Source: a virus (taxonomy: Duplodnaviria > Caudoviricetes). Taken from it: a stretch of DNA of 64,000 nucleotides. The notes beneath the pieces are model-generated. The model was not told the DNA's origin. It did no database searches and saw only the letters and a list, made by a program, of their open reading frames with translations. The stretch's first letter is position 1. The number at the start of each line of letters is the position of its first letter. Shown piece by piece: positions 1-64,000 of this stretch. The stretch is from the IMG/VR virus record IMGVR_UViG_3300047551_002158. The stretch is one strand, 5' to 3'. The translations under genes and the position numbers were made by a program.

Positions 1-2
1 CC

Positions 3-188
3 GAAAAGCATAAGGATGATGATATGCTTACAGATGACGGAGAACTTGACCCAGGAATTTTTGCTGATTATCTGTGCGATAATGTTGTCGCAAACCTAAT
101 TAAGGATTTTGACTTGTATGATTATGAGGATATGAGTTATCCTATTGTGGAGATAGCAACAGAAGAAGAAATTAAACATCAATTTTGA
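3..188 (+). CDS. hypothetical protein, 5'-truncated by window edge
   Basis: Open frame from position 3 to TGA at 186-188 (EKHKDDDML...EEEIKHQF*), acidic like its neighbours. Confidence 0.6.
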   Translation, partial: EKHKDDDMLTDDGELDPGIFADYLCDNVVANLIKDFDLYDYEDMSYPIVEIATEEEIKHQF

Positions 189-198
189 GGAAACTGAA

Positions 199-417
199 AT
201 GACTATTGAAATCACCAATCAAGTTCGTATTCAAGAACATTCTGACTATTGGTATACTGCCGAAGACACTCATCTTGATGTTGGATGTGAGGGGTTTACT
301 GTTTCTTATTGGGAGTTTGATAAAGAAAAAGGAGATAAACGAGTTCAACATATTTGTATGAATAAAGAAGAAGCACTTGTTATTGCTGACGCAATCTACA
401 AATTCTTTAAGAACTGA
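199..417 (+). CDS. small hypothetical phage protein
   Basis: 72-aa ORF with GAGG SD-like site upstream; part of a tightly coupled gene run. Confidence 0.7.
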   Translation: MTIEITNQVRIQEHSDYWYTAEDTHLDVGCEGFTVSYWEFDKEKGDKRVQHICMNKEEALVIADAIYKFFKN

Positions 418-419
418 AA

Positions 420-620
420 ATGACTTATCAAATCACACAAGAAATCCGTATTCACCACGAAGATGGTTGGTTCTACCAATTTACTGATGATGGTCAAGGT
501 CTTGTAGAGATTAATCAATATACAACTCACGGAGTTGAAGAAACTAAAACAGGGGAACCTTTTCACATTCCCAAAGATTGTATTGATACTTTTATTGGTG
601 TTTTAGAGCAACTGAAATGA
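420..620 (+). CDS. small hypothetical protein, possible paralog of 199..417
   Basis: 66-aa ORF; N-terminus (ITQEIRI..W) resembles the previous ORF (ITNQVRI..W); ATGA overlap with the next gene. Confidence 0.7.
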   Translation: MTYQITQEIRIHHEDGWFYQFTDDGQGLVEINQYTTHGVEETKTGEPFHIPKDCIDTFIGVLEQLK

Positions 621-853
621 CTACACTTTTTGAGCGAACTATTCCCGCAACGACTTGGGGCATTCAATATCCCGAAGCACACGCAAAAGAGTTCTTTACT
701 TATAACAACTCGGAAGCAGAAGACATTATTTCTGCAATTTCAGAAGATAGTGGTGAGACCATTTGTAGTCGTTCGTTGATTATGCTTCTTCACCAAATGT
801 CTGAACGCATTTATGAACTTGAAAGTGAAATCCGTCAATTGAAAAGTGAATGA
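617..853 (+). CDS. small hypothetical protein
   Basis: 78-aa ORF, ATGA-coupled at both ends, coiled-coil-like C-terminus. Confidence 0.7.
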   Translation: MTTLFERTIPATTWGIQYPEAHAKEFFTYNNSEAEDIISAISEDSGETICSRSLIMLLHQMSERIYELESEIRQLKSE

Positions 854-1035
854 GATACTACGAAAGTAGAACCTACGAACACCAGTGCGACTTTGATGCT
901 AAAAACAGAGCACAAAAAGCATCACAAGATTACTACAACAAGTGGATAAATCTTCGTAAGGAAGTTCGTAATCTTGTAAGAGAACAAAACCTCACTATTA
1001 CTCCTGAATTTGCTAAACTGATTGGATTAAAATGA
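850..1035 (+). CDS. small hypothetical protein
   Basis: 61-aa ORF, ATGA-coupled. Confidence 0.65.
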   Translation: MRYYESRTYEHQCDFDAKNRAQKASQDYYNKWINLRKEVRNLVREQNLTITPEFAKLIGLK

Positions 1036-1244
1036 CTAACCACATCATTCCCAAAGTCGCATACATTCCTCTGGAATACCATATGTCTGTTGAAGATTTC
1101 TTGGAAGTTTGGAAGGATATGGAAATGGAAGAGGAACCCACACAAGAAGATTATGATACTTTTATTCTTGAACGGGGGAAATCGTATTTTTATGATATGA
1201 GAGGTGATATTGAAGGTAGTATTCGTTTGATAGAGGACAACTGA
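1032..1244 (+). CDS. small acidic hypothetical protein
   Basis: 70-aa ORF, ATGA-coupled. Confidence 0.65.
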   Translation: MTNHIIPKVAYIPLEYHMSVEDFLEVWKDMEMEEEPTQEDYDTFILERGKSYFYDMRGDIEGSIRLIEDN

Positions 1245-1245
1245 A

Positions 1246-1443
1246 ATGAAAATGACTAAAGAGGCACAAGCAGTCGCAGATGCTATTGAAGAAGTGAGAT
1301 TTGACTGGGGTGATATGGAACAATCTCATCCTCATACTATTGCTGTTGCTACTCTTCGTAAAGTTGTAGAAGAACTCAAGTGGATTGGTATTACTGAAAA
1401 GAACATTCTTGAACTTGCGAATGAACTGGAGGAACTGAAATGA
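1246..1443 (+). CDS. small hypothetical protein
   Basis: 65-aa ORF in the coupled run. Confidence 0.65.
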   Translation: MKMTKEAQAVADAIEEVRFDWGDMEQSHPHTIAVATLRKVVEELKWIGITEKNILELANELEELK

Positions 1444-1667
1444 CTACCGAAGAAAAACTCACACTTCTCCTCAAGGTTCTCAAAGAAGTAGCAGAGGTAA
1501 AACACTGCTATGAAGGTCTATTTGGAGATGATTATACTCCAAGTGCTGGTAATTATGATGATGCCTTTGAAGATGGTTGTGCTTATGGTGAGATTACCTT
1601 TGCCCGCACTATGTTAGAATGTATTGGTGAAAAGTTTGAATACCCTTGTATGAAAGAAAATGACTAA
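1440..1667 (+). CDS. small hypothetical protein
   Basis: 75-aa ORF, GGAGG SD upstream, ATGA overlap. Confidence 0.65.
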   Translation: MTTEEKLTLLLKVLKEVAEVKHCYEGLFGDDYTPSAGNYDDAFEDGCAYGEITFARTMLECIGEKFEYPCMKEND

Positions 1668-1845
1668 CAAAGTAAAATTCACACAAGTATCCAGAGTAAT
1701 CTGCCCTAAAAGTGGTATTCATTTTTTGGATGCTGTAGATACTGAAGGTTTGCACTGGACTGCACAAATGGAAACTGGTGTAGAACGATGGATCACATAC
1801 AAAGAAGTTTGGAAGAAAGACCCTCAACAACCATTAGACCTATGA
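1660..1845 (+). CDS. small hypothetical protein
   Basis: 61-aa ORF overlapping its neighbours by a few nt. Confidence 0.65.
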   Translation: MTNKVKFTQVSRVICPKSGIHFLDAVDTEGLHWTAQMETGVERWITYKEVWKKDPQQPLDL

Positions 1846-2090
1846 AACATCCTGCGAACGATTGGGAATGGGAAGATAATGCCGAAGTGGCTTTTGTAGA
1901 GTGGTTTCATGGTGATTATGGAAGCCCTTTTTCAATTCGTTCAGATTGGTTCTATGGAGATTGTGTGGAACCTGATGAAGAACAAAGAAAGGAAATCCTG
2001 ATCAAGTGGTTGCATTCAGCCTTCTTGACAGGTTATAATATGGGTAGATTTGAAGGGCTTGAAGTAGGATTGACTGACAATGAAGATTGA
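1842..2090 (+). CDS. small acidic hypothetical protein
   Basis: Track ORF 1788..2090; the likely start is the ATGA-coupled ATG at 1842 (MKHPAN). Confidence 0.65.
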   Translation: MKHPANDWEWEDNAEVAFVEWFHGDYGSPFSIRSDWFYGDCVEPDEEQRKEILIKWLHSAFLTGYNMGRFEGLEVGLTDNED

Positions 2091-2358
2091 AATCAATCAT
2101 AATCTATCTTCCAATACTTATGATTGGAAGATGTGGGATGGACCTGATGGTATTGACTACTTTGAGGGTAATGAGTTAGACTTAGGGCAATGTTTTGAAC
2201 AAATCACAGTGCAACGAACACTCAACGCTTTGAATTATGATGAGGTTGACTATCGTTCTCTGTGCAAAGAACTTGTAAATGAACTGGATAAGTATGTTTC
2301 CGCATACTCACCAGAAGGTAAAGTCCTTTATAACGCTCTTCGTATTTTACACAAATGA
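2080..2358 (+). CDS. hypothetical protein
   Basis: 92-aa ORF in the coupled run. Confidence 0.65.
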   Translation: MKIEINHNLSSNTYDWKMWDGPDGIDYFEGNELDLGQCFEQITVQRTLNALNYDEVDYRSLCKELVNELDKYVSAYSPEGKVLYNALRILHK

Positions 2359-2633
2359 CTGAAATTGATCCTTCACTTATCCTCAAATATGATGATCATA
2401 TCTACTATCACGGAGAAAAGTATCAAAAAGTAGAAGAACCCAAAACTTTTTATGATAAGGTCTGGGAAGAACTTGGGAAGAAAGTAGGATATGGTATTGA
2501 TTGTGATCAATTGACTGATAGGGTTATGGATTTGATTAAAGACAATATTCCAGAACCTTTGGAGAATAAGTATCACTCTGATATTATTGCAGGATACAAT
2601 AATGCACTCAACGATATAAGAGAGAGGTTCTGA
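2355..2633 (+). CDS. hypothetical protein
   Basis: 92-aa ORF, ATGA and TGATG coupled. Confidence 0.65.
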   Translation: MTEIDPSLILKYDDHIYYHGEKYQKVEEPKTFYDKVWEELGKKVGYGIDCDQLTDRVMDLIKDNIPEPLENKYHSDIIAGYNNALNDIRERF

Positions 2634-2833
2634 TGACTGACCTTACACAAAAACAAAAACAAATATTCTATGAAATTCCTGAACTTTTAGACCAAGTTGA
2701 TGCTCTTATGGAGTTTCATCCACTTCCTACTGCTGTATGGAGAGATATACGAAAATTGATGGTTCTTTCTTATGAAAAGGGGTATAGTAAAGGTGAATAT
2801 GATACTCATATGAAATATGCTGGAACTGACTAA
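2633..2833 (+). CDS. hypothetical protein
   Basis: 66-aa ORF, TGATG coupled; its stop overlaps a TAAATA element. Confidence 0.6.
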   Translation: MTDLTQKQKQIFYEIPELLDQVDALMEFHPLPTAVWRDIRKLMVLSYEKGYSKGEYDTHMKYAGTD

Positions 2834-2933
2834 ATAATAAGGTCTATAGGAACCGCAATTCTCTACGGACAGATTAGGTGCTTTCGGGCACCTTTTCTAT
2901 TATAAATACTAATGCGGTTTCTGTAGAATAACG
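2831..2933 (+). promoter_or_regulatory. endonuclease leader cassette, copy A (late promoter, hairpin, terminator, late promoter, antisense target)
   Basis: TAAATA 2831-2836; stem 2842-2849/2863-2870; terminator-like AGGTGC-TTTCGG-GCACCT-TTT 2876-2896; TATAAATA 2901-2908; 2844-2857 complementary to 2913-2926. Confidence 0.75.
2841..2896 (+). ncRNA. candidate ~55-nt antisense sRNA, copy A
   Basis: Lies between a late-promoter-like TAAATA and an intrinsic-terminator-like hairpin; 14 nt are antisense to the endonuclease mRNA leader. Transcription is inferred, not shown. Confidence 0.45.
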
Positions 2934-3875
2934 ATGACTTACCAAAGTCCAAGAATTTACATATACAAAATTACCTTTGAAGAAGTTCCATACTACTATT
3001 ATGGAGTTCATAAGGAAAAATACTTCAACGAAGAATACTGGGGTTCTCCTATAACAAACAAATGGTGCTGGGAACTTTATACAGCAAAGAAAAAAATACT
3101 TCAACTTTTTGATTTTACGGATGAAGGTTGGTTGAAGGCACAAGAAATTGAAGAAAGATTGATAAAACCATTTTTTAATACCGATAAATGGTGTCTAAAT
3201 GAAAGTTGTGGTGGTAAAGTATCTCTAAAAGTTTTGCGTGAAAGTGGAAATAAATGTTATGAACTTGGTTTGGGATTTCATTCACTAACCAAAGAGCAAA
3301 GAAGTGAAAATGGTAAAAGAAATGGTAAAATTTCTGGAAAAAAAGGAGGTAAAAAAGTATATGAACTTGGTATTGGAGTTCACGGAAGAACAAAAGAACA
3401 GATGAGTGAAGATGGGAAACAAGGAGGGAAAAAATCATACGAACTTAAAATAGGAATACACGGAATAACCAAAGAACAGATGGTTGAAAATGGTAGAAAG
3501 TGTGGAAATAGAACATATGAACTTGGAATTGCAATACACGGACAAAGCAAAGAAAAAATGAGAAAAAGAGAAACACATCCTATGAGTGGAAAAACTCATA
3601 GTGAAGAAACGAAAGAGAAGATGTGTAAATCTCATTTAGGAAAACCTGGAATTTGTGGTTTCAAAGGAAAAAATCATACAGAAGAAGCAAAACAAAAACT
3701 AAGAGAAGGTAGAGAAGTTAAATATTTTTCTGTAATAAGTCCTACTGGAGAAGTAATACATTCTAAAAATGCTAAGCAATTTTGTAGAGATAATAATTTA
3801 GATAAAGGACATTTTTCTCAAGTTTTGAACGGAAAACGGCCAGTTCATAAGGGATTTCGTCTCTATACTGGATAA
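2934..3875 (+). CDS. free-standing GIY-YIG (Seg-like) homing endonuclease
   Basis: N-terminal YIYKIT...YYYGVH...YWGS GIY-YIG-like motif; NUMOD3-like GKTHSEETKEKM and GKNHTEEAKQKL; C-terminal HTH-like DNA-binding module. Confidence 0.8.
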   Translation: MTYQSPRIYIYKITFEEVPYYYYGVHKEKYFNEEYWGSPITNKWCWELYTAKKKILQLFDFTDEGWLKAQEIEERLIKPFFNTDKWCLNESCGGKVSLKVLRESGNKCYELGLGFHSLTKEQRSENGKRNGKISGKKGGKKVYELGIGVHGRTKEQMSEDGKQGGKKSYELKIGIHGITKEQMVENGRKCGNRTYELGIAIHGQSKEKMRKRETHPMSGKTHSEETKEKMCKSHLGKPGICGFKGKNHTEEAKQKLREGREVKYFSVISPTGEVIHSKNAKQFCRDNNLDKGHFSQVLNGKRPVHKGFRLYTG

Positions 3876-3933
3876 GGACACTTCCCAAACTGGCACAAGG
3901 GCACTTGAACCCGGTGCCCTAATGCCCTATAAT
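3876..3933 (+). promoter_or_regulatory. sigma70-type early promoter with stem-loop over -35
   Basis: TTGAAC 3905-3910, 17-nt spacer, TATAAT 3928-3933; GGGCAC/GTGCCC inverted repeat; upstream AAACTGGCAC motif. Confidence 0.75.
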
Positions 3934-3958
3934 ACTAATATACACAAAGGAACTCTAA

Positions 3959-4279
3959 ATGACTAAATGTGTTCGTGATGGAAAAGTTGCTGTTCTGTAT
4001 TCTCCTGGATTTGGAGCAGGATGGAGCACTTGGAATAATGATAAGTATCGTGAGTTTCTTCTTCACGATGAGAAACTTGTTGAACTTGTAGAATTCAAGC
4101 AACAAAATAAAATTGAAGAGTATGTGAAATCAGTTTATCCTGGTGAGTATATCTGTGTTCTTGGTGCCCACCAATTGAGAGTAGAATGGGTTTATCCTGG
4201 AACTCAATTCCTTATTAATGACTATGATGGTTCTGAAAGTATTGAATTCAATTCTGATAGTTATTGGAGTGTTGCTTGA
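3959..4279 (+). CDS. hypothetical phage protein
   Basis: 106-aa ORF (VAVLYSPGFGAGWSTWN) downstream of the early promoter, AAAGGA SD. Confidence 0.75.
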   Translation: MTKCVRDGKVAVLYSPGFGAGWSTWNNDKYREFLLHDEKLVELVEFKQQNKIEEYVKSVYPGEYICVLGAHQLRVEWVYPGTQFLINDYDGSESIEFNSDSYWSVA

Positions 4280-4309
4280 TTGTCTCAACACCATTAGAGA
4301 GAACTTACG

Positions 4310-4534
4310 ATGAAATTCCCCAACTACACACTTGGATTATTCACAGGTTTCTGTTTGGGATGTCTGTATTTTATGGCACCTACTATTGTTGATAGTTTCC
4401 GCAAACCATCAGAAACTCCAAAACCAGAACCACAACGATTTGAGGTGGTTGCGAAGTATGATGGATGTGATGTGGTAAGATATGACCCAGAATATTCAGC
4501 ACGTTATTCTTATTTCTTGGATTGTAGAAAATGA
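4310..4534 (+). CDS. small membrane-anchored hypothetical protein
   Basis: 74-aa ORF with a hydrophobic N-terminus. Confidence 0.65.
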   Translation: MKFPNYTLGLFTGFCLGCLYFMAPTIVDSFRKPSETPKPEPQRFEVVAKYDGCDVVRYDPEYSARYSYFLDCRK

Positions 4535-4689
4535 AATACCTTGTCTCATATTATTACAAGAATGATTTAGAGAAACGATATAAGGGTTTTTATGATAGTA
4601 TGCAGATGGCAATTGCTTTTGCGAATATGCTGATTGCTCAAGGTGACTATGTGATTGATAGTATTACTACGGAGTTTGAAGATGCTTGA
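4531..4689 (+). CDS. small hypothetical protein
   Basis: 52-aa ORF read by eye (MKYLVSYYYK...), ATGA-coupled; below the track cutoff. Confidence 0.55.
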   Translation: MKYLVSYYYKNDLEKRYKGFYDSMQMAIAFANMLIAQGDYVIDSITTEFEDA

Positions 4690-4972
4690 AGTCAAAGAAA
4701 ACGAAAACGGATCATTTGAAATCACTTGGAACCCGAATGACCCAGTAGAAAGTGTGTTTAACACTTGGTCTGAAGAAGATTTTACTAAATGTATTATGGA
4801 TGTTTGTCGTAAAGTGATTGAAGAAACTGAAGTAGAATGTAAGAAGCAACTGGAAGAGATTGCTGCGAAACTTGGTGGTAAGTTGGAGCATTATGTTTGC
4901 TCTGACCTACATAATCAGTCTGAAAAGTATGTGATTACTTATAATCATCAGAAGAAAAATGACCCATCTTGA
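4682..4972 (+). CDS. hypothetical protein
   Basis: Track ORF 4655..4972; likely ATG at 4682 (MLEVKENENGSFEITW). Confidence 0.65.
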   Translation: MLEVKENENGSFEITWNPNDPVESVFNTWSEEDFTKCIMDVCRKVIEETEVECKKQLEEIAAKLGGKLEHYVCSDLHNQSEKYVITYNHQKKNDPS

Positions 4973-5297
4973 ATACATCTTCACGCATCTTATTCCCACT
5001 TGGTTTAGGTCATTTGGGGATAATTTCCGTATGTGGAGTGATTTGATGACTGGAAACTATGAACCTTATGTTCTTTTGAAGGATGATGATCCATTTGAGA
5101 CAACTTATGATTGGTTCTGGACCAGTATCAATCTGGATGAAACATACCCAAAGGAGTTTCTTGAAAGTCTGATACAAATGGCGGATGATGTAAAAACTGG
5201 TAAGGTCAAAACTTATCCACTAACACAAGAAATGTTTGATAGACTTGATGACCTTGTTGGTGATTTGATAGAGGAGAAAGACAATGGGGATGTTTGA
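4959..5297 (+). CDS. hypothetical protein
   Basis: 112-aa ORF. Confidence 0.7.
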   Translation: MTHLEYIFTHLIPTWFRSFGDNFRMWSDLMTGNYEPYVLLKDDDPFETTYDWFWTSINLDETYPKEFLESLIQMADDVKTGKVKTYPLTQEMFDRLDDLVGDLIEEKDNGDV

Positions 5298-5700
5298 CTA
5301 TGTAAGGTCTTCATATGATTTGGGACCTGACTTCACAAATGTAGAACTACAAACCAAAGATATTGAGGAGGGTTATAGTGGAACTATGACCCATTTTTGG
5401 ATTGACCCTGCTGGTTATTTGTGGTGTCCTGATTATAAAGGAACAAATACCTTTGAGATTATTGAAGAAGATGACCCAAGATATAATCCTAAGCATCTAT
5501 TCTTGAATTATGAATGGATATCCACTGGGAAAAAAGGTAAGTATAGGGTTCATCCTATTACAAAATACATATCCGTTTATCCATCAACTTGGGACGGTTC
5601 TTGGGAAGAATGGCCACGCTTGAAGTTACATTTCAAATACGGGAAACTTGTGGATTATGAAGACATTACTGGAAAAAGAATAAATAATAATATCTGTTAG
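5284..5700 (+). CDS. hypothetical phage protein
   Basis: 138-aa ORF with GAGG SD; its last codons run into the endonuclease leader cassette. Confidence 0.7.
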   Translation: MGMFDYVRSSYDLGPDFTNVELQTKDIEEGYSGTMTHFWIDPAGYLWCPDYKGTNTFEIIEEDDPRYNPKHLFLNYEWISTGKKGKYRVHPITKYISVYPSTWDGSWEEWPRLKLHFKYGKLVDYEDITGKRINNNIC

Positions 5701-5783
5701 GACGGCAATCTCTACAGATAAGATTAGGTGCTTTCGGGCACCTTTTCTGTTATAAATAGTGTTGCCGTCCAAACAGAATAGAA
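5681..5783 (+). promoter_or_regulatory. endonuclease leader cassette, copy B
   Basis: Same 103-nt layout as copy A; identical 28-nt core AGATTAGGTGCTTTCGGGCACCTTTTCT (5721-5748 = 2871-2898); TATAAATA 5751-5758; 5694-5708 complementary to 5762-5776. Confidence 0.75.
5691..5746 (+). ncRNA. candidate ~55-nt antisense sRNA, copy B
   Basis: Stem 5691-5700/5712-5720, loop GACGGCAATCT, terminator-like hairpin 5726-5746. Transcription is inferred. Confidence 0.45.
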
Positions 5784-6530
5784 ATGAACTACCTAAAGGT
5801 TTATTGTAACCTCATCAGGAAAGTAGAGAATAGAACTCCACCTGAAGGTTATACAGAAAAACATCACACATTTCCAAAAAGTATATTTGGAAAGAATAAC
5901 AGAGTTGTTGTGCTTACCGCAAGAGAACATTATGTTGCTCACGCATTATTAGAAAAAATTTATACTAAAAGATGTGGATTTGAAAATTGGAAAACAAAAA
6001 AGATGATATATGCTTTTTGGTTGATGAATAATCAGTCAAGAAAAGAACAAAAAAGATATAAAAATTCTGTTTTATACGAATTAAAAAAGATAAAATATTC
6101 TAAACAAATAAAAGGTAAAAATAATCCTTTTTATGGTAAAAAACACTCAAAAGAACTTATACACAAACGCAGTAGAACTTTTTCAATATTAAGTCCAAAT
6201 AATCAAATAATTACTGGTATAAATGTTGAAGAATTTTGTAGAAAAAATAATTTAACACCAACACATATTTTAAGTGTAATAAATGGAAAACAAAAATCTC
6301 ATAAAGGATGGAGAAACATTGAAGATTATGGAAAAAATAAAACTGAACTTTCTAAAGGTAAATATTTTTCTATATTAAGTCCTGATGGTAATATCATAAT
6401 TGAAAAAAATTTAAATCAATTTTGCAGAGAAAATAACTTAAACAGTAATTGTTTAAGAGATGTAATAAAAGGAAGACAAAAATCACATAAAGGTTACTGT
6501 GCTGTACCAGATGTTCAACTGTCCATATAA
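5784..6530 (+). CDS. free-standing HNH (MobE-like) homing endonuclease
   Basis: GYTEKHHTFPKS...LTAREHYVAHALL is the Mob-type HNH signature; NPFYGKKHS NUMOD3-like motif; two tandem C-terminal HTH-like modules. Confidence 0.8.
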   Translation: MNYLKVYCNLIRKVENRTPPEGYTEKHHTFPKSIFGKNNRVVVLTAREHYVAHALLEKIYTKRCGFENWKTKKMIYAFWLMNNQSRKEQKRYKNSVLYELKKIKYSKQIKGKNNPFYGKKHSKELIHKRSRTFSILSPNNQIITGINVEEFCRKNNLTPTHILSVINGKQKSHKGWRNIEDYGKNKTELSKGKYFSILSPDGNIIIEKNLNQFCRENNLNSNCLRDVIKGRQKSHKGYCAVPDVQLSI

Positions 6531-6584
6531 TGAGGACAAAGTTTTAATTTATGCTATAATAAAGGACTATAAGACCTTCACCCG

Positions 6585-6905
6585 ATGATTGAAACCTCTT
6601 TGTTTCCTTATGAAAATCACCCATACAGATTGGAGTTTGGAGAGAAAAAAGAAAAGACGGTCTGCTTTTTTTCCTGCGAAGAACACTTGCAAAAATACTT
6701 AAATCGGTATAAACTGGATAAGAGAACACTTAAGATTGATTATCGTGATGGAGAACCCGTTCAGTCTGGTAAAACAAACAAGAACAAAGTACGACAAGGA
6801 ACTGGAAAGAGTAGTAACGGAAGTGCAAGTAGAAGTAAGCGGAGTACCAAAAGCGTGGATGCCAATAGAACTTCTAATCGCACTCGTAAACCTAAATCAA
6901 AATGA
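6585..6905 (+). CDS. hypothetical protein with basic low-complexity C-terminus
   Basis: 106-aa ORF downstream of the extended -10 TGCTATAAT (6552-6560). Confidence 0.7.
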   Translation: MIETSLFPYENHPYRLEFGEKKEKTVCFFSCEEHLQKYLNRYKLDKRTLKIDYRDGEPVQSGKTNKNKVRQGTGKSSNGSASRSKRSTKSVDANRTSNRTRKPKSK

Positions 6906-6945
6906 ACAGCAAATCAAAACTGCTACTGGCACTGCTACAAATTGA
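6748..6945 (+). CDS. possible overlapping (overprinted) gene
   Basis: ATG 6748 (MENPFSLVKQTR...); protein-like composition in a second frame overlapping 6585..6905 by 158 nt. Confidence 0.5.
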   Translation: MENPFSLVKQTRTKYDKELERVVTEVQVEVSGVPKAWMPIELLIALVNLNQNEQQIKTATGTATN

Positions 6946-7043
6946 TAATCTCACAGAACTTCTCAAAGAAAACGAATACGAACAGTTTTTATACAGCCAC
7001 ATTATATCACTACGAACAGAACTTCAGAGGCAACTAAGTCATT

Positions 7044-7262
7044 ATGAACAAACAACTGATTGATGATTGCTTCTATGTGGAGCAAAAAAAATATGGAACC
7101 TGGGATAGTTATGATAAAGAGGGTAAATGTATTGTAACTTCATTAACTGAAGAGCAATGTATTCGCGCAACACGTTTCATTCTTCAAGGACGGCAAGAAG
7201 GTTGGAATGAAGAGCAAACTATGGTAAAATCAGAAAATAGTACAGTTGGAGGAAAACTATGA
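7044..7262 (+). CDS. small hypothetical protein
   Basis: 72-aa ORF. Confidence 0.7.
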   Translation: MNKQLIDDCFYVEQKKYGTWDSYDKEGKCIVTSLTEEQCIRATRFILQGRQEGWNEEQTMVKSENSTVGGKL

Positions 7263-7435
7263 CGATACGCACTTTTGTGGATAAAAATAGCAATGAATGG
7301 ACTTGGGAAGAAACACCAGAAACTATTAAAGCACTTAAAGAACTACACGAAACGGTAAAGCAAGTGAATGAAGGTAAGTTTGCTGGTAATTATCCTGGTC
7401 CTCTTTATGCTCCTCATCCAAATATCAAGCAATGA
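7259..7435 (+). CDS. small hypothetical protein
   Basis: 58-aa ORF read by eye, ATGA-coupled, GGAGG SD. Confidence 0.6.
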   Translation: MTIRTFVDKNSNEWTWEETPETIKALKELHETVKQVNEGKFAGNYPGPLYAPHPNIKQ

Positions 7436-7581
7436 ATTATCACGTTCTTGATGAAACAACTCCTTGGTATGAGTGGCTGCAATATTCCGAAATCTGCTAT
7501 CAACTAAATGTTCCTGGACAACCATCTATAGGACGTTTTATGGGATACCGAAGATACCTTAAATCTGTTGGAGTTCTATAA
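7432..7581 (+). CDS. small hypothetical protein
   Basis: 49-aa ORF read by eye, ATGA and TAATG coupled. Confidence 0.55.
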   Translation: MNYHVLDETTPWYEWLQYSEICYQLNVPGQPSIGRFMGYRRYLKSVGVL

Positions 7582-7832
7582 TGTTTGGATGGTTTAGAAA
7601 ACAACAACCAAAGATTATTTGTCAGGATGAAAACTATTTTTCTCCTGGTGATAAAATCGTTGAGTTGGAAGAACGAATTACTTTGCTTGAAAATCAAGTC
7701 AGAGAACTTCAGCAAGAAAATATTGAAACAACAAATTCATTGTATGAAGTTGCTAACAGTTTAGAAAGTCGCATAGATATACTTTCATCCGAACCTTATA
7801 AATTACATAGTAACACCGAAGAAATCAAATGA
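7581..7832 (+). CDS. small coiled-coil protein
   Basis: 83-aa ORF with heptad pattern [18 protein letters not shown]. Confidence 0.65.
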
Positions 7833-8119
7833 CTTATTCTATTACTCTCCGCAGTCCTGATGGTACTGAACAAACTGTAGAATGTGCTGAAGACCAGTAT
7901 ATTCTTGAAGCAGCACAAGAAGCAGGTATTGACCTTCCTTATTCTTGTCGTGCTGGTGCTTGTAGTGCTTGTACTGGTAAAGTTCTGGAAGGTGAAGTTG
8001 ATAACAGCGAACAAACCTTCCTGGATGATGACCAAATGAATGGTGGTTTTTCACTGCTTTGTGTAGCATATCCTTTGAGTGATTGTGTAATCCTAACCGA
8101 ACAAGAGGAAAACCTTTGA
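7829..8119 (+). CDS. petF: plant-type [2Fe-2S] ferredoxin (auxiliary metabolic gene)
   Basis: 96 aa; [14 protein letters not shown]...LLCVAYP carries the C-x4-C-x2-C...C cluster ligands. Confidence 0.95.
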
Positions 8120-8301
8120 TGTATGAAGACTTATCTAATTTTGAGAGTGCGTTAGTTCATTTCGGCACAAGAGTTGATATTATTATTGCACTTGAAATGG
8201 GAGGAAAGTTAGATGCTGAGACAGCTTATCAGAACATTAAAGATGAACTTAAGGAACTCAAACGAGTCCGAAAATCCTTCAAGAAAGACAAGGATTTGTG
8301 A
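8119..8301 (+). CDS. small hypothetical protein
   Basis: Track ORF 8083..8301; likely TGATG-coupled start at 8119 (MYEDLSNF). Confidence 0.65.
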   Translation: MYEDLSNFESALVHFGTRVDIIIALEMGGKLDAETAYQNIKDELKELKRVRKSFKKDKDL

Positions 8302-8416
8302 TAAATGTGGAGTGGAAAAACCACTTGACGCAGATCACTACTCTGTCGTAAAATACTTCCGTGAAGGATTTTCTTATTATTGCAACGATTGTTCTAAACC
8401 TAAACCCAAAGATTGA
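8243..8416 (+). CDS. small C4 zinc-finger protein
   Basis: CDKC...YYCNDC; likely ATG at 8243. Confidence 0.55.
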   Translation: MNLRNSNESENPSRKTRICDKCGVEKPLDADHYSVVKYFREGFSYYCNDCSKPKPKD

Positions 8417-8937
8417 TTATGGACTATAAAAAGTATTCACTTGAAAACCTTGAAAATTGGTTGAACGATGCAATGTCTGCTGGTGAAGCATCAGCAGAAG
8501 AAATTTATAATACAATCAAAAAAGTTGCACAAGAACACTACTATTATCACAAGCAGCACGCAAGTCAAGCAAACGAACTTCTTGCATTGCTGAATGGTAA
8601 TGGTATTGGTCATATCAAACAATATGATGATTGTGTAGATAAAATCTTGAGTTGTGATAAAGATGACCAATCACCCGAATGTAAAGGTGCTTGGAATGAA
8701 TTTTGGGAAAATGATAGCGTAGAATATGATTTGAGAGAAGCAGAGTTTTATCAAAAAAGCGATAAAGTGACTAAATGGGTTCTTCCTGTTCAAGTTGATG
8801 GACTGACTGGTGATTGTTATATCAATCTTCCTGATGATTTGCTTGAAGTTGCTGGACTTAAAGAGGGTGATACTGTAGAATGGATTGATCGTAAAGATGG
8901 TAGTTTTGAACTGAGGAAAGTAAATGGCGCTGAGTAA
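8413..8937 (+). CDS. protein with C-terminal AbrB/MazE-like DNA-binding domain
   Basis: C-terminal INLPDDLLEVAGLKEGDTVEW..DGSFELRK matches the swapped-hairpin AbrB pattern. Confidence 0.65.
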   Translation: MIMDYKKYSLENLENWLNDAMSAGEASAEEIYNTIKKVAQEHYYYHKQHASQANELLALLNGNGIGHIKQYDDCVDKILSCDKDDQSPECKGAWNEFWENDSVEYDLREAEFYQKSDKVTKWVLPVQVDGLTGDCYINLPDDLLEVAGLKEGDTVEWIDRKDGSFELRKVNGAE

Positions 8938-9148
8938 ACAAACATTAGACCATCTTTTGGAAGCAGAAAGTCATCTGCGAGCAGCAATTAAATCTGCTGC
9001 TACAAATGAAAAACCACTTGTGGTAAAGCAAATCTCTGAAATTCTTCTTGATATTGAAAAGTGTAAGAAGTTTGAGGAGATTATGGATATGCTTGATAAT
9101 AGGAAACCTGGAAGTAGTGGAAACTTCGGTTCATTTCTGGATGATTAA
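8924..9148 (+). CDS. small hypothetical protein
   Basis: 74-aa ORF, GAGG SD. Confidence 0.7.
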   Translation: MALSKQTLDHLLEAESHLRAAIKSAATNEKPLVVKQISEILLDIEKCKKFEEIMDMLDNRKPGSSGNFGSFLDD

Positions 9149-9237
9149 GTAGTGTTACTGCAATCTGAAGACAATCTTAAGGAAAGGAACTCCCCGCTTA
9201 AATAGTGTTAGGATACTAACATAATTCACTTGAGATT

Positions 9238-9402
9238 ATGACATTTTCAAAGAAAAATAACAGGGAACTCACACAAACAGAATGGAATGAGATGGTTGCA
9301 CTTAAAAATGCAATTGATTATGATATAACTCAAGTACATCCAGAGAAGATGGAAGAGTTTACTGAATATCTTGTGCGTAGTCTTAAGGAACGTGGTGGTT
9401 GA
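9238..9402 (+). CDS. small hypothetical protein
   Basis: 54-aa ORF read by eye, preceded by TAAATA (9199-9204) and a hairpin TGTTAG-GATA-CTAACA (9206-9221). Confidence 0.55.
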   Translation: MTFSKKNNRELTQTEWNEMVALKNAIDYDITQVHPEKMEEFTEYLVRSLKERGG

Positions 9403-9406
9403 ATAA

Positions 9407-9437
9407 AACTTTGGGGCCTTGAAAGTGTCTCTATAGT
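9407..9437 (+). repeat. 31-bp cassette/promoter repeat, copy 1
   Basis: AACTTTGGGGCCTTGAAAGTGTCTCTATAGT. Confidence 0.9.
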
Positions 9438-9455
9438 GTAAGCAACAAACTTGAA

Positions 9456-9872
9456 ATGGGCACCCGAGCACGAATCGGTCTTGAACTCTCTGACGGTTCT
9501 ATTCTTTCTGCATATCACCATTGGGATGGTTATCCCGAATGGTTGGGTCGTATTCTGAACACTCACTATAATTCACGTTCTCTTGCTGAAGAACTGATTG
9601 GTGGTGGTGATATGAGTTCTTGCTGGACTGATTCACGTTGGGATGATAGTGCTGTAAAAGGTGTTTATGGACCCGAATACTACTCTCAACGTGGCGAAGA
9701 TCATCCTCCTCGCCTTGATGCTGACTTGTGTGAGTATCTTCTTCCTGATAATAGCGAAGAATATGCCTATATCTTCCGCAATGGTGAATGGGTATGCTAC
9801 AATATGCACCAGTTTGATGATAGCAAACTACCCGAAATCGTTGAAATTCCCTCTGCTGCTCTTGCTGTTTGA
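9456..9872 (+). CDS. hypothetical phage protein
   Basis: 138-aa ORF (MGTRARIG...YHHWDGYPEWLG) directly after repeat 1. Confidence 0.8.
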   Translation: MGTRARIGLELSDGSILSAYHHWDGYPEWLGRILNTHYNSRSLAEELIGGGDMSSCWTDSRWDDSAVKGVYGPEYYSQRGEDHPPRLDADLCEYLLPDNSEEYAYIFRNGEWVCYNMHQFDDSKLPEIVEIPSAALAV

Positions 9873-9874
9873 TT

Positions 9875-10033
9875 ATGACTTCTAAAACGACTTCCTACAT
9901 CTTTCTTGCTTTCATTGCTATTCTTGGATGGAACGCATTTCTAATCAAACGCGATGATGCAATGTATAAAGAATATGATCGTCGTCAAGCGATAGAAAAT
10001 ATTAAGAAACCACCAAGTAATCTAATCAAATGA
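9875..10033 (+). CDS. small membrane protein
   Basis: 52-aa ORF read by eye, one hydrophobic segment. Confidence 0.55.
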   Translation: MTSKTTSYIFLAFIAILGWNAFLIKRDDAMYKEYDRRQAIENIKKPPSNLIK

Positions 10034-10120
10034 GTTTGGGACTTGCTATCTTCATTTATCTTATGTTGGTTGCATTGGTCTCACTTCTTATGATATACTA
10101 CTACAAAGTGATACGACCGA

Positions 10121-10291
10121 ATGATGAGCGACGATTTAACACCTGAAGAAAGAAAGATTATCTTTCACGCTGTAAAGTACTGGCAGATGCACAAAGCATC
10201 ACTCAACGGAAAAGATTATCAGATTTGTGAGAACATTTTGAACCGTTGGTTTGATAGTGTTTATACTCAGAGAAAGGAGCAAGCAAGGTGA
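10121..10291 (+). CDS. small hypothetical protein
   Basis: 56-aa ORF read by eye (MMSDDLTPEERKIIF). Confidence 0.55.
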   Translation: MMSDDLTPEERKIIFHAVKYWQMHKASLNGKDYQICENILNRWFDSVYTQRKEQAR

Positions 10292-10469
10292 TTGAATACA
10301 CAAAACGACAAAAAGACTTACAAATGGAACGACAAATGGAAGATTTCTTTGCATTTGTTGAAGAACTTGCATCTAAGTATGAAGTCACTTGTGACTATAT
10401 TCTTGAAGAGTTCATCATTGACTAAACCTCACTTAACCATTAAACTATAGGAGTACATTACAAAAACAA

Positions 10470-10703
10470 ATGAAGTATCTGTATATTGTTGATTTCTGGG
10501 TTCCTTTTCCTTCTTCGGAATATGGTGGACTTATCAATGTTATCGCTGAAGATGATATTGAGTGCCACGACATTCTGCGAGACAGTGAAATCTGTTACGA
10601 TTCTACCTACGACAATAAGATTATGGAGCGTGTAGTTGCTGCTCCTCGTTTTGCTCTGGTAGATGAAGAAGAGTCCCGTATTGTTGAATCATTCACCACT
10701 TGA
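10470..10703 (+). CDS. small hypothetical protein
   Basis: 77-aa ORF. Confidence 0.7.
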   Translation: MKYLYIVDFWVPFPSSEYGGLINVIAEDDIECHDILRDSEICYDSTYDNKIMERVVAAPRFALVDEEESRIVESFTT

Positions 10704-10705
10704 TT

Positions 10706-10873
10706 ATGACTCAAAATGTTTCTCACACCAACAAAATGGTGTTTGATCTCAAGCAAATGTATCAGGGTAGGATCTCACAACTACAAGAGAAAATTACAGA
10801 ACAACAAAAAGAAATCTTGCAACTTCAGGAGCAAATCAAACTCCTCACTTATGAAAAGTTTTATGATTGCTGA
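10706..10873 (+). CDS. small coiled-coil protein
   Basis: 55-aa ORF read by eye. Confidence 0.55.
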   Translation: MTQNVSHTNKMVFDLKQMYQGRISQLQEKITEQQKEILQLQEQIKLLTYEKFYDC

Positions 10874-11172
10874 TGAAACTCTCAGTTGATTTAATCCCCA
10901 AGTTTAAGCACAAAGCACCAAAAGGTTACACCTATGAAGTTGAAGAGTTCAAACGTAATATCTTTTCTATTTGGTTGCGTTGCCACCGCAAGTTTGATTA
11001 CAATATGGGCAAACCTACCAGAACCATCTGGGGATTTTATGATTATAAAAAATGCAGATTCTATAGTCCTGTAAATAGTTCAACGGTTGGTAAAGAAGTA
11101 GATTTTGAGGACACAAGAGACTACACTTCAATGCCTATTAAATATCTTGGAGTTGAGGCATTTTTTGTATGA
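10873..11172 (+). CDS. hypothetical protein
   Basis: Track ORF 10867..11172; TGATG-coupled ATG at 10873. Confidence 0.7.
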   Translation: MKLSVDLIPKFKHKAPKGYTYEVEEFKRNIFSIWLRCHRKFDYNMGKPTRTIWGFYDYKKCRFYSPVNSSTVGKEVDFEDTRDYTSMPIKYLGVEAFFV

Positions 11173-11345
11173 TTTTTACAGAGGGAACTGAAGTCATTTA
11201 CAAAAGTATTTCTGGTGTGATTGCATTTACCTCTGAACAGTATGTTTCAATTTTGGTAAGTAAAGGTAGGCATCGTGCTCAAGATGTGAGAGTAGTTGTA
11301 TATCATTCAGACTTTAAGAATATTGTATTAGCAGACGGAAAATGA
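11169..11345 (+). CDS. small hypothetical protein
   Basis: 58-aa ORF read by eye, ATGA-coupled at both ends. Confidence 0.55.
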   Translation: MIFTEGTEVIYKSISGVIAFTSEQYVSILVSKGRHRAQDVRVVVYHSDFKNIVLADGK

Positions 11346-11605
11346 AACAGAAAACAATGTGGCGATGGTGGGCAAAGGCGATCGGTGAGAAAGCAAGTAA
11401 ATGCGATAAGGAATCGGATAAGATTGCTCTTATCCGAACTTTTATTTTTGCGACCTATTTGGTTACCAATGCTTTCATTGTGGCGGGTGTAGTCAGACAC
11501 TGGAATGATAAAACAAAAGTAGAAGTTTATATTGATGGTGTAAGTGCTCAACAATATCAAACTCCACCAGCACGAAAGGTAAATAGGGTTCTTGAGTTTG
11601 AGTGA
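11342..11605 (+). CDS. small membrane protein
   Basis: 87-aa ORF with one transmembrane-like segment (WRWWAKAIGEKA...). Confidence 0.7.
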   Translation: MKQKTMWRWWAKAIGEKASKCDKESDKIALIRTFIFATYLVTNAFIVAGVVRHWNDKTKVEVYIDGVSAQQYQTPPARKVNRVLEFE

Positions 11606-11632
11606 AACTAAATAATCAAAAAGACAAGAAAG

Positions 11633-12046
11633 ATGATTACCTTTAGAGAGTTTCTGTTAGTTTGTGAGAAGAAAACTTCTACACCATCTCACGCAGTTCC
11701 AGGAACTTATAATGAAGTAGATGGGGTGAAAACTTATACTCTTGCTCCATATGAAGGACCATCTGGACCTCTTAAAACTGAAAAGAAAGTCAAGAAAGTA
11801 TTAGATAAGCAAGGTGGAATTGGTGGTGGTGCTATCAAGAAAGCAAAGAAGAAAGCAGATAAGATTAAGAAACTTGAGGAGCAAGATCCTCATATGACGC
11901 CAACACCTTTTAATGTAGCAAAAGCACAAGCACAAGCAAAAGGTGGAGTTGTACATAGAAGACACGTTCATCAGGAGATTGGTGCTGAGGCAAGAGCACA
12001 GCAATCTGCAAAAAATGCAAGGATGAAAGCAATTCTGTCTCGTTAA
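11633..12046 (+). CDS. basic late protein, candidate internal head protein
   Basis: Preceded by CTAAATA (11608-11614); N-terminus MITFREFLLVCE resembles the T4 capsid-targeting sequence. Confidence 0.65.
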   Translation: MITFREFLLVCEKKTSTPSHAVPGTYNEVDGVKTYTLAPYEGPSGPLKTEKKVKKVLDKQGGIGGGAIKKAKKKADKIKKLEEQDPHMTPTPFNVAKAQAQAKGGVVHRRHVHQEIGAEARAQQSAKNARMKAILSR

Positions 12047-12050
12047 TCAA

Positions 12051-12081
12051 AACTCTGGGGCCTTGAAAATGTCCCTATAAT
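12051..12081 (+). repeat. 31-bp repeat, copy 2
   Basis: AACTCTGGGGCCTTGAAAATGTCCCTATAAT. Confidence 0.9.
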
Positions 12082-12101
12082 GTAAGCGTTCATTCCCAAA
12101 G

Positions 12102-12239
12102 ATGGATCACTACGACGACATCCAAGTTGAGGAGTTTTATCCTGCTGATTTTGTTGAAGAAGTTTATGAAGAACTCTTTGATGAAAATGATGATGATAAA
12201 TCCTTCCAACGCCTGATTAACTCCAACTACGATTTCTGA
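12102..12239 (+). CDS. small acidic protein
   Basis: 45-aa ORF read by eye after repeat 2. Confidence 0.5.
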   Translation: MDHYDDIQVEEFYPADFVEEVYEELFDENDDDKSFQRLINSNYDF

Positions 12240-12241
12240 TT

Positions 12242-12448
12242 ATGACTGACACTGTTAACGTCCTGCCTCATCTTAACGAACTCAAAGAGATTTGGCGCAA
12301 GCAAGATTTCACCTTTACAAAACAACAACGTGAAGAGTATGATATGCTTCTCAATGCTCGCCGCGAACGTGTAAAGTATTTTTACGATAACGATATGGTC
12401 TGCAAAATTAGTAAATCTGCTCAAGATAAACTGAAAGACGCTGACTGA
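12242..12448 (+). CDS. small hypothetical protein
   Basis: 68-aa ORF. Confidence 0.7.
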   Translation: MTDTVNVLPHLNELKEIWRKQDFTFTKQQREEYDMLLNARRERVKYFYDNDMVCKISKSAQDKLKDAD

Positions 12449-12484
12449 AATATAAATAAACAAGAAGCGTTTATTTAACTCACG

Positions 12485-13090
12485 ATGCGTACATTTCAGG
12501 AGTTTGTTTTGATTGCTGAAGCATCATATGATGCTGATGTAATGAAGTCTGCACAAATCCGCAAGACTGGTGAAGGCGGACGTATTGGTGCTCAACGCAA
12601 GAAAACTGCTCCTGAAAAACGCAGGATGGCTCAAGCAAAACCTGGCGAAGAAAGAAGACCAAGCGAATACAAACCACGCAAAGATATTGGTACTCAACGC
12701 CAAAGAAGTGAGCGTGAGCAACAACCAGAACAAGAACGTGGATCTGCAAGAGAAAGACAACTAGCCGCAGCAAAAGAAGAAAGAAGAAAGGCAGCACTTG
12801 CAAGAAGAGCAGCAAGAACTGGTGGTGCAGAACCAGCAACAGAAAAACCAAAAGCAAAAGAAGTATCAAAGACTGCATCTAAACTTCTCAAGAAGAAGAA
12901 AACTGAAGTAGATTTGAGACCTGCCGATCAACCAAAGAGAGCAGTTGTCGGTATGTCAAGAGAGCAAAGAAAAGATATTACAAGAAGAGGTCATAGAAAA
13001 CTTGAGAAACTTGTGAGACAATCTGAAGCAGAAAAGCAAGGTAAGAGACCAGAGGAAGTAAAACTCAAGCACGACTATCGCCCCAAGTAA
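12485..13090 (+). CDS. highly basic late protein, candidate internal head protein
   Basis: TATAAATA at 12451-12458; N-terminus MRTFQEFVLIAE; K/R/E/A-rich body. Confidence 0.7.
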   Translation: MRTFQEFVLIAEASYDADVMKSAQIRKTGEGGRIGAQRKKTAPEKRRMAQAKPGEERRPSEYKPRKDIGTQRQRSEREQQPEQERGSARERQLAAAKEERRKAALARRAARTGGAEPATEKPKAKEVSKTASKLLKKKKTEVDLRPADQPKRAVVGMSREQRKDITRRGHRKLEKLVRQSEAEKQGKRPEEVKLKHDYRPK

Positions 13091-13094
13091 TCTT

Positions 13095-13125
13095 AACTCT
13101 GGGGCCTTGAAAGTGTCCCTATAGT
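13095..13125 (+). repeat. 31-bp repeat, copy 3
   Basis: AACTCTGGGGCCTTGAAAGTGTCCCTATAGT. Confidence 0.9.
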
Positions 13126-13142
13126 ATAGACACCGCTTCATT

Positions 13143-13334
13143 ATGGACCGCATCGAAATCCAACGCAAACTCTATGATGCTCGCAATGAGTATCTGAAAG
13201 CAAAGAAATCTGTAGAGTTTTGGACGCGTGAGATTGCTTTCCTGAAAGAGTGTGAAAATGCCTTGAACAAACCCTCTTTGTTTGAGGAACTCTTTGGGGA
13301 TACTCCTATCGCTGAAGAAGTTTACGGAGGTTGA
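13143..13334 (+). CDS. small hypothetical protein
   Basis: 63-aa ORF after repeat 3. Confidence 0.7.
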   Translation: MDRIEIQRKLYDARNEYLKAKKSVEFWTREIAFLKECENALNKPSLFEELFGDTPIAEEVYGG

Positions 13335-13359
13335 CTTTAACTTCCAGACATCTTATTAT
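13331..13359 (+). promoter_or_regulatory. sigma70-like promoter
   Basis: TTGACT, 17 nt, TATTAT. Confidence 0.5.
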
Positions 13360-13379
13360 AGTAAAAGAAACTGATTATT

Positions 13380-13694
13380 ATGGCAACTTGGAGAGCAGAA
13401 GTATTTGTTAATTCTCAAGTCGGTAGGATTACTACTGAAGTTGAGGCAGCAACATTTGGCGGTGCAAAACAACAAATCTATGCAAAGCACGGTGATGTTC
13501 AACAAATCACAAACCTAAGAGAAGTTAGGTCTGGTGGTGGTGGTTCTTCATTCAGTTCTGGAGATGGTGAAGGACTTGTATGGTTACTGGGCATTGGACT
13601 TGTTCTTTATGCTCTCGTAACTTACTGGTATATTGCTATTCCTATCGGGATCGTCTTGCTTATTCTCATTGGTATGGGTATGAGCGATGACTGA
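13380..13694 (+). CDS. membrane protein
   Basis: 104 aa; Gly/Ser linker followed by a long hydrophobic C-terminus. Confidence 0.7.
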   Translation: MATWRAEVFVNSQVGRITTEVEAATFGGAKQQIYAKHGDVQQITNLREVRSGGGGSSFSSGDGEGLVWLLGIGLVLYALVTYWYIAIPIGIVLLILIGMGMSDD

Positions 13695-13725
13695 AACTCT
13701 GGGGCCTTGAAATTGTCCTTATAAT
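13695..13725 (+). repeat. 31-bp repeat, copy 4
   Basis: AACTCTGGGGCCTTGAAATTGTCCTTATAAT. Confidence 0.9.
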
Positions 13726-13730
13726 ATACG

Positions 13731-14972
13731 ATGAACCAAATGCAAATCCAACTCCGTCCTCATCAAGAACGCGCTGTTGCTGCTATGCAAAAGCACAACA
13801 AAGGGCAACTAATTAAACCTACTGGAGCGGGAAAAACCCTGACTATGATCTATGATTGTCTGCGCGAGTTGCAGTCAGAAACTCCCCAGACTATTGTTGT
13901 TGTTGCTCCTCGTATTCTGCTTGCTGAGCAACTCTCTGCTGAGTTTCTGGAGTTTATCACCAACGCTGCTGTGTTTCATATTCACAGTGGCGAAACTCAT
14001 CACGAAAGTTCTACTCGCCCTGGTATCATTCGCCAGTGGATCGAGAACAATCACTCCCGTCACAAGTTGATTATCACAACCTATCACTCCCTGTCTCGCC
14101 TTGAGCGTACTGGAGTTGATGTGGATACGATTTACTTTGACGAAGCACATAACAGTGTTCAGCGTCACTTTTTCCCTGCAACTGAGCACTTTGCTGCTAA
14201 TGCACGACGCTGCTATTTCTTCACTGCAACGCCAAAGCATAGCGTCACTGTAGGTAAACCTGGGATGAATATGCCTGAGGTTTATGGTCAGGTGATCTGC
14301 AAAGTTCCTGCTCCTGAACTTGTCGAAGGTGGTTACATTGTGCCCCCTAAAGTTATCGTCAAGCAACTGCCGATGGTGAAGGGTAAGCAGACCAACTTCG
14401 ACCGTGACGCAGAGAACCTGCTGGAAACGATTGATGAGAACAATGTCGGCAAGATCCTGATCTGTGCTAAGGCAACCAAGCAAATCGTTGCTCTTGTGTC
14501 TGAAACTGATTTCTGTGACGAACTGGAACAGCGCGGTTATTCTTGGATGTTCATTACTGCTAAGACGGGTGCAGTGATTGATGGTAAGAAAGTCAATCGT
14601 GAGGTGTTCTTTGATACTCTCAGTGCCTGGGGTAAGGATAACTCTAAGAAGTTTGTTGTTCTACATCACAGCATCCTCGCAGAAGGTATCAATGTGAGCG
14701 GACTTGAGGCAGTGTTGTTTATGCGTAATATGGACTACATTGGCATCAGTCAGACTATCGGACGCTGCATCCGTTTGCATCACGATGATGCTAAGAAACT
14801 GCGTGATGGTGCTATTCAACCTGGCAACCTCAGTCAATATACCAAATCGTTCGGTCTGGTTTGTATTCCCGTGTACTCTCAGGTTGGTATTGCTACTGCC
14901 CGCAGTGTTCAGGCAGTTGTTGATACTGTCTTTGAGAAGGGAGAGGCAGCGGTGAGCGTGGTTCGCAGGTGA
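13731..14972 (+). CDS. superfamily 2 DExH helicase (ResIII-like)
   Basis: Walker A PTGAGKT, DEAH, FTATP, LAEGINV and QTIGRCIR motifs. Confidence 0.9.
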   Translation: MNQMQIQLRPHQERAVAAMQKHNKGQLIKPTGAGKTLTMIYDCLRELQSETPQTIVVVAPRILLAEQLSAEFLEFITNAAVFHIHSGETHHESSTRPGIIRQWIENNHSRHKLIITTYHSLSRLERTGVDVDTIYFDEAHNSVQRHFFPATEHFAANARRCYFFTATPKHSVTVGKPGMNMPEVYGQVICKVPAPELVEGGYIVPPKVIVKQLPMVKGKQTNFDRDAENLLETIDENNVGKILICAKATKQIVALVSETDFCDELEQRGYSWMFITAKTGAVIDGKKVNREVFFDTLSAWGKDNSKKFVVLHHSILAEGINVSGLEAVLFMRNMDYIGISQTIGRCIRLHHDDAKKLRDGAIQPGNLSQYTKSFGLVCIPVYSQVGIATARSVQAVVDTVFEKGEAAVSVVRR

Positions 14973-15084
14973 GTCTCAATGAGATCCCTGTTCCCATCAG
15001 GGGTCAAAACCTGATTTTTCTTTAATTCTACCTGAAGGGTGCCATAGGTCATCCGTCGCAAAGAAATCACCGATTTTTATCAAA

Positions 15085-15612
15085 ATGACAATTTTGCCAT
15101 ATATTGGGTCTGTAATTAACCTTGGAAATTCGTTTTCTCAAGCAACTCGCCCAAAGAATGTTGGGCAACTCAGTGAACTAATTCAGATTTTTCGTGATTC
15201 AGACTGTGAACATAGTATAGGTGGTTGGGAACAATTCTATGATGAAAAAATTGGAAAATGTAAAATAGAAGACGCATCTGATAAGATTTGGAATTACGTT
15301 CAGCGTATAAAAGAGAATCTGAATAGATTAACCAAGGAAGATGTGTATGCTTGGACCAAGGATCTCATCATCGACAAAACATTTTCTGGATTACAACTTC
15401 AACTTGACATTCTTGAAATGGTGTGCGATAATGGAGATTATCGTCTTGCCAATTCTGAAGAAGAAGCAAAGGGAATTGACGGATTTGTAAATGGTGAACC
15501 TGTATCAATCAAACCACATACATACAAAAAAACCATTCAATCTGGAAAGGAATCAATCCAATATCGCATAATCTATTACAAGCAAACAAAGAACGGTCTG
15601 GTTATCACATGA
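15085..15612 (+). CDS. putative type II restriction endonuclease, MjaI-like PD-(D/E)xK
   Basis: TRPKNVGQLSELI N-terminal pattern recalled from MjaI-family enzymes; GIDGFVNGEPVSIKP catalytic-like motif; ATGA-coupled to a methyltransferase. Confidence 0.6.
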   Translation: MTILPYIGSVINLGNSFSQATRPKNVGQLSELIQIFRDSDCEHSIGGWEQFYDEKIGKCKIEDASDKIWNYVQRIKENLNRLTKEDVYAWTKDLIIDKTFSGLQLQLDILEMVCDNGDYRLANSEEEAKGIDGFVNGEPVSIKPHTYKKTIQSGKESIQYRIIYYKQTKNGLVIT

Positions 15613-16358
15613 AACAAATAATTTGTTCAGATGCTCTATCTACATTGCAAGAAATAGAAAGTGGTAGTGTAGATTTGGTTCTTACATCACCTCCATATAA
15701 TTTTGATATGAAGTATGATGAGCATAATGATAAAAAAAATTCTACAGATTATCTTACCACACTCGTCACAATCTTTGATGAGTGTATTCGTGTGTTAAAG
15801 TCTGGTGGAAGACTGATAATCAATATTCAACCAAATTATAAAGAATACTATCCATCACATCATGCTATCACAACTGCAATGATTGAGCGTGGATTGATTT
15901 GGAGAGGTGAAATAGTTTGGCTAAAGAACAATCTTAAGAAATTGACTGCTTGGGGTAGTTGGATGTCCCCATCCTGTCCTTACTTGTCATACCCATTTGA
16001 GTTTATCGAGGTCTTTAGTAAGGATACGTTAAAGCATATTGGCGACAAAGAAAACATTGATCTCACAAAAGATGAGTTCATTGAATATGTGAATGGTCAC
16101 TGGACGATAGCACCAGAAACAAGAATGAAAAAGTTTAATCATCCGGCAATGTTTCCAGAGGAATTGGCAAAACGCTGCATCAAATTGTTCTCATACAAGA
16201 ATGACTTAGTTCTTGATCCTTTCAATGGTGCAGGTACGACTACCTATGTTGCAAATTTGCTTGGGAGAAGGTATATTGGAATTGACATAAGTGAAACGTA
16301 TTGTGAGATTGCAAAAGAAAGAATCTCATCCACTAATCTACTGGAAAAGTTTTTTTAA
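15609..16358 (+). CDS. beta-class amino (N4-C/N6-A) DNA methyltransferase
   Basis: Motif IV TSPPY precedes HPAMFP and motif I VLDPFNGAGTT. Confidence 0.92.
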   Translation: MKQIICSDALSTLQEIESGSVDLVLTSPPYNFDMKYDEHNDKKNSTDYLTTLVTIFDECIRVLKSGGRLIINIQPNYKEYYPSHHAITTAMIERGLIWRGEIVWLKNNLKKLTAWGSWMSPSCPYLSYPFEFIEVFSKDTLKHIGDKENIDLTKDEFIEYVNGHWTIAPETRMKKFNHPAMFPEELAKRCIKLFSYKNDLVLDPFNGAGTTTYVANLLGRRYIGIDISETYCEIAKERISSTNLLEKFF

Positions 16359-16360
16359 TT

Positions 16361-16534
16361 ATGGAAGCATTTACAATGTATAAGGATGAATACGCTGCAA
16401 TTCCTTATGGTAAGCAGTATCTCATTATTCACAATGGGCAGCAACTTGAGCGACTGTGTAAGACTGAGGCAACAGCACGAAAGTATATCACAGACCTCAA
16501 GAAAGGTAAGAGCGTAGCACAACTTCCAATGTGA
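16361..16534 (+). CDS. small hypothetical protein
   Basis: 57-aa ORF read by eye (MEAFTMYKDEYAAIPYG). Confidence 0.6.
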   Translation: MEAFTMYKDEYAAIPYGKQYLIIHNGQQLERLCKTEATARKYITDLKKGKSVAQLPM

Positions 16535-16538
16535 TACT

Positions 16539-16570
16539 AACATCTGGGGCCTTGAAAGTGTCCATATAGT
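16539..16570 (+). repeat. 31-bp repeat, copy 5 (variant)
   Basis: AACATCTGGGGCCTTGAAAGTGTCCATATAGT. Confidence 0.88.
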
Positions 16571-16608
16571 GTGAGGACACATCCTCACAGAAGTTTCTAA
16601 CACAAACT

Positions 16609-16878
16609 ATGACTTTTTACTGGAAGTTCGTTGATACTCTCATCAAAAACATCGCTACTATCAGTGCCGTTGTTGTTGGTGTAGTTCAATTCCTTGTTCG
16701 TTCGTTCAATGAGAACAATGGTCGTGAGAAAGTTCGTGCTGCAACGCTTCAGTTTCTGAAGTTTGTTGATACTCTGATTGAGTTTGGTAAAGCACAACTT
16801 TCTCCCGTTGAAGTAGTTGAGCAACCTCAAGTTGTACCTGCTACTGTTACCAAAACCCGCAAGCGTCGTGCCGCTTGA
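16609..16878 (+). CDS. small hypothetical protein
   Basis: 89-aa ORF with a hydrophobic segment and a basic tail. Confidence 0.65.
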   Translation: MTFYWKFVDTLIKNIATISAVVVGVVQFLVRSFNENNGREKVRAATLQFLKFVDTLIEFGKAQLSPVEVVEQPQVVPATVTKTRKRRAA

Positions 16879-16890
16879 TGAAGTGTCACA

Positions 16891-16916
16891 AGAGGACTTG
16901 TAAAGTCCTCTTTTTT
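16891..16916 (+). terminator. hairpin with T-tract, overlapping a probable promoter
   Basis: AGAGGACT-TGTAA-AGTCCTCT followed by TTTTT. Confidence 0.7.
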
Positions 16917-16932
16917 ATGTCATTATAAGATT

Positions 16933-17826
16933 ATGCAAAACAAACACATCGAACACCCTGAAGATTCCATCCTGACTGGTGATCTATCAGTTCTGGATTG
17001 GTTTACTGCTCCTTCGCTGGTTTCTGTCAAGATTGATGGAAGTCCCAGTTTAGTGTGGGGTCGCAATCCTGCCAATGGTAAGTTCTTTGTGGGCACTAAA
17101 TCTGTGTTCAACAAAGTGAAGATTAAGATCAATCATTCTCATGAAGAAATTGATGCAAACCATCAAGGTAAAGTAGCATCTATTCTTCACGCTTGTTTCG
17201 ATAGTCTTCCCCGCACACAATTCATCTATCAAGGTGATTTTATCGGGTTTGGTGGGAGTGATACTTATCGTCCCAACACGATTACCTATAAGTTTCCTGA
17301 AGTAATTGAGCAAAGTGTTATTATTGCTCCTCACACTGAGTACATTTGTGAGGATGATCTTCGCAATGCTATCGCACAACCTATCAGCAAACAGTTTGTT
17401 GATACTTATGATGTGAAATGGGTGCAACCTGATGCAGAAATCTGTCCGTATCTGGATGACATTGAGGACTTCTGCAAGTTTGCAAAGCAAATGAGCACAC
17501 TTTGTGAGTTTGTGAGTGATAAGCAAGCAGCAGAACTCAAAAAAATCATCAATTCTTACATTCGTGAGGGTAAGGAGGTGGATGAGCACGAAATTGCAGA
17601 AAATTATGATGTTGACATCAACCTGATGCGTTTGTGGAAGTTGGTTGAATCTATCAAGATGGATTTGTTCTGCTTCATTGAGTGTGACACTGAGATTTCG
17701 TGTGAAATTGGTGGAGAATTGAGCGATCACGAAGGTTATGTGATGCACAATGAGTTTGGTTCTTACAAGATCGTAAACCGTGAAGAGTTTAGCAGACTGA
17801 ACTTCACTCTTGAAAAGAGTTGGTAA
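16933..17826 (+). CDS. hypothetical protein with ligase-like nucleotidyltransferase motifs
   Basis: VKIDGSP (motif I-like), YQGDF, EGYV and YKIV in the order of RNA/DNA ligase motifs. Confidence 0.55.
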   Translation: MQNKHIEHPEDSILTGDLSVLDWFTAPSLVSVKIDGSPSLVWGRNPANGKFFVGTKSVFNKVKIKINHSHEEIDANHQGKVASILHACFDSLPRTQFIYQGDFIGFGGSDTYRPNTITYKFPEVIEQSVIIAPHTEYICEDDLRNAIAQPISKQFVDTYDVKWVQPDAEICPYLDDIEDFCKFAKQMSTLCEFVSDKQAAELKKIINSYIREGKEVDEHEIAENYDVDINLMRLWKLVESIKMDLFCFIECDTEISCEIGGELSDHEGYVMHNEFGSYKIVNREEFSRLNFTLEKSW

Positions 17827-17855
17827 CTCTGGGGCCTTGAAAGTGTCCCTATAGT
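17825..17855 (+). repeat. 31-bp repeat, copy 6
   Basis: Consensus copy, followed by ATGAGCACAACCACAATG. Confidence 0.9.
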
Positions 17856-18152
17856 ATGAGCACAACCACAATGAGTCAATTTATCTGCATTACTTTCGGT
17901 CCTTCTGATGATGTTGTCCGCGATGGTTGGTGGAATCGTAAACAGCGTTTTGATGCTGTAGATGATGCCAAACAGTGTGGACGCCAACAACTCTCACAAC
18001 CTGGAACTTTTGGATATGTTGTCATTGAAGAAGGTGAAGATTGGTGGGAAGTTGTTGATGAACTCGGTGCTCCTGCTCACGCTGTGAGTATCTCTTGCAA
18101 CCGACTTGGTACATTTAAGGTAGAACCTGCTCCTGAACTTATTCTGGTTTAA
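17856..18152 (+). CDS. hypothetical protein
   Basis: 98-aa ORF; the start may be the second ATG (17871). Confidence 0.7.
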   Translation: MSTTTMSQFICITFGPSDDVVRDGWWNRKQRFDAVDDAKQCGRQQLSQPGTFGYVVIEEGEDWWEVVDELGAPAHAVSISCNRLGTFKVEPAPELILV

Positions 18153-18159
18153 TAGTAAA

Positions 18160-18390
18160 ATGACTGTAACTTTTTCTAAAGAGTTCATCAACGATTTCAT
18201 CAGTTATGTGATGTCTTTCTATGGTCCTGATGGCATCTATCCTATGGGCGCAAATCGTACCATAGTGCGTAAAGCAACCAACGATGTTATTCGTATTTCT
18301 AAGATCCAAGGTAGAGAGTTTCGTGGTGATAGTATTGACCGCGAATTTGTGCGAGACCTTTTGATTGACAAATATAATCTGTCCGTCTGA
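18160..18390 (+). CDS. small hypothetical protein
   Basis: 76-aa ORF ending immediately before repeat 7. Confidence 0.7.
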   Translation: MTVTFSKEFINDFISYVMSFYGPDGIYPMGANRTIVRKATNDVIRISKIQGREFRGDSIDREFVRDLLIDKYNLSV

Positions 18391-18421
18391 AACTCTGGGG
18401 CCTTGAAAGTGTCCTTATAGT
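18391..18421 (+). repeat. 31-bp repeat, copy 7
   Basis: AACTCTGGGGCCTTGAAAGTGTCCTTATAGT, followed by ATGAGCACAACCACAATG. Confidence 0.9.
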
Positions 18422-18880
18422 ATGAGCACAACCACAATGCAAGCACAAGCACAACAAACTATCACAGATTCGGTGCTGAAGCATACTCAAATGCTGATTG
18501 AAGCACTGAAAGATAACTATCGTCAGTATGCTATTCGTGGACATCAGCGAGCGATTGAGAACTTCAACTATACTTACGACACTACCGATTCGGTTCAGTC
18601 TCAGTATCATCAGCAGAAGATTGATGAACTCAAGAATGGTGATTGTCCCATTGATTATGTGATTGAAACGGGTAAAAAGTATCACAAAGTTATCTTTGTT
18701 GATGGTGGAGGTTCCCGCTCTGTTCATTGTTTCATTGATAAGAATACTGGAGAATTGTATAAGAGTTCCAGTTGGAAATCTCCCGCCAAAGGTGTTCGCT
18801 ACGATTTGCGTTTGATTAAAGACCGTGAATGGTTGTTTGAGAACGCAGACTGGAGCGGCGGGTACACTTACGCTCGCTGA
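18422..18880 (+). CDS. hypothetical phage protein
   Basis: 152-aa ORF (GKKYHKV...SVHCFIDK.TGELYK.SSWKSPAKGVRYDL). Confidence 0.8.
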   Translation: MSTTTMQAQAQQTITDSVLKHTQMLIEALKDNYRQYAIRGHQRAIENFNYTYDTTDSVQSQYHQQKIDELKNGDCPIDYVIETGKKYHKVIFVDGGGSRSVHCFIDKNTGELYKSSSWKSPAKGVRYDLRLIKDREWLFENADWSGGYTYAR

Positions 18881-18882
18881 TT

Positions 18883-19077
18883 ATGACTATTCTCAACCGC
18901 ATCAATCTCACGCAAGATGAAGAGAACTGTATTCTGTTCTTTCTCAACGATGCGCGAGGACTTACACACTTAAATAATAAAGAACAGTGGTATCCAGTTA
19001 TTGATACCATTCTCCAAAAGTATCTCAAGAAAAAGTATTCTAACCTCACTGAAGCACAACCTTTCCAAACACTATGA
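18883..19077 (+). CDS. small hypothetical protein
   Basis: 64-aa ORF. Confidence 0.6.
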   Translation: MTILNRINLTQDEENCILFFLNDARGLTHLNNKEQWYPVIDTILQKYLKKKYSNLTEAQPFQTL

Positions 19078-19214
19078 AATACGAAGTTAAACTCTATCAA
19101 GGCGGCAAAGTCTTCACTGAAGAAGTGTATGCCAGCACACCCAAAGATGCAAGGGAAACTGCATTGATTAGGAATCCAACTTGTAAGGTCGTTGGTGTTA
19201 ATGCAAAGTTTTGA
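19074..19214 (+). CDS. small hypothetical protein
   Basis: 46-aa ORF read by eye (MKYEVKLYQGGKVFTEEV), ATGA-coupled. Confidence 0.6.
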   Translation: MKYEVKLYQGGKVFTEEVYASTPKDARETALIRNPTCKVVGVNAKF

Positions 19215-19222
19215 GTGATAGC

Positions 19223-19253
19223 AACTCTGGGGCCTTGAAAGTGTCCCTATAGT
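19223..19253 (+). repeat. 31-bp repeat, copy 8
   Basis: Consensus copy, ATG directly adjacent. Confidence 0.9.
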
Positions 19254-19424
19254 ATGACTGAAACTTTCACCGTCCGCTTTGACTCCAACGCTCTGGATTC
19301 TCCAGAGTACATTGGACCTTTCTACTCTGAAGATGACGCACAAAACTATTGCGATGCCCGCAATGATTCGTTATCACTCTCAGGTGTTCCTTCCTGGGTT
19401 GCTTGTTACTCTGTTGTTGATTGA
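19254..19424 (+). CDS. small hypothetical protein
   Basis: 56-aa ORF read by eye (MTETFTVRFDS). Confidence 0.55.
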   Translation: MTETFTVRFDSNALDSPEYIGPFYSEDDAQNYCDARNDSLSLSGVPSWVACYSVVD

Positions 19425-19727
19425 TGATGACACAAACTCAATGGGATGACATTTACACTTCCCTCTACGAAGTGTATGAGAAAGTATCACTGAAGGATGA
19501 GCAAACCCGCTCTACTATTGGTGATGCACTTGACCGATTGATTGACATTAACCCTCGCAACTCTGTGAAGTGATTATGACTTTAACAACCACACAAATTG
19601 ATGCTCTAGTTGCCCTGATTGAGTATCATCAAGATGAAGGATGGTATAACATGATTGAAACTACGGGTCTTCTTGCCTATGAAGGTGGAGAACTTCGTAG
19701 AGAACTTCTCAAAATGCGTGAAGAGGT

Positions 19728-19931
19728 TTGATGATGACTAACGAACAAATCCTACAACTTGCTGAAAATTACAAGTTCTGTTGTCGTGATGAAGATGACA
19801 TTAAAGACTGGAAAGTAATTCCTTCTCTTATTCTTGAGTTTGCCCGAGCAATGTATGATGAGGGTTATGATAGAGGATACGATGAAGGTTACTCAAATTG
19901 TTCTCTTGACATGGGAGATGAGAATGTATGA
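19728..19931 (+). CDS. small hypothetical protein
   Basis: 67-aa ORF with a YDEGY repeat. Confidence 0.6.
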   Translation: MMMTNEQILQLAENYKFCCRDEDDIKDWKVIPSLILEFARAMYDEGYDRGYDEGYSNCSLDMGDENV

Positions 19932-20191
19932 CTTACTCTAACCTCTCCAAGATTCGTCCTAAACTTCGCACACAAGGTAACATCACTGGCAACTTTGGTC
20001 GCCCAAAATCTAAAGCGGGTTCGCCTCTTAATGAACTTGGAATGACTGCTGCTGATGTAGTCAAATGCCCCACACAAGATGAGTATTTGAATCGTTTGTA
20101 TTATGCGTTTGACAATACCACAGACGACAAACTCAAAAAGTTCATTTATCAGGAGATTCGTAAGATACACATTCAACGCGGAACTTGGTAA
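19928..20191 (+). CDS. small hypothetical protein
   Basis: 87-aa ORF (MTYSNLSKIRPKLRTQG). Confidence 0.7.
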   Translation: MTYSNLSKIRPKLRTQGNITGNFGRPKSKAGSPLNELGMTAADVVKCPTQDEYLNRLYYAFDNTTDDKLKKFIYQEIRKIHIQRGTW

Positions 20192-20199
20192 GTATCAGT

Positions 20200-20230
20200 A
20201 ACTCTGGGGCCTTGAAAGTGTCCCTATAGT
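20200..20230 (+). repeat. 31-bp repeat, copy 9
   Basis: Consensus copy, ATG directly adjacent. Confidence 0.9.
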
Positions 20231-20467
20231 ATGAGCAACACAATCGTTTCCGAAATCTACTCCTACCATACGAATTGGAAGGAAGGTAAAGTCAATCAAA
20301 TGTGGATTGAGCAAATCACTGATAAAGAGTGCGACAATCTCTACGTTGCTGTTGCACACAATCCTCGCAATGGTTCGACAATGGAGATGAGCAATCCCCG
20401 CACATCTTACTCCGAAACTCTAAACTGGGTTCGCGGTTATTGCGGCACTTTCTGTATTCTCAACTGA
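20231..20467 (+). CDS. small hypothetical protein
   Basis: 78-aa ORF. Confidence 0.65.
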   Translation: MSNTIVSEIYSYHTNWKEGKVNQMWIEQITDKECDNLYVAVAHNPRNGSTMEMSNPRTSYSETLNWVRGYCGTFCILN

Positions 20468-20600
20468 TGCGAATTGCACTTCTGTTTGCTACACTTTTCT
20501 TCGGTATTCATCTTGGCTCTAATGCACTTGCAACTGTGAGTGAGAAACAAGAACAACGTGCCGAACAATTCTGTAAAGTTAATCCTGATTTCTGCTGATT

Positions 20601-20837
20601 ATGCGTACTCTCACTCTCCAAGTTACTGAAGTTAAGTTTGATTTTGATGAGGATGATTTCAGCATTGAAGATCAACAAACAGTGATTGATTCTGTCGTTG
20701 GTGAAGTCTTTGAGGTTGAAGTTGATGACGATGATGATGACGGAGCAATCGCAGATGCTTTAGTTGAAGAGGTTACAGATTTCACTGGTTGGTGTGTCTA
20801 TTCTCTTGATTTCATTCACATTCTTAACACTCACTGA
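20601..20837 (+). CDS. small acidic protein
   Basis: 78-aa D/E-rich ORF. Confidence 0.7.
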   Translation: MRTLTLQVTEVKFDFDEDDFSIEDQQTVIDSVVGEVFEVEVDDDDDDGAIADALVEEVTDFTGWCVYSLDFIHILNTH

Positions 20838-21006
20838 TGAAACATTCCAACACAGTTCGTATCATCGACAAACTCAATCTGTTCCCTGAAACTAATGGTA
20901 AAGCACGATACATTTCCGTCAAGACATACAATCACGCGATGGAGATTGTAGATGAACAGAACAAACTTGGCAACGTAGCTACACTCATAAATTGGTAAAC
21001 ATCAGT

Positions 21007-21037
21007 AACTCTGGGGCCTTGAAAGTGTCCCTATAGT
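21007..21037 (+). repeat. 31-bp repeat, copy 10
   Basis: Consensus copy, ATG directly adjacent. Confidence 0.9.
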
Positions 21038-21211
21038 ATGAACACTAACCACAACGCAAATCCCTACACTCAGCAGGTTCTCGATAAGGGTCGTGACCTG
21101 CCTAAAGTTTCCGCTCCAAAGCGTACCTTTCCTCTGACGATTGGACTCCGAACCTATCACACTGAGGAACAGTATCAGGAAGCACTTGCTAACTTCATGA
21201 ACGGATATTGA
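21038..21211 (+). CDS. small hypothetical protein
   Basis: 57-aa ORF read by eye (MNTNHNANPYTQQVLDKGRDLP). Confidence 0.55.
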   Translation: MNTNHNANPYTQQVLDKGRDLPKVSAPKRTFPLTIGLRTYHTEEQYQEALANFMNGY

Positions 21212-21216
21212 TAGAA

Positions 21217-21408
21217 ATGATTTATACTTCTCCTCACACAAACAAGGTTTACACTATCATCCCAACTGACAAATACGGGTGGTTTCGTTATGATATTTAC
21301 GATGGAGATACCAAAGTTCAGTTTGCATTAACTGAAGAAGGAATTGCAGATTCCGTTACACATCACGAAGGAATCTATGCTCCCTGGTCTACTTCACGTT
21401 TCGACTGA
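21217..21408 (+). CDS. small hypothetical protein
   Basis: Track ORF 21208..21408; ATG at 21217. Confidence 0.6.
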   Translation: MIYTSPHTNKVYTIIPTDKYGWFRYDIYDGDTKVQFALTEEGIADSVTHHEGIYAPWSTSRFD

Positions 21409-21853
21409 TTATGTTCACAACTGCTGAAATCTCTGCGCTTCAATCACTCATTGAGTTTCATGATGATTGGGATGAAGTAAGCGAACTTCTGGGAACTGAT
21501 ATACACATTCTCTACGAAAAAGTCTGTGATCTTGATAAGGAAGTCGCACAATGATTGAAACTAATTTCTTCATTCTCACGCCCGAACAGTATCAAGAATC
21601 AATGCAAGATGCAGCGATTGAAGGTGTATCAGTTGACTACTATTTGCTGGAGTTTTGTTCAGTTGAAGGCGAATGGGTTGAGGTAGAGAATTGATGGCAC
21701 GCAAAAGTTTAACATTCAAGGCACCAGATAAAGTGAAAGTTCTTACACTACTTTTTGCACTTGCTATCATTTTCTCCCCAACAGTTCGCAACACAACTGC
21801 AAATGTACTTTATGCAACTGCTGACATTTTATCATCCAATTCTCAGTAATCAC

Positions 21854-21884
21854 AACTCTGGGGCCTTGAAAGTGTCCCTATAGT
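21854..21884 (+). repeat. 31-bp repeat, copy 11
   Basis: Consensus copy. Confidence 0.9.
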
Positions 21885-21914
21885 ATAAGCACAACACCCA
21901 ACCAACTTCTCACA

Positions 21915-22238
21915 ATGCGAATCATCGAACGCCAAATGAACAAAGCAATTCTCAACAGCGAGAATTGGAAATCTGCTAACACTGAGGTCATCTATTCTCC
22001 TCGACGTGATGCCTCTTATGTGTATCTTCACGGGAATCATATCGCTACGATTCTTGAAACTTCCATCGCACTTTACACTTGTGGGTATAAGACAAAAACC
22101 ACCAAGTCTCGTCTCAATGCTATTCTTCAAGAGCACGGAAATGGTGCCCGAATCTTTCAACAAAACTTCGAGTGGGTTGTGATTGATACAGACAACAATG
22201 ATCCGATTCCGTTCACTGAAGGTATGATCCTTAACTGA
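21915..22238 (+). CDS. hypothetical phage protein
   Basis: 107-aa ORF (MRIIERQMNKAI...VYLHGNHIA). Confidence 0.75.
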   Translation: MRIIERQMNKAILNSENWKSANTEVIYSPRRDASYVYLHGNHIATILETSIALYTCGYKTKTTKSRLNAILQEHGNGARIFQQNFEWVVIDTDNNDPIPFTEGMILN

Positions 22239-22438
22239 TGTCCCAAGTTCTTCTCCTGTTAAACACTCTCACTGATGAAGAGTTAGCATCACTTTCTGAT
22301 GAACAAATCATCCAAATGATAAACAATCAAGACGAACAATAAGTATAGCAAGAGGAAGGAAGTTTGCCTCTGTGATGTAAAGAAAGTGACTTCCGTAGAG
22401 TATAGATAATTCTCATTCAATAGTGGTTGGTGGGTTAT

Positions 22439-22470
22439 AGAGAGCGGACTGGTAATCCGCTCTCTTTTTG
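22439..22470 (+). terminator. intrinsic terminator-like hairpin
   Basis: AGAGAGCGGA-CTGGTAA-TCCGCTCTCT, then TTTT. Confidence 0.65.
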
Positions 22471-22835
22471 TATGCTTACTTATACCAACATAGACGAAAA
22501 ATGTGTAAATGAAAACAATTAAAAAACGTATTAAAAAATGTATATGAGCGTTGTATCTCTTGCTATGTGTGTATGCTTTATGTGTCTTTATGCGTGTAGA
22601 AGCATATACCAATCCCCGTAACTTATGGTCAATTAAATGCTCTGAGACCCTGTAACTTATGAGCATTTTAATGTCTCTTGGGGTCGTTATTTGTATCCTT
22701 AAAATCCTCTGAGACCTTGTTATCTTACGTCGCAAGCTATCACACTCTCCCCCAATCTGTCAATACCCCCAGCGTCACAAAATCCTCACAATCCCCGCCC
22801 AGGATCCCCCGGAAGGCGCCTAAATACCCCAAGAC

Positions 22836-22865
22836 TTGACACACTACCTCACAGCATATTATAAT
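22836..22865 (+). promoter_or_regulatory. sigma70 consensus promoter
   Basis: TTGACA 22836-22841, 18 nt, TATAAT 22860-22865. Confidence 0.75.
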
Positions 22866-22894
22866 GGTTCCACAACACCCAACGGAGAGCGATT

Positions 22895-23068
22895 ATGTCG
22901 GTTGCGTATCAACAAGCCCAGAAGCAGCGTTATAGGATCACTCTGGAAATGAACGTTCTTGCTGACTTCGATCCACACCAGATTGACTGGGAGAAGTTAT
23001 TCAAACTCGAACCAAGTGAGCGGTGTGAAGCATACGTTGAGGACCTCGATTGCCCTTCTAAGTGGTAG
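22895..23068 (+). CDS. small hypothetical protein
   Basis: 57-aa ORF read by eye (MSVAYQQAQKQRYRITLE), GGAG SD. Confidence 0.7.
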   Translation: MSVAYQQAQKQRYRITLEMNVLADFDPHQIDWEKLFKLEPSERCEAYVEDLDCPSKW

Positions 23069-23079
23069 AAACGCACTTT

Positions 23080-23131
23080 TAGTTTTGTCCCAAAACTTAT
23101 ACATATTAGGGGGTATTTTGGGACAAAACTA
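23080..23131. repeat. perfect 16-bp inverted repeat
   Basis: TAGTTTTGTCCCAAAA (23080-23095), 20-nt spacer, TTTTGGGACAAAACTA (23116-23131). Confidence 0.9.
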
Positions 23132-23298
23132 TGAGACCGAAGAATTACACTTTTCTGGGTACGACAGAAAGAATGCGAGTGCCTTATGTGAAGCAAATGA
23201 GTGCGATCTTAAATGAGTTAAATCGTATCGCAGAGTTAGGTCACGATCCGACCGAATATCTGGAGGAGTTTATAGAGCGTCTGGAGTTGGTTGAATGA
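23131..23298 (+). CDS. small hypothetical protein
   Basis: 55-aa ORF read by eye; its ATG begins on the last base of the inverted repeat. Confidence 0.55.
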   Translation: MRPKNYTFLGTTERMRVPYVKQMSAILNELNRIAELGHDPTEYLEEFIERLELVE

Positions 23299-23329
23299 AA
23301 CTCTGGGGCCTTGAAAGTGTCTCTATAGT
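23299..23329 (+). repeat. 31-bp repeat, copy 12
   Basis: AACTCTGGGGCCTTGAAAGTGTCTCTATAGT. Confidence 0.9.
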
Positions 23330-23351
23330 GTAAGGACAACCCAACCACAAG

Positions 23352-23543
23352 ATGACCACCATTTCCTACATCACCTCTCTCTATTGGTTCGCCTATAGTG
23401 TTATCAGTCTCGCAGAGCAGGATAATGTCCGCTGCACAATGAATGACTGGTGGGAGTACAATATCGGTGCAGATGTGTTCCACGATGATATCTGCCGTGC
23501 GCTTGCTGTTGATACGAAAGCAAAGCAAGTTTACGGTTTCTGA
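23352..23543 (+). CDS. small hypothetical protein
   Basis: 63-aa ORF after repeat 12. Confidence 0.55.
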   Translation: MTTISYITSLYWFAYSVISLAEQDNVRCTMNDWWEYNIGADVFHDDICRALAVDTKAKQVYGF

Positions 23544-23574
23544 GTTACACTTTTCCCACTAAACTTTTCTCCAA

Positions 23575-23820
23575 ATGACTACCACTTTCCAAACCAATCT
23601 GACCGACACTTCCTATAACGGTTGGACGAATTATGAAACCTGGAATGTTGCTCTCTGGATCGGTAATGATGAGGGTCTGTATAACCTTGCCCGTGAGGCA
23701 GGTGATTATCAAACCTTCTGCGATTGCATTGGTTCTGATGCACAAACTCTTGATGGGGTGCGTTATGATGACCCCAAGGTAAATGTGGTCGAAATCAATA
23801 GCGACGTGTTCGACTTCTAA
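23575..23820 (+). CDS. small hypothetical phage protein
   Basis: 81 aa (YNGWTNYETWNVALWI). Confidence 0.75.
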   Translation: MTTTFQTNLTDTSYNGWTNYETWNVALWIGNDEGLYNLAREAGDYQTFCDCIGSDAQTLDGVRYDDPKVNVVEINSDVFDF

Positions 23821-23899
23821 GTAACACAAAGGGGAATGAGATGCGCCCCTATAAAGACACTCACTCAACACACAGTTCATTACACTTTTCTCTCTTATT

Positions 23900-24040
23900 A
23901 TGTCCAAGTCTGTGATGCTTTCCCTGCTGGCACAAGGTAACACTGGCGATGAAATCTTGTCCATTCTGGATACTCTCACCGCTGATAATGTTGCTGATGA
24001 TGCTGATACTCTGGGGACACTGAATACGATCGAGTTCTGA
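23900..24040 (+). CDS. small acidic protein
   Basis: 46-aa ORF read by eye (MSKSVMLSLLAQGNTGDEIL). Confidence 0.55.
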   Translation: MSKSVMLSLLAQGNTGDEILSILDTLTADNVADDADTLGTLNTIEF

Positions 24041-24051
24041 TAGCAACTGTG

Positions 24052-24090
24052 CGCCCCTTGGTTGACACTGAGGGGCGTTTATGTTATGAT
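24052..24090 (+). promoter_or_regulatory. strong sigma70 promoter with stem-loop over -35
   Basis: TTGACA 24062-24067, 17 nt, TGn-TATGAT 24085-24090; stem 24052-24059/24070-24077. Confidence 0.75.
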
Positions 24091-24236
24091 GGCAGATATA
24101 GTGATCCGGCAGGTATTTGCGCGGGTTTGTTATAGGCGCCGCGCGGCGTTGCGTTTATAAAAAAGCAAAAGTCCCTAACCTACAGAGGTGACAAATCGAC
24201 CTCTAAATATCACTCTCTTAAAAATTTTCCGGAAGT

Positions 24237-24398
24237 ATGATTAGTCTTCGAAACCCCCGCACGAAAACCCCCTACTGGAATTTCTGGAAGGTAGTCTTTG
24301 CGGGATGGTTGATACGATATCCTGGGAAAACTCTGAGAATTATCGGAGTGCCCCTTGGATTTCTGATAGTAATGATATATAATGCGGTGACGAAATAA
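24237..24398 (+). CDS. small membrane protein
   Basis: 53-aa ORF read by eye (YWNFWKVVFAGWLIRYPGK...LIVMIYNAVTK). Confidence 0.55.
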   Translation: MISLRNPRTKTPYWNFWKVVFAGWLIRYPGKTLRIIGVPLGFLIVMIYNAVTK

Positions 24399-24420
24399 AA
24401 AATTTCCGGAAAAAAATTTT

Positions 24421-24621
24421 ATGGAAAAAGAGGAAAGAGTATATCACATATACGCAAAGGGTGAGTGTATCTATCACAGCTTATCAGAGGAAAAATTCAC
24501 TGAGACCTGGGAGATGTTACACAGAATGGTTGATTTATTAGGTGCGAATATTTCAGTGAAAGATTTAGAGTATGAGGAAGTTTATGTGAATAAACTCATA
24601 CCACTAAACTCTTCATATTGA
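24421..24621 (+). CDS. small hypothetical protein
   Basis: 66-aa ORF. Confidence 0.7.
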   Translation: MEKEERVYHIYAKGECIYHSLSEEKFTETWEMLHRMVDLLGANISVKDLEYEEVYVNKLIPLNSSY

Positions 24622-24669
24622 CAATTACTAAATAGAACGATAAAATTGATCTGAAGGTTATTTTAACTT

Positions 24670-25437
24670 ATGGCAAAAGGATTTACTGTTAAGACTGTAC
24701 CTCCCAAAAAGAGTACAGAAGAGTGGGATTATGATGCAATTAAAGAACGTATGAAAGGCAAGTCGATTGTCTTTTGTTTGCCTGGAAGAGGTTGTTCTTT
24801 TATCTTTCTAAAAGCATTTGTACAACTCTGTTTTGATCTTGTACAAAATGGCATGAGTATTCAGATTTCTCAAGATTATTCATCGATGGTGAATTTCGCG
24901 CGTTGTAAGTGTCTGGGTGCAAATGTTCTTCGTGGTCCCAAGCAAGTTCCTTGGGATGGAAAACTGCAATATGATTATCAACTATGGATTGATAGTGATA
25001 TTGTTTTTGATACTCAAAAGTTCTGGCAACTCTGTGATGTTGCACTCTCTGCTGAAGGAGAGGAGCGTGAAATTGTCGCAGGATGGTATGCTACTGAGGA
25101 TGGTCACACAACCTCTGTCGCACACTGGTTAGAGGAAGATGATTTCCGCAAGAACGGTGGAGTAATGAATCACGAAACTGTTGAATCAATCTCCAAGCGT
25201 CGCAAACCATTTACTGTTGACTACACTGGATTTGGATGGGTGCTGATTAAGAAGGGTGTTTTTGAGAATCTTGAATATCCTTGGTTTGCTCCAAAGATGC
25301 AAGTCTTTGAATCTGGTGCAGTTCAGGATATGTGTGGCGAAGACGTTTCATTCTGTCTTGATGCAAAGGATCAGGGATTTGAGATCTGGTGCGATCCTCG
25401 TATTAGAGTTGGGCATGAGAAAACTCGTATTATCTGA
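24670..25437 (+). CDS. putative GT-A fold glycosyltransferase-like protein
   Basis: LWIDSDIVF (DxD motif), TGFGWVLIK, GEDVSFC...RVGH. Confidence 0.7.
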   Translation: MAKGFTVKTVPPKKSTEEWDYDAIKERMKGKSIVFCLPGRGCSFIFLKAFVQLCFDLVQNGMSIQISQDYSSMVNFARCKCLGANVLRGPKQVPWDGKLQYDYQLWIDSDIVFDTQKFWQLCDVALSAEGEEREIVAGWYATEDGHTTSVAHWLEEDDFRKNGGVMNHETVESISKRRKPFTVDYTGFGWVLIKKGVFENLEYPWFAPKMQVFESGAVQDMCGEDVSFCLDAKDQGFEIWCDPRIRVGHEKTRII

Positions 25438-25595
25438 TGGAAAGACTTTATAATATTCTTTATAAAGGGCGTAAAATTTATACAAATCTCACTGCAGAAG
25501 ATTGCAGTGAGATTCTTCAAGACTTCGCAGAGCGTTATTTCTCGGGTGAAGATATGAATCCAAATGATTTAGAAATGGAGGAAATTTATGGCTAA
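25437..25595 (+). CDS. small hypothetical protein
   Basis: 52-aa ORF read by eye, TGATG-coupled. Confidence 0.6.
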   Translation: MERLYNILYKGRKIYTNLTAEDCSEILQDFAERYFSGEDMNPNDLEMEEIYG

Positions 25596-25728
25596 AGGTG
25601 GAAGCAATAAGACTCTTTTTGAACCAGGAGCACCAAAGAAGACTCGTCAAGGACGTTCTCCTCGTACATTGCTGAGTCCAACCTCTCGTAATGGACGCAA
25701 GAAAAAGTATAGGGGTCAAGGTAAATAA
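25588..25728 (+). CDS. small basic protein
   Basis: 46-aa ORF read by eye (…GRKKKYRGQGK), GGAGG SD. Confidence 0.65.
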   Translation: MAKGGSNKTLFEPGAPKKTRQGRSPRTLLSPTSRNGRKKKYRGQGK

Positions 25729-25768
25729 TTTTTTAGAGTGCTTAAATAGAAATAAGCACTCTTTTTTT

Positions 25769-26239
25769 ATGTTTACAGAAAAAGAATCTTATATTTTAAA
25801 CTGGATTAAGAAAGTATCTGAAATTAGACCAGAATTAAATGGGTTTGCAGTCTGCCCTTTTGCCTCAAATTCAAAATATAAAATTATAGAGTGCTCTGTT
25901 GAAGAAATTCAACCAATTGAAGGATATCAAGTTATCATTTATATTATAGAGGACTATTTTGATCTCGATTCTGTCCAATATTGGGTAGAATTCTACAACT
26001 CAAAGTATAAAGATTGGAAATTTTTTGAAGATTGTGGGTGTTATGACACTTATATTCAAGGAATTCAAACAAATAACGGTAAATACAACTTAATTTTAGC
26101 TCAACCCACTGAAAAATTACGTCAATTTAGAGAAAAATTAGCAAAAACTGGATATTATGACTTATGGGATGATGAATATCTAAAAGAAATTCTTGAAGAT
26201 GAATATGATATTATAAAAACGCGGGATAGAACCCCGTAA
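25769..26239 (+). CDS. hypothetical protein (CPFA motif)
   Basis: Track ORF 25691..26239; likely ATG at 25769, after a TAAATA that sits in a hairpin. Confidence 0.65.
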   Translation: MFTEKESYILNWIKKVSEIRPELNGFAVCPFASNSKYKIIECSVEEIQPIEGYQVIIYIIEDYFDLDSVQYWVEFYNSKYKDWKFFEDCGCYDTYIQGIQTNNGKYNLILAQPTEKLRQFREKLAKTGYYDLWDDEYLKEILEDEYDIIKTRDRTP

Positions 26240-26271
26240 AAAGTTCTGATTTTCATTAATCAGGAGCAAAA

Positions 26272-26433
26272 ATGGACCAAAAAATGCTAAGAGAGATCGC
26301 AAATGATGATCTTAATCCTAAAAAACACAATTTTAACGTTCAAAATGAACTTCATTCAAAAATTCGTAATGATGAAGACTATGATGACTGGGAATATGGC
26401 ACTGAACCTCTTTATGAAGCAAAAAATCGCTAA
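26272..26433 (+). CDS. small hypothetical protein
   Basis: 53-aa ORF read by eye, AGGAG SD. Confidence 0.6.
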   Translation: MDQKMLREIANDDLNPKKHNFNVQNELHSKIRNDEDYDDWEYGTEPLYEAKNR

Positions 26434-26459
26434 TAAATAAGATAGATTTATAATTAAAA

Positions 26460-26861
26460 ATGCCTCTAGAAAGGGTAAGTCAAGGTTTCAAAGATATTAG
26501 TATGACCTTTCAGAGCAATCCTCTGAATCGTGACTTGATTGCCCTTAAAAATGAGACTGCTATTGCACGTTCTGTGAGAAATATTGTATTTACTTTACCT
26601 GGAGAGAAATTTTTTAATGAAAATTTTGGATCAAAAGTAAGTAGATCTCTATTTGAAAATATTGATGAGATTTCTGCATCTATTATCAATGATGAAATAA
26701 GAAATTCTATCGCAAATTATGAACCAAGAGTTAGATTAATTGATGTGCAAACTACTCCAGACTATGATAACAATGGATTTAATGTTGTTATTGTTTATAG
26801 AATTGTTGGTATAGATGTTCAGCCGCAACAGTTACAGTTCGTTTTGCAACCTACTAGGTAA
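26460..26861 (+). CDS. gp25: baseplate wedge subunit, gp25-like
   Basis: IARSVRNIVFTLPGEKFFNENFGS...YEPRV; position at the head of the baseplate cluster; late promoter upstream. Confidence 0.9.
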   Translation: MPLERVSQGFKDISMTFQSNPLNRDLIALKNETAIARSVRNIVFTLPGEKFFNENFGSKVSRSLFENIDEISASIINDEIRNSIANYEPRVRLIDVQTTPDYDNNGFNVVIVYRIVGIDVQPQQLQFVLQPTR

Positions 26862-28796
26862 ATGCCATTAGTAAACTTTTCAAATCTGGACTTCGACCAG
26901 ATTAAAACTTCAATAAAAGATTATTTGAGATCCAACTCAAATTTTACCGATTATGATTTTGAAGGATCTAATCTTTCAACTATTATAGATGTGTTAGCAT
27001 ATAACACATATATTACTTCATATAATGCAAATATGGTTGCAAATGAAGTTTTTATTGATAGTGCTACTCTCAGAGAAAATGTCGTTGCTCTTGCAAGAAA
27101 TATTGGATATATTCCCAGGTCAAGAAAAGCAGCAGCTGCTGCAATAACTTTTTTTGTAAATACAGCAAATGCACAAATAGGCGATAGAATATCTTCACTA
27201 ACTTTAAAAAAAGGTGTTGTAGCATCAACAAGTGGAACTTTTGCAAATCAATCTTTTGTATTTTCCATTTTAGATGATATTACCGTTCCAGTAATTGATA
27301 ATATTGCAACTTTTAATAATATTCCAATTTATGAGGGAGTTCTTTTAACTACAAACTTTACCTTTGATTCAAGTAATTTAAATCAAAGATTCATATTACC
27401 AAATGCTGGCGTAGATACAGCACTCATTTCAGTAACAGTAAAAGAAAGTGTAAATTCTACTGCAGCAGTTAAGTATGCACTTCAAGATAGTGTTTTCAAC
27501 GTAAACAAAGATTCCAAAGTATACTATCTCCAAGAAATAGAAGACGAAAGATATGAATTAATTTTTGGAGATGGAATTCTTTTTGGTAAAAAGTTAGAAA
27601 ATAACAATTATATAGAAGTTAATTATATCGTATCAAATGGTGATGGTGCGAATGGTATAAATCAATTTACTTTTGCGGGAAGACTGACCTATACAAGAAA
27701 TGGAATAGAATATAATGCAACTTCTGGAATATCTCTACTAACGACTGAGGTTGGTTCTCGTGGTGGTGAAAATATTGAATCTGTAGATTCAATTAAAAAA
27801 TATGCACCAAGAATTTATGCTTCTCAAAATAGAGCATTGTCTGCAAATGATTATGAGGCATTGATTCCGACAAAAATTTATCCAGAAACAGAATCGATAT
27901 CAGTTTTTGGTGGAGAGGAACTGATTCCTCCACAATATGGAAAAGTTTTTATTAGCATAAAACCAAGAACTGGTGATTTTTTACCAAATCTTATTAAAGA
28001 GAATATCAAAAAAGAACTTAAGAAATATGCCGTTGCTGGAATAGTTCCAGAAATTTTAGATCTCAAATATCTTTATATTGAAGTTGATTCAAAAGTTTAT
28101 TATAATACAAATTTAGCTCCAAGTTCTGCATATGTTTCAAGTGTTATTCAATCTAATGCAAACAAATACTCAGAATCTACTGAATTAAATAAGTATGGAG
28201 CAAGATTTAAATATAGTAAATTCCTAAAAATAATTGATGATAGTCATGAATCTGTGACTTCTAATATAACCAAATTGCAAATCAGAAGAGACTTAAGAGT
28301 TTCTTTGAATACTTTTGCAGAATATCAAATTGGTTTTGGAAATGCATTTCATATTAAAAGTGCAAATGGGTATAATGTCAAGTCATCTGCATTTAGAACT
28401 ACTGATTTTCAAGAGTTTGTGTATCTATCAGATATACCTGACACAAATAGAACTACAGGAACTATGTTCTTGTTTACTGTTCCAAATGTAAATTCAACTG
28501 CAGCAACTATAGTAAAGAGAAATGTTGGAACAATAGATTATGAAAAAGGTATCATTACATTAAATCCGATCAACATATTATCAGCAAAGATAAAAGATAG
28601 TCAATCAATTATTGAAATTTCTGCAATTCCAAAATCAAATGATGTGATAGGATTGCAAGATTTATATCTTCAACTAGATATTAATAAGAGTACTTTTGAA
28701 ATGGTCCCTGATGACATATCTTCTGGTTTGGATCCTTCAGCATCCAACTACATTGTAACCTCAAGCTACAGCAACGGAAATTTAGTAAGATCATAA
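26862..28796 (+). CDS. gp6: baseplate wedge subunit gp6
   Basis: LDFDQIKTSIKDYL...FTDYDFEGS...ATLRENVVALARNIGY; QNRALSANDY. Confidence 0.92.
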   Translation: MPLVNFSNLDFDQIKTSIKDYLRSNSNFTDYDFEGSNLSTIIDVLAYNTYITSYNANMVANEVFIDSATLRENVVALARNIGYIPRSRKAAAAAITFFVNTANAQIGDRISSLTLKKGVVASTSGTFANQSFVFSILDDITVPVIDNIATFNNIPIYEGVLLTTNFTFDSSNLNQRFILPNAGVDTALISVTVKESVNSTAAVKYALQDSVFNVNKDSKVYYLQEIEDERYELIFGDGILFGKKLENNNYIEVNYIVSNGDGANGINQFTFAGRLTYTRNGIEYNATSGISLLTTEVGSRGGENIESVDSIKKYAPRIYASQNRALSANDYEALIPTKIYPETESISVFGGEELIPPQYGKVFISIKPRTGDFLPNLIKENIKKELKKYAVAGIVPEILDLKYLYIEVDSKVYYNTNLAPSSAYVSSVIQSNANKYSESTELNKYGARFKYSKFLKIIDDSHESVTSNITKLQIRRDLRVSLNTFAEYQIGFGNAFHIKSANGYNVKSSAFRTTDFQEFVYLSDIPDTNRTTGTMFLFTVPNVNSTAATIVKRNVGTIDYEKGIITLNPINILSAKIKDSQSIIEISAIPKSNDVIGLQDLYLQLDINKSTFEMVPDDISSGLDPSASNYIVTSSYSNGNLVRS

Positions 28797-28800
28797 TAAA

Positions 28801-31800
28801 ATGACAGAAAAAAGAGTCCAATTTAAAAATATCATCCAAAATCAACTTCCACAATATGTTAAGGAAGAATTTCCGTTAATTGGAGAATTTTTGAAGCAAT
28901 ATTATGTCTCACAAGAATTTCAAGGTGCTTCTGCTGATCTCATTCAGAATATAGATCAATATATCAAATTAGATAGTATTAAAAGTAACGTAGATTACAC
29001 TACATTGACATCTGATGTATCTATTTTTGATACCACAATAAGTGCAGAAAACACAATTGGATTTCCGGACTCTTATGGTCTTATTCAAATAGATGATGAA
29101 ATAATTACATATACTGGAAAAACAGAAGACTCGTTTATTGGTTGTATAAGAGGATTCAGTGGTGTCAGCTCATACAACACTGATAATAAAGTAGACGAAT
29201 TAGTTTTTACAGACTCAAATCTCGCAGTTCACTCGAAGGAAACAGATTCTGGAGATTCGACAAAAATTATTAATTTGAGTTCTCTATTTTTAGTAGAATT
29301 TTTTAATAAAATTAAATATCAATTATCTCCTGGATTTGAAAATAGAGAATTTTATGAAAATTTAGATAAGTATCTATTTGTTAAGCAATCGAAGGATTTT
29401 TATTCTACAAGAGGAACAGATCTTTCATTTAAAATCTTATTTAAAGCTTTATATGGAGAAGATGTTAAAGTAATAAGACCACAGGATTATCTTATTAAAC
29501 CATCAACCTCCCAATATAATGTTACAAATGATCTTGTTGTTGAGTCTATTGTAGGTGATCCATATGAATTAGAAAATTCTACTCTTTTTCAAGATGAATA
29601 TGGAAATATTTCTAAAGGATATGTTTCTATTTCTAACGTAGAAAAAATATTAACACAAGACGATAAATCATATTATAAACTAAGTTTTGATGGTGGATAT
29701 AATAAGGATATAAATGTTGATGGGGCATTATATGGGAATTTTTCGATACATCCAAATACTAAATTAATTGGAGAGGTTTCTTCGGGATCAAATACTCTCG
29801 ATGTAGATTCAACAGTAGGATTTCCATCAAGTGGCGAATTATCAATAAAATATCTTGATGGGACAGAAGGTGTAGTTACATATACTTCAAAAAGTTTAAA
29901 TCAATTTTTTGGTTGCGAAAATATACAAAAAACCATTTTAGATAAGACTAATATTTGGTTGAATACTTATGCATATGGCACATCAAATAAAAATATCAAT
30001 GAAATAATTAAGGTCAGAATTACATCAGTATTAAAAAATGTAGATATAATTGATAGTACATACTATCAAGAAAGAAAAAATATTGGAGTTATTAGGACTT
30101 TAGGTGATAATTCGAAAGATTTTATTTTTAATGATTGGTTCTTTAATATTTCAACAAGCAATAAAGTACTATCACTGACTTTAATTGATAATGTTAGCAA
30201 AATATATCAAATATCAACAGAATTTGATCATAACTTAAGACTTGGTGATAGAATTAGGTTAATTTCCAGTGATGGTACAGAAAAAAATTCAAAGATTATT
30301 GATGTAATTTCAAATAGAATTGTTCAAGTTTCTGATCAAGGTGATTTAGATTTAAATATTAAATATTTGATTCAAAGAGTTTTATCTAAAGTAAATTCCT
30401 CAAAATATTCATATCTATCCGAGCAAACATCCAACGTACAAAACGTCTACAAAGATTACAATAAAGTATTAGTATCTTCACCTTCTTTACCATATTATTA
30501 TGATCAACCATTAAATGCCTTTGACAGATCTGTTACTTTTTCTGGTACTTTTTATGAAGGAGATGACACCTTCAATATTTCTAATCATGGATTCTATACT
30601 GGAGATTCCGTATATTATAGTTCTGGATCTGGATCTTTATTTGATGATGGAATATATTTCGTAAAAAGAATAGACTCTAACAATATAAAATTTTCAAAGA
30701 GTAGGTCAAATATATACAATTCAATTTTCATTAGTTTATCATCTGACGTAACTGTAATAGACAGTAAAATAGAAGATGCTAATTTTTATAATAAAAAATT
30801 AGCATCACAAAAAATATTGAGAGAAATTGCTCCACCAGTCGATGATGGGAATGAATATGAAACTAATAATGGAACTATTGGTATATTCATAAACGGAGTA
30901 GAAATCTTAAATTACAAATCTAGAGATAAAATTTATTATGGTCCAATACAAGAAATTAAAGTATCTAATCCTGGTTCAAATTATGATGTAATAAATCCAC
31001 CAGTTTTATCGATTTCAGATTCTGTTGGAGTTGGTGCTACTGGATATTGTTCAGTAAAAGGATCACTTAGATCAATAAGAGTGCTTGATGGTGGATTTGA
31101 TTATACAGAAACACCAAAAATTAATATTACTGGTGGAAATGGATTTGGGGCAAAAGCAAATCCATTAATGAAGTTGGTGGAGAATAAAGTATATTTTAAT
31201 TCTCAAAGTCAATCCAATTTAGTCAATTTAGCGAGCGACACTATTGGATTTACCACTTATCATAGATTTAAACAATCAGAAAAAGTAATTTATAATTCAG
31301 AAGGTCAAACTTCCATAGGTGGATTAACTCAAAATTCTTCTTATTATGTTTCAATACAAAGTCCATATGAAATTAAATTACATAATACTTTCGAAGATTC
31401 TTTCTCTGGGATTAATACTGTTGCATTAACTTCATATGGTGTCGGTAATCATTTTATAAAGTCTTACAATAAAAAACAGGTACTATCTTCAATTAGTATT
31501 GAAAATTCTGGTTTTGATTATGAAAATAAAAAACGAACTGCAAAACCAGAATTAATTGATATACATCTAGACAAAATTAATATAGAAAATCATGATTTTA
31601 AGTCAGGAGAAATAATTACTTATTCTACAAATGGATCCACGATAGGTGGTTTAAGTAATAACACTGATTATTATGTTACCAAGATTGATAATGATTCTTT
31701 TAAATTATCTACAATTGGAATTGGAACTGATAACAAAGATTTTTACTATACAACAAATCAATATATAGATTTTACCTCAACTGGTTCTGGTATTCATGTT

Positions 31801-34800
31801 TTTAATTATCCAGAAATTACAGTAGAAGTTATTGGAAATGTTGGAATTTCTTCCATAAATGGAAATTCATTTACTGCCAGAGTTGAACCAATTTTTAGAG
31901 GACAAATAACATCAGTTCATTTAGAAGAAACTGGTGTTGGATATGGATCTTCTGAAGTATTAAATTTTAAAAGAAATCCATCAATTAGTTTAAAAAATGG
32001 ATCCGAAGCAAAACTTGTTCCGATAATTAATGATGGCAAAATAGTTCAGGTTTTAATTAATAATCCAGGGAAAGATTATAATTCAATACCCGATTTAAAT
32101 ATTTTTACAAATGGCAACGGTAGCGGAGCGGTACTTGAGCCAATATTAGAAAATGGACAAATTAAATCAGTAAAAGTTATTGAAAATGGTTATGGATATG
32201 ATAGAAATAATACATTTATAAATGTTAGTTCTGCAGGAAGTGGGGCAGAATTTGATATAAAGTTAAAAACATGGACAGTAAATCTTTTTACAAAATATTT
32301 TTCTAAGATTTCTGGTGATGATGGATTTATATTTGATAACAAAAAATCAAATTATGGATTAGAATATGCACACTTATATGCACCTAGAAGACTAAGACAA
32401 TCGGTATATTCTAAAAATTCTGAGGGAAAAACCATTTACGGAGTAAAAGATTTAAAAATTAATAATGTTGAAATATCTTCTTCAGAACATTCTCCAATAA
32501 TTGGATGGGCTTATGATGGAAATCCAATTTATGGTCCATATGGATACTTGAATAAGGATACTGGAACAATATCTCAAATGAAGTCTGGATATGTTCTCAT
32601 CGGTCTTAGTGATGACAGACCACCATTTCCCTCAGGATTTTTCGTTGAAGATTATGAATATCGTAATAGTAAAGATAATGATGTTTTGGATCAACATAAT
32701 GGAAGATTCTGTATAACTCCAGAATTTCCAAACGGAACTTATGCGTATTTTGTTACGTTAGAAAAAAATGCTATTCGTAACGACTCTTCTAATCCATTTA
32801 ATGGATATAAAGTACCAGCATTCCCGTATGTTATTGGCAACAGATTTAAATCAAAACCAAATGAATTTAACTTTAGTAAATTTTCAAACCAAGATGATAT
32901 CAATCTAAATGAAACAAATTGGATAAGAATTACTACACAATATAATTTAGATAAAGAAGAAAATCTGTATAATTATCTAACAAAACCAAGTAAGTTGGAT
33001 CAATTAGTTACTATCAAATATGCTTCTCCTGGATCAGTAGAAAAAATTGATATTGTAAGCGGTGGAGAAGACTATAAAGTAAATGATTTAATTACTTTCG
33101 ATGAAACGGCAACAGGTGGATTCGGAATTTATGCAAAAGTTTCTGAATTAGAAGGAAAAACTATTGATAGTATTAGTGGAGTAACTTCTTCTATTTACAA
33201 TCTTGATCTGTATTCTTCTGAAGGAAATAGTAATATTTTTGTAATTCAATCAGAATCTCCTCATCGTTTTTTAAACGGAGATATTGTAACAATCAATTCC
33301 TCCGGTCTTGGTACTATTTTCTCCCCTATACAAACATCTTCTACAATTGGCGTATCTACAAATACTCTTGCAATTTCAGATAATCTTGGAATATCATCCG
33401 TATCAACTACAGGAATTGTAACTTATTTTTCTGTTTTTGGAAATCTTCTAACTTCAGGAATTCGTGAAAATGATGTTTTTTCAATTAAAAATGAAAAAGT
33501 AAAAATATTAAATGTAGATCCAAATTCTTCTAGAATTAGAGTTTTAAGATGTATTGATGGGACTATCGGATCTGCACATAGTTTTAGTGAAGTTTTATAT
33601 GAAATTCCCAGAAGATTTACAGTAAATGAAAGATATTCTCCCCTTCCAAATAATAAATTAAACAAAGAAATATATTTTGATCCGAAAGAATCTTTAGGAA
33701 TAGGAACATTATCTGGAGCTGGAATCGGGGTTACTATTTTCTTCTCAAATCCAGGTCTAGGCATCACTAGTGTTTTTGTTCCAACTAAAGCAATATACAT
33801 TCCAAATCATAATTTGGATACTGGTGATGAATTAACATATTTTACAAATTCGGGAACAGGAATATCAATATCTATAAATGGAACAACATCTTTAACTTTA
33901 TCTGATCAATCCAAAGTTTATGTTGGAAAAATTTCAAATGATTTGATAGGAATATCCACAGTTAAAGTTGGTTTTGGTTCTACTGGAACATTTGTTGGAA
34001 TTGGTAGTACAAACATTTCTTCTAGTACCTTATACTTTACTGGTATAGGAACTGGAACTTATCATAGTTTTAAAACTAATTATGAAAAAGTTACCGGACA
34101 AGCATCAAAAAATATAGTCACAGTCTCTACTGCACAAACACATGGATTGAAGAATAATGACTATGTTTCTGTTGAAGTGAAATCTGGAATTTCAACAATA
34201 TTTGTTATTAAGTATAATGACAACAATAGAAGATTAGTAGTAAATCCAAGATCTTTTTCTTCAGTTGGCGTTAATACAATTACAAATTCAATAACAATTC
34301 CAAATCATAAATTTAGAAACGGACAAAAGTTAATCTACACTTCAACTTCTCCATCTGGTGGATTAGTTAATAATAAAATATATTATGCTGTGATTTTTGA
34401 CGAAGATACAATTAAACTTTCATCTTCATTCTATGATTCCGTTTCAACAATACCTGAGATTATTTCTATAACATCTTCATCTAGTGGTACTTTATCGCCA
34501 GTAAATCCTCCGATTAAAATTTATAAAAATTCTTCAGTAACATTTGATCTTTCAGACTCTTCACTCTCATACACAGTTAATTCTGTCAAATACTCGGCGT
34601 TTAATTTTAATTTATATCTCGATTCAAAGATGTCGAAAGTTTTTGAAACGACATCTTCAAACACTACTTTTGAAGTGCAAAAATCAGGCAGCATTGGAAT
34701 AAATTCTACAGCAAAAGTTACATTAAAAATAAATGACAATATACCAGAAGGTTTGTTTTATAATTTAGACGTACTATATTCCGAATTAATTCCCAGCGAA

Positions 34801-37497
34801 AAGGAAGAAATAAAAGTAGATGATTCGGTTTTTTCAAATAATCAAATTCAAATAGTTGATAGTGAATATAATGGAAAGCATAGAATTGTTTCCACCTCTT
34901 CAACATCCTTTACTTATAATATACAAAATATTCCAGAAGCTAATCTTTATGATTCTACAAATTCAACTTTAAGTTATAAAACAGAATCTTTAAACAGTTT
35001 TGGGACTATTTCCAATATTAATCTTTTGTCAAAAGGACAAAATTATTATACGCTTCCAAATATTTCAAAAATTATTTCAGATAATGGAAAGAATGCAATT
35101 TTAGAAGCTTCAAGTACATCAATAGGAAAAATACAAAAAACAACTATTAATAATATTGGATATGATTTCCCATCTGATTTTACATTAAAACCAAATTTAT
35201 CTTTACCGCAAATTTTAAAAATAGAGCCATTAAATTCTTTTGATTCAATTGGAATTACATCTGTTGGTAGAGGATATGTAACTGTTCCAAAATTAGTTGT
35301 TATTGATACAAAAACAAAAGAAATTTTATCGGAAGTTGATTTAACTTATTCTTTTGGAGATACAAAAGTAACAATTTTAAATAATACTTACAGACTTAAT
35401 GATGTTGAACCTATTATTATACCAACTCAAAATTCAAATGGTGTTGGAATCAGTTCTATTAGTTATAATTCAACAACTAATGATGTAACTGTCACTTTAT
35501 CTGTCGGATTTAGTACTGCAAACACTTTCCCATTTTCTATTGGAGATAAAGTTCTTATAGAAAATATAAGTGTTGGAATTGATTCAACTGGAAAAGGATT
35601 TGATTCCAAAAATTACAATTATGAACTTTTTACGATTACTTCTGTCGATGAAAATCTTGGTGGAGAGGGAGGATCAGTAATTTATAACTTATACGAATTT
35701 TTGGGTGATGGAGAAGTTCCTGGATCTTTTGATGCTGAAAATTCTTCTGGAAGAATAATCCCAGAGAAATATTTTCCAAAATTTAAATCAACATTAAAAC
35801 CAAATAATTTTTCAAAAAATGAAGAAGTTAGATATTCCGGAGAAGCAAGATCTATTGGATTTGTCCAAAATTGGAATGAAAAAATTAAGCAATTGACAAT
35901 TTCTTCTAAAGAGTATTTGGAAGAGGGAAAAATTCTTGAGGGGGTTTCATCAAGAACTCAAGGATCTATTTCATCTTCAATTTCTCCAAATGCTTTTATT
36001 AATCTTGGATCTTATTCAAAATCAGAAAATGGATGGATTGATGAAACTGGTATTTTAAATAACAACTTACAAAGAATACAAGATAATTTTTATTATCAAA
36101 ATTTCTCATACTCATTAAGATCTAGAGTTTCTTATGATACTTGGGATGATGTTGTTGGAAGTCTCAACCATACATCAGGATTCAAAAAATTTAGTGATTA
36201 TCAGTTAGAATCTATTGGAAATTGTGGCATTCAAACATATACCGATTCCAATGCGGAAGTGAATGTTGATATTAATGGTTTTGCTAGTTTAAATTGTGTT
36301 TATGATTTTGATTTAGCAAGAGAGAATGCTTTATTTACAAATTCACAAGTTATATCTGATGAAATAACATTTTCTAGCAGAATCCTAACAGATTATCTGG
36401 AATCAGTCAGTAATAGGGTTCTTTCTATAGATGATATTAGCAATTTGTTCAATAGTAATGAGAGATTGACAAGATATTTCATTGCCCATAGATTTAAACT
36501 TACTGATGCTAGAGCACAAAAATACATTACCTTAACTGAAGATAGAAGATATTCTTCACAAAGGCAATTGATGATTTTAACTTTACTTCATGACAATTCT
36601 GAAGGATATATTAATCAATATGGAAGGGTAGAAACTACATATGATTTAGGATCTTTTGATTTTACTATAGATGGAACTGATGGTTTAATATTATTCTATC
36701 CCACAAAATATAGAGTAAATGATTATAATGTTACAGTTCTTTCTTATAATATAAAAGATAACTTTGCGGGAATTGGAAGTACTAATATTGGTGGTATTGT
36801 TGATATAAAAACAAATACTATTCCTGCTTTAACTTCTCCAACAACTATTGTTGGAATTGGATCTACATATACTTCATCAAAAATATTGGTGTCAGTTGGT
36901 ACTACAAATAATGATTATCAATTTGATGAATTAAATGTTGTTCATGACGGAACAAATGTGGAATTTATATCTTATGGGCAGTTGACAAATACTTTATATT
37001 CAAGTTCTGGTCTTGGAACATATAATGCTTACATATCAGGATCAAATTTAAATGTAGATTTTATTCCCAATGTCGGAGTTGCAGCATCAGTAAGCACTAT
37101 TCAAGTGTCTATTGCAAATACGTCTTCTTCGGGTATTGGAACTCTCACAATGAACTATATGAAGTTTGAAGCGAACTCAGTTTCAATAGCATCTTCAACA
37201 AATCCAATACAAAATGTTATAGCGGAATATTCTAATGATTATGAAGGTGGATACTTTATAGTTCAAGTATCTGATGTCACTAACAATAGACATCAACTTT
37301 CCGAAGTTGCTCTCGTAAATGATAATAATTATGCATATCTTACAGAGTATGCAAATATAGAAACTTATTCTGGTCTCGGAACTATGGGAGCAGAAAAAAC
37401 ATTAAATAAAACACAGCTAACATTTACGCCACTTGCAAACATTGATGTTGTTGTTAAAGTTTGTTTTAACTCTCTTAGTAATATTATAGTCAGTTAG
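28801..37497 (+). CDS. gp7: giant baseplate/virion structural protein (gp7-like wedge initiator)
   Basis: 2898 aa between gp6 and gp8; N-terminus with YSTRGTDLSFKILFKALYG; HSPIIGWAYDGNPIYGPYG module; QDNFYYQNFSYSLRS. Confidence 0.7.
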   Translation: MTEKRVQFKNIIQNQLPQYVKEEFPLIGEFLKQYYVSQEFQGASADLIQNIDQYIKLDSIKSNVDYTTLTSDVSIFDTTISAENTIGFPDSYGLIQIDDEIITYTGKTEDSFIGCIRGFSGVSSYNTDNKVDELVFTDSNLAVHSKETDSGDSTKIINLSSLFLVEFFNKIKYQLSPGFENREFYENLDKYLFVKQSKDFYSTRGTDLSFKILFKALYGEDVKVIRPQDYLIKPSTSQYNVTNDLVVESIVGDPYELENSTLFQDEYGNISKGYVSISNVEKILTQDDKSYYKLSFDGGYNKDINVDGALYGNFSIHPNTKLIGEVSSGSNTLDVDSTVGFPSSGELSIKYLDGTEGVVTYTSKSLNQFFGCENIQKTILDKTNIWLNTYAYGTSNKNINEIIKVRITSVLKNVDIIDSTYYQERKNIGVIRTLGDNSKDFIFNDWFFNISTSNKVLSLTLIDNVSKIYQISTEFDHNLRLGDRIRLISSDGTEKNSKIIDVISNRIVQVSDQGDLDLNIKYLIQRVLSKVNSSKYSYLSEQTSNVQNVYKDYNKVLVSSPSLPYYYDQPLNAFDRSVTFSGTFYEGDDTFNISNHGFYTGDSVYYSSGSGSLFDDGIYFVKRIDSNNIKFSKSRSNIYNSIFISLSSDVTVIDSKIEDANFYNKKLASQKILREIAPPVDDGNEYETNNGTIGIFINGVEILNYKSRDKIYYGPIQEIKVSNPGSNYDVINPPVLSISDSVGVGATGYCSVKGSLRSIRVLDGGFDYTETPKINITGGNGFGAKANPLMKLVENKVYFNSQSQSNLVNLASDTIGFTTYHRFKQSEKVIYNSEGQTSIGGLTQNSSYYVSIQSPYEIKLHNTFEDSFSGINTVALTSYGVGNHFIKSYNKKQVLSSISIENSGFDYENKKRTAKPELIDIHLDKINIENHDFKSGEIITYSTNGSTIGGLSNNTDYYVTKIDNDSFKLSTIGIGTDNKDFYYTTNQYIDFTSTGSGIHVFNYPEITVEVIGNVGISSINGNSFTARVEPIFRGQITSVHLEETGVGYGSSEVLNFKRNPSISLKNGSEAKLVPIINDGKIVQVLINNPGKDYNSIPDLNIFTNGNGSGAVLEPILENGQIKSVKVIENGYGYDRNNTFINVSSAGSGAEFDIKLKTWTVNLFTKYFSKISGDDGFIFDNKKSNYGLEYAHLYAPRRLRQSVYSKNSEGKTIYGVKDLKINNVEISSSEHSPIIGWAYDGNPIYGPYGYLNKDTGTISQMKSGYVLIGLSDDRPPFPSGFFVEDYEYRNSKDNDVLDQHNGRFCITPEFPNGTYAYFVTLEKNAIRNDSSNPFNGYKVPAFPYVIGNRFKSKPNEFNFSKFSNQDDINLNETNWIRITTQYNLDKEENLYNYLTKPSKLDQLVTIKYASPGSVEKIDIVSGGEDYKVNDLITFDETATGGFGIYAKVSELEGKTIDSISGVTSSIYNLDLYSSEGNSNIFVIQSESPHRFLNGDIVTINSSGLGTIFSPIQTSSTIGVSTNTLAISDNLGISSVSTTGIVTYFSVFGNLLTSGIRENDVFSIKNEKVKILNVDPNSSRIRVLRCIDGTIGSAHSFSEVLYEIPRRFTVNERYSPLPNNKLNKEIYFDPKESLGIGTLSGAGIGVTIFFSNPGLGITSVFVPTKAIYIPNHNLDTGDELTYFTNSGTGISISINGTTSLTLSDQSKVYVGKISNDLIGISTVKVGFGSTGTFVGIGSTNISSSTLYFTGIGTGTYHSFKTNYEKVTGQASKNIVTVSTAQTHGLKNNDYVSVEVKSGISTIFVIKYNDNNRRLVVNPRSFSSVGVNTITNSITIPNHKFRNGQKLIYTSTSPSGGLVNNKIYYAVIFDEDTIKLSSSFYDSVSTIPEIISITSSSSGTLSPVNPPIKIYKNSSVTFDLSDSSLSYTVNSVKYSAFNFNLYLDSKMSKVFETTSSNTTFEVQKSGSIGINSTAKVTLKINDNIPEGLFYNLDVLYSELIPSEKEEIKVDDSVFSNNQIQIVDSEYNGKHRIVSTSSTSFTYNIQNIPEANLYDSTNSTLSYKTESLNSFGTISNINLLSKGQNYYTLPNISKIISDNGKNAILEASSTSIGKIQKTTINNIGYDFPSDFTLKPNLSLPQILKIEPLNSFDSIGITSVGRGYVTVPKLVVIDTKTKEILSEVDLTYSFGDTKVTILNNTYRLNDVEPIIIPTQNSNGVGISSISYNSTTNDVTVTLSVGFSTANTFPFSIGDKVLIENISVGIDSTGKGFDSKNYNYELFTITSVDENLGGEGGSVIYNLYEFLGDGEVPGSFDAENSSGRIIPEKYFPKFKSTLKPNNFSKNEEVRYSGEARSIGFVQNWNEKIKQLTISSKEYLEEGKILEGVSSRTQGSISSSISPNAFINLGSYSKSENGWIDETGILNNNLQRIQDNFYYQNFSYSLRSRVSYDTWDDVVGSLNHTSGFKKFSDYQLESIGNCGIQTYTDSNAEVNVDINGFASLNCVYDFDLARENALFTNSQVISDEITFSSRILTDYLESVSNRVLSIDDISNLFNSNERLTRYFIAHRFKLTDARAQKYITLTEDRRYSSQRQLMILTLLHDNSEGYINQYGRVETTYDLGSFDFTIDGTDGLILFYPTKYRVNDYNVTVLSYNIKDNFAGIGSTNIGGIVDIKTNTIPALTSPTTIVGIGSTYTSSKILVSVGTTNNDYQFDELNVVHDGTNVEFISYGQLTNTLYSSSGLGTYNAYISGSNLNVDFIPNVGVAASVSTIQVSIANTSSSGIGTLTMNYMKFEANSVSIASSTNPIQNVIAEYSNDYEGGYFIVQVSDVTNNRHQLSEVALVNDNNYAYLTEYANIETYSGLGTMGAEKTLNKTQLTFTPLANIDVVVKVCFNSLSNIIVS

Positions 37498-37530
37498 TAA
37501 ATTTATGAAAATACACCAAGGAGAAAACTA

Positions 37531-40500
37531 ATGGGAATAGAAGATTTTCTTTCAACAGATTATGGGATTTACTATGGTACAGAGAGGGATATAAAGCGAT
37601 CATTTGAACTTAAGCATAAAGGTTATCCAATCTTTAAAAAATATTTTAATGCAAATGATTCTTCTGTAGTAAGCATTGCATCAAGTACAATTAAAATCGA
37701 AAACCACTTTTTTACAAATGGGGAAAAGGTTATCTACTCCTCTGGAGTGTCTACAAATTTTCCAATAGGAATAGGTTCCACTTATTTTGGTGTTGGAATT
37801 GGAACGACAGATAAACTTCCATCAGTAGTTTATGTGATTAAAGTAGATGAAAACACTATTAAACTTGCAAGAAGTGCAGAAGATGCGTTAAGAATTGTTC
37901 CTAAAGCGTTAAATTTAACTTCTGTAGGAATTGGTTCTAGTCATTCATTTACTTCAATTAATAACAATTCAAAAGTATTAGTAGCAATTGATAATGTAAT
38001 TCAATCTCCTGTTGTATCTACTTCAACAACCACTTATTTGTCTGCTGATTTTTCATTAACTGAAGATCTTTTATATTTTGATTCCTCTTTAAACTTTTTT
38101 ATAGGTGATATTATTAGCATAAATCAAGAGCTAATGAAGATCGAATCTGTTGGGGTTGGATCTACCAATTCTGTCAGAGTGATAAGACCTTGGCTTGGTA
38201 CAGATATTGCCAATCATTCAATTGGATCAACTATTACGAAATTAATAGGCAATTATAATATCATAGAAAATACTATTAACTTTGTTGATGCTCCTTATGG
38301 CAAAGTCCCATTGGGAACAACTACAAATCCACCAGATGAGAGAGACTGGCAAGATATATCAACAAATTCTTCTTTCCACGGAAGATCTTTTATGAGATCT
38401 GGAGTTCCAGACACTTCGAATGATTCTTATTACAGAAATTATATTTTTGATGATATTTCTCAACAATTTAATGGCACATCAAAAACTTTTTCTCTTACTT
38501 CAGATGGTTCGAACATTGTCGATATTTATCAAGAGAATGCTGTTATATTAGTAAACGATATTTTTCAAGGTCCTGGATTAAAAAATAATTATACATTATC
38601 AGAAGTTTCTGGAATAACATCAGTAACTTTTGTAGGATCTGCAACATCTATAGCATCTGATATTAATACTTCAGATTTTCCTTCGGGTGGTATAATTGTT
38701 TCAATTGGTTCTACTGAAGGTTTTGGTTATCAACCTTTAGTATCTGCTGGAGGAACTGCTGTAGTATCTACAGCAGGAACAATTTCAGCAATTAGTATTG
38801 GAAATAGTGGGTCTGGATATAGGTCAGCAATCCAGACACTAAGTGGCGTTAAGCAAATTGACGTAAGAGTTGGTGTAGCAACTTCCTCCACAGGATCTCC
38901 AAATATAGAATTCATTGGAACCGCATCAGTAAGCAATGGAAATATTGTAAGTATAGCAATTACAAATCCAGGAGTTGGATATACTTCAACTAATCCCCCA
39001 TATGTAATTATAGATGATCCCATTTCATACTCAGATGTTCCTCTATTTTATAGTTCACCTTCATCCGGAATTGGAACACAAGCAACAATTGACGTAGTTG
39101 TTGGGCAGGGTTCTAGTGTGATTGACTTTGAAATAAAAAATATTGGATATGGATATAAAGTAGGAGAATTGCTAACAATTCCTACTGGAGGAACGGTAGG
39201 AATTCCTACCATAGCAAACTCTACAATAAAGAAATTTGAAATCTCAGTAGAGAGAATATTTACAGATAAATTTACTGGATGGTCGATTGGAGAACTTCAA
39301 GTATTAGATAACATTCAAAACTTATTTAATGGAAGAAGAGTTACATTCCCACTACTCGATTCCGGAGAATTGATTTCCATATATGCAAGAAAAGGATCTA
39401 TAATTAATATACAAGATACTTTATTAGTTTTTATTAATGATATACTTCAAATACCAGGTGAAGGATTTATTTTCAATGGTGGAAGTAAAATTAGATTTAC
39501 TGAGGCACCTAAACCAGAAGATACTTGTAAGATTTTATTCTACAAAGGAAGTGGAGAGGGTGTCGATGTAATACGACAAGACATACTTGAAACTGTCAAG
39601 GTTGGTGATGATTTAACTTTAACATACGATCCTTCAGTGGGACAATCTTCTAACTTATTAGAAGATCCAAGATTTGTTACTGAAATTTTATCGATAGATA
39701 CTGTTGAAACTAATCCTTATTTTGGTCCAGGAAATACTTCAGATGAAACTTTAGAAAGACCAATAACTTGGTGCAAACAAACTGAGGACTTAATTATAAA
39801 TGAATTAGAAGTTACTAAAAATAGATCTTTATATGAACCACAAATATATCCATCAACTTATTTGATTCAATCAGTTGGAGTAGGATCTTCTGTTATTTCT
39901 GTTGAAAATGTAAGACCTTTCTTTAATCCGCTGAATGAAAACGATCAATCTTTAACTTTCCAAAATCAAGTCAATTTCATATCTCAAGATGCAAACGTTG
40001 CTGCTAGTGCCACTGCAGTTGTGTCTGTAGCAGGAACTATTTCGTCAATTGTTATTACTGATGGTGGATCTGGATATGTAAGTGCTCCATCTGTTTCTAT
40101 ACAAAATCCAATAGGAATTGGAACTACAACAACTATTGCAATATCTTCCATATCTTCTGGATCTGTGACATCAATTTCAATAACTGGAGTTACCACTGGA
40201 TATGATGCTTCAAATCCACCATTGGTCTTAATCGAACCACCAAAAGTTAGTATTGAAAAAGATAAGTTGTTATCATATTCCGGAGATTTTGGTTTTATTA
40301 GCGGAATTTCAACAACTTCAGTTGGAATCGCGTCAACCGGAATTGTTTTTGATCTCGTCATATCAAAAGACTCTTATCTAAGAGATTCTTTAGTAAGTAA
40401 CGTTACTACAGTAAGTGGAATACAAACAGGATATTATTTTGTAATTTCAAATTCTAATGTTGGGAATGGAGTAACATCATTAAATTCTTCGGGATCAATA

Positions 40501-40812
40501 GTGGGAATGACCACAAGTTATTTGGATTGCGTATATCAAGTAGCTTCGGTTTCTATTGCACAAACTTCGGTTATTGGATTTGGTGTAACTGATGTTGCTA
40601 GAGTTGTTGTAAGTGTTACCGATAACAGTGGTTTGACTGGAATTGGATATAGTAATTATTATGGAAATTATAGTTGGGGTAGAATAGTTCTTCGGGCAAG
40701 AACAAAAGATCAATCATATAATGCATATACTTTAAATGGATACTCCGGAATTTCCACTGGAACCATAGTGAACAGATCAGTTCCATTAAAATACCGCAAT
40801 TACATTCCATAA
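37531..40812 (+). CDS. virion structural protein, in frame with the gp7-like gene
   Basis: 1093 aa with its own SD AAGGAG (37518-37523); beta-rich GSGY repeats. Confidence 0.75.
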   Translation: MGIEDFLSTDYGIYYGTERDIKRSFELKHKGYPIFKKYFNANDSSVVSIASSTIKIENHFFTNGEKVIYSSGVSTNFPIGIGSTYFGVGIGTTDKLPSVVYVIKVDENTIKLARSAEDALRIVPKALNLTSVGIGSSHSFTSINNNSKVLVAIDNVIQSPVVSTSTTTYLSADFSLTEDLLYFDSSLNFFIGDIISINQELMKIESVGVGSTNSVRVIRPWLGTDIANHSIGSTITKLIGNYNIIENTINFVDAPYGKVPLGTTTNPPDERDWQDISTNSSFHGRSFMRSGVPDTSNDSYYRNYIFDDISQQFNGTSKTFSLTSDGSNIVDIYQENAVILVNDIFQGPGLKNNYTLSEVSGITSVTFVGSATSIASDINTSDFPSGGIIVSIGSTEGFGYQPLVSAGGTAVVSTAGTISAISIGNSGSGYRSAIQTLSGVKQIDVRVGVATSSTGSPNIEFIGTASVSNGNIVSIAITNPGVGYTSTNPPYVIIDDPISYSDVPLFYSSPSSGIGTQATIDVVVGQGSSVIDFEIKNIGYGYKVGELLTIPTGGTVGIPTIANSTIKKFEISVERIFTDKFTGWSIGELQVLDNIQNLFNGRRVTFPLLDSGELISIYARKGSIINIQDTLLVFINDILQIPGEGFIFNGGSKIRFTEAPKPEDTCKILFYKGSGEGVDVIRQDILETVKVGDDLTLTYDPSVGQSSNLLEDPRFVTEILSIDTVETNPYFGPGNTSDETLERPITWCKQTEDLIINELEVTKNRSLYEPQIYPSTYLIQSVGVGSSVISVENVRPFFNPLNENDQSLTFQNQVNFISQDANVAASATAVVSVAGTISSIVITDGGSGYVSAPSVSIQNPIGIGTTTTIAISSISSGSVTSISITGVTTGYDASNPPLVLIEPPKVSIEKDKLLSYSGDFGFISGISTTSVGIASTGIVFDLVISKDSYLRDSLVSNVTTVSGIQTGYYFVISNSNVGNGVTSLNSSGSIVGMTTSYLDCVYQVASVSIAQTSVIGFGVTDVARVVVSVTDNSGLTGIGYSNYYGNYSWGRIVLRARTKDQSYNAYTLNGYSGISTGTIVNRSVPLKYRNYIP

Positions 40813-40832
40813 ATAAATAAAAAACTGCACAA

Positions 40833-42386
40833 ATGTCTGCAATAATAACTGACCAAATTAGAATACTTAATGCTAAAAACTTTATCGCAGGAGTAACAAC
40901 CTCTACGAATACATATTATACATTTGTTGGACTTCCAAATCCAACAAGTATTCAAAGTGATTGGGATACGAGTCCTCCTGCACCTAAAGATAATTTTGAT
41001 GAAGAAAACAGTTATTGGGATACAATGATTGCATTGAAAAAAATCTCAATATCAGATATTCGTCAGGTTGTTCAAAAGAGAGTTTGGTCTTCTGGAACAA
41101 CATATGATTACTACAGACACGATTATAGTAGATCAAATACAGCTCCAGTATCTGGAGCTACAAGTTTGTACTCTTCATCATATTATGTTTTAAATAGTGA
41201 TTATAGAGTTTATATTTGTCTACAAAATGGAACTGACCCAGAAAATCCAAAAGGTAGACCATCTCTCGACGAACCAACATTTGTTGATTTAGAACCAAGA
41301 GCAGCGGGGACAAGTGGCGATGGGTATGTTTGGAAATATCTTTATACTATTAAACCAAGTGATATTGTAAAATTTGAATCTACTGATTTTATGCCTGTTC
41401 CATTAAATTGGGAAAATAGTGAGGATACGATAGCAGTAAGAAATAACGCAGTTGATGGTTCTATCAAAATAGTTACTATTAAAAATAGAGGAGTTGGAGT
41501 AGGAACTGCGAACAGAACTTACACCAATGTGCCAATTAAAGGGGATGGAACTGGTGCAGAATGTACCATTAATATCAACAATGATCAAGAAGTAGATTCT
41601 ATTATAGTATCAAATCAAGGATCTGGATATACTTATGGCAATGTAGATTTAGTTGCCGGAAATGTTCCAACGGGAACCACTAAACCATCTTTTGATGTAA
41701 TAATTACTCCCAAAGGTGGTCACGGAGCGGACATTTATCGGGAGTTGGGTGCATATAATGTTCTATTATATTCTAGAATAGAAAATGATGTCCAAAATCC
41801 AGATTTTATAACGGGAAATCAAATTTCTAGAATTGGAATTGTTGAAAATCCAAATGCATATGCATCATCCCAAAAACTTTCATTGGAAAAAGCAAGTGCA
41901 GTTTATGCAATAAAATTAACCGGTATTGGATATAGTTCAGCATCCTTTACTGCAGATTCTTTAATTAGTCAAACAGTGAGCACTGGAGTTACTGCCTTTG
42001 GTAAGGTTGTTAGTTATGACCAAACAACAGGTGTTTTAAAATATTGGCAAGATAGATCTCTTGCTGGATTTAATACAGTCGGAACAGCACAAACAGATCC
42101 TACTTTTGGGTATGATATGGTTAGATTTACGAATAACCCTTCTTCTGGGGGAAGTTTAGTTATTAACGGAAACACAGGATCTACTTTATCAATTAGTACT
42201 TCTTTTACTGGTATATCTACAGTAATAAATAGTAGAACCTACTACCTAGGACAATCTTTTGTCAATGGTTTGGCAAATCCAGAGGTTAAAAAGTATTCTG
42301 GTAACATAATATATGTTGACAATCGACCTTCCATCACCAGGTCAACAAATCAAAAAGAAGATATTAAAGTCATTTTGCAGTTTTAA
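40833..42386 (+). CDS. gp8: baseplate wedge subunit gp8
   Basis: MSAIITDQIRILNAKNF...; YRVYICLQNG; DGYVWKYLYTI; C-terminal EDIKVILQF. Confidence 0.9.
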   Translation: MSAIITDQIRILNAKNFIAGVTTSTNTYYTFVGLPNPTSIQSDWDTSPPAPKDNFDEENSYWDTMIALKKISISDIRQVVQKRVWSSGTTYDYYRHDYSRSNTAPVSGATSLYSSSYYVLNSDYRVYICLQNGTDPENPKGRPSLDEPTFVDLEPRAAGTSGDGYVWKYLYTIKPSDIVKFESTDFMPVPLNWENSEDTIAVRNNAVDGSIKIVTIKNRGVGVGTANRTYTNVPIKGDGTGAECTININNDQEVDSIIVSNQGSGYTYGNVDLVAGNVPTGTTKPSFDVIITPKGGHGADIYRELGAYNVLLYSRIENDVQNPDFITGNQISRIGIVENPNAYASSQKLSLEKASAVYAIKLTGIGYSSASFTADSLISQTVSTGVTAFGKVVSYDQTTGVLKYWQDRSLAGFNTVGTAQTDPTFGYDMVRFTNNPSSGGSLVINGNTGSTLSISTSFTGISTVINSRTYYLGQSFVNGLANPEVKKYSGNIIYVDNRPSITRSTNQKEDIKVILQF

Positions 42387-42392
42387 AGAATT

Positions 42393-45300
42393 ATGTCCCA
42401 AGTAACTAATTTAAACGTATCTCCTTATTTTGATGATTTTGATGCAAACAATGACTATTATAAAATTCTTTTCAAACCAGGATACCCAGTTCAAGCAAGA
42501 GAGTTAACCTCTTTACAATCAATATTACAAAATCAAATAGAAAAATTTGGTCAGCATTTCTTTAAGGAAGGTGCAAAAGTTATTCCTGGAAATACTTCTT
42601 ACACTCAATTTTACTATGGTGTTCAAATTCAAAATAATTATCTAGGTGTCCCTGTAGCTGCATATGCAGATCAACTTGTTGGAACTAAAATTACCGGACA
42701 AACTTCCGGAGTAACTGCAATAGTTGATAAAATTCTTTTACCTCAAGATTCTGAAAGAGGAAATCTCACTCTCTATGTAAATTATATTGGATCAAGTACG
42801 CAGAATAATTCAACAAGTCAATTTTTAGATGGCGAGTCACTAATAACAAATATTAACATCACTTCAGGTCTTTTAGGAAACTCTTTAATTAATGCCGGTC
42901 AACCATTTGCAATAACTTTAGCGACAGGATCCGCTATTGTTGGATCATCTTTTTCTATAGCAGATGGTGTATATTTTATTAGAGGAACTTTTGTAAACGT
43001 AAATACAGAGACTTTAATTCTTGATCAATATTCTAATCAATCAAATTATAGAGTTGGTCTTTTTGTAAACGAGGAAATCATAAACTCTGACATTGATGAG
43101 TCTTTAAATGATAATTCACAAGGTTTTAATAATTATGCTGCTCCAGGTGCAGACAGGTTAAAAATTAGTGTTTCATTATTTAAAAAAAGTTTAGATGACT
43201 TTAATGATAATAATTTTGTAGAACTGGCAACTATAAAAGAGGGTGTATTAAGAAGTCAAGTTACAAACACTGAGTACAATATATTATCAGATGAACTAGC
43301 TAGAAGAACCTATGCCGAATCTGGAGATTATTATGTAACTCCTTTTGATGTCTCAGTAAAAGAGTCTTTAAATGATAATTTGGGGAACAGAGGAATTTTT
43401 AATTCGAATCAATTTACTTATGGTGGATCTATACCTTCAGAAAATTTAGCTGTTTATCAAATATCTCCAGGAAAAGCTTTTGTAAGGGGATATGAGGTAG
43501 AAACTATAAGTCCAACGTTCTTAGATGTAAGGAAACCTAGATCTACAAAGACTTTAGAAAATCAATCAATTACTTATACTACAGGTCCAACACTAACTTT
43601 AAATACAGTTTATGGAACTCCATTAGTTGGATTGGGGAATACCTATGTGCTGAGTCTTCGCAATGAAAGGGTCGGAAATTCACCAATAACATCTCCAGGA
43701 AAAGAAATTGGTTTAGCTAGAGTTTATGATTTTAGGTTAGAATCCGGTTCTTATGAAAATTCCAATACAGATATAAATGAGTGGAATATTTCTCTTTATG
43801 ATATTCAATTATTTACAGAAATTACTTTAAACGAAAATATTACTCTAAATACTCCAACTTATGTTCAGGGGAAAAGTAGCGGAGCTAGTGCTTTCTTAAA
43901 AAGTTCCATTTCTGATCAAAAAATCATAACCTTATATGATGTAAAAGGAACATTTATAAACAATGAATCATTTATATTTGACGGCATAGAGTCTGGATAT
44001 GTAGCAACCGCAGTAACTTCATATTCAATTTCTGAGGTAAAATCGGTCTTCAATAATGTTGGATCTGGAATTACATTTTCCGCAAATACTTTACAATCGC
44101 CCAAAATTGAATTTGGCGTATCTAGCATTTCTCCAGTCTCGGCAAGTGGAATTAGCACAGTAACTTGCTCTGATGTTAATTTTCCTGGAAATTTTGTTAA
44201 GTCAAATGATTTGGTAGAATATACAGATACTTCTCTTTCGTCTCCAGTTTATGCCAAGGTCGTAAATGTTGGAGTAAGTTCAATTACAATAACGGGAGTT
44301 TCTACTGTATCTGGAATAGTAGAAGGCAAATTACCAAATAGCACTCTTGAAGTAAGTGATTTTAAAATCATAACTACAGACTTATCTTCATCCATAGATG
44401 ATGGTTTATACACTATTTTACCAAAAAATAATATCTCTTCAGTTGATTTAGCAAATGCAAATTTAATAATTAAAAAATCATTCACTGTTAATATAGCATC
44501 TAATCAATTATCAGTTCCAGTGGAAGCAGGAAGCAATGAGACATTCTTACCTTTTGATGAAGAAAGATATTCTTTAATTAGAACTGATGGATCTACTGAG
44601 GTTTTAAGTTCAGATAAATTTGAATTTATATCTGGAGGATCTCAACTTCAAATTTATAACTTAGGATCAAATGATACCGGTGCTATCTTAATAACGACTT
44701 TAAGGAAAATAAAACCAAAAGAAAAGGTAAAAAGAAAAAATAGAGTTAACAGTATTATTATAGACAAATCAAAGTATGAAGGGTCTGGAGTGGGACAGAC
44801 TACTTTCAATGATGGGTTAACTTATGGTAATTATCCATACGGAACAAGGGTTCAGGATAAAAACATTTCATTAAATGTTTCGGATATCATAGAAGTTCAT
44901 GGAATTTATGAGTCAGTAAACACTTCAAATCCATCTGCTCCATTAATGATTCTCTCTTCAATTAATGGACCAACAAATACAACATCGGATTTGGTTATTG
45001 GAGAAGAAATTTTTGGTCAGTCAGGAAATGCAGTGGCAATTGTTGCCGAAAAAATAACTGACAGTCAAATAGCTTTTATATACAAAAATCAAAATATCTT
45101 TAAAGAAGGGGAAACTTTAACATTTAGAGAATCAAATATTCAAGCAGTTATTGTAAGTTTAAGTACACCAAGTTTCGACATTTCTTCAAATTATAGTTTC
45201 TTAACTGGACAATCAGAAACATATTATGACTATGGTTCTATAGCAAGAAAGAATACTGCAGAAGAACCAAACAAAAAAATAAAAGTATATTTTTCAAATG

Positions 45301-48300
45301 GTTTTTATGATTCTTCCGATGATGGAGACATTACTACTATAAACTCATACACTGGATTTGATTATGAAAATGATATAAAAGACATCAATGGGGTTAGAAA
45401 TTCTGATATTATTGATATAAGACCAAGAGTTTCTAATTATACAACTTTATTAAATGCTAGATCTCCGTTTGAATTTTATGGAAGATTATTTAATGCTTCC
45501 GGAAATTCATCCGCAAATGTTCTTGCATCCGATGAATCAATTCTGACAAGTTTTTCTTTCTACTTAGGCAGAATTGATAGGATTTTCCTCAGTAAGGATG
45601 GAAGATTCCAAGTCAAATATGGAACTCCAGCAGAAAATCCAGAAAAGCCTATCTTGGTTGATGATTCTTTAGAAATAGCATCAATTCAATTGCCACCATA
45701 CCTTTATTCAGTCTCTGATGCTTCTATTGAATTTTTAGAGCATAAGAGATATAGAATGTCTGATATAAAGCAACTTGAAAATAGAATTAAGAATCTAGAA
45801 TATTACACTTCACTATCATTACTTGAAGTGAACACCTCAAATCTTTATGTGCCAGATTCTTCTGGATTGAATAGGTTTAAATCTGGATTTTTTGTTGATA
45901 ATTTCACGACATTCCTGCCTCAAGAAACAGATGCTGAAATAAAAAATAGTATTGACATTTCAAACAAGGAATTAAGACCAAAACATTATACAACTTCCAC
46001 TGATTTAATAATTGGTCCAACTCAAGGTGTAGATCCAACAGAAGATTTGCTATTTGCTGTCCCTGAAGGAATTAATATAAGAAAAACTGGAGATGTAATT
46101 ACTCTTGATTACTCGGAAGTTGAATGGTTAAACCAACCATTTGGAACTAGAACTGAGAGTGTAACTCCATTTTTAATTAATTTCTGGAAAGGAACTTTAG
46201 AACTTACTCCGGCATCAGATACTTGGGTAGATACTGTAAGGATTGAACCAAAAGTAATTGATATTGAAGGAAACTATACAGAAACTTTAATGGATCTTGA
46301 TGCAGATCCTCAAACAGGATTTGCACCGGTAGTTTGGGGTTCTTGGGTTGATAATTGGACGGGTAAAGAAGTAACATCAGATACAACTACAACCACAAAA
46401 AGAAGAACTAAAAAACCCATCAATAATCGTAACCGCCCCTGGTGGATATATAGAGATTCTATTTTTAGAAGACTTAGAAGAGGTGGAAAGAGAAGGAAAA
46501 AAGTAAGTGAAAATACAACTATACAAATTAAGGAAACCGGCGTATCTACAAGAACTGGAACTAGAAGTATTGTAAGTGAGCAATTTGATAAAACTTCTGC
46601 TGGTGATAGAACAATTAGTAGAGATCTTGTAACTTTTATGAGATCTAGAAATATTCAATTCATCGCCAAGCAAATAAAACCATCTACAAGAATGTATTCT
46701 TTCTTAGATGGAATTGATGTTACAAAATATTGTGTTCCTAAATTATTAGAAATCAATATGATTTCTGGTGTTTTTGAAGTTGGCGAAATAGTAACGGGTA
46801 CAATTAATCAAACTGGATTGGGTCCAACTTTAAGTAACGAGTCTGCAAGGATTACCTTTAGGGTATCTCAAGTAAATCATAAAGAGGGTCCATATAACGC
46901 TCCAACTAAAGTATTTGGGGAGAATCCTTATACTAATCAAATACTAGAGTCAACATATTCTTCAGTATCAACAATTCTAAATGTTGATACTTTTTCCCTT
47001 GCAAATGAACCACAAGGATCTTACAGTGGATGGGTTGAAAGTGGAATGGTTCTGATTGGAAATACAAGTGGAGCTCAAGCTACAATTACTGATGTGAGAT
47101 TAGTATCTGACTTATCAGCAACTTTAATAGGTAGTTTGTTTATACCAAATCCCAATAGTGATATACATCCTAGATTTGAAACTGGAACAAAGGTATTATC
47201 ATTAATCAATAATAGTATAAATGATGTCAATCTTGCTACAACTTCAGCTGAAGAAAGATTTTCGGCAACAGGAACTGTAGAAACTGTTCAGGAAGAAATT
47301 ATATCAGTTAGAAACGCTAGTATTGATTCTAGTACTGTAACTGAGGAAAAAAATATTTCCAAAACAACAGACATTCAAGTAACTACTACCATAGGTACTC
47401 CACCAAAAAGACGTAGAAGAAATAATAACGGAAATTGTCGTTATAAAGATCCTTTAGCACAATCTTTTATCATTGATGAAGATTCCGGAATCTTCTTGAC
47501 TAGATGTGATGTTTTCTTTAAAACAAAAGATGATGAGATTCCAGTTACAGTTCAATTAAGATCCATGGAAACTGGATTCCCTTCAGAGGTTGTTATTCCA
47601 TTTTCAGAGGTTATATTAAATCCAGATGATATTAGAGTTTCGGAAGATGGTTCAATACCAACTTCTATAACTTTCAAATCTCCAGTTTATCTTGAAGGCG
47701 GAAAAGAGTATTGTATTTGTTTATTATCCAATTCTACAAATTATAGTGTTTATATATCCAGAGTTGGTGAAAGTGATCTTATAACGCAAGCATTTGTATC
47801 CAATCAACCAACTCTTGGGTCATTATTTAAGTCTCAAAATTCCACAACTTGGGAGCCAAGTCAATGGGAAGATTTGAAATTTATACTTTATAGGGCAGAT
47901 TTCTTAGAATCTGGGACAATTGAAATTTACAACCCCGAACTATCTGAAGGAAATAGGCAGATTGCAAAATTAATGCCAGATTCCTTGAATTTAAATTCAA
48001 GGAAAGTGAGAATTACTTTAGGATCAACCATTAGCGATCCGGACTTGACTTTGGGGAACACAATTTTACAAGATGGAAATAATGCATATGGAAATTATGT
48101 AGGATCTGCTGGAAGTGCTTTTGGTGCATTAAATATAATTAACTCTGGTATAGGATACACACCATCTTCCGGAATTCAAACATATAGTGGAATAAATTTA
48201 AAAACTATTACGGGTAGTGGAAAGGGAGCAGTAGCTACTATTACAATTAATAATGGGGTTGCAGCAGCGGCAACAATAACAAGTGGAGGAAGTGGTTACC

Positions 48301-49868
48301 AGGTTGGGGATGTTTTGGGAATTACTAGTATTGGATCGATAAATGTAGGTAGAAATGCTAGATTCTCATTAACAACACTATCAAACAAAAATCAAATTAT
48401 AGTAGATAACGTCCAAGGTAATTTTGAAGCAGGCGTTGGCAAAACTATCAAATTTGTCAATAATTTAGGTATAACTACATACTTAAATGCATCTTTAGTA
48501 ATAGCGAATGAAATTATTGTTGAAAATGACGGATTACATATTAGAATTGACCATAAAAATCACGGAATGTATTCCAGTGACAATTTGGTTAAAATCTATA
48601 ATGTAGAATCCGATATCAAACCAACAAAACTTACTACATCCCTACAATCAAATTCTACCGGATCTATCTTAGTTGACGATTCTTCTTCTTTCTCTACTTT
48701 TGAAAATGTTGGGGTTGGAACGACAAATCCTGGTTATTTATTGATTGGTGATGAAATAATAGAATATACATCAGTGTCCTCAGGAACGATAGGTGGTAAT
48801 ATTGTTAGAGGAACAAATCCACAGACATATCCAGTGGGAACAAAAGTATTTAAGTATGAACTAAATGGAATTTCTTTAAGGAGAATTAATAAAACACACG
48901 ATTTAAATGATGTGTCTATTGAAAATCCAATTGATTATGATTCGTATCATATAAAAATAGATACTTCTAATAATGGAATTGATAGAACGGTTGGAACAAG
49001 TTTCCCTGTTCTTTATCCAAATCAAACAAAGTCTCTTGGTGGGTATAATATCAATGCTACCCAAAATATACCATTTGAGGTCATAACTCCAATGGTTCAA
49101 AATCTAACAGTAAGAGGAACTACATTAACAGCACAATTAAGAACTATAACTTCATCAAGTATTAGTGGATCCGAAATTCCATTTATTCCAACTGAGTTTG
49201 AATCTGTAACCATTAATTCTCCAAATTATTTAAATTCACCAAGAATGATAGCTTCGAAAGTTAATGAAACTGATAAGCTAAGTACATTAATTGGCAATAA
49301 ATCTATGAATCTTAGATTAACACTAGGAACTGCCGACACAAAACTTTCTCCCGTTATAGATACTCAAAGAATAAGTGCAATTTTAACATCAAACAGAGTA
49401 AACAATGTCATTACAGATTATGCAAATGATTCTAGAGTAAATACAATTGAGGATGATCCATCCGCTTTCCAATATATTTCTAAAGAAATTACTTTGGAAA
49501 ATTCAGCTTCTTCCCTAAAGATAATATTAAATGCAGCAATTAATTTGTACTCTGATATTCGCGCTTTTTATGCCATAGGGGATAATCCAAACTTTGTTCC
49601 TATATTTACTCCATTCCCCGGATATAATAATTTAGATTATAGAGGTCAGGTTATTAATTTTGAAGATAGTAATGGATTGCCAGATACTTTTGTATCTAAA
49701 TCAAACTCTCTTGGATTTAATTCAAATGAAGTTGAATATAAAGAAATTACATTTACTGCTGACCAATTGCCTGCTTTCAGATCATTTAGAATTAAATTAG
49801 TATTTTCTTCCACAAATCAAGTTTATGTTCCAAGAGCAAAAGAACTTCGCGTAATAGCTTTAGCATAA
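42393..49868 (+). CDS. large virion structural protein (VrlC/DUF4815-like)
   Basis: N-terminal LNVSPYFDDFD...YYKILFKPGYPVQARELT.LQSILQNQ; DPLAQSF; 2491 aa. Confidence 0.8.
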   Translation: MSQVTNLNVSPYFDDFDANNDYYKILFKPGYPVQARELTSLQSILQNQIEKFGQHFFKEGAKVIPGNTSYTQFYYGVQIQNNYLGVPVAAYADQLVGTKITGQTSGVTAIVDKILLPQDSERGNLTLYVNYIGSSTQNNSTSQFLDGESLITNINITSGLLGNSLINAGQPFAITLATGSAIVGSSFSIADGVYFIRGTFVNVNTETLILDQYSNQSNYRVGLFVNEEIINSDIDESLNDNSQGFNNYAAPGADRLKISVSLFKKSLDDFNDNNFVELATIKEGVLRSQVTNTEYNILSDELARRTYAESGDYYVTPFDVSVKESLNDNLGNRGIFNSNQFTYGGSIPSENLAVYQISPGKAFVRGYEVETISPTFLDVRKPRSTKTLENQSITYTTGPTLTLNTVYGTPLVGLGNTYVLSLRNERVGNSPITSPGKEIGLARVYDFRLESGSYENSNTDINEWNISLYDIQLFTEITLNENITLNTPTYVQGKSSGASAFLKSSISDQKIITLYDVKGTFINNESFIFDGIESGYVATAVTSYSISEVKSVFNNVGSGITFSANTLQSPKIEFGVSSISPVSASGISTVTCSDVNFPGNFVKSNDLVEYTDTSLSSPVYAKVVNVGVSSITITGVSTVSGIVEGKLPNSTLEVSDFKIITTDLSSSIDDGLYTILPKNNISSVDLANANLIIKKSFTVNIASNQLSVPVEAGSNETFLPFDEERYSLIRTDGSTEVLSSDKFEFISGGSQLQIYNLGSNDTGAILITTLRKIKPKEKVKRKNRVNSIIIDKSKYEGSGVGQTTFNDGLTYGNYPYGTRVQDKNISLNVSDIIEVHGIYESVNTSNPSAPLMILSSINGPTNTTSDLVIGEEIFGQSGNAVAIVAEKITDSQIAFIYKNQNIFKEGETLTFRESNIQAVIVSLSTPSFDISSNYSFLTGQSETYYDYGSIARKNTAEEPNKKIKVYFSNGFYDSSDDGDITTINSYTGFDYENDIKDINGVRNSDIIDIRPRVSNYTTLLNARSPFEFYGRLFNASGNSSANVLASDESILTSFSFYLGRIDRIFLSKDGRFQVKYGTPAENPEKPILVDDSLEIASIQLPPYLYSVSDASIEFLEHKRYRMSDIKQLENRIKNLEYYTSLSLLEVNTSNLYVPDSSGLNRFKSGFFVDNFTTFLPQETDAEIKNSIDISNKELRPKHYTTSTDLIIGPTQGVDPTEDLLFAVPEGINIRKTGDVITLDYSEVEWLNQPFGTRTESVTPFLINFWKGTLELTPASDTWVDTVRIEPKVIDIEGNYTETLMDLDADPQTGFAPVVWGSWVDNWTGKEVTSDTTTTTKRRTKKPINNRNRPWWIYRDSIFRRLRRGGKRRKKVSENTTIQIKETGVSTRTGTRSIVSEQFDKTSAGDRTISRDLVTFMRSRNIQFIAKQIKPSTRMYSFLDGIDVTKYCVPKLLEINMISGVFEVGEIVTGTINQTGLGPTLSNESARITFRVSQVNHKEGPYNAPTKVFGENPYTNQILESTYSSVSTILNVDTFSLANEPQGSYSGWVESGMVLIGNTSGAQATITDVRLVSDLSATLIGSLFIPNPNSDIHPRFETGTKVLSLINNSINDVNLATTSAEERFSATGTVETVQEEIISVRNASIDSSTVTEEKNISKTTDIQVTTTIGTPPKRRRRNNNGNCRYKDPLAQSFIIDEDSGIFLTRCDVFFKTKDDEIPVTVQLRSMETGFPSEVVIPFSEVILNPDDIRVSEDGSIPTSITFKSPVYLEGGKEYCICLLSNSTNYSVYISRVGESDLITQAFVSNQPTLGSLFKSQNSTTWEPSQWEDLKFILYRADFLESGTIEIYNPELSEGNRQIAKLMPDSLNLNSRKVRITLGSTISDPDLTLGNTILQDGNNAYGNYVGSAGSAFGALNIINSGIGYTPSSGIQTYSGINLKTITGSGKGAVATITINNGVAAAATITSGGSGYQVGDVLGITSIGSINVGRNARFSLTTLSNKNQIIVDNVQGNFEAGVGKTIKFVNNLGITTYLNASLVIANEIIVENDGLHIRIDHKNHGMYSSDNLVKIYNVESDIKPTKLTTSLQSNSTGSILVDDSSSFSTFENVGVGTTNPGYLLIGDEIIEYTSVSSGTIGGNIVRGTNPQTYPVGTKVFKYELNGISLRRINKTHDLNDVSIENPIDYDSYHIKIDTSNNGIDRTVGTSFPVLYPNQTKSLGGYNINATQNIPFEVITPMVQNLTVRGTTLTAQLRTITSSSISGSEIPFIPTEFESVTINSPNYLNSPRMIASKVNETDKLSTLIGNKSMNLRLTLGTADTKLSPVIDTQRISAILTSNRVNNVITDYANDSRVNTIEDDPSAFQYISKEITLENSASSLKIILNAAINLYSDIRAFYAIGDNPNFVPIFTPFPGYNNLDYRGQVINFEDSNGLPDTFVSKSNSLGFNSNEVEYKEITFTADQLPAFRSFRIKLVFSSTNQVYVPRAKELRVIALA

Positions 49869-49869
49869 A

Positions 49870-50097
49870 ATGTCTTATTTAAAGGTAGAAGGATATTCTA
49901 ATCTTCTTAGAGATCCTAAAACAAATTCAATTATCAATAATAATACAACTGAATATCAGCAATATCTTATAAAAAGGGATATTAAAAGTGAGAAGGAACA
50001 AAAAGTGCAAGACTTAGAAAAAGATCTTGCTGCCTTAAAAGAAGACATAAATGAAATTAAATTTTTATTAAGAGGATTAATCAATGAATCCAGATGA
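49870..50097 (+). CDS. small coiled-coil protein
   Basis: 75 aa (KVEGYSNLLRDPKTNSIIN). Confidence 0.7.
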   Translation: MSYLKVEGYSNLLRDPKTNSIINNNTTEYQQYLIKRDIKSEKEQKVQDLEKDLAALKEDINEIKFLLRGLINESR

Positions 50098-50254
50098 TAT
50101 ACAACTTGAAAATTTAACTAAAAGTTTTGAATACTTTAAAGTTTCCACAGAAATTGATAATTTGACAGATTTAGATCAAATTCGTAACATTGCAAAATGT
50201 TATTATAAGTTATATTTAAAGCAACAAGAAGTTGTCTCCCAACTCAATCTATAA
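50084..50254 (+). CDS. small hypothetical protein
   Basis: 56-aa ORF read by eye, GAGG SD. Confidence 0.6.
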   Translation: MNPDDIQLENLTKSFEYFKVSTEIDNLTDLDQIRNIAKCYYKLYLKQQEVVSQLNL

Positions 50255-50257
50255 ATA
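50250..50257 (+). promoter_or_regulatory. T4-type late promoter
   Basis: TATAAATA upstream of gp13; similar (A/C)TAAATA sites precede gp25, gp8, gp15, gp18, gp19, gp20 and 62468. Confidence 0.8.
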
Positions 50258-50277
50258 TTTTTAAAGAGTAGAAATAA

Positions 50278-51129
50278 ATGGCGCAACCATCTACTAGACA
50301 GGAATTAATAGACTACTGCAAAAGAAAACTGGGGGCGCCAGTTTTGGAGATTAATGTTGCTGATGAGCAAATTGAAGACTTAGTGGATGATGCCGTTCAA
50401 TTCTTCCAAGAAAGACATTTCGACGGAGTATATCCAACTTTTTATAAGTATAAAGTAACCCCAGAAGATATTGATCGCGGGAGAGCAAGGGGTCTAAGTA
50501 CAAATAGCAATGCAGGTATTGTTACTACAACTGTCAATACAAATATAGTAGGAACTGCAGTAACATTTTCATACTTTGAAAATAGTAATTATCTCCAAGT
50601 ACCACCAAATATTATTGGCATAAACAAGATTTTCACTTTTGATGGCGCAAATACAATTACTCATAATATGTTTAGTGTTAAATATCAGTTATTCTTGAAT
50701 GATATTTACTATTGGGGAAGTACAGAACTTTTAAGTTATGCAATGGTTAAAACTTACTTAGAAGATTTGGATTTTCTCCTGAATACACAGAAACAAATTC
50801 GTTTCAATAAAAGGCAAGACAGATTATATTTGGATATTGACTGGGGATCTGTTACTGATAAGCAATATTTTATTATTGACTGCTATTCAACTCTTGATCC
50901 AAATGACTATTCAAGAGTTTGGAATGACTCATTTATAAAACCATATCTAACTTCCCTCATAAAAAAACAATGGGGACAAAATATGATGAAATTTACTGGA
51001 GTTAAATTGCCAGGTGGAGTGGAATTAAATGGAAGGCAAATGTACGATGATGCCCAGAGAGAAATTGATCTCTTAATGGAAAAAATGTCCAGTACTTATG
51101 AACTTCCACCTCTCGATATGATTGGATAA
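50278..51129 (+). CDS. gp13: neck protein gp13
   Basis: STRQELIDYCKRKLGAPVLEINV...QWGQNMMKF.GVKLPGGVELNG. Confidence 0.92.
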   Translation: MAQPSTRQELIDYCKRKLGAPVLEINVADEQIEDLVDDAVQFFQERHFDGVYPTFYKYKVTPEDIDRGRARGLSTNSNAGIVTTTVNTNIVGTAVTFSYFENSNYLQVPPNIIGINKIFTFDGANTITHNMFSVKYQLFLNDIYYWGSTELLSYAMVKTYLEDLDFLLNTQKQIRFNKRQDRLYLDIDWGSVTDKQYFIIDCYSTLDPNDYSRVWNDSFIKPYLTSLIKKQWGQNMMKFTGVKLPGGVELNGRQMYDDAQREIDLLMEKMSSTYELPPLDMIG

Positions 51130-51132
51130 GAT

Positions 51133-52539
51133 ATGCTTAATCCATTTTTTCTCCAAGGTTCTAAAACAGAACAAAGTCTAATACAGGATTTAATTAACGA
51201 ACAACTTCGAATGTATGGGGTTGAAGTTTATTATCTACCAAGAAAGTATATTACAGAAAAAACTGTAATAAAAGAATTAATAGAGTCGGAATTCACAAAT
51301 GCATATCCCATCGAGGCATATGTTAATAATTTTGAGGGATATAATGATAATCCCACAATTTTATCTAAATTTGGAATTCAAGCATTGAATGAGATAACAT
51401 TAACTATTTCTAGAGAAAGATTTGAAACTTATATATCCCCACTAATAAATAATCAACCAAATATAAGATTATCAACAAGACCAAAAGAAGGGGATTTAGT
51501 ATATTTTCCTTTAGGTGATCGTTTATTTGAAATTAAATATGTTGAGCACGAAAAACCATTCTACCAATTACAAGGAAATTATACTTACGAATTAAGATGC
51601 GAACTCTTCAGATATGAAGATGAGATCATAGACACTGGAATAGAAGATATTGATGACAATATCAGCGGAAGTCAAGGTGCAGATAAAGTTCCTGTTGGAG
51701 TCATTCAAAAACTTATTATGGTTGGGGTAGGTGTTACCGCAACTGCAGTAACTGGAATTGTAAATGGAGGAATTAGATTTATTACGGTTACAAATCGTGG
51801 TGGTGGATATACCAGCACTCCAACAGTTGGAATTTCATCTTCCCCTTCAAGTGGAGGAACAGCATCTGCTATCGCCAAGATGATTGGTGGTATTGTTGTT
51901 TGCAACGATAATACAAGTCCATCCGCAAAATCAGTACAAAGTGTTGAGATTGTTAACCCCGGGTTTGGTTATACAGCAACTCCTGGAGTAAGATTTATCG
52001 GCGGCGGAGGAAAGGGAGCAACAGCCACTGCAACTATTGGAGACGGTATTATTGGAATAATTACTGTTACTAACTCTGGTTCTGGATATGTAAACCCACC
52101 AACAATCACTTTTAGTGGAATCTCTACAGTTTCTGCTGCAGCAACTGCAGTAGTTTCTGCTGCAGGTTCTATTACCTCTATTCGCATAACAAACGCCGGA
52201 GTTGGATACACTCAACCACCAACTATTACTATCGGAAATCCATCTCTTGTTTCTACTGGAAGTTTTATATTTAATGAAGTAGTAACAGGATCTCAAAGTG
52301 GTGTTACTGCGAGAGTAAGATCTTGGAATTCCACTACTAATATTTTGGAAGTTTCGCAAGTAAATGGAGAATTCATACCTGGAGAAAATATTGTAGGAAC
52401 TGCTTCAAGTGCATCTCACTATTTAAGAAGAATTGATATCTTTTCTGCTAAAGATGGTTTTGCAAATAATGAAGAGATAGAGGTAGAAGCAGATAAGGTT
52501 ATAGACTTTAGTGAAACCAATCCTTTTGGAATGCCATAA
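51133..52539 (+). CDS. gp14: neck protein gp14 with internal beta-repeat insertion
   Basis: LINEQLRMYGVEVYYLPR...EHEKPFYQLQG...CELFRYEDE; C-terminal FSETNPFG. Confidence 0.9.
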   Translation: MLNPFFLQGSKTEQSLIQDLINEQLRMYGVEVYYLPRKYITEKTVIKELIESEFTNAYPIEAYVNNFEGYNDNPTILSKFGIQALNEITLTISRERFETYISPLINNQPNIRLSTRPKEGDLVYFPLGDRLFEIKYVEHEKPFYQLQGNYTYELRCELFRYEDEIIDTGIEDIDDNISGSQGADKVPVGVIQKLIMVGVGVTATAVTGIVNGGIRFITVTNRGGGYTSTPTVGISSSPSSGGTASAIAKMIGGIVVCNDNTSPSAKSVQSVEIVNPGFGYTATPGVRFIGGGGKGATATATIGDGIIGIITVTNSGSGYVNPPTITFSGISTVSAAATAVVSAAGSITSIRITNAGVGYTQPPTITIGNPSLVSTGSFIFNEVVTGSQSGVTARVRSWNSTTNILEVSQVNGEFIPGENIVGTASSASHYLRRIDIFSAKDGFANNEEIEVEADKVIDFSETNPFGMP

Positions 52540-52583
52540 ATATAACTTATTATGATTAAATTATCATAAAGGGAAGATAAAAA

Positions 52584-53585
52584 ATGTTTGAGTATTTTTA
52601 TCACGAAATTTTAAGAAGGACCGTAATTGCTTTTGGTTCATTATTTAATGAAATCACCATCAAACATAAGAACAATGATGGAGTTGTTAAAAGTGTGCTT
52701 AAAGTTCCTCTTGCATACGGTCCTACACAAAAATTTCTTGCAAGATTAGAACAATCTCCCGATCTGAATAAACCAATTCAGATCACACTACCCAGAATGT
52801 CCTTTGAGTTTACTGGTTTAACATATGACCCAACAAGAAAGGCAACAACTACTCAAACATTTACTGCAAAGTCTGTAACTGACGGTAAGGAAACGAAGAA
52901 AGTATATCTTCCAGTTCCATATAATATGCAGTTTGAACTTAGTATTATGTGCAAATTAAATGATGATGCTTTGCAGATAGTTGAACAAATCTTACCCTAT
53001 TTTCAACCAGCATATACAATGACAGTTGAGTTGGTTGATGAAATTAACGAAAAGAGAGACATTCCTGTTGTTCTTGAGAACATTACTATGCAGGATGACT
53101 ATGAGGGAAATTTTACTACAAGAAGGGTTTTAATTTACACTCTAAGATTTACTGCAAAAACTTACCTGTTTGGTCCTGTTGCTTCTGCTACAAAGGATAT
53201 TATCAAAAAGACTACTATCAGTTATGTTGCTGGAGATACTACAAATACACCAACAAGAGAAATCGTTTATTCAGCAGAACCAAGAGCGATTCAAAATTAT
53301 ACTGGTATTGTTGTAACCAATTTAACAAAAGATATTACAACAGACGATATTCTAATACAAGTAAATGATGCAAGTTCAATATTACCAAATACTTACTTGG
53401 ATATTGAGGGTGAAGAAGTTTATGTAAAACTTGTTTCTGGAAATATTCTTACTGTAGAAAGAGGTAGAGATAACACAACAATAACATCACATTTATCTGG
53501 AGCACAAGTAAAATCGATTACTGCTGCGGATAATTTACTAATTGAAGACGGAGATGATTTTGGATTTAGTGGTTCTACAATTTGA
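52584..53585 (+). CDS. gp15: tail terminator / sheath stabilizer gp15
   Basis: FYHEILRRTVIAFGSLFN...VPLAYGP.QKFLARL...LPRMSFE. Confidence 0.92.
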   Translation: MFEYFYHEILRRTVIAFGSLFNEITIKHKNNDGVVKSVLKVPLAYGPTQKFLARLEQSPDLNKPIQITLPRMSFEFTGLTYDPTRKATTTQTFTAKSVTDGKETKKVYLPVPYNMQFELSIMCKLNDDALQIVEQILPYFQPAYTMTVELVDEINEKRDIPVVLENITMQDDYEGNFTTRRVLIYTLRFTAKTYLFGPVASATKDIIKKTTISYVAGDTTNTPTREIVYSAEPRAIQNYTGIVVTNLTKDITTDDILIQVNDASSILPNTYLDIEGEEVYVKLVSGNILTVERGRDNTTITSHLSGAQVKSITAADNLLIEDGDDFGFSGSTI

Positions 53586-54025
53586 ATGATATGAAAATGA
53601 CAAAAAAGTTTGACGATTTAAACCAAACATTCAATGTAGATTCGGAGATAGTTCCTGTCGATAATAAAACCCCCACTGAAGCGATAGAAAAAATTGCTTC
53701 AACTGTTGATGATATTAAAAAAGATTATGATTATACGAGAGGTAATTTATATTCTCTCATTGAAAAGGGGCAGGAAGCAATTAACGGAATTCTTGAACTT
53801 GCACAAGAAAGTGAAATGCCCCGGGCATATGAAGTTGCAGGACAACTCATTAAAAATGTTGCGGATGCAACTGACAAATTAATGGATCTTCAAAAGAAAC
53901 TTAAGGATATTGAAGAAGAAAAAGTAGGAAAGGGACCAACAACTGTCAACAATGCACTTTTTGTTGGTTCTACCGCAGAATTGGCAAAACTTTTAAAGCA
54001 GCAAGCACAAAATGAAAACATTTAA
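53582..54025 (+). CDS. gp16: terminase small subunit
   Basis: DYDYTRGNLYSLIEKGQEAI...PRAYEVAGQLIK...NNALFVGSTAEL. Confidence 0.9.
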   Translation: MNDMKMTKKFDDLNQTFNVDSEIVPVDNKTPTEAIEKIASTVDDIKKDYDYTRGNLYSLIEKGQEAINGILELAQESEMPRAYEVAGQLIKNVADATDKLMDLQKKLKDIEEEKVGKGPTTVNNALFVGSTAELAKLLKQQAQNENI

Positions 54026-54167
54026 ACAGTTTCAAGAAGATTGGACTAATAAATATAAAAAGAGTATTGATTGCTCAAATCCAAAAGGATTCTCTCAACG
54101 TGCTCATTGTGCGGGGAGAAGAAAAAGAGCAAAAGGTGAGCAGACTAAATCAAAACCAGTTGAGTAA
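54012..54167 (+). CDS. small basic protein with CTS-like N-terminus
   Basis: 51-aa ORF read by eye: MKTFKQFQEDWTNKYKKSIDCSNPKGFSQRAHCAGR. Confidence 0.65.
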   Translation: MKTFKQFQEDWTNKYKKSIDCSNPKGFSQRAHCAGRRKRAKGEQTKSKPVE

Positions 54168-55906
54168 TGCCCAAGATCAAGTCACATAAAACAGTTGAGC
54201 AAATTGCAAGGAAGCATCGTCTTGATGTTTCTTTCATACAAAAGCAACTTGATATGGGAGAACCTATTGAGCACGAGCATACTCAAGACCACGAACTTGC
54301 AAGAGATATTGCCCTTCAACATCTTGATGAAATTCCAGATTATTATACCCGCTTGAAAAAAATGGAAGCAGATGCTAAAAAGCATCATAAAAAATTTAAA
54401 GATGTGAAAGAAGGCAATTTGCATAAATGGTTTCAAAGTAAATCTAAAGATGGAAAACCAGGTTGGGTAAATGTTGTTACTGGTGGAACTTGTGCAAGTG
54501 ATGAACCAGGAGAAGGAGTTCCCAAATGCGTTTCTTCTGAAAAAAGAGCAAGTATGACCCCAGCAGAAAGACGTGCCGCTGCAAGAAGAAAAAAAGCAGC
54601 AGATCCTGCTCAACAACAAAAAACAGGTGCAGCAAAACCAACTTACGTTCCTACCGACGAACCAAAAAAGAAAATGAAAGAAGAAATGGACTTACAAGAA
54701 GTAAAAGACAAAAAAGGAAAGGGAAGTGGTAAGAAAGACGCCTGTTATCATAAAGTAAAGTCACGTTATGATGTTTGGCCAAGTGCATATGCATCTGGAG
54801 CACTTGTCAAATGCCGTAGAGTTGGCGCTGATAATTGGGGAACTAAATCGGAGGAAACTACGCACGAAGAGGAAAGATATTGCCCATTATGTGATAAAAG
54901 AGAAACAAGATCCCAATGTTCTTATGGAGAAAAAGCCTGGGATAAAGTTTCAGTTAAAGATGAAGAGTATTCAATGGCACGTTCCGAACTCTCCACAATT
55001 GAAGATGCGGTCAAGAGATTAAAAAATAAAGTCGGAAAAGGCGAAGGAAATCTTGAAGCGTGGGTACAATCAAAAATTACCAAAGCAGCGGATTATATCG
55101 ATACTGCAGCAGATTATATTGCGAGTGGAGAAATGGAAGAACAAAAAATTGTTGATAAAATTATGGATGAAATGAAATGCTGGACAGGCTACAAAAAGAA
55201 GGGAACTCAAAAATTATTTGGTAAAAAATATAATCGTTGCGTAAAGAAGGAAGATGTGACAATTGAAGACTTAGATGGCAATACATTTGCTGAAGTGATT
55301 GATATTATCAAACCAGAACCAATAAAAGGTTTTAAATCTCAAGTAACAGAGGCAACTCGTCTTCAAGCACAAACAGGTAATGTAATTGCAGTTACTCTTT
55401 CTTGGAGAGGAAAGTACTATTCTCTAAAAATGTTTTTCCCTCAAGTTAAAACACCATCTCGCAAAGAAATAAACGATGAAATTCAAAAGGTTTATCCAGG
55501 TTCTGTAGTTGTTTATCATTCAGTATCAGAAATTCAACCAGGACAACCACTAATTCAAATGTGTGGTCCTCAGGGAGGAAGCTCTGCAAAACCTGGTCCA
55601 TCAAACAATTATGTAAAGACAATGGGAGAAGAAGTTGAAGTTGATGAAGATTGGCAAAAAGTTAATCGTCAAGATAAAACGGATGGATTAAGTCAAAAAG
55701 CAGTCAATGCTTATCGCAGAGAAAATCCAGGTTCAAATCTTCAAACTGCAGTAACTGAAAAAAATCCATCGGGTAAAAGAGCACAAAGAAGAAAAAATTT
55801 TTGTAGTCGTATGACCGGAATGAAGAAAAGATTAACATCTGCAGAGACTGCAAGAGATCCAGATAGCAGAATTAACAAAGCACTTCGTCGTTGGAACTGT
55901 AACTAA
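54167..55906 (+). CDS. multi-module basic protein (candidate processed internal polyprotein)
   Basis: 579 aa made of short distinct modules separated by Glu-containing linkers. Confidence 0.75.
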   Translation: MPKIKSHKTVEQIARKHRLDVSFIQKQLDMGEPIEHEHTQDHELARDIALQHLDEIPDYYTRLKKMEADAKKHHKKFKDVKEGNLHKWFQSKSKDGKPGWVNVVTGGTCASDEPGEGVPKCVSSEKRASMTPAERRAAARRKKAADPAQQQKTGAAKPTYVPTDEPKKKMKEEMDLQEVKDKKGKGSGKKDACYHKVKSRYDVWPSAYASGALVKCRRVGADNWGTKSEETTHEEERYCPLCDKRETRSQCSYGEKAWDKVSVKDEEYSMARSELSTIEDAVKRLKNKVGKGEGNLEAWVQSKITKAADYIDTAADYIASGEMEEQKIVDKIMDEMKCWTGYKKKGTQKLFGKKYNRCVKKEDVTIEDLDGNTFAEVIDIIKPEPIKGFKSQVTEATRLQAQTGNVIAVTLSWRGKYYSLKMFFPQVKTPSRKEINDEIQKVYPGSVVVYHSVSEIQPGQPLIQMCGPQGGSSAKPGPSNNYVKTMGEEVEVDEDWQKVNRQDKTDGLSQKAVNAYRRENPGSNLQTAVTEKNPSGKRAQRRKNFCSRMTGMKKRLTSAETARDPDSRINKALRRWNCN

Positions 55907-55922
55907 TTAATAGGACTTTATT

Positions 55923-57575
55923 ATGGCAAATAATGATGTATATCTCGGTAATCCGTTACTGAAGAAGGCGAATACTACTCACGAATTTACAGAAGAACAG
56001 GTTCTTGAGATTGCCAAGTGCATGAATGATCCTGTTTATTTTGCAAATAATTATGTAAAAATCGTTACTCTTGATCACGGTTTACAGACATTCAAACCAT
56101 ATCATTTTCAAGAAAAGTTAATTACGAATTTCCATAAACACAGATTTAATATCTGTAAGATGCCTCGTCAGACTGGTAAATCTACTACTGTAGTTGCATT
56201 TCTTTTACATTATGCAGTATTTAATGATAATGTAAATATTGGTATTCTGGCGAACAAGGCAGCAACAGCAAGAGAACTCTTAGATAGGTTGCAAACCGCA
56301 TATGAAAATCTACCAAAGTGGATGCAACAAGGAATTATTTCTTGGAACAAAGGTTCCTTGGAATTGGAAAATGGAAGTAAAATCTTGGCTGCTTCTACTT
56401 CTGCTTCTGCAGTTCGTGGTATGTCATTCAATATCTTATTTTTGGACGAATTTGCGTTCGTTCCAAATCACATTGCAGATTCATTCTTTGCATCAGTATA
56501 TCCAACAATTACTTCAGGTAAGCAAACAAAAGTAATTATCGTTTCTACGCCACACGGTATGAATCATTTCTACCGAATGTGGCACGATGCTGAAAAAGGT
56601 AAGAATGAGTATGTTTATACTGATGTACATTGGTCAGAGGTTCCTGGAAGAGATGAGGAGTGGAAAAAGCAAACAATTGCCAATACTAGCGAATCTCAGT
56701 TCAAAGTTGAGTTTGAATGTGAATTTTTAGGATCCGTTGATACTTTGATTGCACCAAGCAAACTTAGAACCCTCGTTTACGATGCCCCTAAGACCCGTAG
56801 TGCGGGTTTAGATGTATATGAGGACCCAATAGAGAATCATGATTATTTGATCACTGTAGACGTTGCTAGAGGCGTTGGAAACGACTATTCCGCATTTACT
56901 GTTGTAGACATTACTCAGTTTCCACACAAGGTCGTAGGAAAATATAGAAATAATGAAATTAAACCTATGCTTTTTCCAAGCATAATTCATGAAGCAGCAA
57001 CTGCATATAATAATGCATATATTCTTTGTGAGGTAAATGATGTTGGAGATCAAGTAGCAAGCATTCTTCAATATGATCTGGAATACAATAATCTTCTTAT
57101 GTGCTCAATGAGAGGAAGAGCGGGGCAAATTGTGGGTCAGGGATTTAGTGGGAAGAAAACTCAACTTGGAGTTAAGATGTCAAAGACTGTTAAAAAAGTT
57201 GGATGTCTAAACTTAAAGACAATGATTGAGGAAAATAAACTTTTTCTCAATGATTACGAAATTATTAGTGAGCTCACAACATTTATTCAAAAACACAATT
57301 CATTTGAAGCGGAAGAAGGTTGTAATGATGATCTTGCTATGTGCTTGGTCATTTATGCTTGGTTGGTAGCACAAGATTATTTTAAAGAACTCACAGATCA
57401 AGATGTTAGAAAACGTCTTTATGAAGAGCAAAAAAATCAAATAGAACAGGATATGTCTCCCTTCGGATTTATATCTGATGGATTGGATGAAAATAATTTT
57501 GTTGATGCCGATGGAGATAGATGGTTTGTTGATGAATATGGAGATCGTTCTTATATGTGGGATTATCTGTCATAA
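55923..57575 (+). CDS. gp17: terminase large subunit
   Basis: MPRQTGKSTT Walker A, LFLDEFAF Walker B, C-terminal nuclease DVARG...NDDLAM. Confidence 0.97.
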   Translation: MANNDVYLGNPLLKKANTTHEFTEEQVLEIAKCMNDPVYFANNYVKIVTLDHGLQTFKPYHFQEKLITNFHKHRFNICKMPRQTGKSTTVVAFLLHYAVFNDNVNIGILANKAATARELLDRLQTAYENLPKWMQQGIISWNKGSLELENGSKILAASTSASAVRGMSFNILFLDEFAFVPNHIADSFFASVYPTITSGKQTKVIIVSTPHGMNHFYRMWHDAEKGKNEYVYTDVHWSEVPGRDEEWKKQTIANTSESQFKVEFECEFLGSVDTLIAPSKLRTLVYDAPKTRSAGLDVYEDPIENHDYLITVDVARGVGNDYSAFTVVDITQFPHKVVGKYRNNEIKPMLFPSIIHEAATAYNNAYILCEVNDVGDQVASILQYDLEYNNLLMCSMRGRAGQIVGQGFSGKKTQLGVKMSKTVKKVGCLNLKTMIEENKLFLNDYEIISELTTFIQKHNSFEAEEGCNDDLAMCLVIYAWLVAQDYFKELTDQDVRKRLYEEQKNQIEQDMSPFGFISDGLDENNFVDADGDRWFVDEYGDRSYMWDYLS

Positions 57576-57805
57576 TGGACTTAGATAAGCAAATTAAACT
57601 TGGGCATTTATTACTCTCAGATAGAAAATGTAGAATATGCGGCGAGATGAAAAATTTAATAGATGGATTTTATAGAACTCGTAAAGATAGAGGACCTGTA
57701 GCATCTTCTTATTCATATGAATGTAAAGAATGTACCGTAAAAAGAATTGTAAGAAATAGGAAAAAAGTTTTACTTTATAATGAGTGTGAATATCCTGACT
57801 GGTAA
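57557..57805 (+). CDS. small C4 zinc-finger protein
   Basis: CRIC...SYECKEC. Confidence 0.65.
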   Translation: MGLSVIMDLDKQIKLGHLLLSDRKCRICGEMKNLIDGFYRTRKDRGPVASSYSYECKECTVKRIVRNRKKVLLYNECEYPDW

Positions 57806-57891
57806 ATAATTGTTCACGTCCCATTTCCCTTATGTAAAGTATCTTTTTAATAAATAATTTTTAGATAAACTGAGACTTTACGGAGAAAAAC

Positions 57892-60093
57892 ATGGCGACT
57901 CCTCAATTATCTCCAGGCGTACTCGTCAGAGAGGTTGATTTAACGGTAGGAAGAGCTGATAATGTCTTAGATAATATTGGTGCAATTGCTGGACCCTTTC
58001 CAATTGGACCTGTTGACTTTCCAATTGACATCACAACCGAACAGGAACTGATCAATACGTTCGGAAAACCACTTTCAACTGATTCCCAATATGAATATTG
58101 GATGAGTGCTTCATCCTATCTGTCGTATGGCGGAGTTCTTAAAGTTGTTAGAACTGCTGGTTCAACCCTAAACAACGCTAATGCTGGCGTTAATGAAGCT
58201 GCAGAAACTTCTTTGAGAATTGACAATTATGATGATTATACCAACAATCATTCCGATGGCAACAACTTTACATTTGCTGCAAAGAATCCGGGATCTTGGG
58301 CAAATAACTTAAAGGTTTGTGTTATTGACGATTTAGCAGATCAAATCATCGGCATTAACACCACAAATCTTGGTGCAGCTGGTGCTCAGATTGGTTACGG
58401 AATTACGACTACACTAACATCAGTTACTATTCCAGGAGCAGGTACTACAACTCCATTTAGTGGTTATTTGAAGGGAATTATTACCGGAGTTACTACTGAC
58501 TCAACAAATGGAAACAGTAATATTTCTGTAAAAATTACTTCAAGAGTTTCTTCCGCAGGAACCGAAACTCAAATTAACTACGCTGAAGGAACTGCTTTTG
58601 CTGCTTTTAATGCAACACAAACAGTAAACTTTGTTGGAGCGTCTGGAACTTCAATTGGAAGTGCTTTAGTTGCTTCCGTTTTAGATTGGTATGAACAGCA
58701 AACTCTTGGATTAACAAACTCAGTAATCTATTGGAGATCAATTGCCCCAAAACCAATTACTAATAGATACTCATTAGAAAGAAATGGCAAAAATGATGCC
58801 ATTCACGTCGTAGTTGTTGATGATCTTGGAAGTATTACCGGAAACCAAGGAACCATTCTCGAAAAGCACGTAGGTCTTTCCAAGGCACTCGATTCTGTTT
58901 CCGCAGTTAATTCTCCACAAAAAATCTGGTACGAGCAGTATCTTGCAGACTTCTCATCTCAGATTTATGCTGGAGGAAATCCATCAAGTTCTCCCGATTC
59001 TTATTGGGGTACTGCTCCAAGAGCAACTGGATTTACTACCTACTCTGGCAATGCGGCTTCATTTAACCCAATTAGCAATTCGGATGGTCTTTGGGGTCTA
59101 AATGCACAAGATACAACGTTCAGTGCCATTGGAAATAAAACTTATACCCTGACCGGTGGCGTTGATTATTCTGCTTCAGGTGGAATGAAGGCAACCTTGG
59201 GAGACTTGATTACTTCATATGATAAGTTCTCCAACAAAGATGAAATCCAAGTAGATTACTTAATTATGGGACCTGGAATGGATGCTCAGGCAGATTCTCA
59301 GGCGAAAGCACAATATCTTATTTCAATTGCTGAACAGAGAAAGGATTGCGTAACTACAATTGGACCACATAAAGCAGATCTGATTGGTATAACAAATACT
59401 ACCACACAAACGACAAACCTAATTAAATACTTTAGTTCACTTTCATCTTCATCATATGCAGTATTTGACAGTGGATACAAGTATACCTACGATAGATTTA
59501 ATAACAAATTTGTTTACATTCCTTGCAATGCTGACGTTGCAGGTCTAATGTGTCGCACTAATATTATTGCATATCCTTGGTTCTCTCCTGCAGGTCAGCA
59601 GAGAGGTATTCTGAACAATGCAATTAAACTTGCATACAATCCAAATAAGGCGCAAAGAGATCAACTTTATCCACAAAGAGTAAACGCTATCGTTACTCAA
59701 CCTGGAATTGGAACTCTCCTATTTGGAGACAAGACTGGACTTGGATATGCATCCGCGTTTGATAGAATTAACGTTCGTCGTCTGTTCCTGACCATCGAGC
59801 AAGCACTACAAAAAGCCGCTCAAGCTCAACTCTTCGAACTGAACGATGAGTTAACAAGAGCAAACTTTAAAAATATCGTTGAGCCATATCTCCGCGATGT
59901 TCAGGCAAAGAGAGGTCTTTATGGATTCCTTGTTGTTTGCGATACGACAAACAATACTCCTGACGTTATTGATAACAATGAATTCAGAGCGGACATTTAT
60001 CTGAAACCCGCTAAGTCTATTAACTATGTAACTCTTACCTTTGTTGCAACTCGCACGGGCGTAAGTTTTGAAGAAGTTGCTGGTACAGTTTGA
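57892..60093 (+). CDS. gp18: tail sheath protein
   Basis: QLSPGVLVREVDLT; PWFSPAGQQRG; AFDRINVRRLF; IYLKPAKSINYVTLTF. Confidence 0.97.
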   Translation: MATPQLSPGVLVREVDLTVGRADNVLDNIGAIAGPFPIGPVDFPIDITTEQELINTFGKPLSTDSQYEYWMSASSYLSYGGVLKVVRTAGSTLNNANAGVNEAAETSLRIDNYDDYTNNHSDGNNFTFAAKNPGSWANNLKVCVIDDLADQIIGINTTNLGAAGAQIGYGITTTLTSVTIPGAGTTTPFSGYLKGIITGVTTDSTNGNSNISVKITSRVSSAGTETQINYAEGTAFAAFNATQTVNFVGASGTSIGSALVASVLDWYEQQTLGLTNSVIYWRSIAPKPITNRYSLERNGKNDAIHVVVVDDLGSITGNQGTILEKHVGLSKALDSVSAVNSPQKIWYEQYLADFSSQIYAGGNPSSSPDSYWGTAPRATGFTTYSGNAASFNPISNSDGLWGLNAQDTTFSAIGNKTYTLTGGVDYSASGGMKATLGDLITSYDKFSNKDEIQVDYLIMGPGMDAQADSQAKAQYLISIAEQRKDCVTTIGPHKADLIGITNTTTQTTNLIKYFSSLSSSSYAVFDSGYKYTYDRFNNKFVYIPCNADVAGLMCRTNIIAYPWFSPAGQQRGILNNAIKLAYNPNKAQRDQLYPQRVNAIVTQPGIGTLLFGDKTGLGYASAFDRINVRRLFLTIEQALQKAAQAQLFELNDELTRANFKNIVEPYLRDVQAKRGLYGFLVVCDTTNNTPDVIDNNEFRADIYLKPAKSINYVTLTFVATRTGVSFEEVAGTV

Positions 60094-60130
60094 TCATTAT
60101 TCAATAAATAACTTAAGGAGGTAACGAACC

Positions 60131-60715
60131 GTGGCAAGACTCAAAACAATCTCTCAATTTAAAAGTGCCCTAAGGGGTGGTGGTGCTCGTCCCAATCTAT
60201 TTGAAGTTGAACTGACAACATTACCAGCGGGAATTAGTTGGGACGCTGATACTTTCAAATATCTGTGCAAAGCTGCTGCTTTGCCAGCATCAAACGTTGG
60301 AAGTATTGATGTTCCATTTAGAGGAAGAACCTTTAAGGTTGCTGGTGATAGAACAATTGATGCTTGGACAGTCACTATTATCAACGACGAGGACTTCAAA
60401 CTCAGAAAAGCATTTGAAGCTTGGAGTGAACTGATTGCTAAACTTGATAACAACTTGGGTGCAACAAGTCCAAATGCTTATATGAGCAATGCTACTGTTT
60501 ATCAACTTGGAAGAGGTGCTCAGATAAACAGCACCAATAATAGCGGTTCTGATAGTTCTATCTTGGCTGCATATAAATTTGTTGATATTTTCCCAACAAG
60601 TGTTTCAAATATTGATCTATCTTATGATAGCGGAGATACTATCGAAGAATTTACAGTTGAATTCCAAGTTCAATCTTACGAAATTCTTGATCCAACCGCC
60701 GCTGCAAGAGTCTGA
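60131..60715 (+). CDS. gp19: tail tube protein
   Basis: GGARPNLFEV; FRGRTFKVAGDRT; IEEFTVEFQ; GTG start with AGGAGG SD. Confidence 0.95.
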   Translation: MARLKTISQFKSALRGGGARPNLFEVELTTLPAGISWDADTFKYLCKAAALPASNVGSIDVPFRGRTFKVAGDRTIDAWTVTIINDEDFKLRKAFEAWSELIAKLDNNLGATSPNAYMSNATVYQLGRGAQINSTNNSGSDSSILAAYKFVDIFPTSVSNIDLSYDSGDTIEEFTVEFQVQSYEILDPTAAARV

Positions 60716-60750
60716 TAAATAGTCAAAAGGCACAGAGAACAAAATAAATT

Positions 60751-62439
60751 ATGGCAAAATTGTTTGGATTTTCTATTGATGACAATGAACCACTTTCTCC
60801 GGGGGTGGTCTCTCCAGTTCCTCCAAATAACGAGGACTCGACTGACCACTACCTGAGTAGTGGTTTTTTTGGTTCATATGTTGATATTGAAGGTGTCTAC
60901 AGAACAGAATTTGATTTAATCAAAAGATATCGTGAAATGGCACTTCATCCTGAGTGTGATAGTGCCATTGAAGATATTGTTAACGAAGCGATTGTATCGG
61001 ATACAAATGATACGCCAGTAGAAATTGAACTTTCAAATCTCAATGCCAGTGATGGTATTAAAAAGAAGATTAGACAAGAGTTTAGATATATTCTTTCATT
61101 ATTAGATTTCGATAAAAAATCTCACGAAATTTATAGGAATTGGTATGTTGATGGTAGATTATACTACCACAAAATAATCGATCTAAAGAACCCCCACGAA
61201 GGAATTCAAGAACTTCGTTATATCGATCCAATGAAAATGAGATATGTGAGGCAGCAAAAAAAGGATCCAAAAGACAAGTATAGATTATCGAATGTCAATT
61301 CAGATAATCCAATGGATTTTGAGTTTCCTCAAATTGAGGAATATTTTATTTACAGTCCCAAATTAACATATCCTACCGGCAATCCTTCATCTATGGGAGG
61401 GTCTCAGGGTATTAAGATGTCAAAGGACTCTATTACCTATTGCACATCTGGTCTTGTAGATAGAAATAAAGGATCAACACTTTCATATCTCCATAAAGCA
61501 ATTAAGTCTCTCAATCAGTTAAGAATGATTGAGGATTCTTTGGTCATCTATCGTCTCTCTCGTGCTCCAGAAAGAAGAATCTTCTATATTGACGTAGGTA
61601 ATCTTCCAAAAGTTAAGGCGGAACAATATCTCCGCGATGTTATGATGCGTTATCGCAATAAACTTGTATATGATGCAAATACTGGAGAGATTCGTGATGA
61701 TAAAAAATTCATGGCAATGCTTGAGGATTTTTGGCTTCCAAGAAGAGAAGGTGGAAGAGGAACAGAGATTTCCACACTTCCTGGTGGTCAAAATCTTGGC
61801 GAAATTACTGACATTGAGTATTTCAAGAAAAAACTCTATCGTTCGCTGAATGTGCCCCCATCAAGAATGGATGGAGAAGGTGGATTTAATCTTGGACGTT
61901 CATCCGAAATCTTAAGAGATGAAGTCAAGTTCAGTAAGTTTGTTGCTCGTTTGAGAAAGAGATTCTCATATATGTTCCACGATATGTTGAGAACTCAACT
62001 TATTCTCAAAAATATTATTACCCCACAAGATTGGGATATTATGGAAGAGCATATCCAATATGACTTCCTATATGATAATCATTTCGCAGAACTCAAGGAC
62101 GCAGAACTTCTAAACGAAAGACTGAATATGGTTCAGATTGCAGAACCATATGTTGGCAAATACTTCTCACAAGATTATGTGAGACGTAAAATTCTTCGTC
62201 AAACTGATGAAGAAATTATTGAGCAGGACAAACTCATTGAGAAAGAAATTAAAGATGGAATTATTCCTGATCCAAATGCAGCTGTTGATCCAATGACTGG
62301 AATGCCACTTCAACCAGGAATGGACCAAGGAACTTCTGGAATGGATTTGGGACAACCTGTTATGGAACCAGAAATTAATGCTTCCGCCACAGAACCATCA
62401 ACAAAAGCAGTTGAAATGCCCAAGGGTGGTGAGATATAA
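60751..62439 (+). CDS. gp20: portal protein
   Basis: YRLSRAPERRIFYIDVGNLPKVKAEQY; EDFWLPRREGGRGTEI. Confidence 0.97.
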   Translation: MAKLFGFSIDDNEPLSPGVVSPVPPNNEDSTDHYLSSGFFGSYVDIEGVYRTEFDLIKRYREMALHPECDSAIEDIVNEAIVSDTNDTPVEIELSNLNASDGIKKKIRQEFRYILSLLDFDKKSHEIYRNWYVDGRLYYHKIIDLKNPHEGIQELRYIDPMKMRYVRQQKKDPKDKYRLSNVNSDNPMDFEFPQIEEYFIYSPKLTYPTGNPSSMGGSQGIKMSKDSITYCTSGLVDRNKGSTLSYLHKAIKSLNQLRMIEDSLVIYRLSRAPERRIFYIDVGNLPKVKAEQYLRDVMMRYRNKLVYDANTGEIRDDKKFMAMLEDFWLPRREGGRGTEISTLPGGQNLGEITDIEYFKKKLYRSLNVPPSRMDGEGGFNLGRSSEILRDEVKFSKFVARLRKRFSYMFHDMLRTQLILKNIITPQDWDIMEEHIQYDFLYDNHFAELKDAELLNERLNMVQIAEPYVGKYFSQDYVRRKILRQTDEEIIEQDKLIEKEIKDGIIPDPNAAVDPMTGMPLQPGMDQGTSGMDLGQPVMEPEINASATEPSTKAVEMPKGGEI

Positions 62440-62467
62440 ATAGAAGAAATTATTGAAAGGTATTAAA

Positions 62468-62629
62468 ATGGATGATCTTTTGGATATGATCGCTGCTGAT
62501 GAATCTCCATCACAAATCAGCGATAAAATTAAAGAACTACTTTTTGCAAAATCTGCGGAAAAAATTGATGAGTTTCGCCCAGTGGTTGCAAATTCATTGT
62601 TTAACAGAGAAACCGAAGAGGAAGAATGA
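62468..62629 (+). CDS. small acidic protein, possible prohead core component
   Basis: 53-aa ORF read by eye after TATAAATA (62435-62442); sits directly downstream of the portal gene. Confidence 0.6.
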   Translation: MDDLLDMIAADESPSQISDKIKELLFAKSAEKIDEFRPVVANSLFNRETEEEE

Positions 62630-62943
62630 AATCTTTTAAAGAATTCCTTTCAGAATCAGTAAATATTTCTGGAGATTTTAACGGAAATCTCTACATTAAT
62701 TCCCAATCAGAACCAAAACAGGTTGGGGAGGAGTATGTTGCTGATATTATTTGGGAAGGAAATTTTTATAGATTAGAGCTAATTTCAGAACTCGGAATTC
62801 CTTCAAAAAGAGATTTGGGTGAGCAATTGCAAAATCAGTATCCAGGAGCAGTTGTTCATCAAATCTATCCAATTACAGAAAAAAATTGCAATATTAAAAC
62901 CGTAAAAAGATATCACCCATCAAAATTGGAATGGATTGATTAA
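62626..62943 (+). CDS. hypothetical late protein with CTS-like N-terminus
   Basis: 105 aa starting MKSFKEFLSE. Confidence 0.7.
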   Translation: MKSFKEFLSESVNISGDFNGNLYINSQSEPKQVGEEYVADIIWEGNFYRLELISELGIPSKRDLGEQLQNQYPGAVVHQIYPITEKNCNIKTVKRYHPSKLEWID

Positions 62944-62945
62944 TA

Positions 62946-64000
62946 ATGGCTCAGTGGAATATAACTACACAAGATTATTTAAATCAAGAGAGAAGTCTCT
63001 TTGAAGTTAATGGGGTAGCAACAAGAGATGGAAAAATAGTAGACGAATATAATAGATTTCCAGTTAATATAAATTCTGATGCTTTTGGAAGGACAAGAGT
63101 ATCAAATCCCCTAACACTTTTTGATTCTTCACACAGATATCGAGACAATAATCTGTGGACAAGTTTGATCGTAGGTACTGGTTCTACGGTTGGATTTGTT
63201 ACTACTCAAGGATTAATCCATATTGGTATTGGAACTACTGCTGGTTGTTCTGTCATTAGAGAAACTACAAAGACATTCTCATATCAACCAGGAAAGTCAT
63301 TACTGGTAATGAATACCTTTGTTCCAGAAACTCCAAAAGAAAATTTACTTCAAAGAGTTGGGTATTTTGGTGCAGATAATGGAATTTACTTTGAGATTGC
63401 TGGAATTGGAAGTACTTCAGTAAGTTTTGTAGAAAGAAGTTTATCATTAGGAACAGAAACAAGAGTTCCCCAATCCCAATGGAATGGAGACAGATTAGAT
63501 GGAACAGGTCATTCGGGAATTACTTTAGATCCAACCAAAGCACAAATTCTGTGGACTGATATTGAATGGTTAGGACTTGGAACAGTTAGAGTGGGTTTTG
63601 TTATTGATGGAAAGTTTATTCACTGCCATTCTTTTCATCATGCAAATATAATTCAATCAACATATATAACAACTGCATCATTACCAATAAGATATGAGAT
63701 TGCAAATACTGGAGTAACCACAAGTTCAAGTATTCTCAAACAAGTTTGTTCTACAGTTATTTCAGAAGGTGGTTATGAACTTCGTGGATTACAACAAGCA
63801 GTAGGAACCGCAGTTACAAATCCAATTACATTAACAACTGCAGGAACATATTACAACTTAGTATCAATTCGTCTCAAATCTAATCCAGATAGATTAGATG
63901 CAATTGTAATTCTAACTGCTATTTCTCTTATGGGAGGAACAAATAATGCAAATTATAATTGGCAAGTAAGAGCAAGTGGAACCACATCTTTAGGTTCTTG
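62946..64000 (+). CDS. probable virion protein, 3'-truncated by window edge
   Basis: ATG 62946 (MAQWNITTQDYLNQERSLFEV...DAFGRTRVSNPLTLFDSSHRY); absent from the ORF track because it has no stop in the window. Confidence 0.75.
   Translation, partial: MAQWNITTQDYLNQERSLFEVNGVATRDGKIVDEYNRFPVNINSDAFGRTRVSNPLTLFDSSHRYRDNNLWTSLIVGTGSTVGFVTTQGLIHIGIGTTAGCSVIRETTKTFSYQPGKSLLVMNTFVPETPKENLLQRVGYFGADNGIYFEIAGIGSTSVSFVERSLSLGTETRVPQSQWNGDRLDGTGHSGITLDPTKAQILWTDIEWLGLGTVRVGFVIDGKFIHCHSFHHANIIQSTYITTASLPIRYEIANTGVTTSSSILKQVCSTVISEGGYELRGLQQAVGTAVTNPITLTTAGTYYNLVSIRLKSNPDRLDAIVILTAISLMGGTNNANYNWQVRASGTTSLGS

Follow-up and report, generated by a model that had tools for sequence, protein, structure and literature searches.

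Homing endonucleases are selfish nucleases that phages must restrain, and the examples described in T4 are few and each seemingly idiosyncratic. Selfish or toxic genes are also restrained by RNA in the IS10 RNA-OUT/RNA-IN, tisB/istR-1 and zorO/orzO pairs, where an adjacent small RNA ended by a terminator keeps the gene in check. In these IS10 and type I antitoxin RNAs a hairpin loop pairs with the 5' end or the 5' UTR of the mRNA over about 14-20 nt. In the T4 family, masks of homing-endonuclease mRNAs have been described for I-TevI, I-TevII, I-TevIII, segB and Aeh1 mobE (review PMC2988022). The mask of this type is a helix between upstream sequence and the leader with a late promoter nested in it, so that late transcripts lack the 5' arm of the helix (PMC2988022).

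Hairpins in the 5' UTR of endonuclease genes were reported by Dassa et al. (2009) in 15 of 16 environmental 'fractured gene' loci from cyanophage-like DNA, and ten of the hairpin loci carry the late-promoter box TATAAATA (PMC2677866). The same work described two conserved, mutually complementary motifs as well as one locus that still has the hairpin without an endonuclease, and the hairpin was read there as a translational one only (PMC2677866). An RNA antisense to a homing-endonuclease gene, named CfrI, is known from the T4-like cyanophage S-PM2 (Millard et al. 2010, cited in PMC2984593); as it is described in the citing paper, it is about 225 nt long, lies on the opposite strand and overlaps both the endonuclease gene and psbA (PMC2984593). 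Finally, the PeSL elements of T4-type phages, which consist of an early sigma-70-type promoter and a stem-loop, are found in hyperplastic regions (PMC2839356, PMC4122927).

The DNA analysed here is a stretch of 64,000 nucleotides (the window), and it is a segment of a T4-like cyanomyovirus with baseplate, gp13/15-like, terminase, sheath and portal genes. Two copies of one cassette (A and B) are found in it, each located directly in front of a homing-endonuclease gene and preceded by runs of small same-strand ORFs (Table 1). In a pattern scan, each cassette was called as a terminator-like site, and a sigma-70-like promoter was called directly 3' of each nuclease gene. With a terminator before it and a sigma-70-like promoter after it, each nuclease gene is therefore a late-promoter island set apart from an early operon; the promoter past endonuclease A would restart early transcription. 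A PeSL-like repeat is also present 12 times in the window, and PeSL-like units are found at 9389-23336 and after each nuclease gene.

The first-pass annotation of this DNA had assigned the two nucleases to unrelated families. This is right for the catalytic heads, which differ, and does not hold for the C-terminal DNA-binding part, because NUMOD3 and I-HmuI NUMOD-like modules are common to both proteins. The head of nuclease B matches phrog_655 (E 5e-32) and has about 30% identity to Aeh1 MobE. The head of nuclease A looks SegE/GIY-YIG-like according to language-model and structure look-alikes; searches of Pfam and sequence and profile searches of the PDB returned nothing for its catalytic domain, and an AlphaFold model built from 17 close homologues was unusable (pLDDT 41).

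Table 1. Positions of the cassette elements, nuclease genes and neighbouring promoters in the window.
Feature	Position	Strand	Composition or basis
TAAATA box, copy A	2831-2836		
Upstream late-promoter-like box P_L1 (CTAAATA), copy A	2830..2836	+	sequence and family conservation
Hairpin P1, copy A	2842..2870	+	fold, covarying outer stem
Long-range helix 5' arm (P1 5' arm and loop), copy A	2843..2857	+	pairing, fold, covariation
Intrinsic terminator, copy A	2876..2898	+	7-bp stem, UUCG loop, UUUUCU tract
Predicted ~55-nt RNA, P_L1 to terminator, copy A	2842..2898	+	inferred
Late promoter P_L2 (TATAAATA), copy A	2901..2908	+	within the loop of the long-range helix
Long-range helix 3' arm, copy A	2913..2927	+	pairing, fold, covariation
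Homing endonuclease A, 313 aa	2934..3875	+	SegE/GIY-YIG-like head, NUMOD3 repeats, I-HmuI NUMOD-like tail
Sigma-70-like promoter (TTGAAC-17-TATAAT) over GGGCAC/GTGCCC hairpin	3905..3933	+	
TAAATA box, copy B	5681-5686		
Upstream late-promoter-like box P_L1 (ATAAATA), copy B	5680..5686	+	
Hairpin P1, copy B	5692..5719	+	fold
Long-range helix 5' arm, copy B	5694..5708	+	pairing, fold
Intrinsic terminator, copy B	5726..5748	+	core same as in copy A
Late promoter P_L2 (TATAAATA), copy B	5751..5758	+	
Long-range helix 3' arm, copy B	5762..5776	+	5' end of predicted late mRNA (start about 5764)
Homing endonuclease B, 248 aa	5784..6530	+	MobE-like HNH head, NUMOD3, two I-HmuI NUMOD-like modules
Sigma-70-like promoter (extended -10, TGnTATAAT) right after endonuclease B	6533..6560	+	

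The order of the elements is the same in both copies: TAAATA box, hairpin P1, 28-nt terminator core, TATAAATA, leader and ATG. The box-to-ATG spacing is 103 nt in A and in B alike (ATGs at 2934 and 5784), and the core of copy A (2871-2898) is identical to that of copy B (5721-5748); no further copy of the core is found in the window, and none is expected by chance. In copy A the first nucleotide of hairpin P1 is the one at which transcription from P_L1 is predicted to start, the 6th after the box. The predicted late mRNA would start at about 2914, and its first ~13 nt make up the 3' arm of the long-range helix. The TAA of P_L1 doubles in this copy as the stop codon of the upstream ORF 2633-2833. 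The P_L1 of copy B lies within the upstream ORF 5284-5700 and hence is not its stop codon.

Pairing of the two arms was checked by hand. The helix of copy A joins 2844-2857 with 2913-2926 by 14 bp, including 2 G.U, and that of copy B joins 5694-5708 with 5762-5776, with 14 of 15 positions paired and one A.A. On these points the first-pass annotation proved accurate: the equal 103-nt leaders and shared layout, the identical core, the long-range pairings of both copies, the four compensatory double changes between them (A-T>G-C, A-T>T-A, A-T>G-C and C-G>G-C, in identical register) and the end of the duplex 7 nt ahead of the ATG were all found as it had described them. It had also held that P1 and the long-range helix exclude each other, which is correct because both use nt 2843-2852.

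The minimum-energy fold of a 115-nt stretch around each copy is the long-range helix closed around the terminator hairpin. Its energy is -36.1 kcal/mol (z -5.8) for copy A and -40.9 kcal/mol (z -6.8) for copy B, and none of 200 shuffled sequences folded as well. When the 5' part is folded alone, P1 and the terminator are obtained, and the predicted late mRNAs of both copies are unstructured by folding. The long-range helix of the window copies covers just the first 1-2 nt of a purine-rich stretch (AGAAUAG/AGAGUAG), and no strong Shine-Dalgarno sequence was seen ahead of either window nuclease ATG. With its end at -8, the helix reaches no further than the border of a weak ribosome-binding site, and for this reason translational masking is something that we infer.

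The cassette is widespread in uncultured phages. An exact scan with 23 nt of the core gave 58 loci in IMG/VR (uncultured viral contigs), which comprise 51 distinct elements. Homologues of the HNH nuclease B were fetched by protein similarity, independently of the element. Of the 66 distinct regions upstream of these genes, 61 have the same layout; in many of them the terminator hairpin and the arms are rather dissimilar in sequence. The covariance-model search that had been proposed in the first-pass annotation was carried out with a model built from 75 upstream regions or elements. It detected 120 copies in 94 stretches of uncultured phage contigs, with a maximum of six in one 14-kb locus, and six further copies in the cultured freshwater Synechococcus phage S-SRM01, each before a different endonuclease gene. 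In the S-SRM01 sequence (MW015081) these six are located near 17.9, 48.4, 51.2, 55.9, 62.4 and 192.4 kb. Among cultured phages searched by blastn the element was found in S-SRM01 only. The genome paper of this phage does not mention it, and no cultured phage with both the cassette and published start-site data was found. The Rfam search gave no gathering-score match in the window and just chance-level ones around copy A (E 3.9 and 5.1).

At least five nuclease groups are located behind the cassette. The heads encoded downstream are MobE-like HNH (55), SegE-like (27), GIY-YIG-like groups (17, 7 and 6) and two singletons, and a zinc-ribbon HNH/EndoVII-like gene is found in addition in S-SRM01. 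The arm of copy A occurs with both HNH and GIY-YIG genes, and identical arms with different nuclease families mean that the arms do not track nuclease specificity. The element is also present in assembled contigs from 14 RNA libraries, which may derive from DNA. In four of these libraries that were compared, the element and nuclease A-like sequence are both present in contigs that give no starts, ends or strand; contig breaks at 2831, at 2842 and in the shared core are the branch points expected of a repeat.

Two departures from the usual layout were found in the family. Two orphan 5' modules (L013 and L018) consist of box, P1 and terminator, without leader or nuclease, and they could be deletion scars or free-standing RNAs. 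On the other hand, a variant cassette present at five loci (L083, L097, L104, L105 and L116) has neither a correctly placed upstream box nor a U-tract terminator, and it retains a local hairpin with the 5' arm as well as the long-range helix around TATAAATA. Neither helix therefore depends on a small RNA, and a P1-like hairpin alone is not evidence for one.

Selection on the pairing was assessed by covariation. In an unbiased MAFFT alignment, pairing in the long-range helix amounts to 95.5%, with double changes in 11 of 15 pairs, compared with 34-53% when the partner is slid. In the model alignment all 22 pairs of helix and terminator covary (95.2% paired vs 27-47% slid): the terminator contributes 7 of 7 covarying pairs with 97.8% of cells paired, and the long-range helix shows double changes in all 15 of its pairs. 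The covariation between loop and leader on which the first-pass annotation had staked its reading is thus present among the homologues. Across alignments the helix is 95-98% paired, and the outer stem of P1 covaries too. Within the long-range helix G.U is found 86 times and A.C 5 times, and from this excess it follows that selection acts on the sense-strand RNA and not on DNA. The arms look hypervariable only in the core-matched set; in the set fetched by protein the terminator varies equally, and this hypervariability was discarded as an ascertainment effect.

The terminator itself has the GC-rich stem, short loop and U tract of an intrinsic terminator, and both window sites are called as such by the pattern scan. 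Throughout the family 63 distinct terminator hairpins occur, with a mean energy of -10.9 kcal/mol. The loop is UUCG in 61 copies and GAAA in 15 (76 of 114), and at least 5 T are found in the next 8 nt after the stem in 81 of 114. The gap between the terminator stem and TATAAATA is 7 nt in 57 copies and 4-6 nt in 30.

Two boxes of late-promoter type flank this hairpin. The downstream one, P_L2, is present as the full 8-mer TATAAATA in 109 of 114 copies, 4 nt ahead of the 3' arm, and a box of the same type is found upstream of the late structural genes of the window. Because P_L2 is placed inside the helix loop, 4 nt before the 3' arm, late transcripts with the predicted start would lack the 5' arm. 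In the window, ATAAATA is rarer than expected (18 found vs 29.6), and 16 of these 18 boxes are on the + strand. The baseplate, gp13/15-like, sheath and portal genes have such a box at a distance of 14-42 nt on their upstream side. In sequence these boxes match NATAAATA, the published cyanomyovirus late promoter (PMC2984593).

At the upstream box, P_L1, TAAATA is at its place in 116 of the 120 family copies, and the exceptions in the box count are one copy cut by a contig end, one without the first box and two orphans without the second. The preceding base is only A (86) or C (28), as at P_L2, and both boxes are followed by nTAAT with a purine at the 6th position. Similarity among the copies starts exactly at the upstream box, which keeps a constant distance of 5-6 nt to the base of P1. 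P_L1 does not have the conserved first T of TATAAATA, and it may be a weak promoter.

If transcription starts at the 6th base after this box and ends at the terminator, the predicted RNA would be 55 nt long (median). In 111 of 114 copies its fold consists of P1 and the terminator and no other hairpin, and its first nucleotide is paired in 93 of 114. A hairpin flush with the 5' end followed by a terminator is the usual build of a stable small RNA. The complementary segment is formed by the loop and 5' arm of P1, a weak hairpin (mean -6.3 kcal/mol), and it is complementary to the predicted late mRNA over the 13-14 nt at the 5' end of the latter.

This complementarity is specific to each copy, as had already been suggested for the two copies of the window. 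As family averages, cognate duplexes have -22.4 +/- 2.0 kcal/mol, compared with -9.4 +/- 4.3 for non-cognate ones. In the window the values are -23.2 (A:A), -23.4 (B:B), -9.3 (A:B) and -11.3 kcal/mol (B:A), and its copies do not cross-pair. As net energy of association, cognate pairs have -15.2 kcal/mol, compared with -1.9 to -3.9 in the cross pairs of the window. No close complement of the putative RNAs was found in the window besides the cognate leader. The 114 copies have 68 distinct leader 14-mers. When copies within one genome were compared with random pairs, orthogonality was not in excess (8.5% vs 11.1% at <= -15 kcal/mol). No arm is common to two copies on one contig, with about one identical pair expected by chance according to a rough estimate.

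Taken as a whole, we lean towards reading the element as a portable control cassette of about 100 nt that serves free-standing homing-endonuclease genes in freshwater T4-like cyanophages and works in three layers. The first layer, insulation and masking in cis, is regarded as highly probable. The intrinsic terminator would end the upstream early operon, and RNA reading through it would form a 13-14-bp helix in which the upstream arm is paired with the nuclease leader over the first two-thirds of its length. This helix (about -22 kcal/mol, vs about -6 for P1) would reach the edge of the purine-rich ribosome-binding region. With TATAAATA in the helix loop, late transcripts would begin at the 3' arm and would be translatable. 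In the second layer, the additional late-promoter box, 6 nt upstream of P1, would drive the ~55-nt RNA. In the third layer, the loop and 5' arm of P1 would pair with the extreme 5' end of the late nuclease mRNA, and the RNA predicted for each copy would thereby lower in trans the translation of the nuclease that this copy precedes.

The alternative that survives best is one in which everything occurs in cis. According to it, the terminator and the long-range mask suffice, P1 holds the 5' arm until the leader has been made, the short RNA is a by-product and the upstream box is a stop or edge signal. Indeed, the long-range helix alone is fully accounted for by the established cis mechanism, and the T4 precedents work without a small RNA (PMC2988022). 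The variant that retains both helices without box or terminator agrees with this alternative, and so does the absence of any sign of within-genome selection for orthogonality. Besides, the 5' end of the element has been proposed to serve as stop codon of the upstream gene together with a transcription stop (Dassa et al. 2009, PMC2677866), and in 60 of 101 cases the end of the upstream ORF lies within TAAATAA. Nevertheless, a stop role predicts TAAnTAA or any other stop, yet the TAAATA hexamer is invariant, its 4th base included, whereas in 20 of 114 copies a different base is found at the 7th position, on which the second TAA depends. Moreover, in about 40% of the copies, window copy B among them, the box is not a stop codon at all. 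The restriction of the preceding base to A or C exactly as in P_L2, the avoidance of the motif elsewhere in the window and the constant spacing of 5-6 nt between box and P1 base also go against a mere stop or edge signal. The explanation confined to cis is considered possible, albeit on the doubtful side.

With regard to its sequence context, the upstream box behaves like a late promoter rather than a stop signal, and it is judged reasonably probable that it is a working late promoter and that the short RNA is made. The cassette thus probably makes a small antisense RNA in addition to its mask. That this RNA of about 55 nt represses the cognate nuclease mRNA in trans is put forward tentatively. 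Still somewhat more tentative is the full proposal that every cassette would express from a late promoter a ~55-nt antisense RNA, a copy-specific repressor in trans whose sequence doubles as the cis mask. The separately promoted and terminated RNA of the first-pass annotation consequently stands in part: the conserved anatomy, the invariant box, the position of P1 at the predicted start, the covarying terminator and the much stronger cognate pairing speak for it, and the helix does not by itself argue for it, given that a cis mask explains the helix and that the variant without the box keeps the helices.

A second alternative is transcriptional interference, whereby polymerases from P_L1 would halt at the U tract and occlude P_L2, the short RNA being functionless. 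The close arrangement would suit it, as the U tract ends 2-7 nt before the TATAAATA of P_L2 (stem gap mostly 4-7 nt) and both promoters are of one late class, but it is improbable because it leaves unexplained both the covariation of P1 and the complementarity of the loop and 5' arm in the P_L1 RNA to the leader. A function at the DNA level (for example as a palindrome bound by a protein, as a cruciform, or in recombination or homing), suggested by arms that form an inverted repeat flanking a promoter and by the operator that I-TevI binds over its own late promoter (PMC2988022), is most improbable and was rejected, since the asymmetry of 86 G.U to 5 A.C fits only sense-strand RNA and the same arms accompany HNH and GIY-YIG nuclease genes.

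The layered cassette preferred here has several implications. As one portable covarying module shared by at least five nuclease groups on more than 100 uncultured freshwater phage contigs and in one cultured cyanophage, it is a candidate new RNA family. If the upstream box drives a small RNA, a lytic virus would carry a built-in, copy-specific antisense governor of a mobile nuclease. In that case, dozens of orthogonal RNA-leader pairs would be ready to hand, and if the RNA also represses in trans, coupled changes in RNA and target would have given rise to at least 68 variants of different specificity. S-SRM01 and its host, Synechococcus sp. KCZYC6, offer a cultured pair for direct testing. The mask as such was already known; the portable form with two promoters, which encloses a terminator and has a probable small RNA, is undescribed in the literature that was searched. 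The present analysis adds a covariation test on 120 copies, the analysis of the box as promoter or stop, the excess of G.U over A.C, a variant that has neither box nor terminator, and a phage that can be studied in culture with its host.

Regarding the described systems, the predicted cassette RNA resembles IS10 RNA-OUT/RNA-IN in its geometry, and according to the duplex energies it presents in a loop a cognate-specific complement to the 5' region of the mRNA, as is expected of an antisense RNA. Unlike the IS10 and type I pairs, it would come from a tandem gene that precedes its target on the same strand, and its complementarity is due to an inverted repeat; besides, it would be transcribed from a late promoter of a lytic phage, and its sequence would also act in cis. 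CfrI, as far as it is described in the citing paper, has no relation to the cassette RNA in sequence or layout (PMC2984593). Like PeSL, the cassette combines a terminator and a promoter in a small conserved unit that moves together with accessory genes. However, the early sigma-70-type promoter fused to a stem-loop that defines PeSL was not found in the cassette, both boxes of which are of late type, and the cassette has an RNA mask whereas PeSL is without a leader-complementary arm.

The hairpins of Dassa et al. (2009), compared by their description, are probably the same element or a sister of it, although an upstream promoter box, P1, a discrete small RNA and a covariation analysis are not part of that account (PMC2677866). 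The T4-type masks share with the cassette the upstream-leader helix with the late promoter inside it, the position of the nuclease among early genes and the terminators that limit read-in (PMC2988022). They differ from it in four respects: the helix of the cassette spans a long range, with an entire intrinsic terminator enclosed in it; its end is at -8, leaving the Shine-Dalgarno region and the AUG uncovered; a second late-promoter box and the weak alternative hairpin P1 are located upstream; and the whole cassette is portable, being common to at least five nuclease groups. The cassette is probably a more elaborate form of the T4 device that keeps these nucleases untranslated until late in infection.

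In the window, ATAAATA is under-represented, with 18 occurrences observed vs about 30 expected; 16 of these 18 are placed on the + strand, where nearly all of them lie directly upstream of ORFs. Because the motif is rarer than expected and its + strand copies are located almost entirely in front of ORFs, stray late-promoter boxes appear to be avoided by the phage. Between the terminator and the late-promoter box TATAAATA, ten uncultured phage loci (L006, L011, L012, L014, L019, L020, L031, L036, L050 and L053) carry an insertion of 10-11 nt, TATAAACTCT-like, which resembles a degenerated second copy of this box and makes the long-range helix's loop longer.

In L083, L097, L104, L105 and L116, the HNH start (3001) is preceded, at a distance of about 120 nt, by a variant control region with neither a correctly placed upstream TAAATA box nor a U-tract terminator. 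Its 10-nt 5' arm is situated in the apex of a longer local hairpin, which is followed by TATAAATA and then by the complementary leader, and the two alternative folds are similar in energy. Orphan 5' modules consisting of the box, hairpin P1 and the identical terminator core are present in two loci (L013:2798-2911 and L018:1652-1749); downstream of them there is a degenerate box and then an unrelated membrane-protein-like gene, and their arm matches the leader type of another locus, L016. The 14.4-kb locus L002 (IMGVR_UViG_3300007735_000887) contains six cassettes on the same strand within 14 kb, each one with a different arm pair; that at 6-115 is devoid of the upstream box.

In the window itself, the ORF at 5284-5700 extends 20 nt inside copy B of the cassette, crossing its TAAATA box and ending at a TAG codon within the P1 5' arm, and its original end may have been replaced by the cassette.

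The gene of nuclease A includes four tandem 78-nt repeats coding for NUMOD3 motifs (3233-3568). Besides, an I-HmuI NUMOD-like module of about 86 nt occurs once in nuclease A (3715-3800) and twice in nuclease B (6169-6254 and 6355-6440); the DNA identity among these copies (66-74%) suggests that modules have been exchanged between both nuclease genes. A variant of nuclease A, about 97% identical (window 2842-3561), was assembled from two riverine metatranscriptome libraries, X16 and X18, in an upstream context different from that of the window. Its depth is 10-20 times that of neighbouring window genes; the source may be a relative of higher abundance, or else carried-over DNA.

Each nuclease gene is followed by a sigma-70-like promoter, from which early transcription of the downstream genes would be restarted, and which may be co-mobile with the cassette.

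Sigma-70-like promoters located behind the nuclease genes
Feature	Position	Context
Sigma-70-like promoter	3890-3945	directly 3' of nuclease A gene; overlaps GGGCAC/GTGCCC hairpin
Sigma-70-like promoter	6533-6560	directly 3' of nuclease B gene

Further downstream (9389-23336), a unit of about 38 nt is repeated 12 times, always on one strand, and every copy heads a small gene cassette. Composed of a GGGGC/GTCCC hairpin and a TTGAAA-N17-TATAGT promoter-like pair, these units resemble the promoter-early/stem-loop (PeSL) elements described in T4-type phages (PMC2839356, PMC4122927).

Follow-up and report, generated by a model that had tools for sequence, protein, structure and literature searches.

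Comparison with described systems

PeSL elements have been described in the T4-type phages RB49/phi1, T4/PST and KVP40/nt-1, where each combines a terminator stem-loop with a sigma-70 promoter downstream of it, the -35 and -10 hexamers being at N17 (PMC2839356, PMC4122927). The repeats analyzed here lie in a stretch of 64,000 nucleotides from a freshwater T4-like cyanophage (Caudoviricetes; IMG/VR record IMGVR_UViG_3300047551_002158), hereafter called the window. They resemble PeSL elements in being highly conserved, co-oriented and intergenic, in occupying a hyperplastic region of small genes, and in lying beside indels, replacements and reorderings. However, they have no -35 hexamer, a start codon is often embedded in them, and their stem-loop is part of the element itself and is kept in some lineages only.

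An early-gene regulatory element of T4-like cyanophages is reportedly the subject of Doron et al. 2016 in ISME J 10:1437. It was reconstructed here from the sequences of Syn9 and P-HM2, whose early blocks each hold two copies of a 22-bp palindrome, GTGNCAGT-N6-ACTGNCAC, some 30 nt before the -10, with leaders of 17-19 nt. The window repeats share with this element the region upstream of g25/g6, a GTGT-N3-4-TATA core adjoining the hexamer and, judged from synteny and one homologous early gene, probably a place at the head of early units. In contrast, the window and S-SM2 carry a lineage-specific box directly upstream, and the palindrome was not found in the window, S-SM2 or the relative L022. 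The T4 middle promoters served by MotA/AsiA are similar in that a box takes the place of the -35, some 11-12 bp before a -10-like hexamer, but in the window repeat the spacer is conserved as well and the timing is probably early; the MotA box TGCTTtA centred at -30 is absent, a different box standing there. A literature search whose scope did not extend to Doron et al. 2016 returned no description of the motif, and its string matches were T7-promoter primers.

Copies and anatomy of the repeat

Twelve matches with at most three mismatches were found in the window, all on the + strand, where none is expected by chance (shuffled sequences gave none), and relaxing the core pattern revealed no further copy anywhere in the 64 kb. 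Their positions agree with the earlier note except for one, placed there at 16539, which lies at 16540. The 31 bp assigned to the repeat fell short, since conservation continues 3' through RTRAGCAC; the repeat is about 38 nt long, and the next 28 nt or so form a G-poor, CA-rich tract. The copies do stand close to the previous stop codon, beginning 0-8 nt past it or, in one case, overlapping it, and each occupies the entire gap from stop codon to next gene. All are co-oriented with the genes and head units of 1-10 tightly packed genes.

The array opens with copy 1 (9407..9444; GTA type), whose gene starts 18 nt after TATAGT. Copy 2 (12051..12088; GTA type) has the TATAAT variant, copy 3 (13095..13132; ATA type) begins 4 nt past the stop codon of the 201-aa gene P201, and copy 4 (13695..13732) is degenerate, with TATAAT and the ATG of a helicase gene 5 nt after the hexamer. 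Copy 5 (16540..16577) is of the GTG type. The ATG type is represented by copies 6 (17825..17862), which overlaps the stop codon of the DUF6267 gene, 7 (18391..18428), 8 (19223..19260), 9 (20200..20237) and 10 (21007..21044), the last three having no alternative start codon nearby. Copy 11 (21854..21891) is of the ATA type and copy 12 (23299..23336), the last of the array, of the GTA type.

As had been noticed earlier, no -35 hexamer exists at 17 bp; CTCTGG stands there upstream of TATAGT in all copies. The place of the -35 is taken by the lineage-specific box, CTGGGGCCTT in the window, which the constant block AAAGTGTCCC joins to the hexamer. Among 116 distinct copies the hexamer variants are -10-like (TATAAT, TATGAT, TATACT, CATAGT), its last T is retained in 115, and a C-A is conserved exactly 7 nt past the hexamer. 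TATAGT is in every case followed by a purine, and that in turn almost always by T. No conservation was seen upstream of position -5 in the aligned repeat copies, so any signal sits inside the repeat.

The hairpin, which the earlier note treated as a feature of the repeat, turned out to be lineage-specific: several lineages within the family lack it, and no hairpin exists in box types D and E. It spans -31 to -13, without a U-run. Its 5' arm is almost invariant among the 116 distinct copies; variants of the 3' arm are mostly C>T, as stated before, but C>A at one arm position breaks a pair in 11 copies, and no compensatory changes were seen in the arms.

The repeat family and its box types

The repeat belongs to a family found in more than 120 IMG/VR stretches and in the isolates S-SM2, SynMITS9220M01 and P-TIM68. 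All members share the constant 3' half, consisting of AAAGTGTCCC, TATAGT and RTRAGCAC, whereas the 5' box, located roughly between -35 and -24, varies by lineage. In every relative the copies are restricted to one region of 10-16 kb, and none was found outside it in S-SM2, SynMITS9220M01 and a 175-kb contig. Arrays are pure for one box type in 45 of 61 cases, and about five contain a clearly foreign copy. The cargo genes, in contrast, are scrambled across box types. Pure arrays beside scrambled cargo argue for selection on the box within each genome. Mimicry of a host element was rejected: a search of 185,579 prokaryote genomes gave eight scattered single matches to the constant half and none in cyanobacteria, fewer than the roughly 70 estimated by chance under uniform base composition.

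Array genes and the promoter reading

The cargo includes a helicase, an MjaI-type restriction endonuclease and an N4/N6 methyltransferase (13731..16358, + strand), so that the helicase/restriction-modification block proposed earlier is confirmed. The gene described as ligase-like, in contrast, encodes a DUF6267 protein (16933..17826, + strand) with no solved relative by sequence. The first array gene (9456..9872, + strand; 138 aa, phrog_1987) is a homologue of the early-expressed PHM2_061 of P-HM2. The whole region is syntenic with the P-HM2 early cluster PHM2_056-074, as defined by RNA-seq, after which come middle genes, late genes, g25 and g6. Set against the P-HM2 transcriptome, both synteny and homology would make the array an early block and not a middle one.

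Taken as a whole, the twelve repeats are most likely early-array junction elements, and each is probably a promoter of the host RNA polymerase, with the box in place of the -35 and dependent on a helper. The host enzyme would read each repeat through the -10-like TATAGT without a -35 hexamer. The box CTGGGGCCTT replacing the -35, joined to the hexamer through the constant AAAGTGTCCC, points to a box-specific helper protein. Promoter activity, early timing and a helper factor are what we infer, whereas the repeat's anatomy, its family, the purity of boxes within arrays and the flow of genes between lineages are directly shown. As no terminators lie between units, transcripts would continue through the downstream cassettes. 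The same phage also carries a perfect sigma-70 consensus promoter (TTGACA-18-TATAAT; 22836..22865, + strand) and late promoters, and the repeat would therefore constitute a third class. The first-in-array copies are of a non-ATG type in 10 of 13 cases, against 45% elsewhere, a bias that is only suggestive because most of these copies head the same gene family. In P-TIM68, an AT-rich relative, the repeat precedes a Shine-Dalgarno-like AAGGA, with an ATG about 20 nt further on, the geometry of an ordinary promoter and leader; the P-TIM68 hexamer, however, is a poor -10 element and counts against the promoter reading.

A start codon adjoining the hexamer

In 55-59% of copies (323/543 family-wide) an ATG directly abuts TATAGT, and 72 of 77 such ATGs are in frame with a long ORF. 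The DUF6267 protein, for example, begins MKNTHLEHPED in relatives where the ATG abuts the repeat, and MQNKHIEHPED in the window, where the gene lies behind a terminator with no repeat before it. By reading frame and protein start, the abutting ATG is a real start codon, and the embedded start codon as a feature of the repeat is a new result. It conflicts with ordinary sigma-70 geometry, since a transcription start 7 nt downstream would exclude the codon from its own transcript, and such first genes would then have to be reached by transcripts from copies further upstream. The peak at offset 0 is sharp, which points to a possible RNA 5' end right after TATAGT. Furthermore, the CA-rich 28-nt tract is equally strong whether coding or non-coding, and only 4 of 99 motif-led genes have a Shine-Dalgarno sequence.

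These features could also be explained at the RNA level, an account that we regard as improbable. The array would be transcribed from upstream and the repeat would act as a processing and translation-start module, cleavage after UAUAGU giving either leaderless mRNAs with AUG at the 5' end or mRNAs whose leader is short and CA-rich. The true start codon at exactly offset 0, the scarcity of Shine-Dalgarno sequences and the indifference of the CA-rich tract to coding would all fit. RNase E prefers RN|WU, which the purine and T after TATAGT match. In addition, one metatranscriptome (one RNA library) yielded ten short contigs, of which one reads straight through repeat copy 2. Breaks of DNA contigs at repeats are not evidence, since a repeated 31-mer has assembly effects. 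Against processing, the hexamer varies as a DNA -10 element does, the hairpin is missing from box types D and E and shows no compensation, no promoter is evident upstream of the array, and a primary transcript of 14 kb would be required. The promoter reading is preferred.

Co-inheritance of P201 with the box type

A candidate for the helper is P201 (12485..13090, + strand), a very basic protein of 201 aa. Its N-terminus is MRTFQEFVLIAE followed by A, close to the capsid-targeting tag of T4, MKTYQEFIAE. In S-SM2 the homologue is SSM2_065. The pattern MKTFxEF...E followed by A is present in all 41 P201 homologues; the T4 targeting sequence ends in an (L/I)xE cleavage site. A late-promoter motif, TATAAATA (12451..12458, + strand), stands 26 nt before the P201 start codon, and such a motif occurs 17-26 nt upstream in 34 of the 41 homologues. 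P201 therefore appears, from its tag and upstream motif, to be late-expressed and capsid-targeted. The structure model has a low overall confidence (pTM 0.26), and only helices are confidently predicted, including a C-terminal helix at 159-185. In tag, late promoter and basic character P201 is like the head-packaged IPI-III and Alt of T4, although it has no sequence relation to them beyond the tag.

The co-inheritance screen covered the array loci; single-linkage clustering of the boxes collapsed the types and was useless. Among 51 array gene families, P201 alone tracked the box type. It splits off the 13 type-A sequences from the 24 others in a single step, whereas shuffled box labels required 11 steps on average and 7 at the minimum. 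The P201 tree unites the 11 type-A rows, without exception, in a single clade (support 100/100), and the N-terminal and C-terminal parts each give this clade separately. With 12 box subtypes only one extra change is needed. The type-A grouping was rejected for the helicase, P138, P152, p255 and gp6. The repeat family is present in 3/3 isolates with P201 and in 0/8 without it. The correlation between protein and box distances was also highest for P201 (r = 0.35, against 0.23 for the helicase), but it separates the two poorly because box distances saturate. The co-inheritance of P201 with the box type is a new result, and we know of no T4 counterpart in which a protein is co-inherited with a promoter box. 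It is conceivable, though we hold it only tentatively, that P201 is packaged in the head, injected with the DNA and recognizes the lineage-specific box, and that it then recruits the host polymerase or shuts the promoters off late.

The earlier note had compared the repeats with the MotA-box promoters of T4, that is, with a middle class that needs a newly made early phage activator. The separation from sigma-70 promoters and the box geometry hold up: the box stands in the -35 place with the same spacing to the -10, and it is lineage-specific. A phage MotA/AsiA pair and a middle timing find no support, and we consider this reading less probable than RNA processing. PF09158 and PF09010 were not found in S-SM2, SynMITS9220M01, P-TIM68, G001 and G012 (three complete and two near-complete related genomes), while PF09158 was found in the T4 positive control. 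T4-like cyanophages are not known to encode MotA, AsiA or Alt. The region shares synteny and homology with the early P-HM2 cluster, and P201, the one gene to track the box, carries a capsid-targeting tag and is by its promoter motif late.

Cassette exchange at the repeats

The repeats had further been proposed as recombination joints. Cassettes are indeed exchanged at these junctions, and genes flow between lineages: single repeat-bounded cassettes are present, absent or relocated among relatives, and the helicase/DUF6267 order is inverted in some. The enrichment of breaks is only mild, however, as 40% of homology breaks fall at repeat junctions against 29.5% expected (1.35-fold), and in the comparison across relatives some differences in gene content map to repeat boundaries but most do not. 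No junctions of mini-circles excised between neighbouring copies, a trait of PeSL elements, were seen in the contigs. Adjacency of called ORFs is conserved in 16% across repeat junctions against 24% elsewhere, a difference too noisy to carry weight. The constant half, common to all lineages, may double as a homology patch for this exchange. If the repeat were only a recombination site or a selfish element, unconnected with expression, the shuffling and the box homogeneity would be accounted for, but we consider this very unlikely, because the fixed orientation, the exact stop-to-start placement, the -10-like variation and the linked CA-rich tract, together with the mild enrichment, speak against this.

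Two further promoter types are even harder to credit. A strict PeSL, with a terminator stem-loop and then a strong sigma-70 early promoter, would agree with repeated, co-oriented, intergenic copies in a hyperplastic region and with the hairpin of this lineage; yet the -35 at 17 bp is missing, the hairpin lies within the promoter region, has no U-run and is lost in types D and E, and genes whose ATG abuts the repeat need read-through. Equally implausible is a promoter of a phage-type single-subunit RNA polymerase initiating right after TATA: TCCCTATAG resembles the T7 core TCACTATAG, conservation is strong over about 30 nt including the first transcribed bases, the putative start is a purine, and such initiation would account for the ATG at offset 0, but no PF00940 match was found in S-SM2 and two long relatives (a search without positive control), and T4-like cyanophages are, as far as we know, not known to encode such an enzyme. 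Sigma-54, which to our knowledge is not known in cyanobacteria, NtcA (no GTA-N8-TAC in the repeat) and a RegA operator (motif kept in non-ATG copies) were dropped.

Implications

The repeat family is abundant in lake and marine viromes and has interchangeable box types; its presence in three cultured phages makes these proposals testable. Box purity beside freely exchanged cargo is a clear case from nature of modular gene flow constrained by regulatory compatibility. The embedded start codon raises the possibility of leaderless early mRNAs in these phages. Through its co-inheritance with the box, P201 becomes a testable candidate for activating the array genes. If the proposed role were true, the host polymerase would be recruited to -35-less promoters just as infection begins, or these promoters would be shut off late, and P201 would be a non-homologous, virion-delivered counterpart of T4 MotA.

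Copies and anatomy of the repeat

The 31-nt word of the junction repeat had 12 matches with at most 3 mismatches in the window, all on the + strand, and none in shuffled sequences, which bears out the twelve same-orientation copies of the earlier note. A looser core pattern returned only the same 12 sites and no further copies were found in the 64 kb; the positions listed earlier were right in number, except that the fifth copy begins at 16540 and not 16539. As had also been claimed, each copy lies close to the previous stop codon (0-8 nt, one copy overlapping the stop), and every gene of the repeat-bearing region (9407-23336) is on one strand.

In a pool of 116 distinct copies (window plus close relatives) the conserved stretch began abruptly 5 nt before GGGG and ran through TATAGT to RTRAGCAC, and no conservation was seen upstream of it. 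It is followed by a G-poor tract of about 28 nt (9% G, 35% C), which has the same strength in coding and non-coding cases and was not seen at internal gene starts. The G+C content was 40-43% in the array (12000-24000), 33-38% in the upstream small-gene region and 27-33% in the downstream structural region. A 313-aa ORF at 2934-3875 encodes a repetitive protein, because four tandem 78-nt units lie inside it at 3233-3568; related 86-nt segments occur at 3715, 6169 and 6355.

A repeat family with variable boxes

The window phage is a T4-like cyanomyovirus. Its gp6 (26862-28796) and gp6 of Synechococcus phage S-SM2 share 75% identity, and the sequencing runs containing the window sequence are freshwater metagenomes. 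S-SM2 has 10-11 related copies in the syntenic region and none elsewhere in its 190 kb. Among IMG/VR stretches, 18 contain the exact 25-mer of the window and more than 120 contain the shared 3' half. In every record 4-14 units, all facing the same way, make up one array confined to 10-16 kb; the repeat is a member of a family and not private to the window. Its constant half was not found in cyanobacterial genomes (185,579 prokaryote genomes searched). All family members share AAAGTGTCCC, TATAGT and RTRAGCAC, and the variable part (the box) is the 8-12 nt immediately upstream of the constant half. The box types are A (GGGGCC, the window), B (GGGGGGACG), C (GGGGGGTCG, S-SM2), D (CTCACCTCC, SynMITS9220M01), E (GATCG-containing), F (GGGCCC) and G (several GAGGC-like boxes); in phage P-TIM68 the repeat is AT-rich and is followed by a Shine-Dalgarno-like leader.

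The folding energies of types A, B and C were -7 to -11 kcal/mol. The imperfect hairpin noted earlier is real in the window but does not define the family, because types D and E do not fold at all and the 3' arm of type A varies, including a pair-breaking C>A, on an invariant 5' arm.

Cassette exchange and box purity

In the gene-order strings of 12 arrays, repeat-bounded cassettes are present, absent or relocated, and the helicase and DUF6267 units occur in two alternative orders. Many ends of inter-array homology blocks lie only a few nt from a repeat. Of the 737 ends located at gene junctions, 293 (40%) are at repeat junctions, against 29.5% of junctions being repeats, and an additional 209 ends are inside genes. 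The proposal that the repeat is a recombination joint thus stands as far as cassettes are swapped at repeats, but the enrichment is modest.

Of the 61 arrays that have 5 or more copies, 45 are uniform in box type; a clearly foreign copy is present in only about 5. Foreign-type single copies within otherwise pure arrays of relatives (at 6685 in L002, and in L001, L067, L078 and L098) may be traces of cassettes that were recently imported from a different lineage. Cargo genes are scrambled across box types, with type A at no fewer than 6 places in the tree of the helicase. Placing all type-A sequences in one clade was rejected for the helicase (p = 2e-70), for the array families P152 (1e-6) and P138 (2e-7; 9456-9872 in the window), for the late gene p255 (2e-8) and for the core gene gp6 from the same contigs (1e-124); the short gp25 gave no rejection (p = 0.15). 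Since arrays are pure and their cargo is scrambled, genes move between lineages, each genome keeping one box.

The window array also contains a complete type II restriction-modification pair with overlapping genes (15085-16358; MjaI-family endonuclease and N4/N6 methylase), which adjoins the helicase in the probably early array, where the S-SM2 annotation has a restriction enzyme too. The sole array stretch without a convincing + strand gene (22289-22735) has a strong + strand terminator (22439-22465) and, on the minus strand, a 148-aa ORF starting with TTG. An intrinsic terminator (16890-16932; 10-bp stem, T6) lies inside one cassette and is followed by TATAAG 3 nt upstream of the start codon of DUF6267; relatives have a repeat copy at this place.

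Promoter reading and comparison with known systems

The hexamer of the repeat shows -10-like variation with a nearly invariant last T, and a C-A is conserved 7 nt downstream (116 copies). Perfect sigma-70 promoters and T4-type late promoters with the usual spacing are found in this phage too, which would make the repeat a third promoter class. According to the published expression classes of P-HM2, the early genes are PHM2_056-074, and middle genes, late genes, g25 and g6 come after them; the array has the position of this early cluster, and its first gene and the early gene PHM2_061 are homologues. A different upstream element, a 22-bp palindrome (GTGNCAGT-N6-ACTGNCAC) some 30 nt ahead of the -10, is used in the early blocks of P-HM2 (L144; at 13692 and 17294) and Syn9 (L021; at 5560 and 9998); the window and S-SM2 lack it. 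The P-HM2 hexamer is followed by GTAAGG or GTAAGC, resembling GTAAGCA of the window's repeat. Doron et al., in 2016, reportedly described a new element of early genes that is conserved across T4-like cyanophages.

The TCCCTATAG of the repeat resembles the T7 promoter core, but no polymerase gene backs this likeness: a search of S-SM2 and two long relatives for a single-subunit polymerase, run without a positive control, found no match. An activator-dependent promoter of the MotA type agrees with the geometry of the repeat, but neither MotA nor AsiA was found in the related genomes (S-SM2, SynMITS9220M01, P-TIM68, G001 and G012; the T4 MotA control was positive). PeSL cassettes are alike in placement and exchange, whereas the repeat differs from them in both structural features of a PeSL. 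A classical PeSL-like composite is seen at 24051-24090, where a 12-bp stem-loop with a T-rich tail includes the -35 hexamer of a sigma-70 promoter close to consensus (TTGACA-17-TATGAT, TG-extended); a second sigma-70-type promoter lies at 24618 (TTGACA-17-TAAAAT). The earlier observation is confirmed and its interpretation partly supported. The repeat is a variant of repeated early-promoter/junction elements.

The embedded start codon

One anomaly is left by the promoter reading. An ATG directly follows TATAGT in 77 of 131 local copies and in 323 of 543 copies family-wide, and in 72 of the 77 it opens a long ORF in frame. In five relatives and S-SM2 the DUF6267 protein begins at this ATG with MKNTHLEHPED; that of the window (16933-17826, +), whose gene is preceded by the terminator instead of a repeat, begins with MQNKHIEHPED. 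Comparison of these predicted N-termini shows that the abutting ATG is a true start codon. A sigma-70-type transcript starting 7 nt downstream cannot contain it, and therefore one of two explanations must hold. Such first genes may be translated only from transcripts initiated at upstream copies, consistent with the lack of terminators between units, with an RNA-library contig spanning one repeat copy and, weakly, with the mostly non-ATG type of first-in-array copies. Otherwise the RNA 5' end would lie immediately after TATAGT, consistent with the invariable purine at the following base and with the ATG offset of exactly 0, with almost none at 1-11 nt; non-canonical initiation or cleavage could produce such an end.

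A protein co-inherited with the box type

All 51 gene families with at least 5 type-A and at least 5 other sequences were screened for co-inheritance with the box. Only P201, a 201-aa protein (12485-13090, +), set type A apart from the other types in one step (13 vs 24 sequences; shuffled mean 11 steps, minimum 7), the next-best family needing 8. The grouping was first noticed on a quick tree and formally tested afterwards: a carefully built tree placed all 11 type-A rows in one clade with support 100/100, and the N-terminal 140 and C-terminal 60 residues each gave the type-A result separately. With 12 refined box subtypes, the changes above minimum were 1 for P201, 12 for the helicase, 18 for DUF6267 and 14 for P152.

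P201 is very basic and predicted to be mostly helical or disordered, with a confidently modelled C-terminal helix, and had no match in Pfam or PHROG. A T4-like capsid-targeting tag is at the N-terminus of all 41 homologues, and 34 of them have a late-promoter motif 17-26 nt upstream. In the phage collection P201 occurs in five phages only (S-SM2, SynMITS9220M01, P-TIM68 and two single-cell marine viruses), DUF6267 in 375 records. All three P201-positive isolates have the repeat family, and none of the eight isolates without a P201 match has it, including Bellamy, whose gp6 is closer to that of the window than is gp6 of SynMITS9220M01 or P-TIM68. As judged from these trees and occurrences, the link between P201 and box type is co-inheritance, not proof of binding, and P201 is one concrete new lead.
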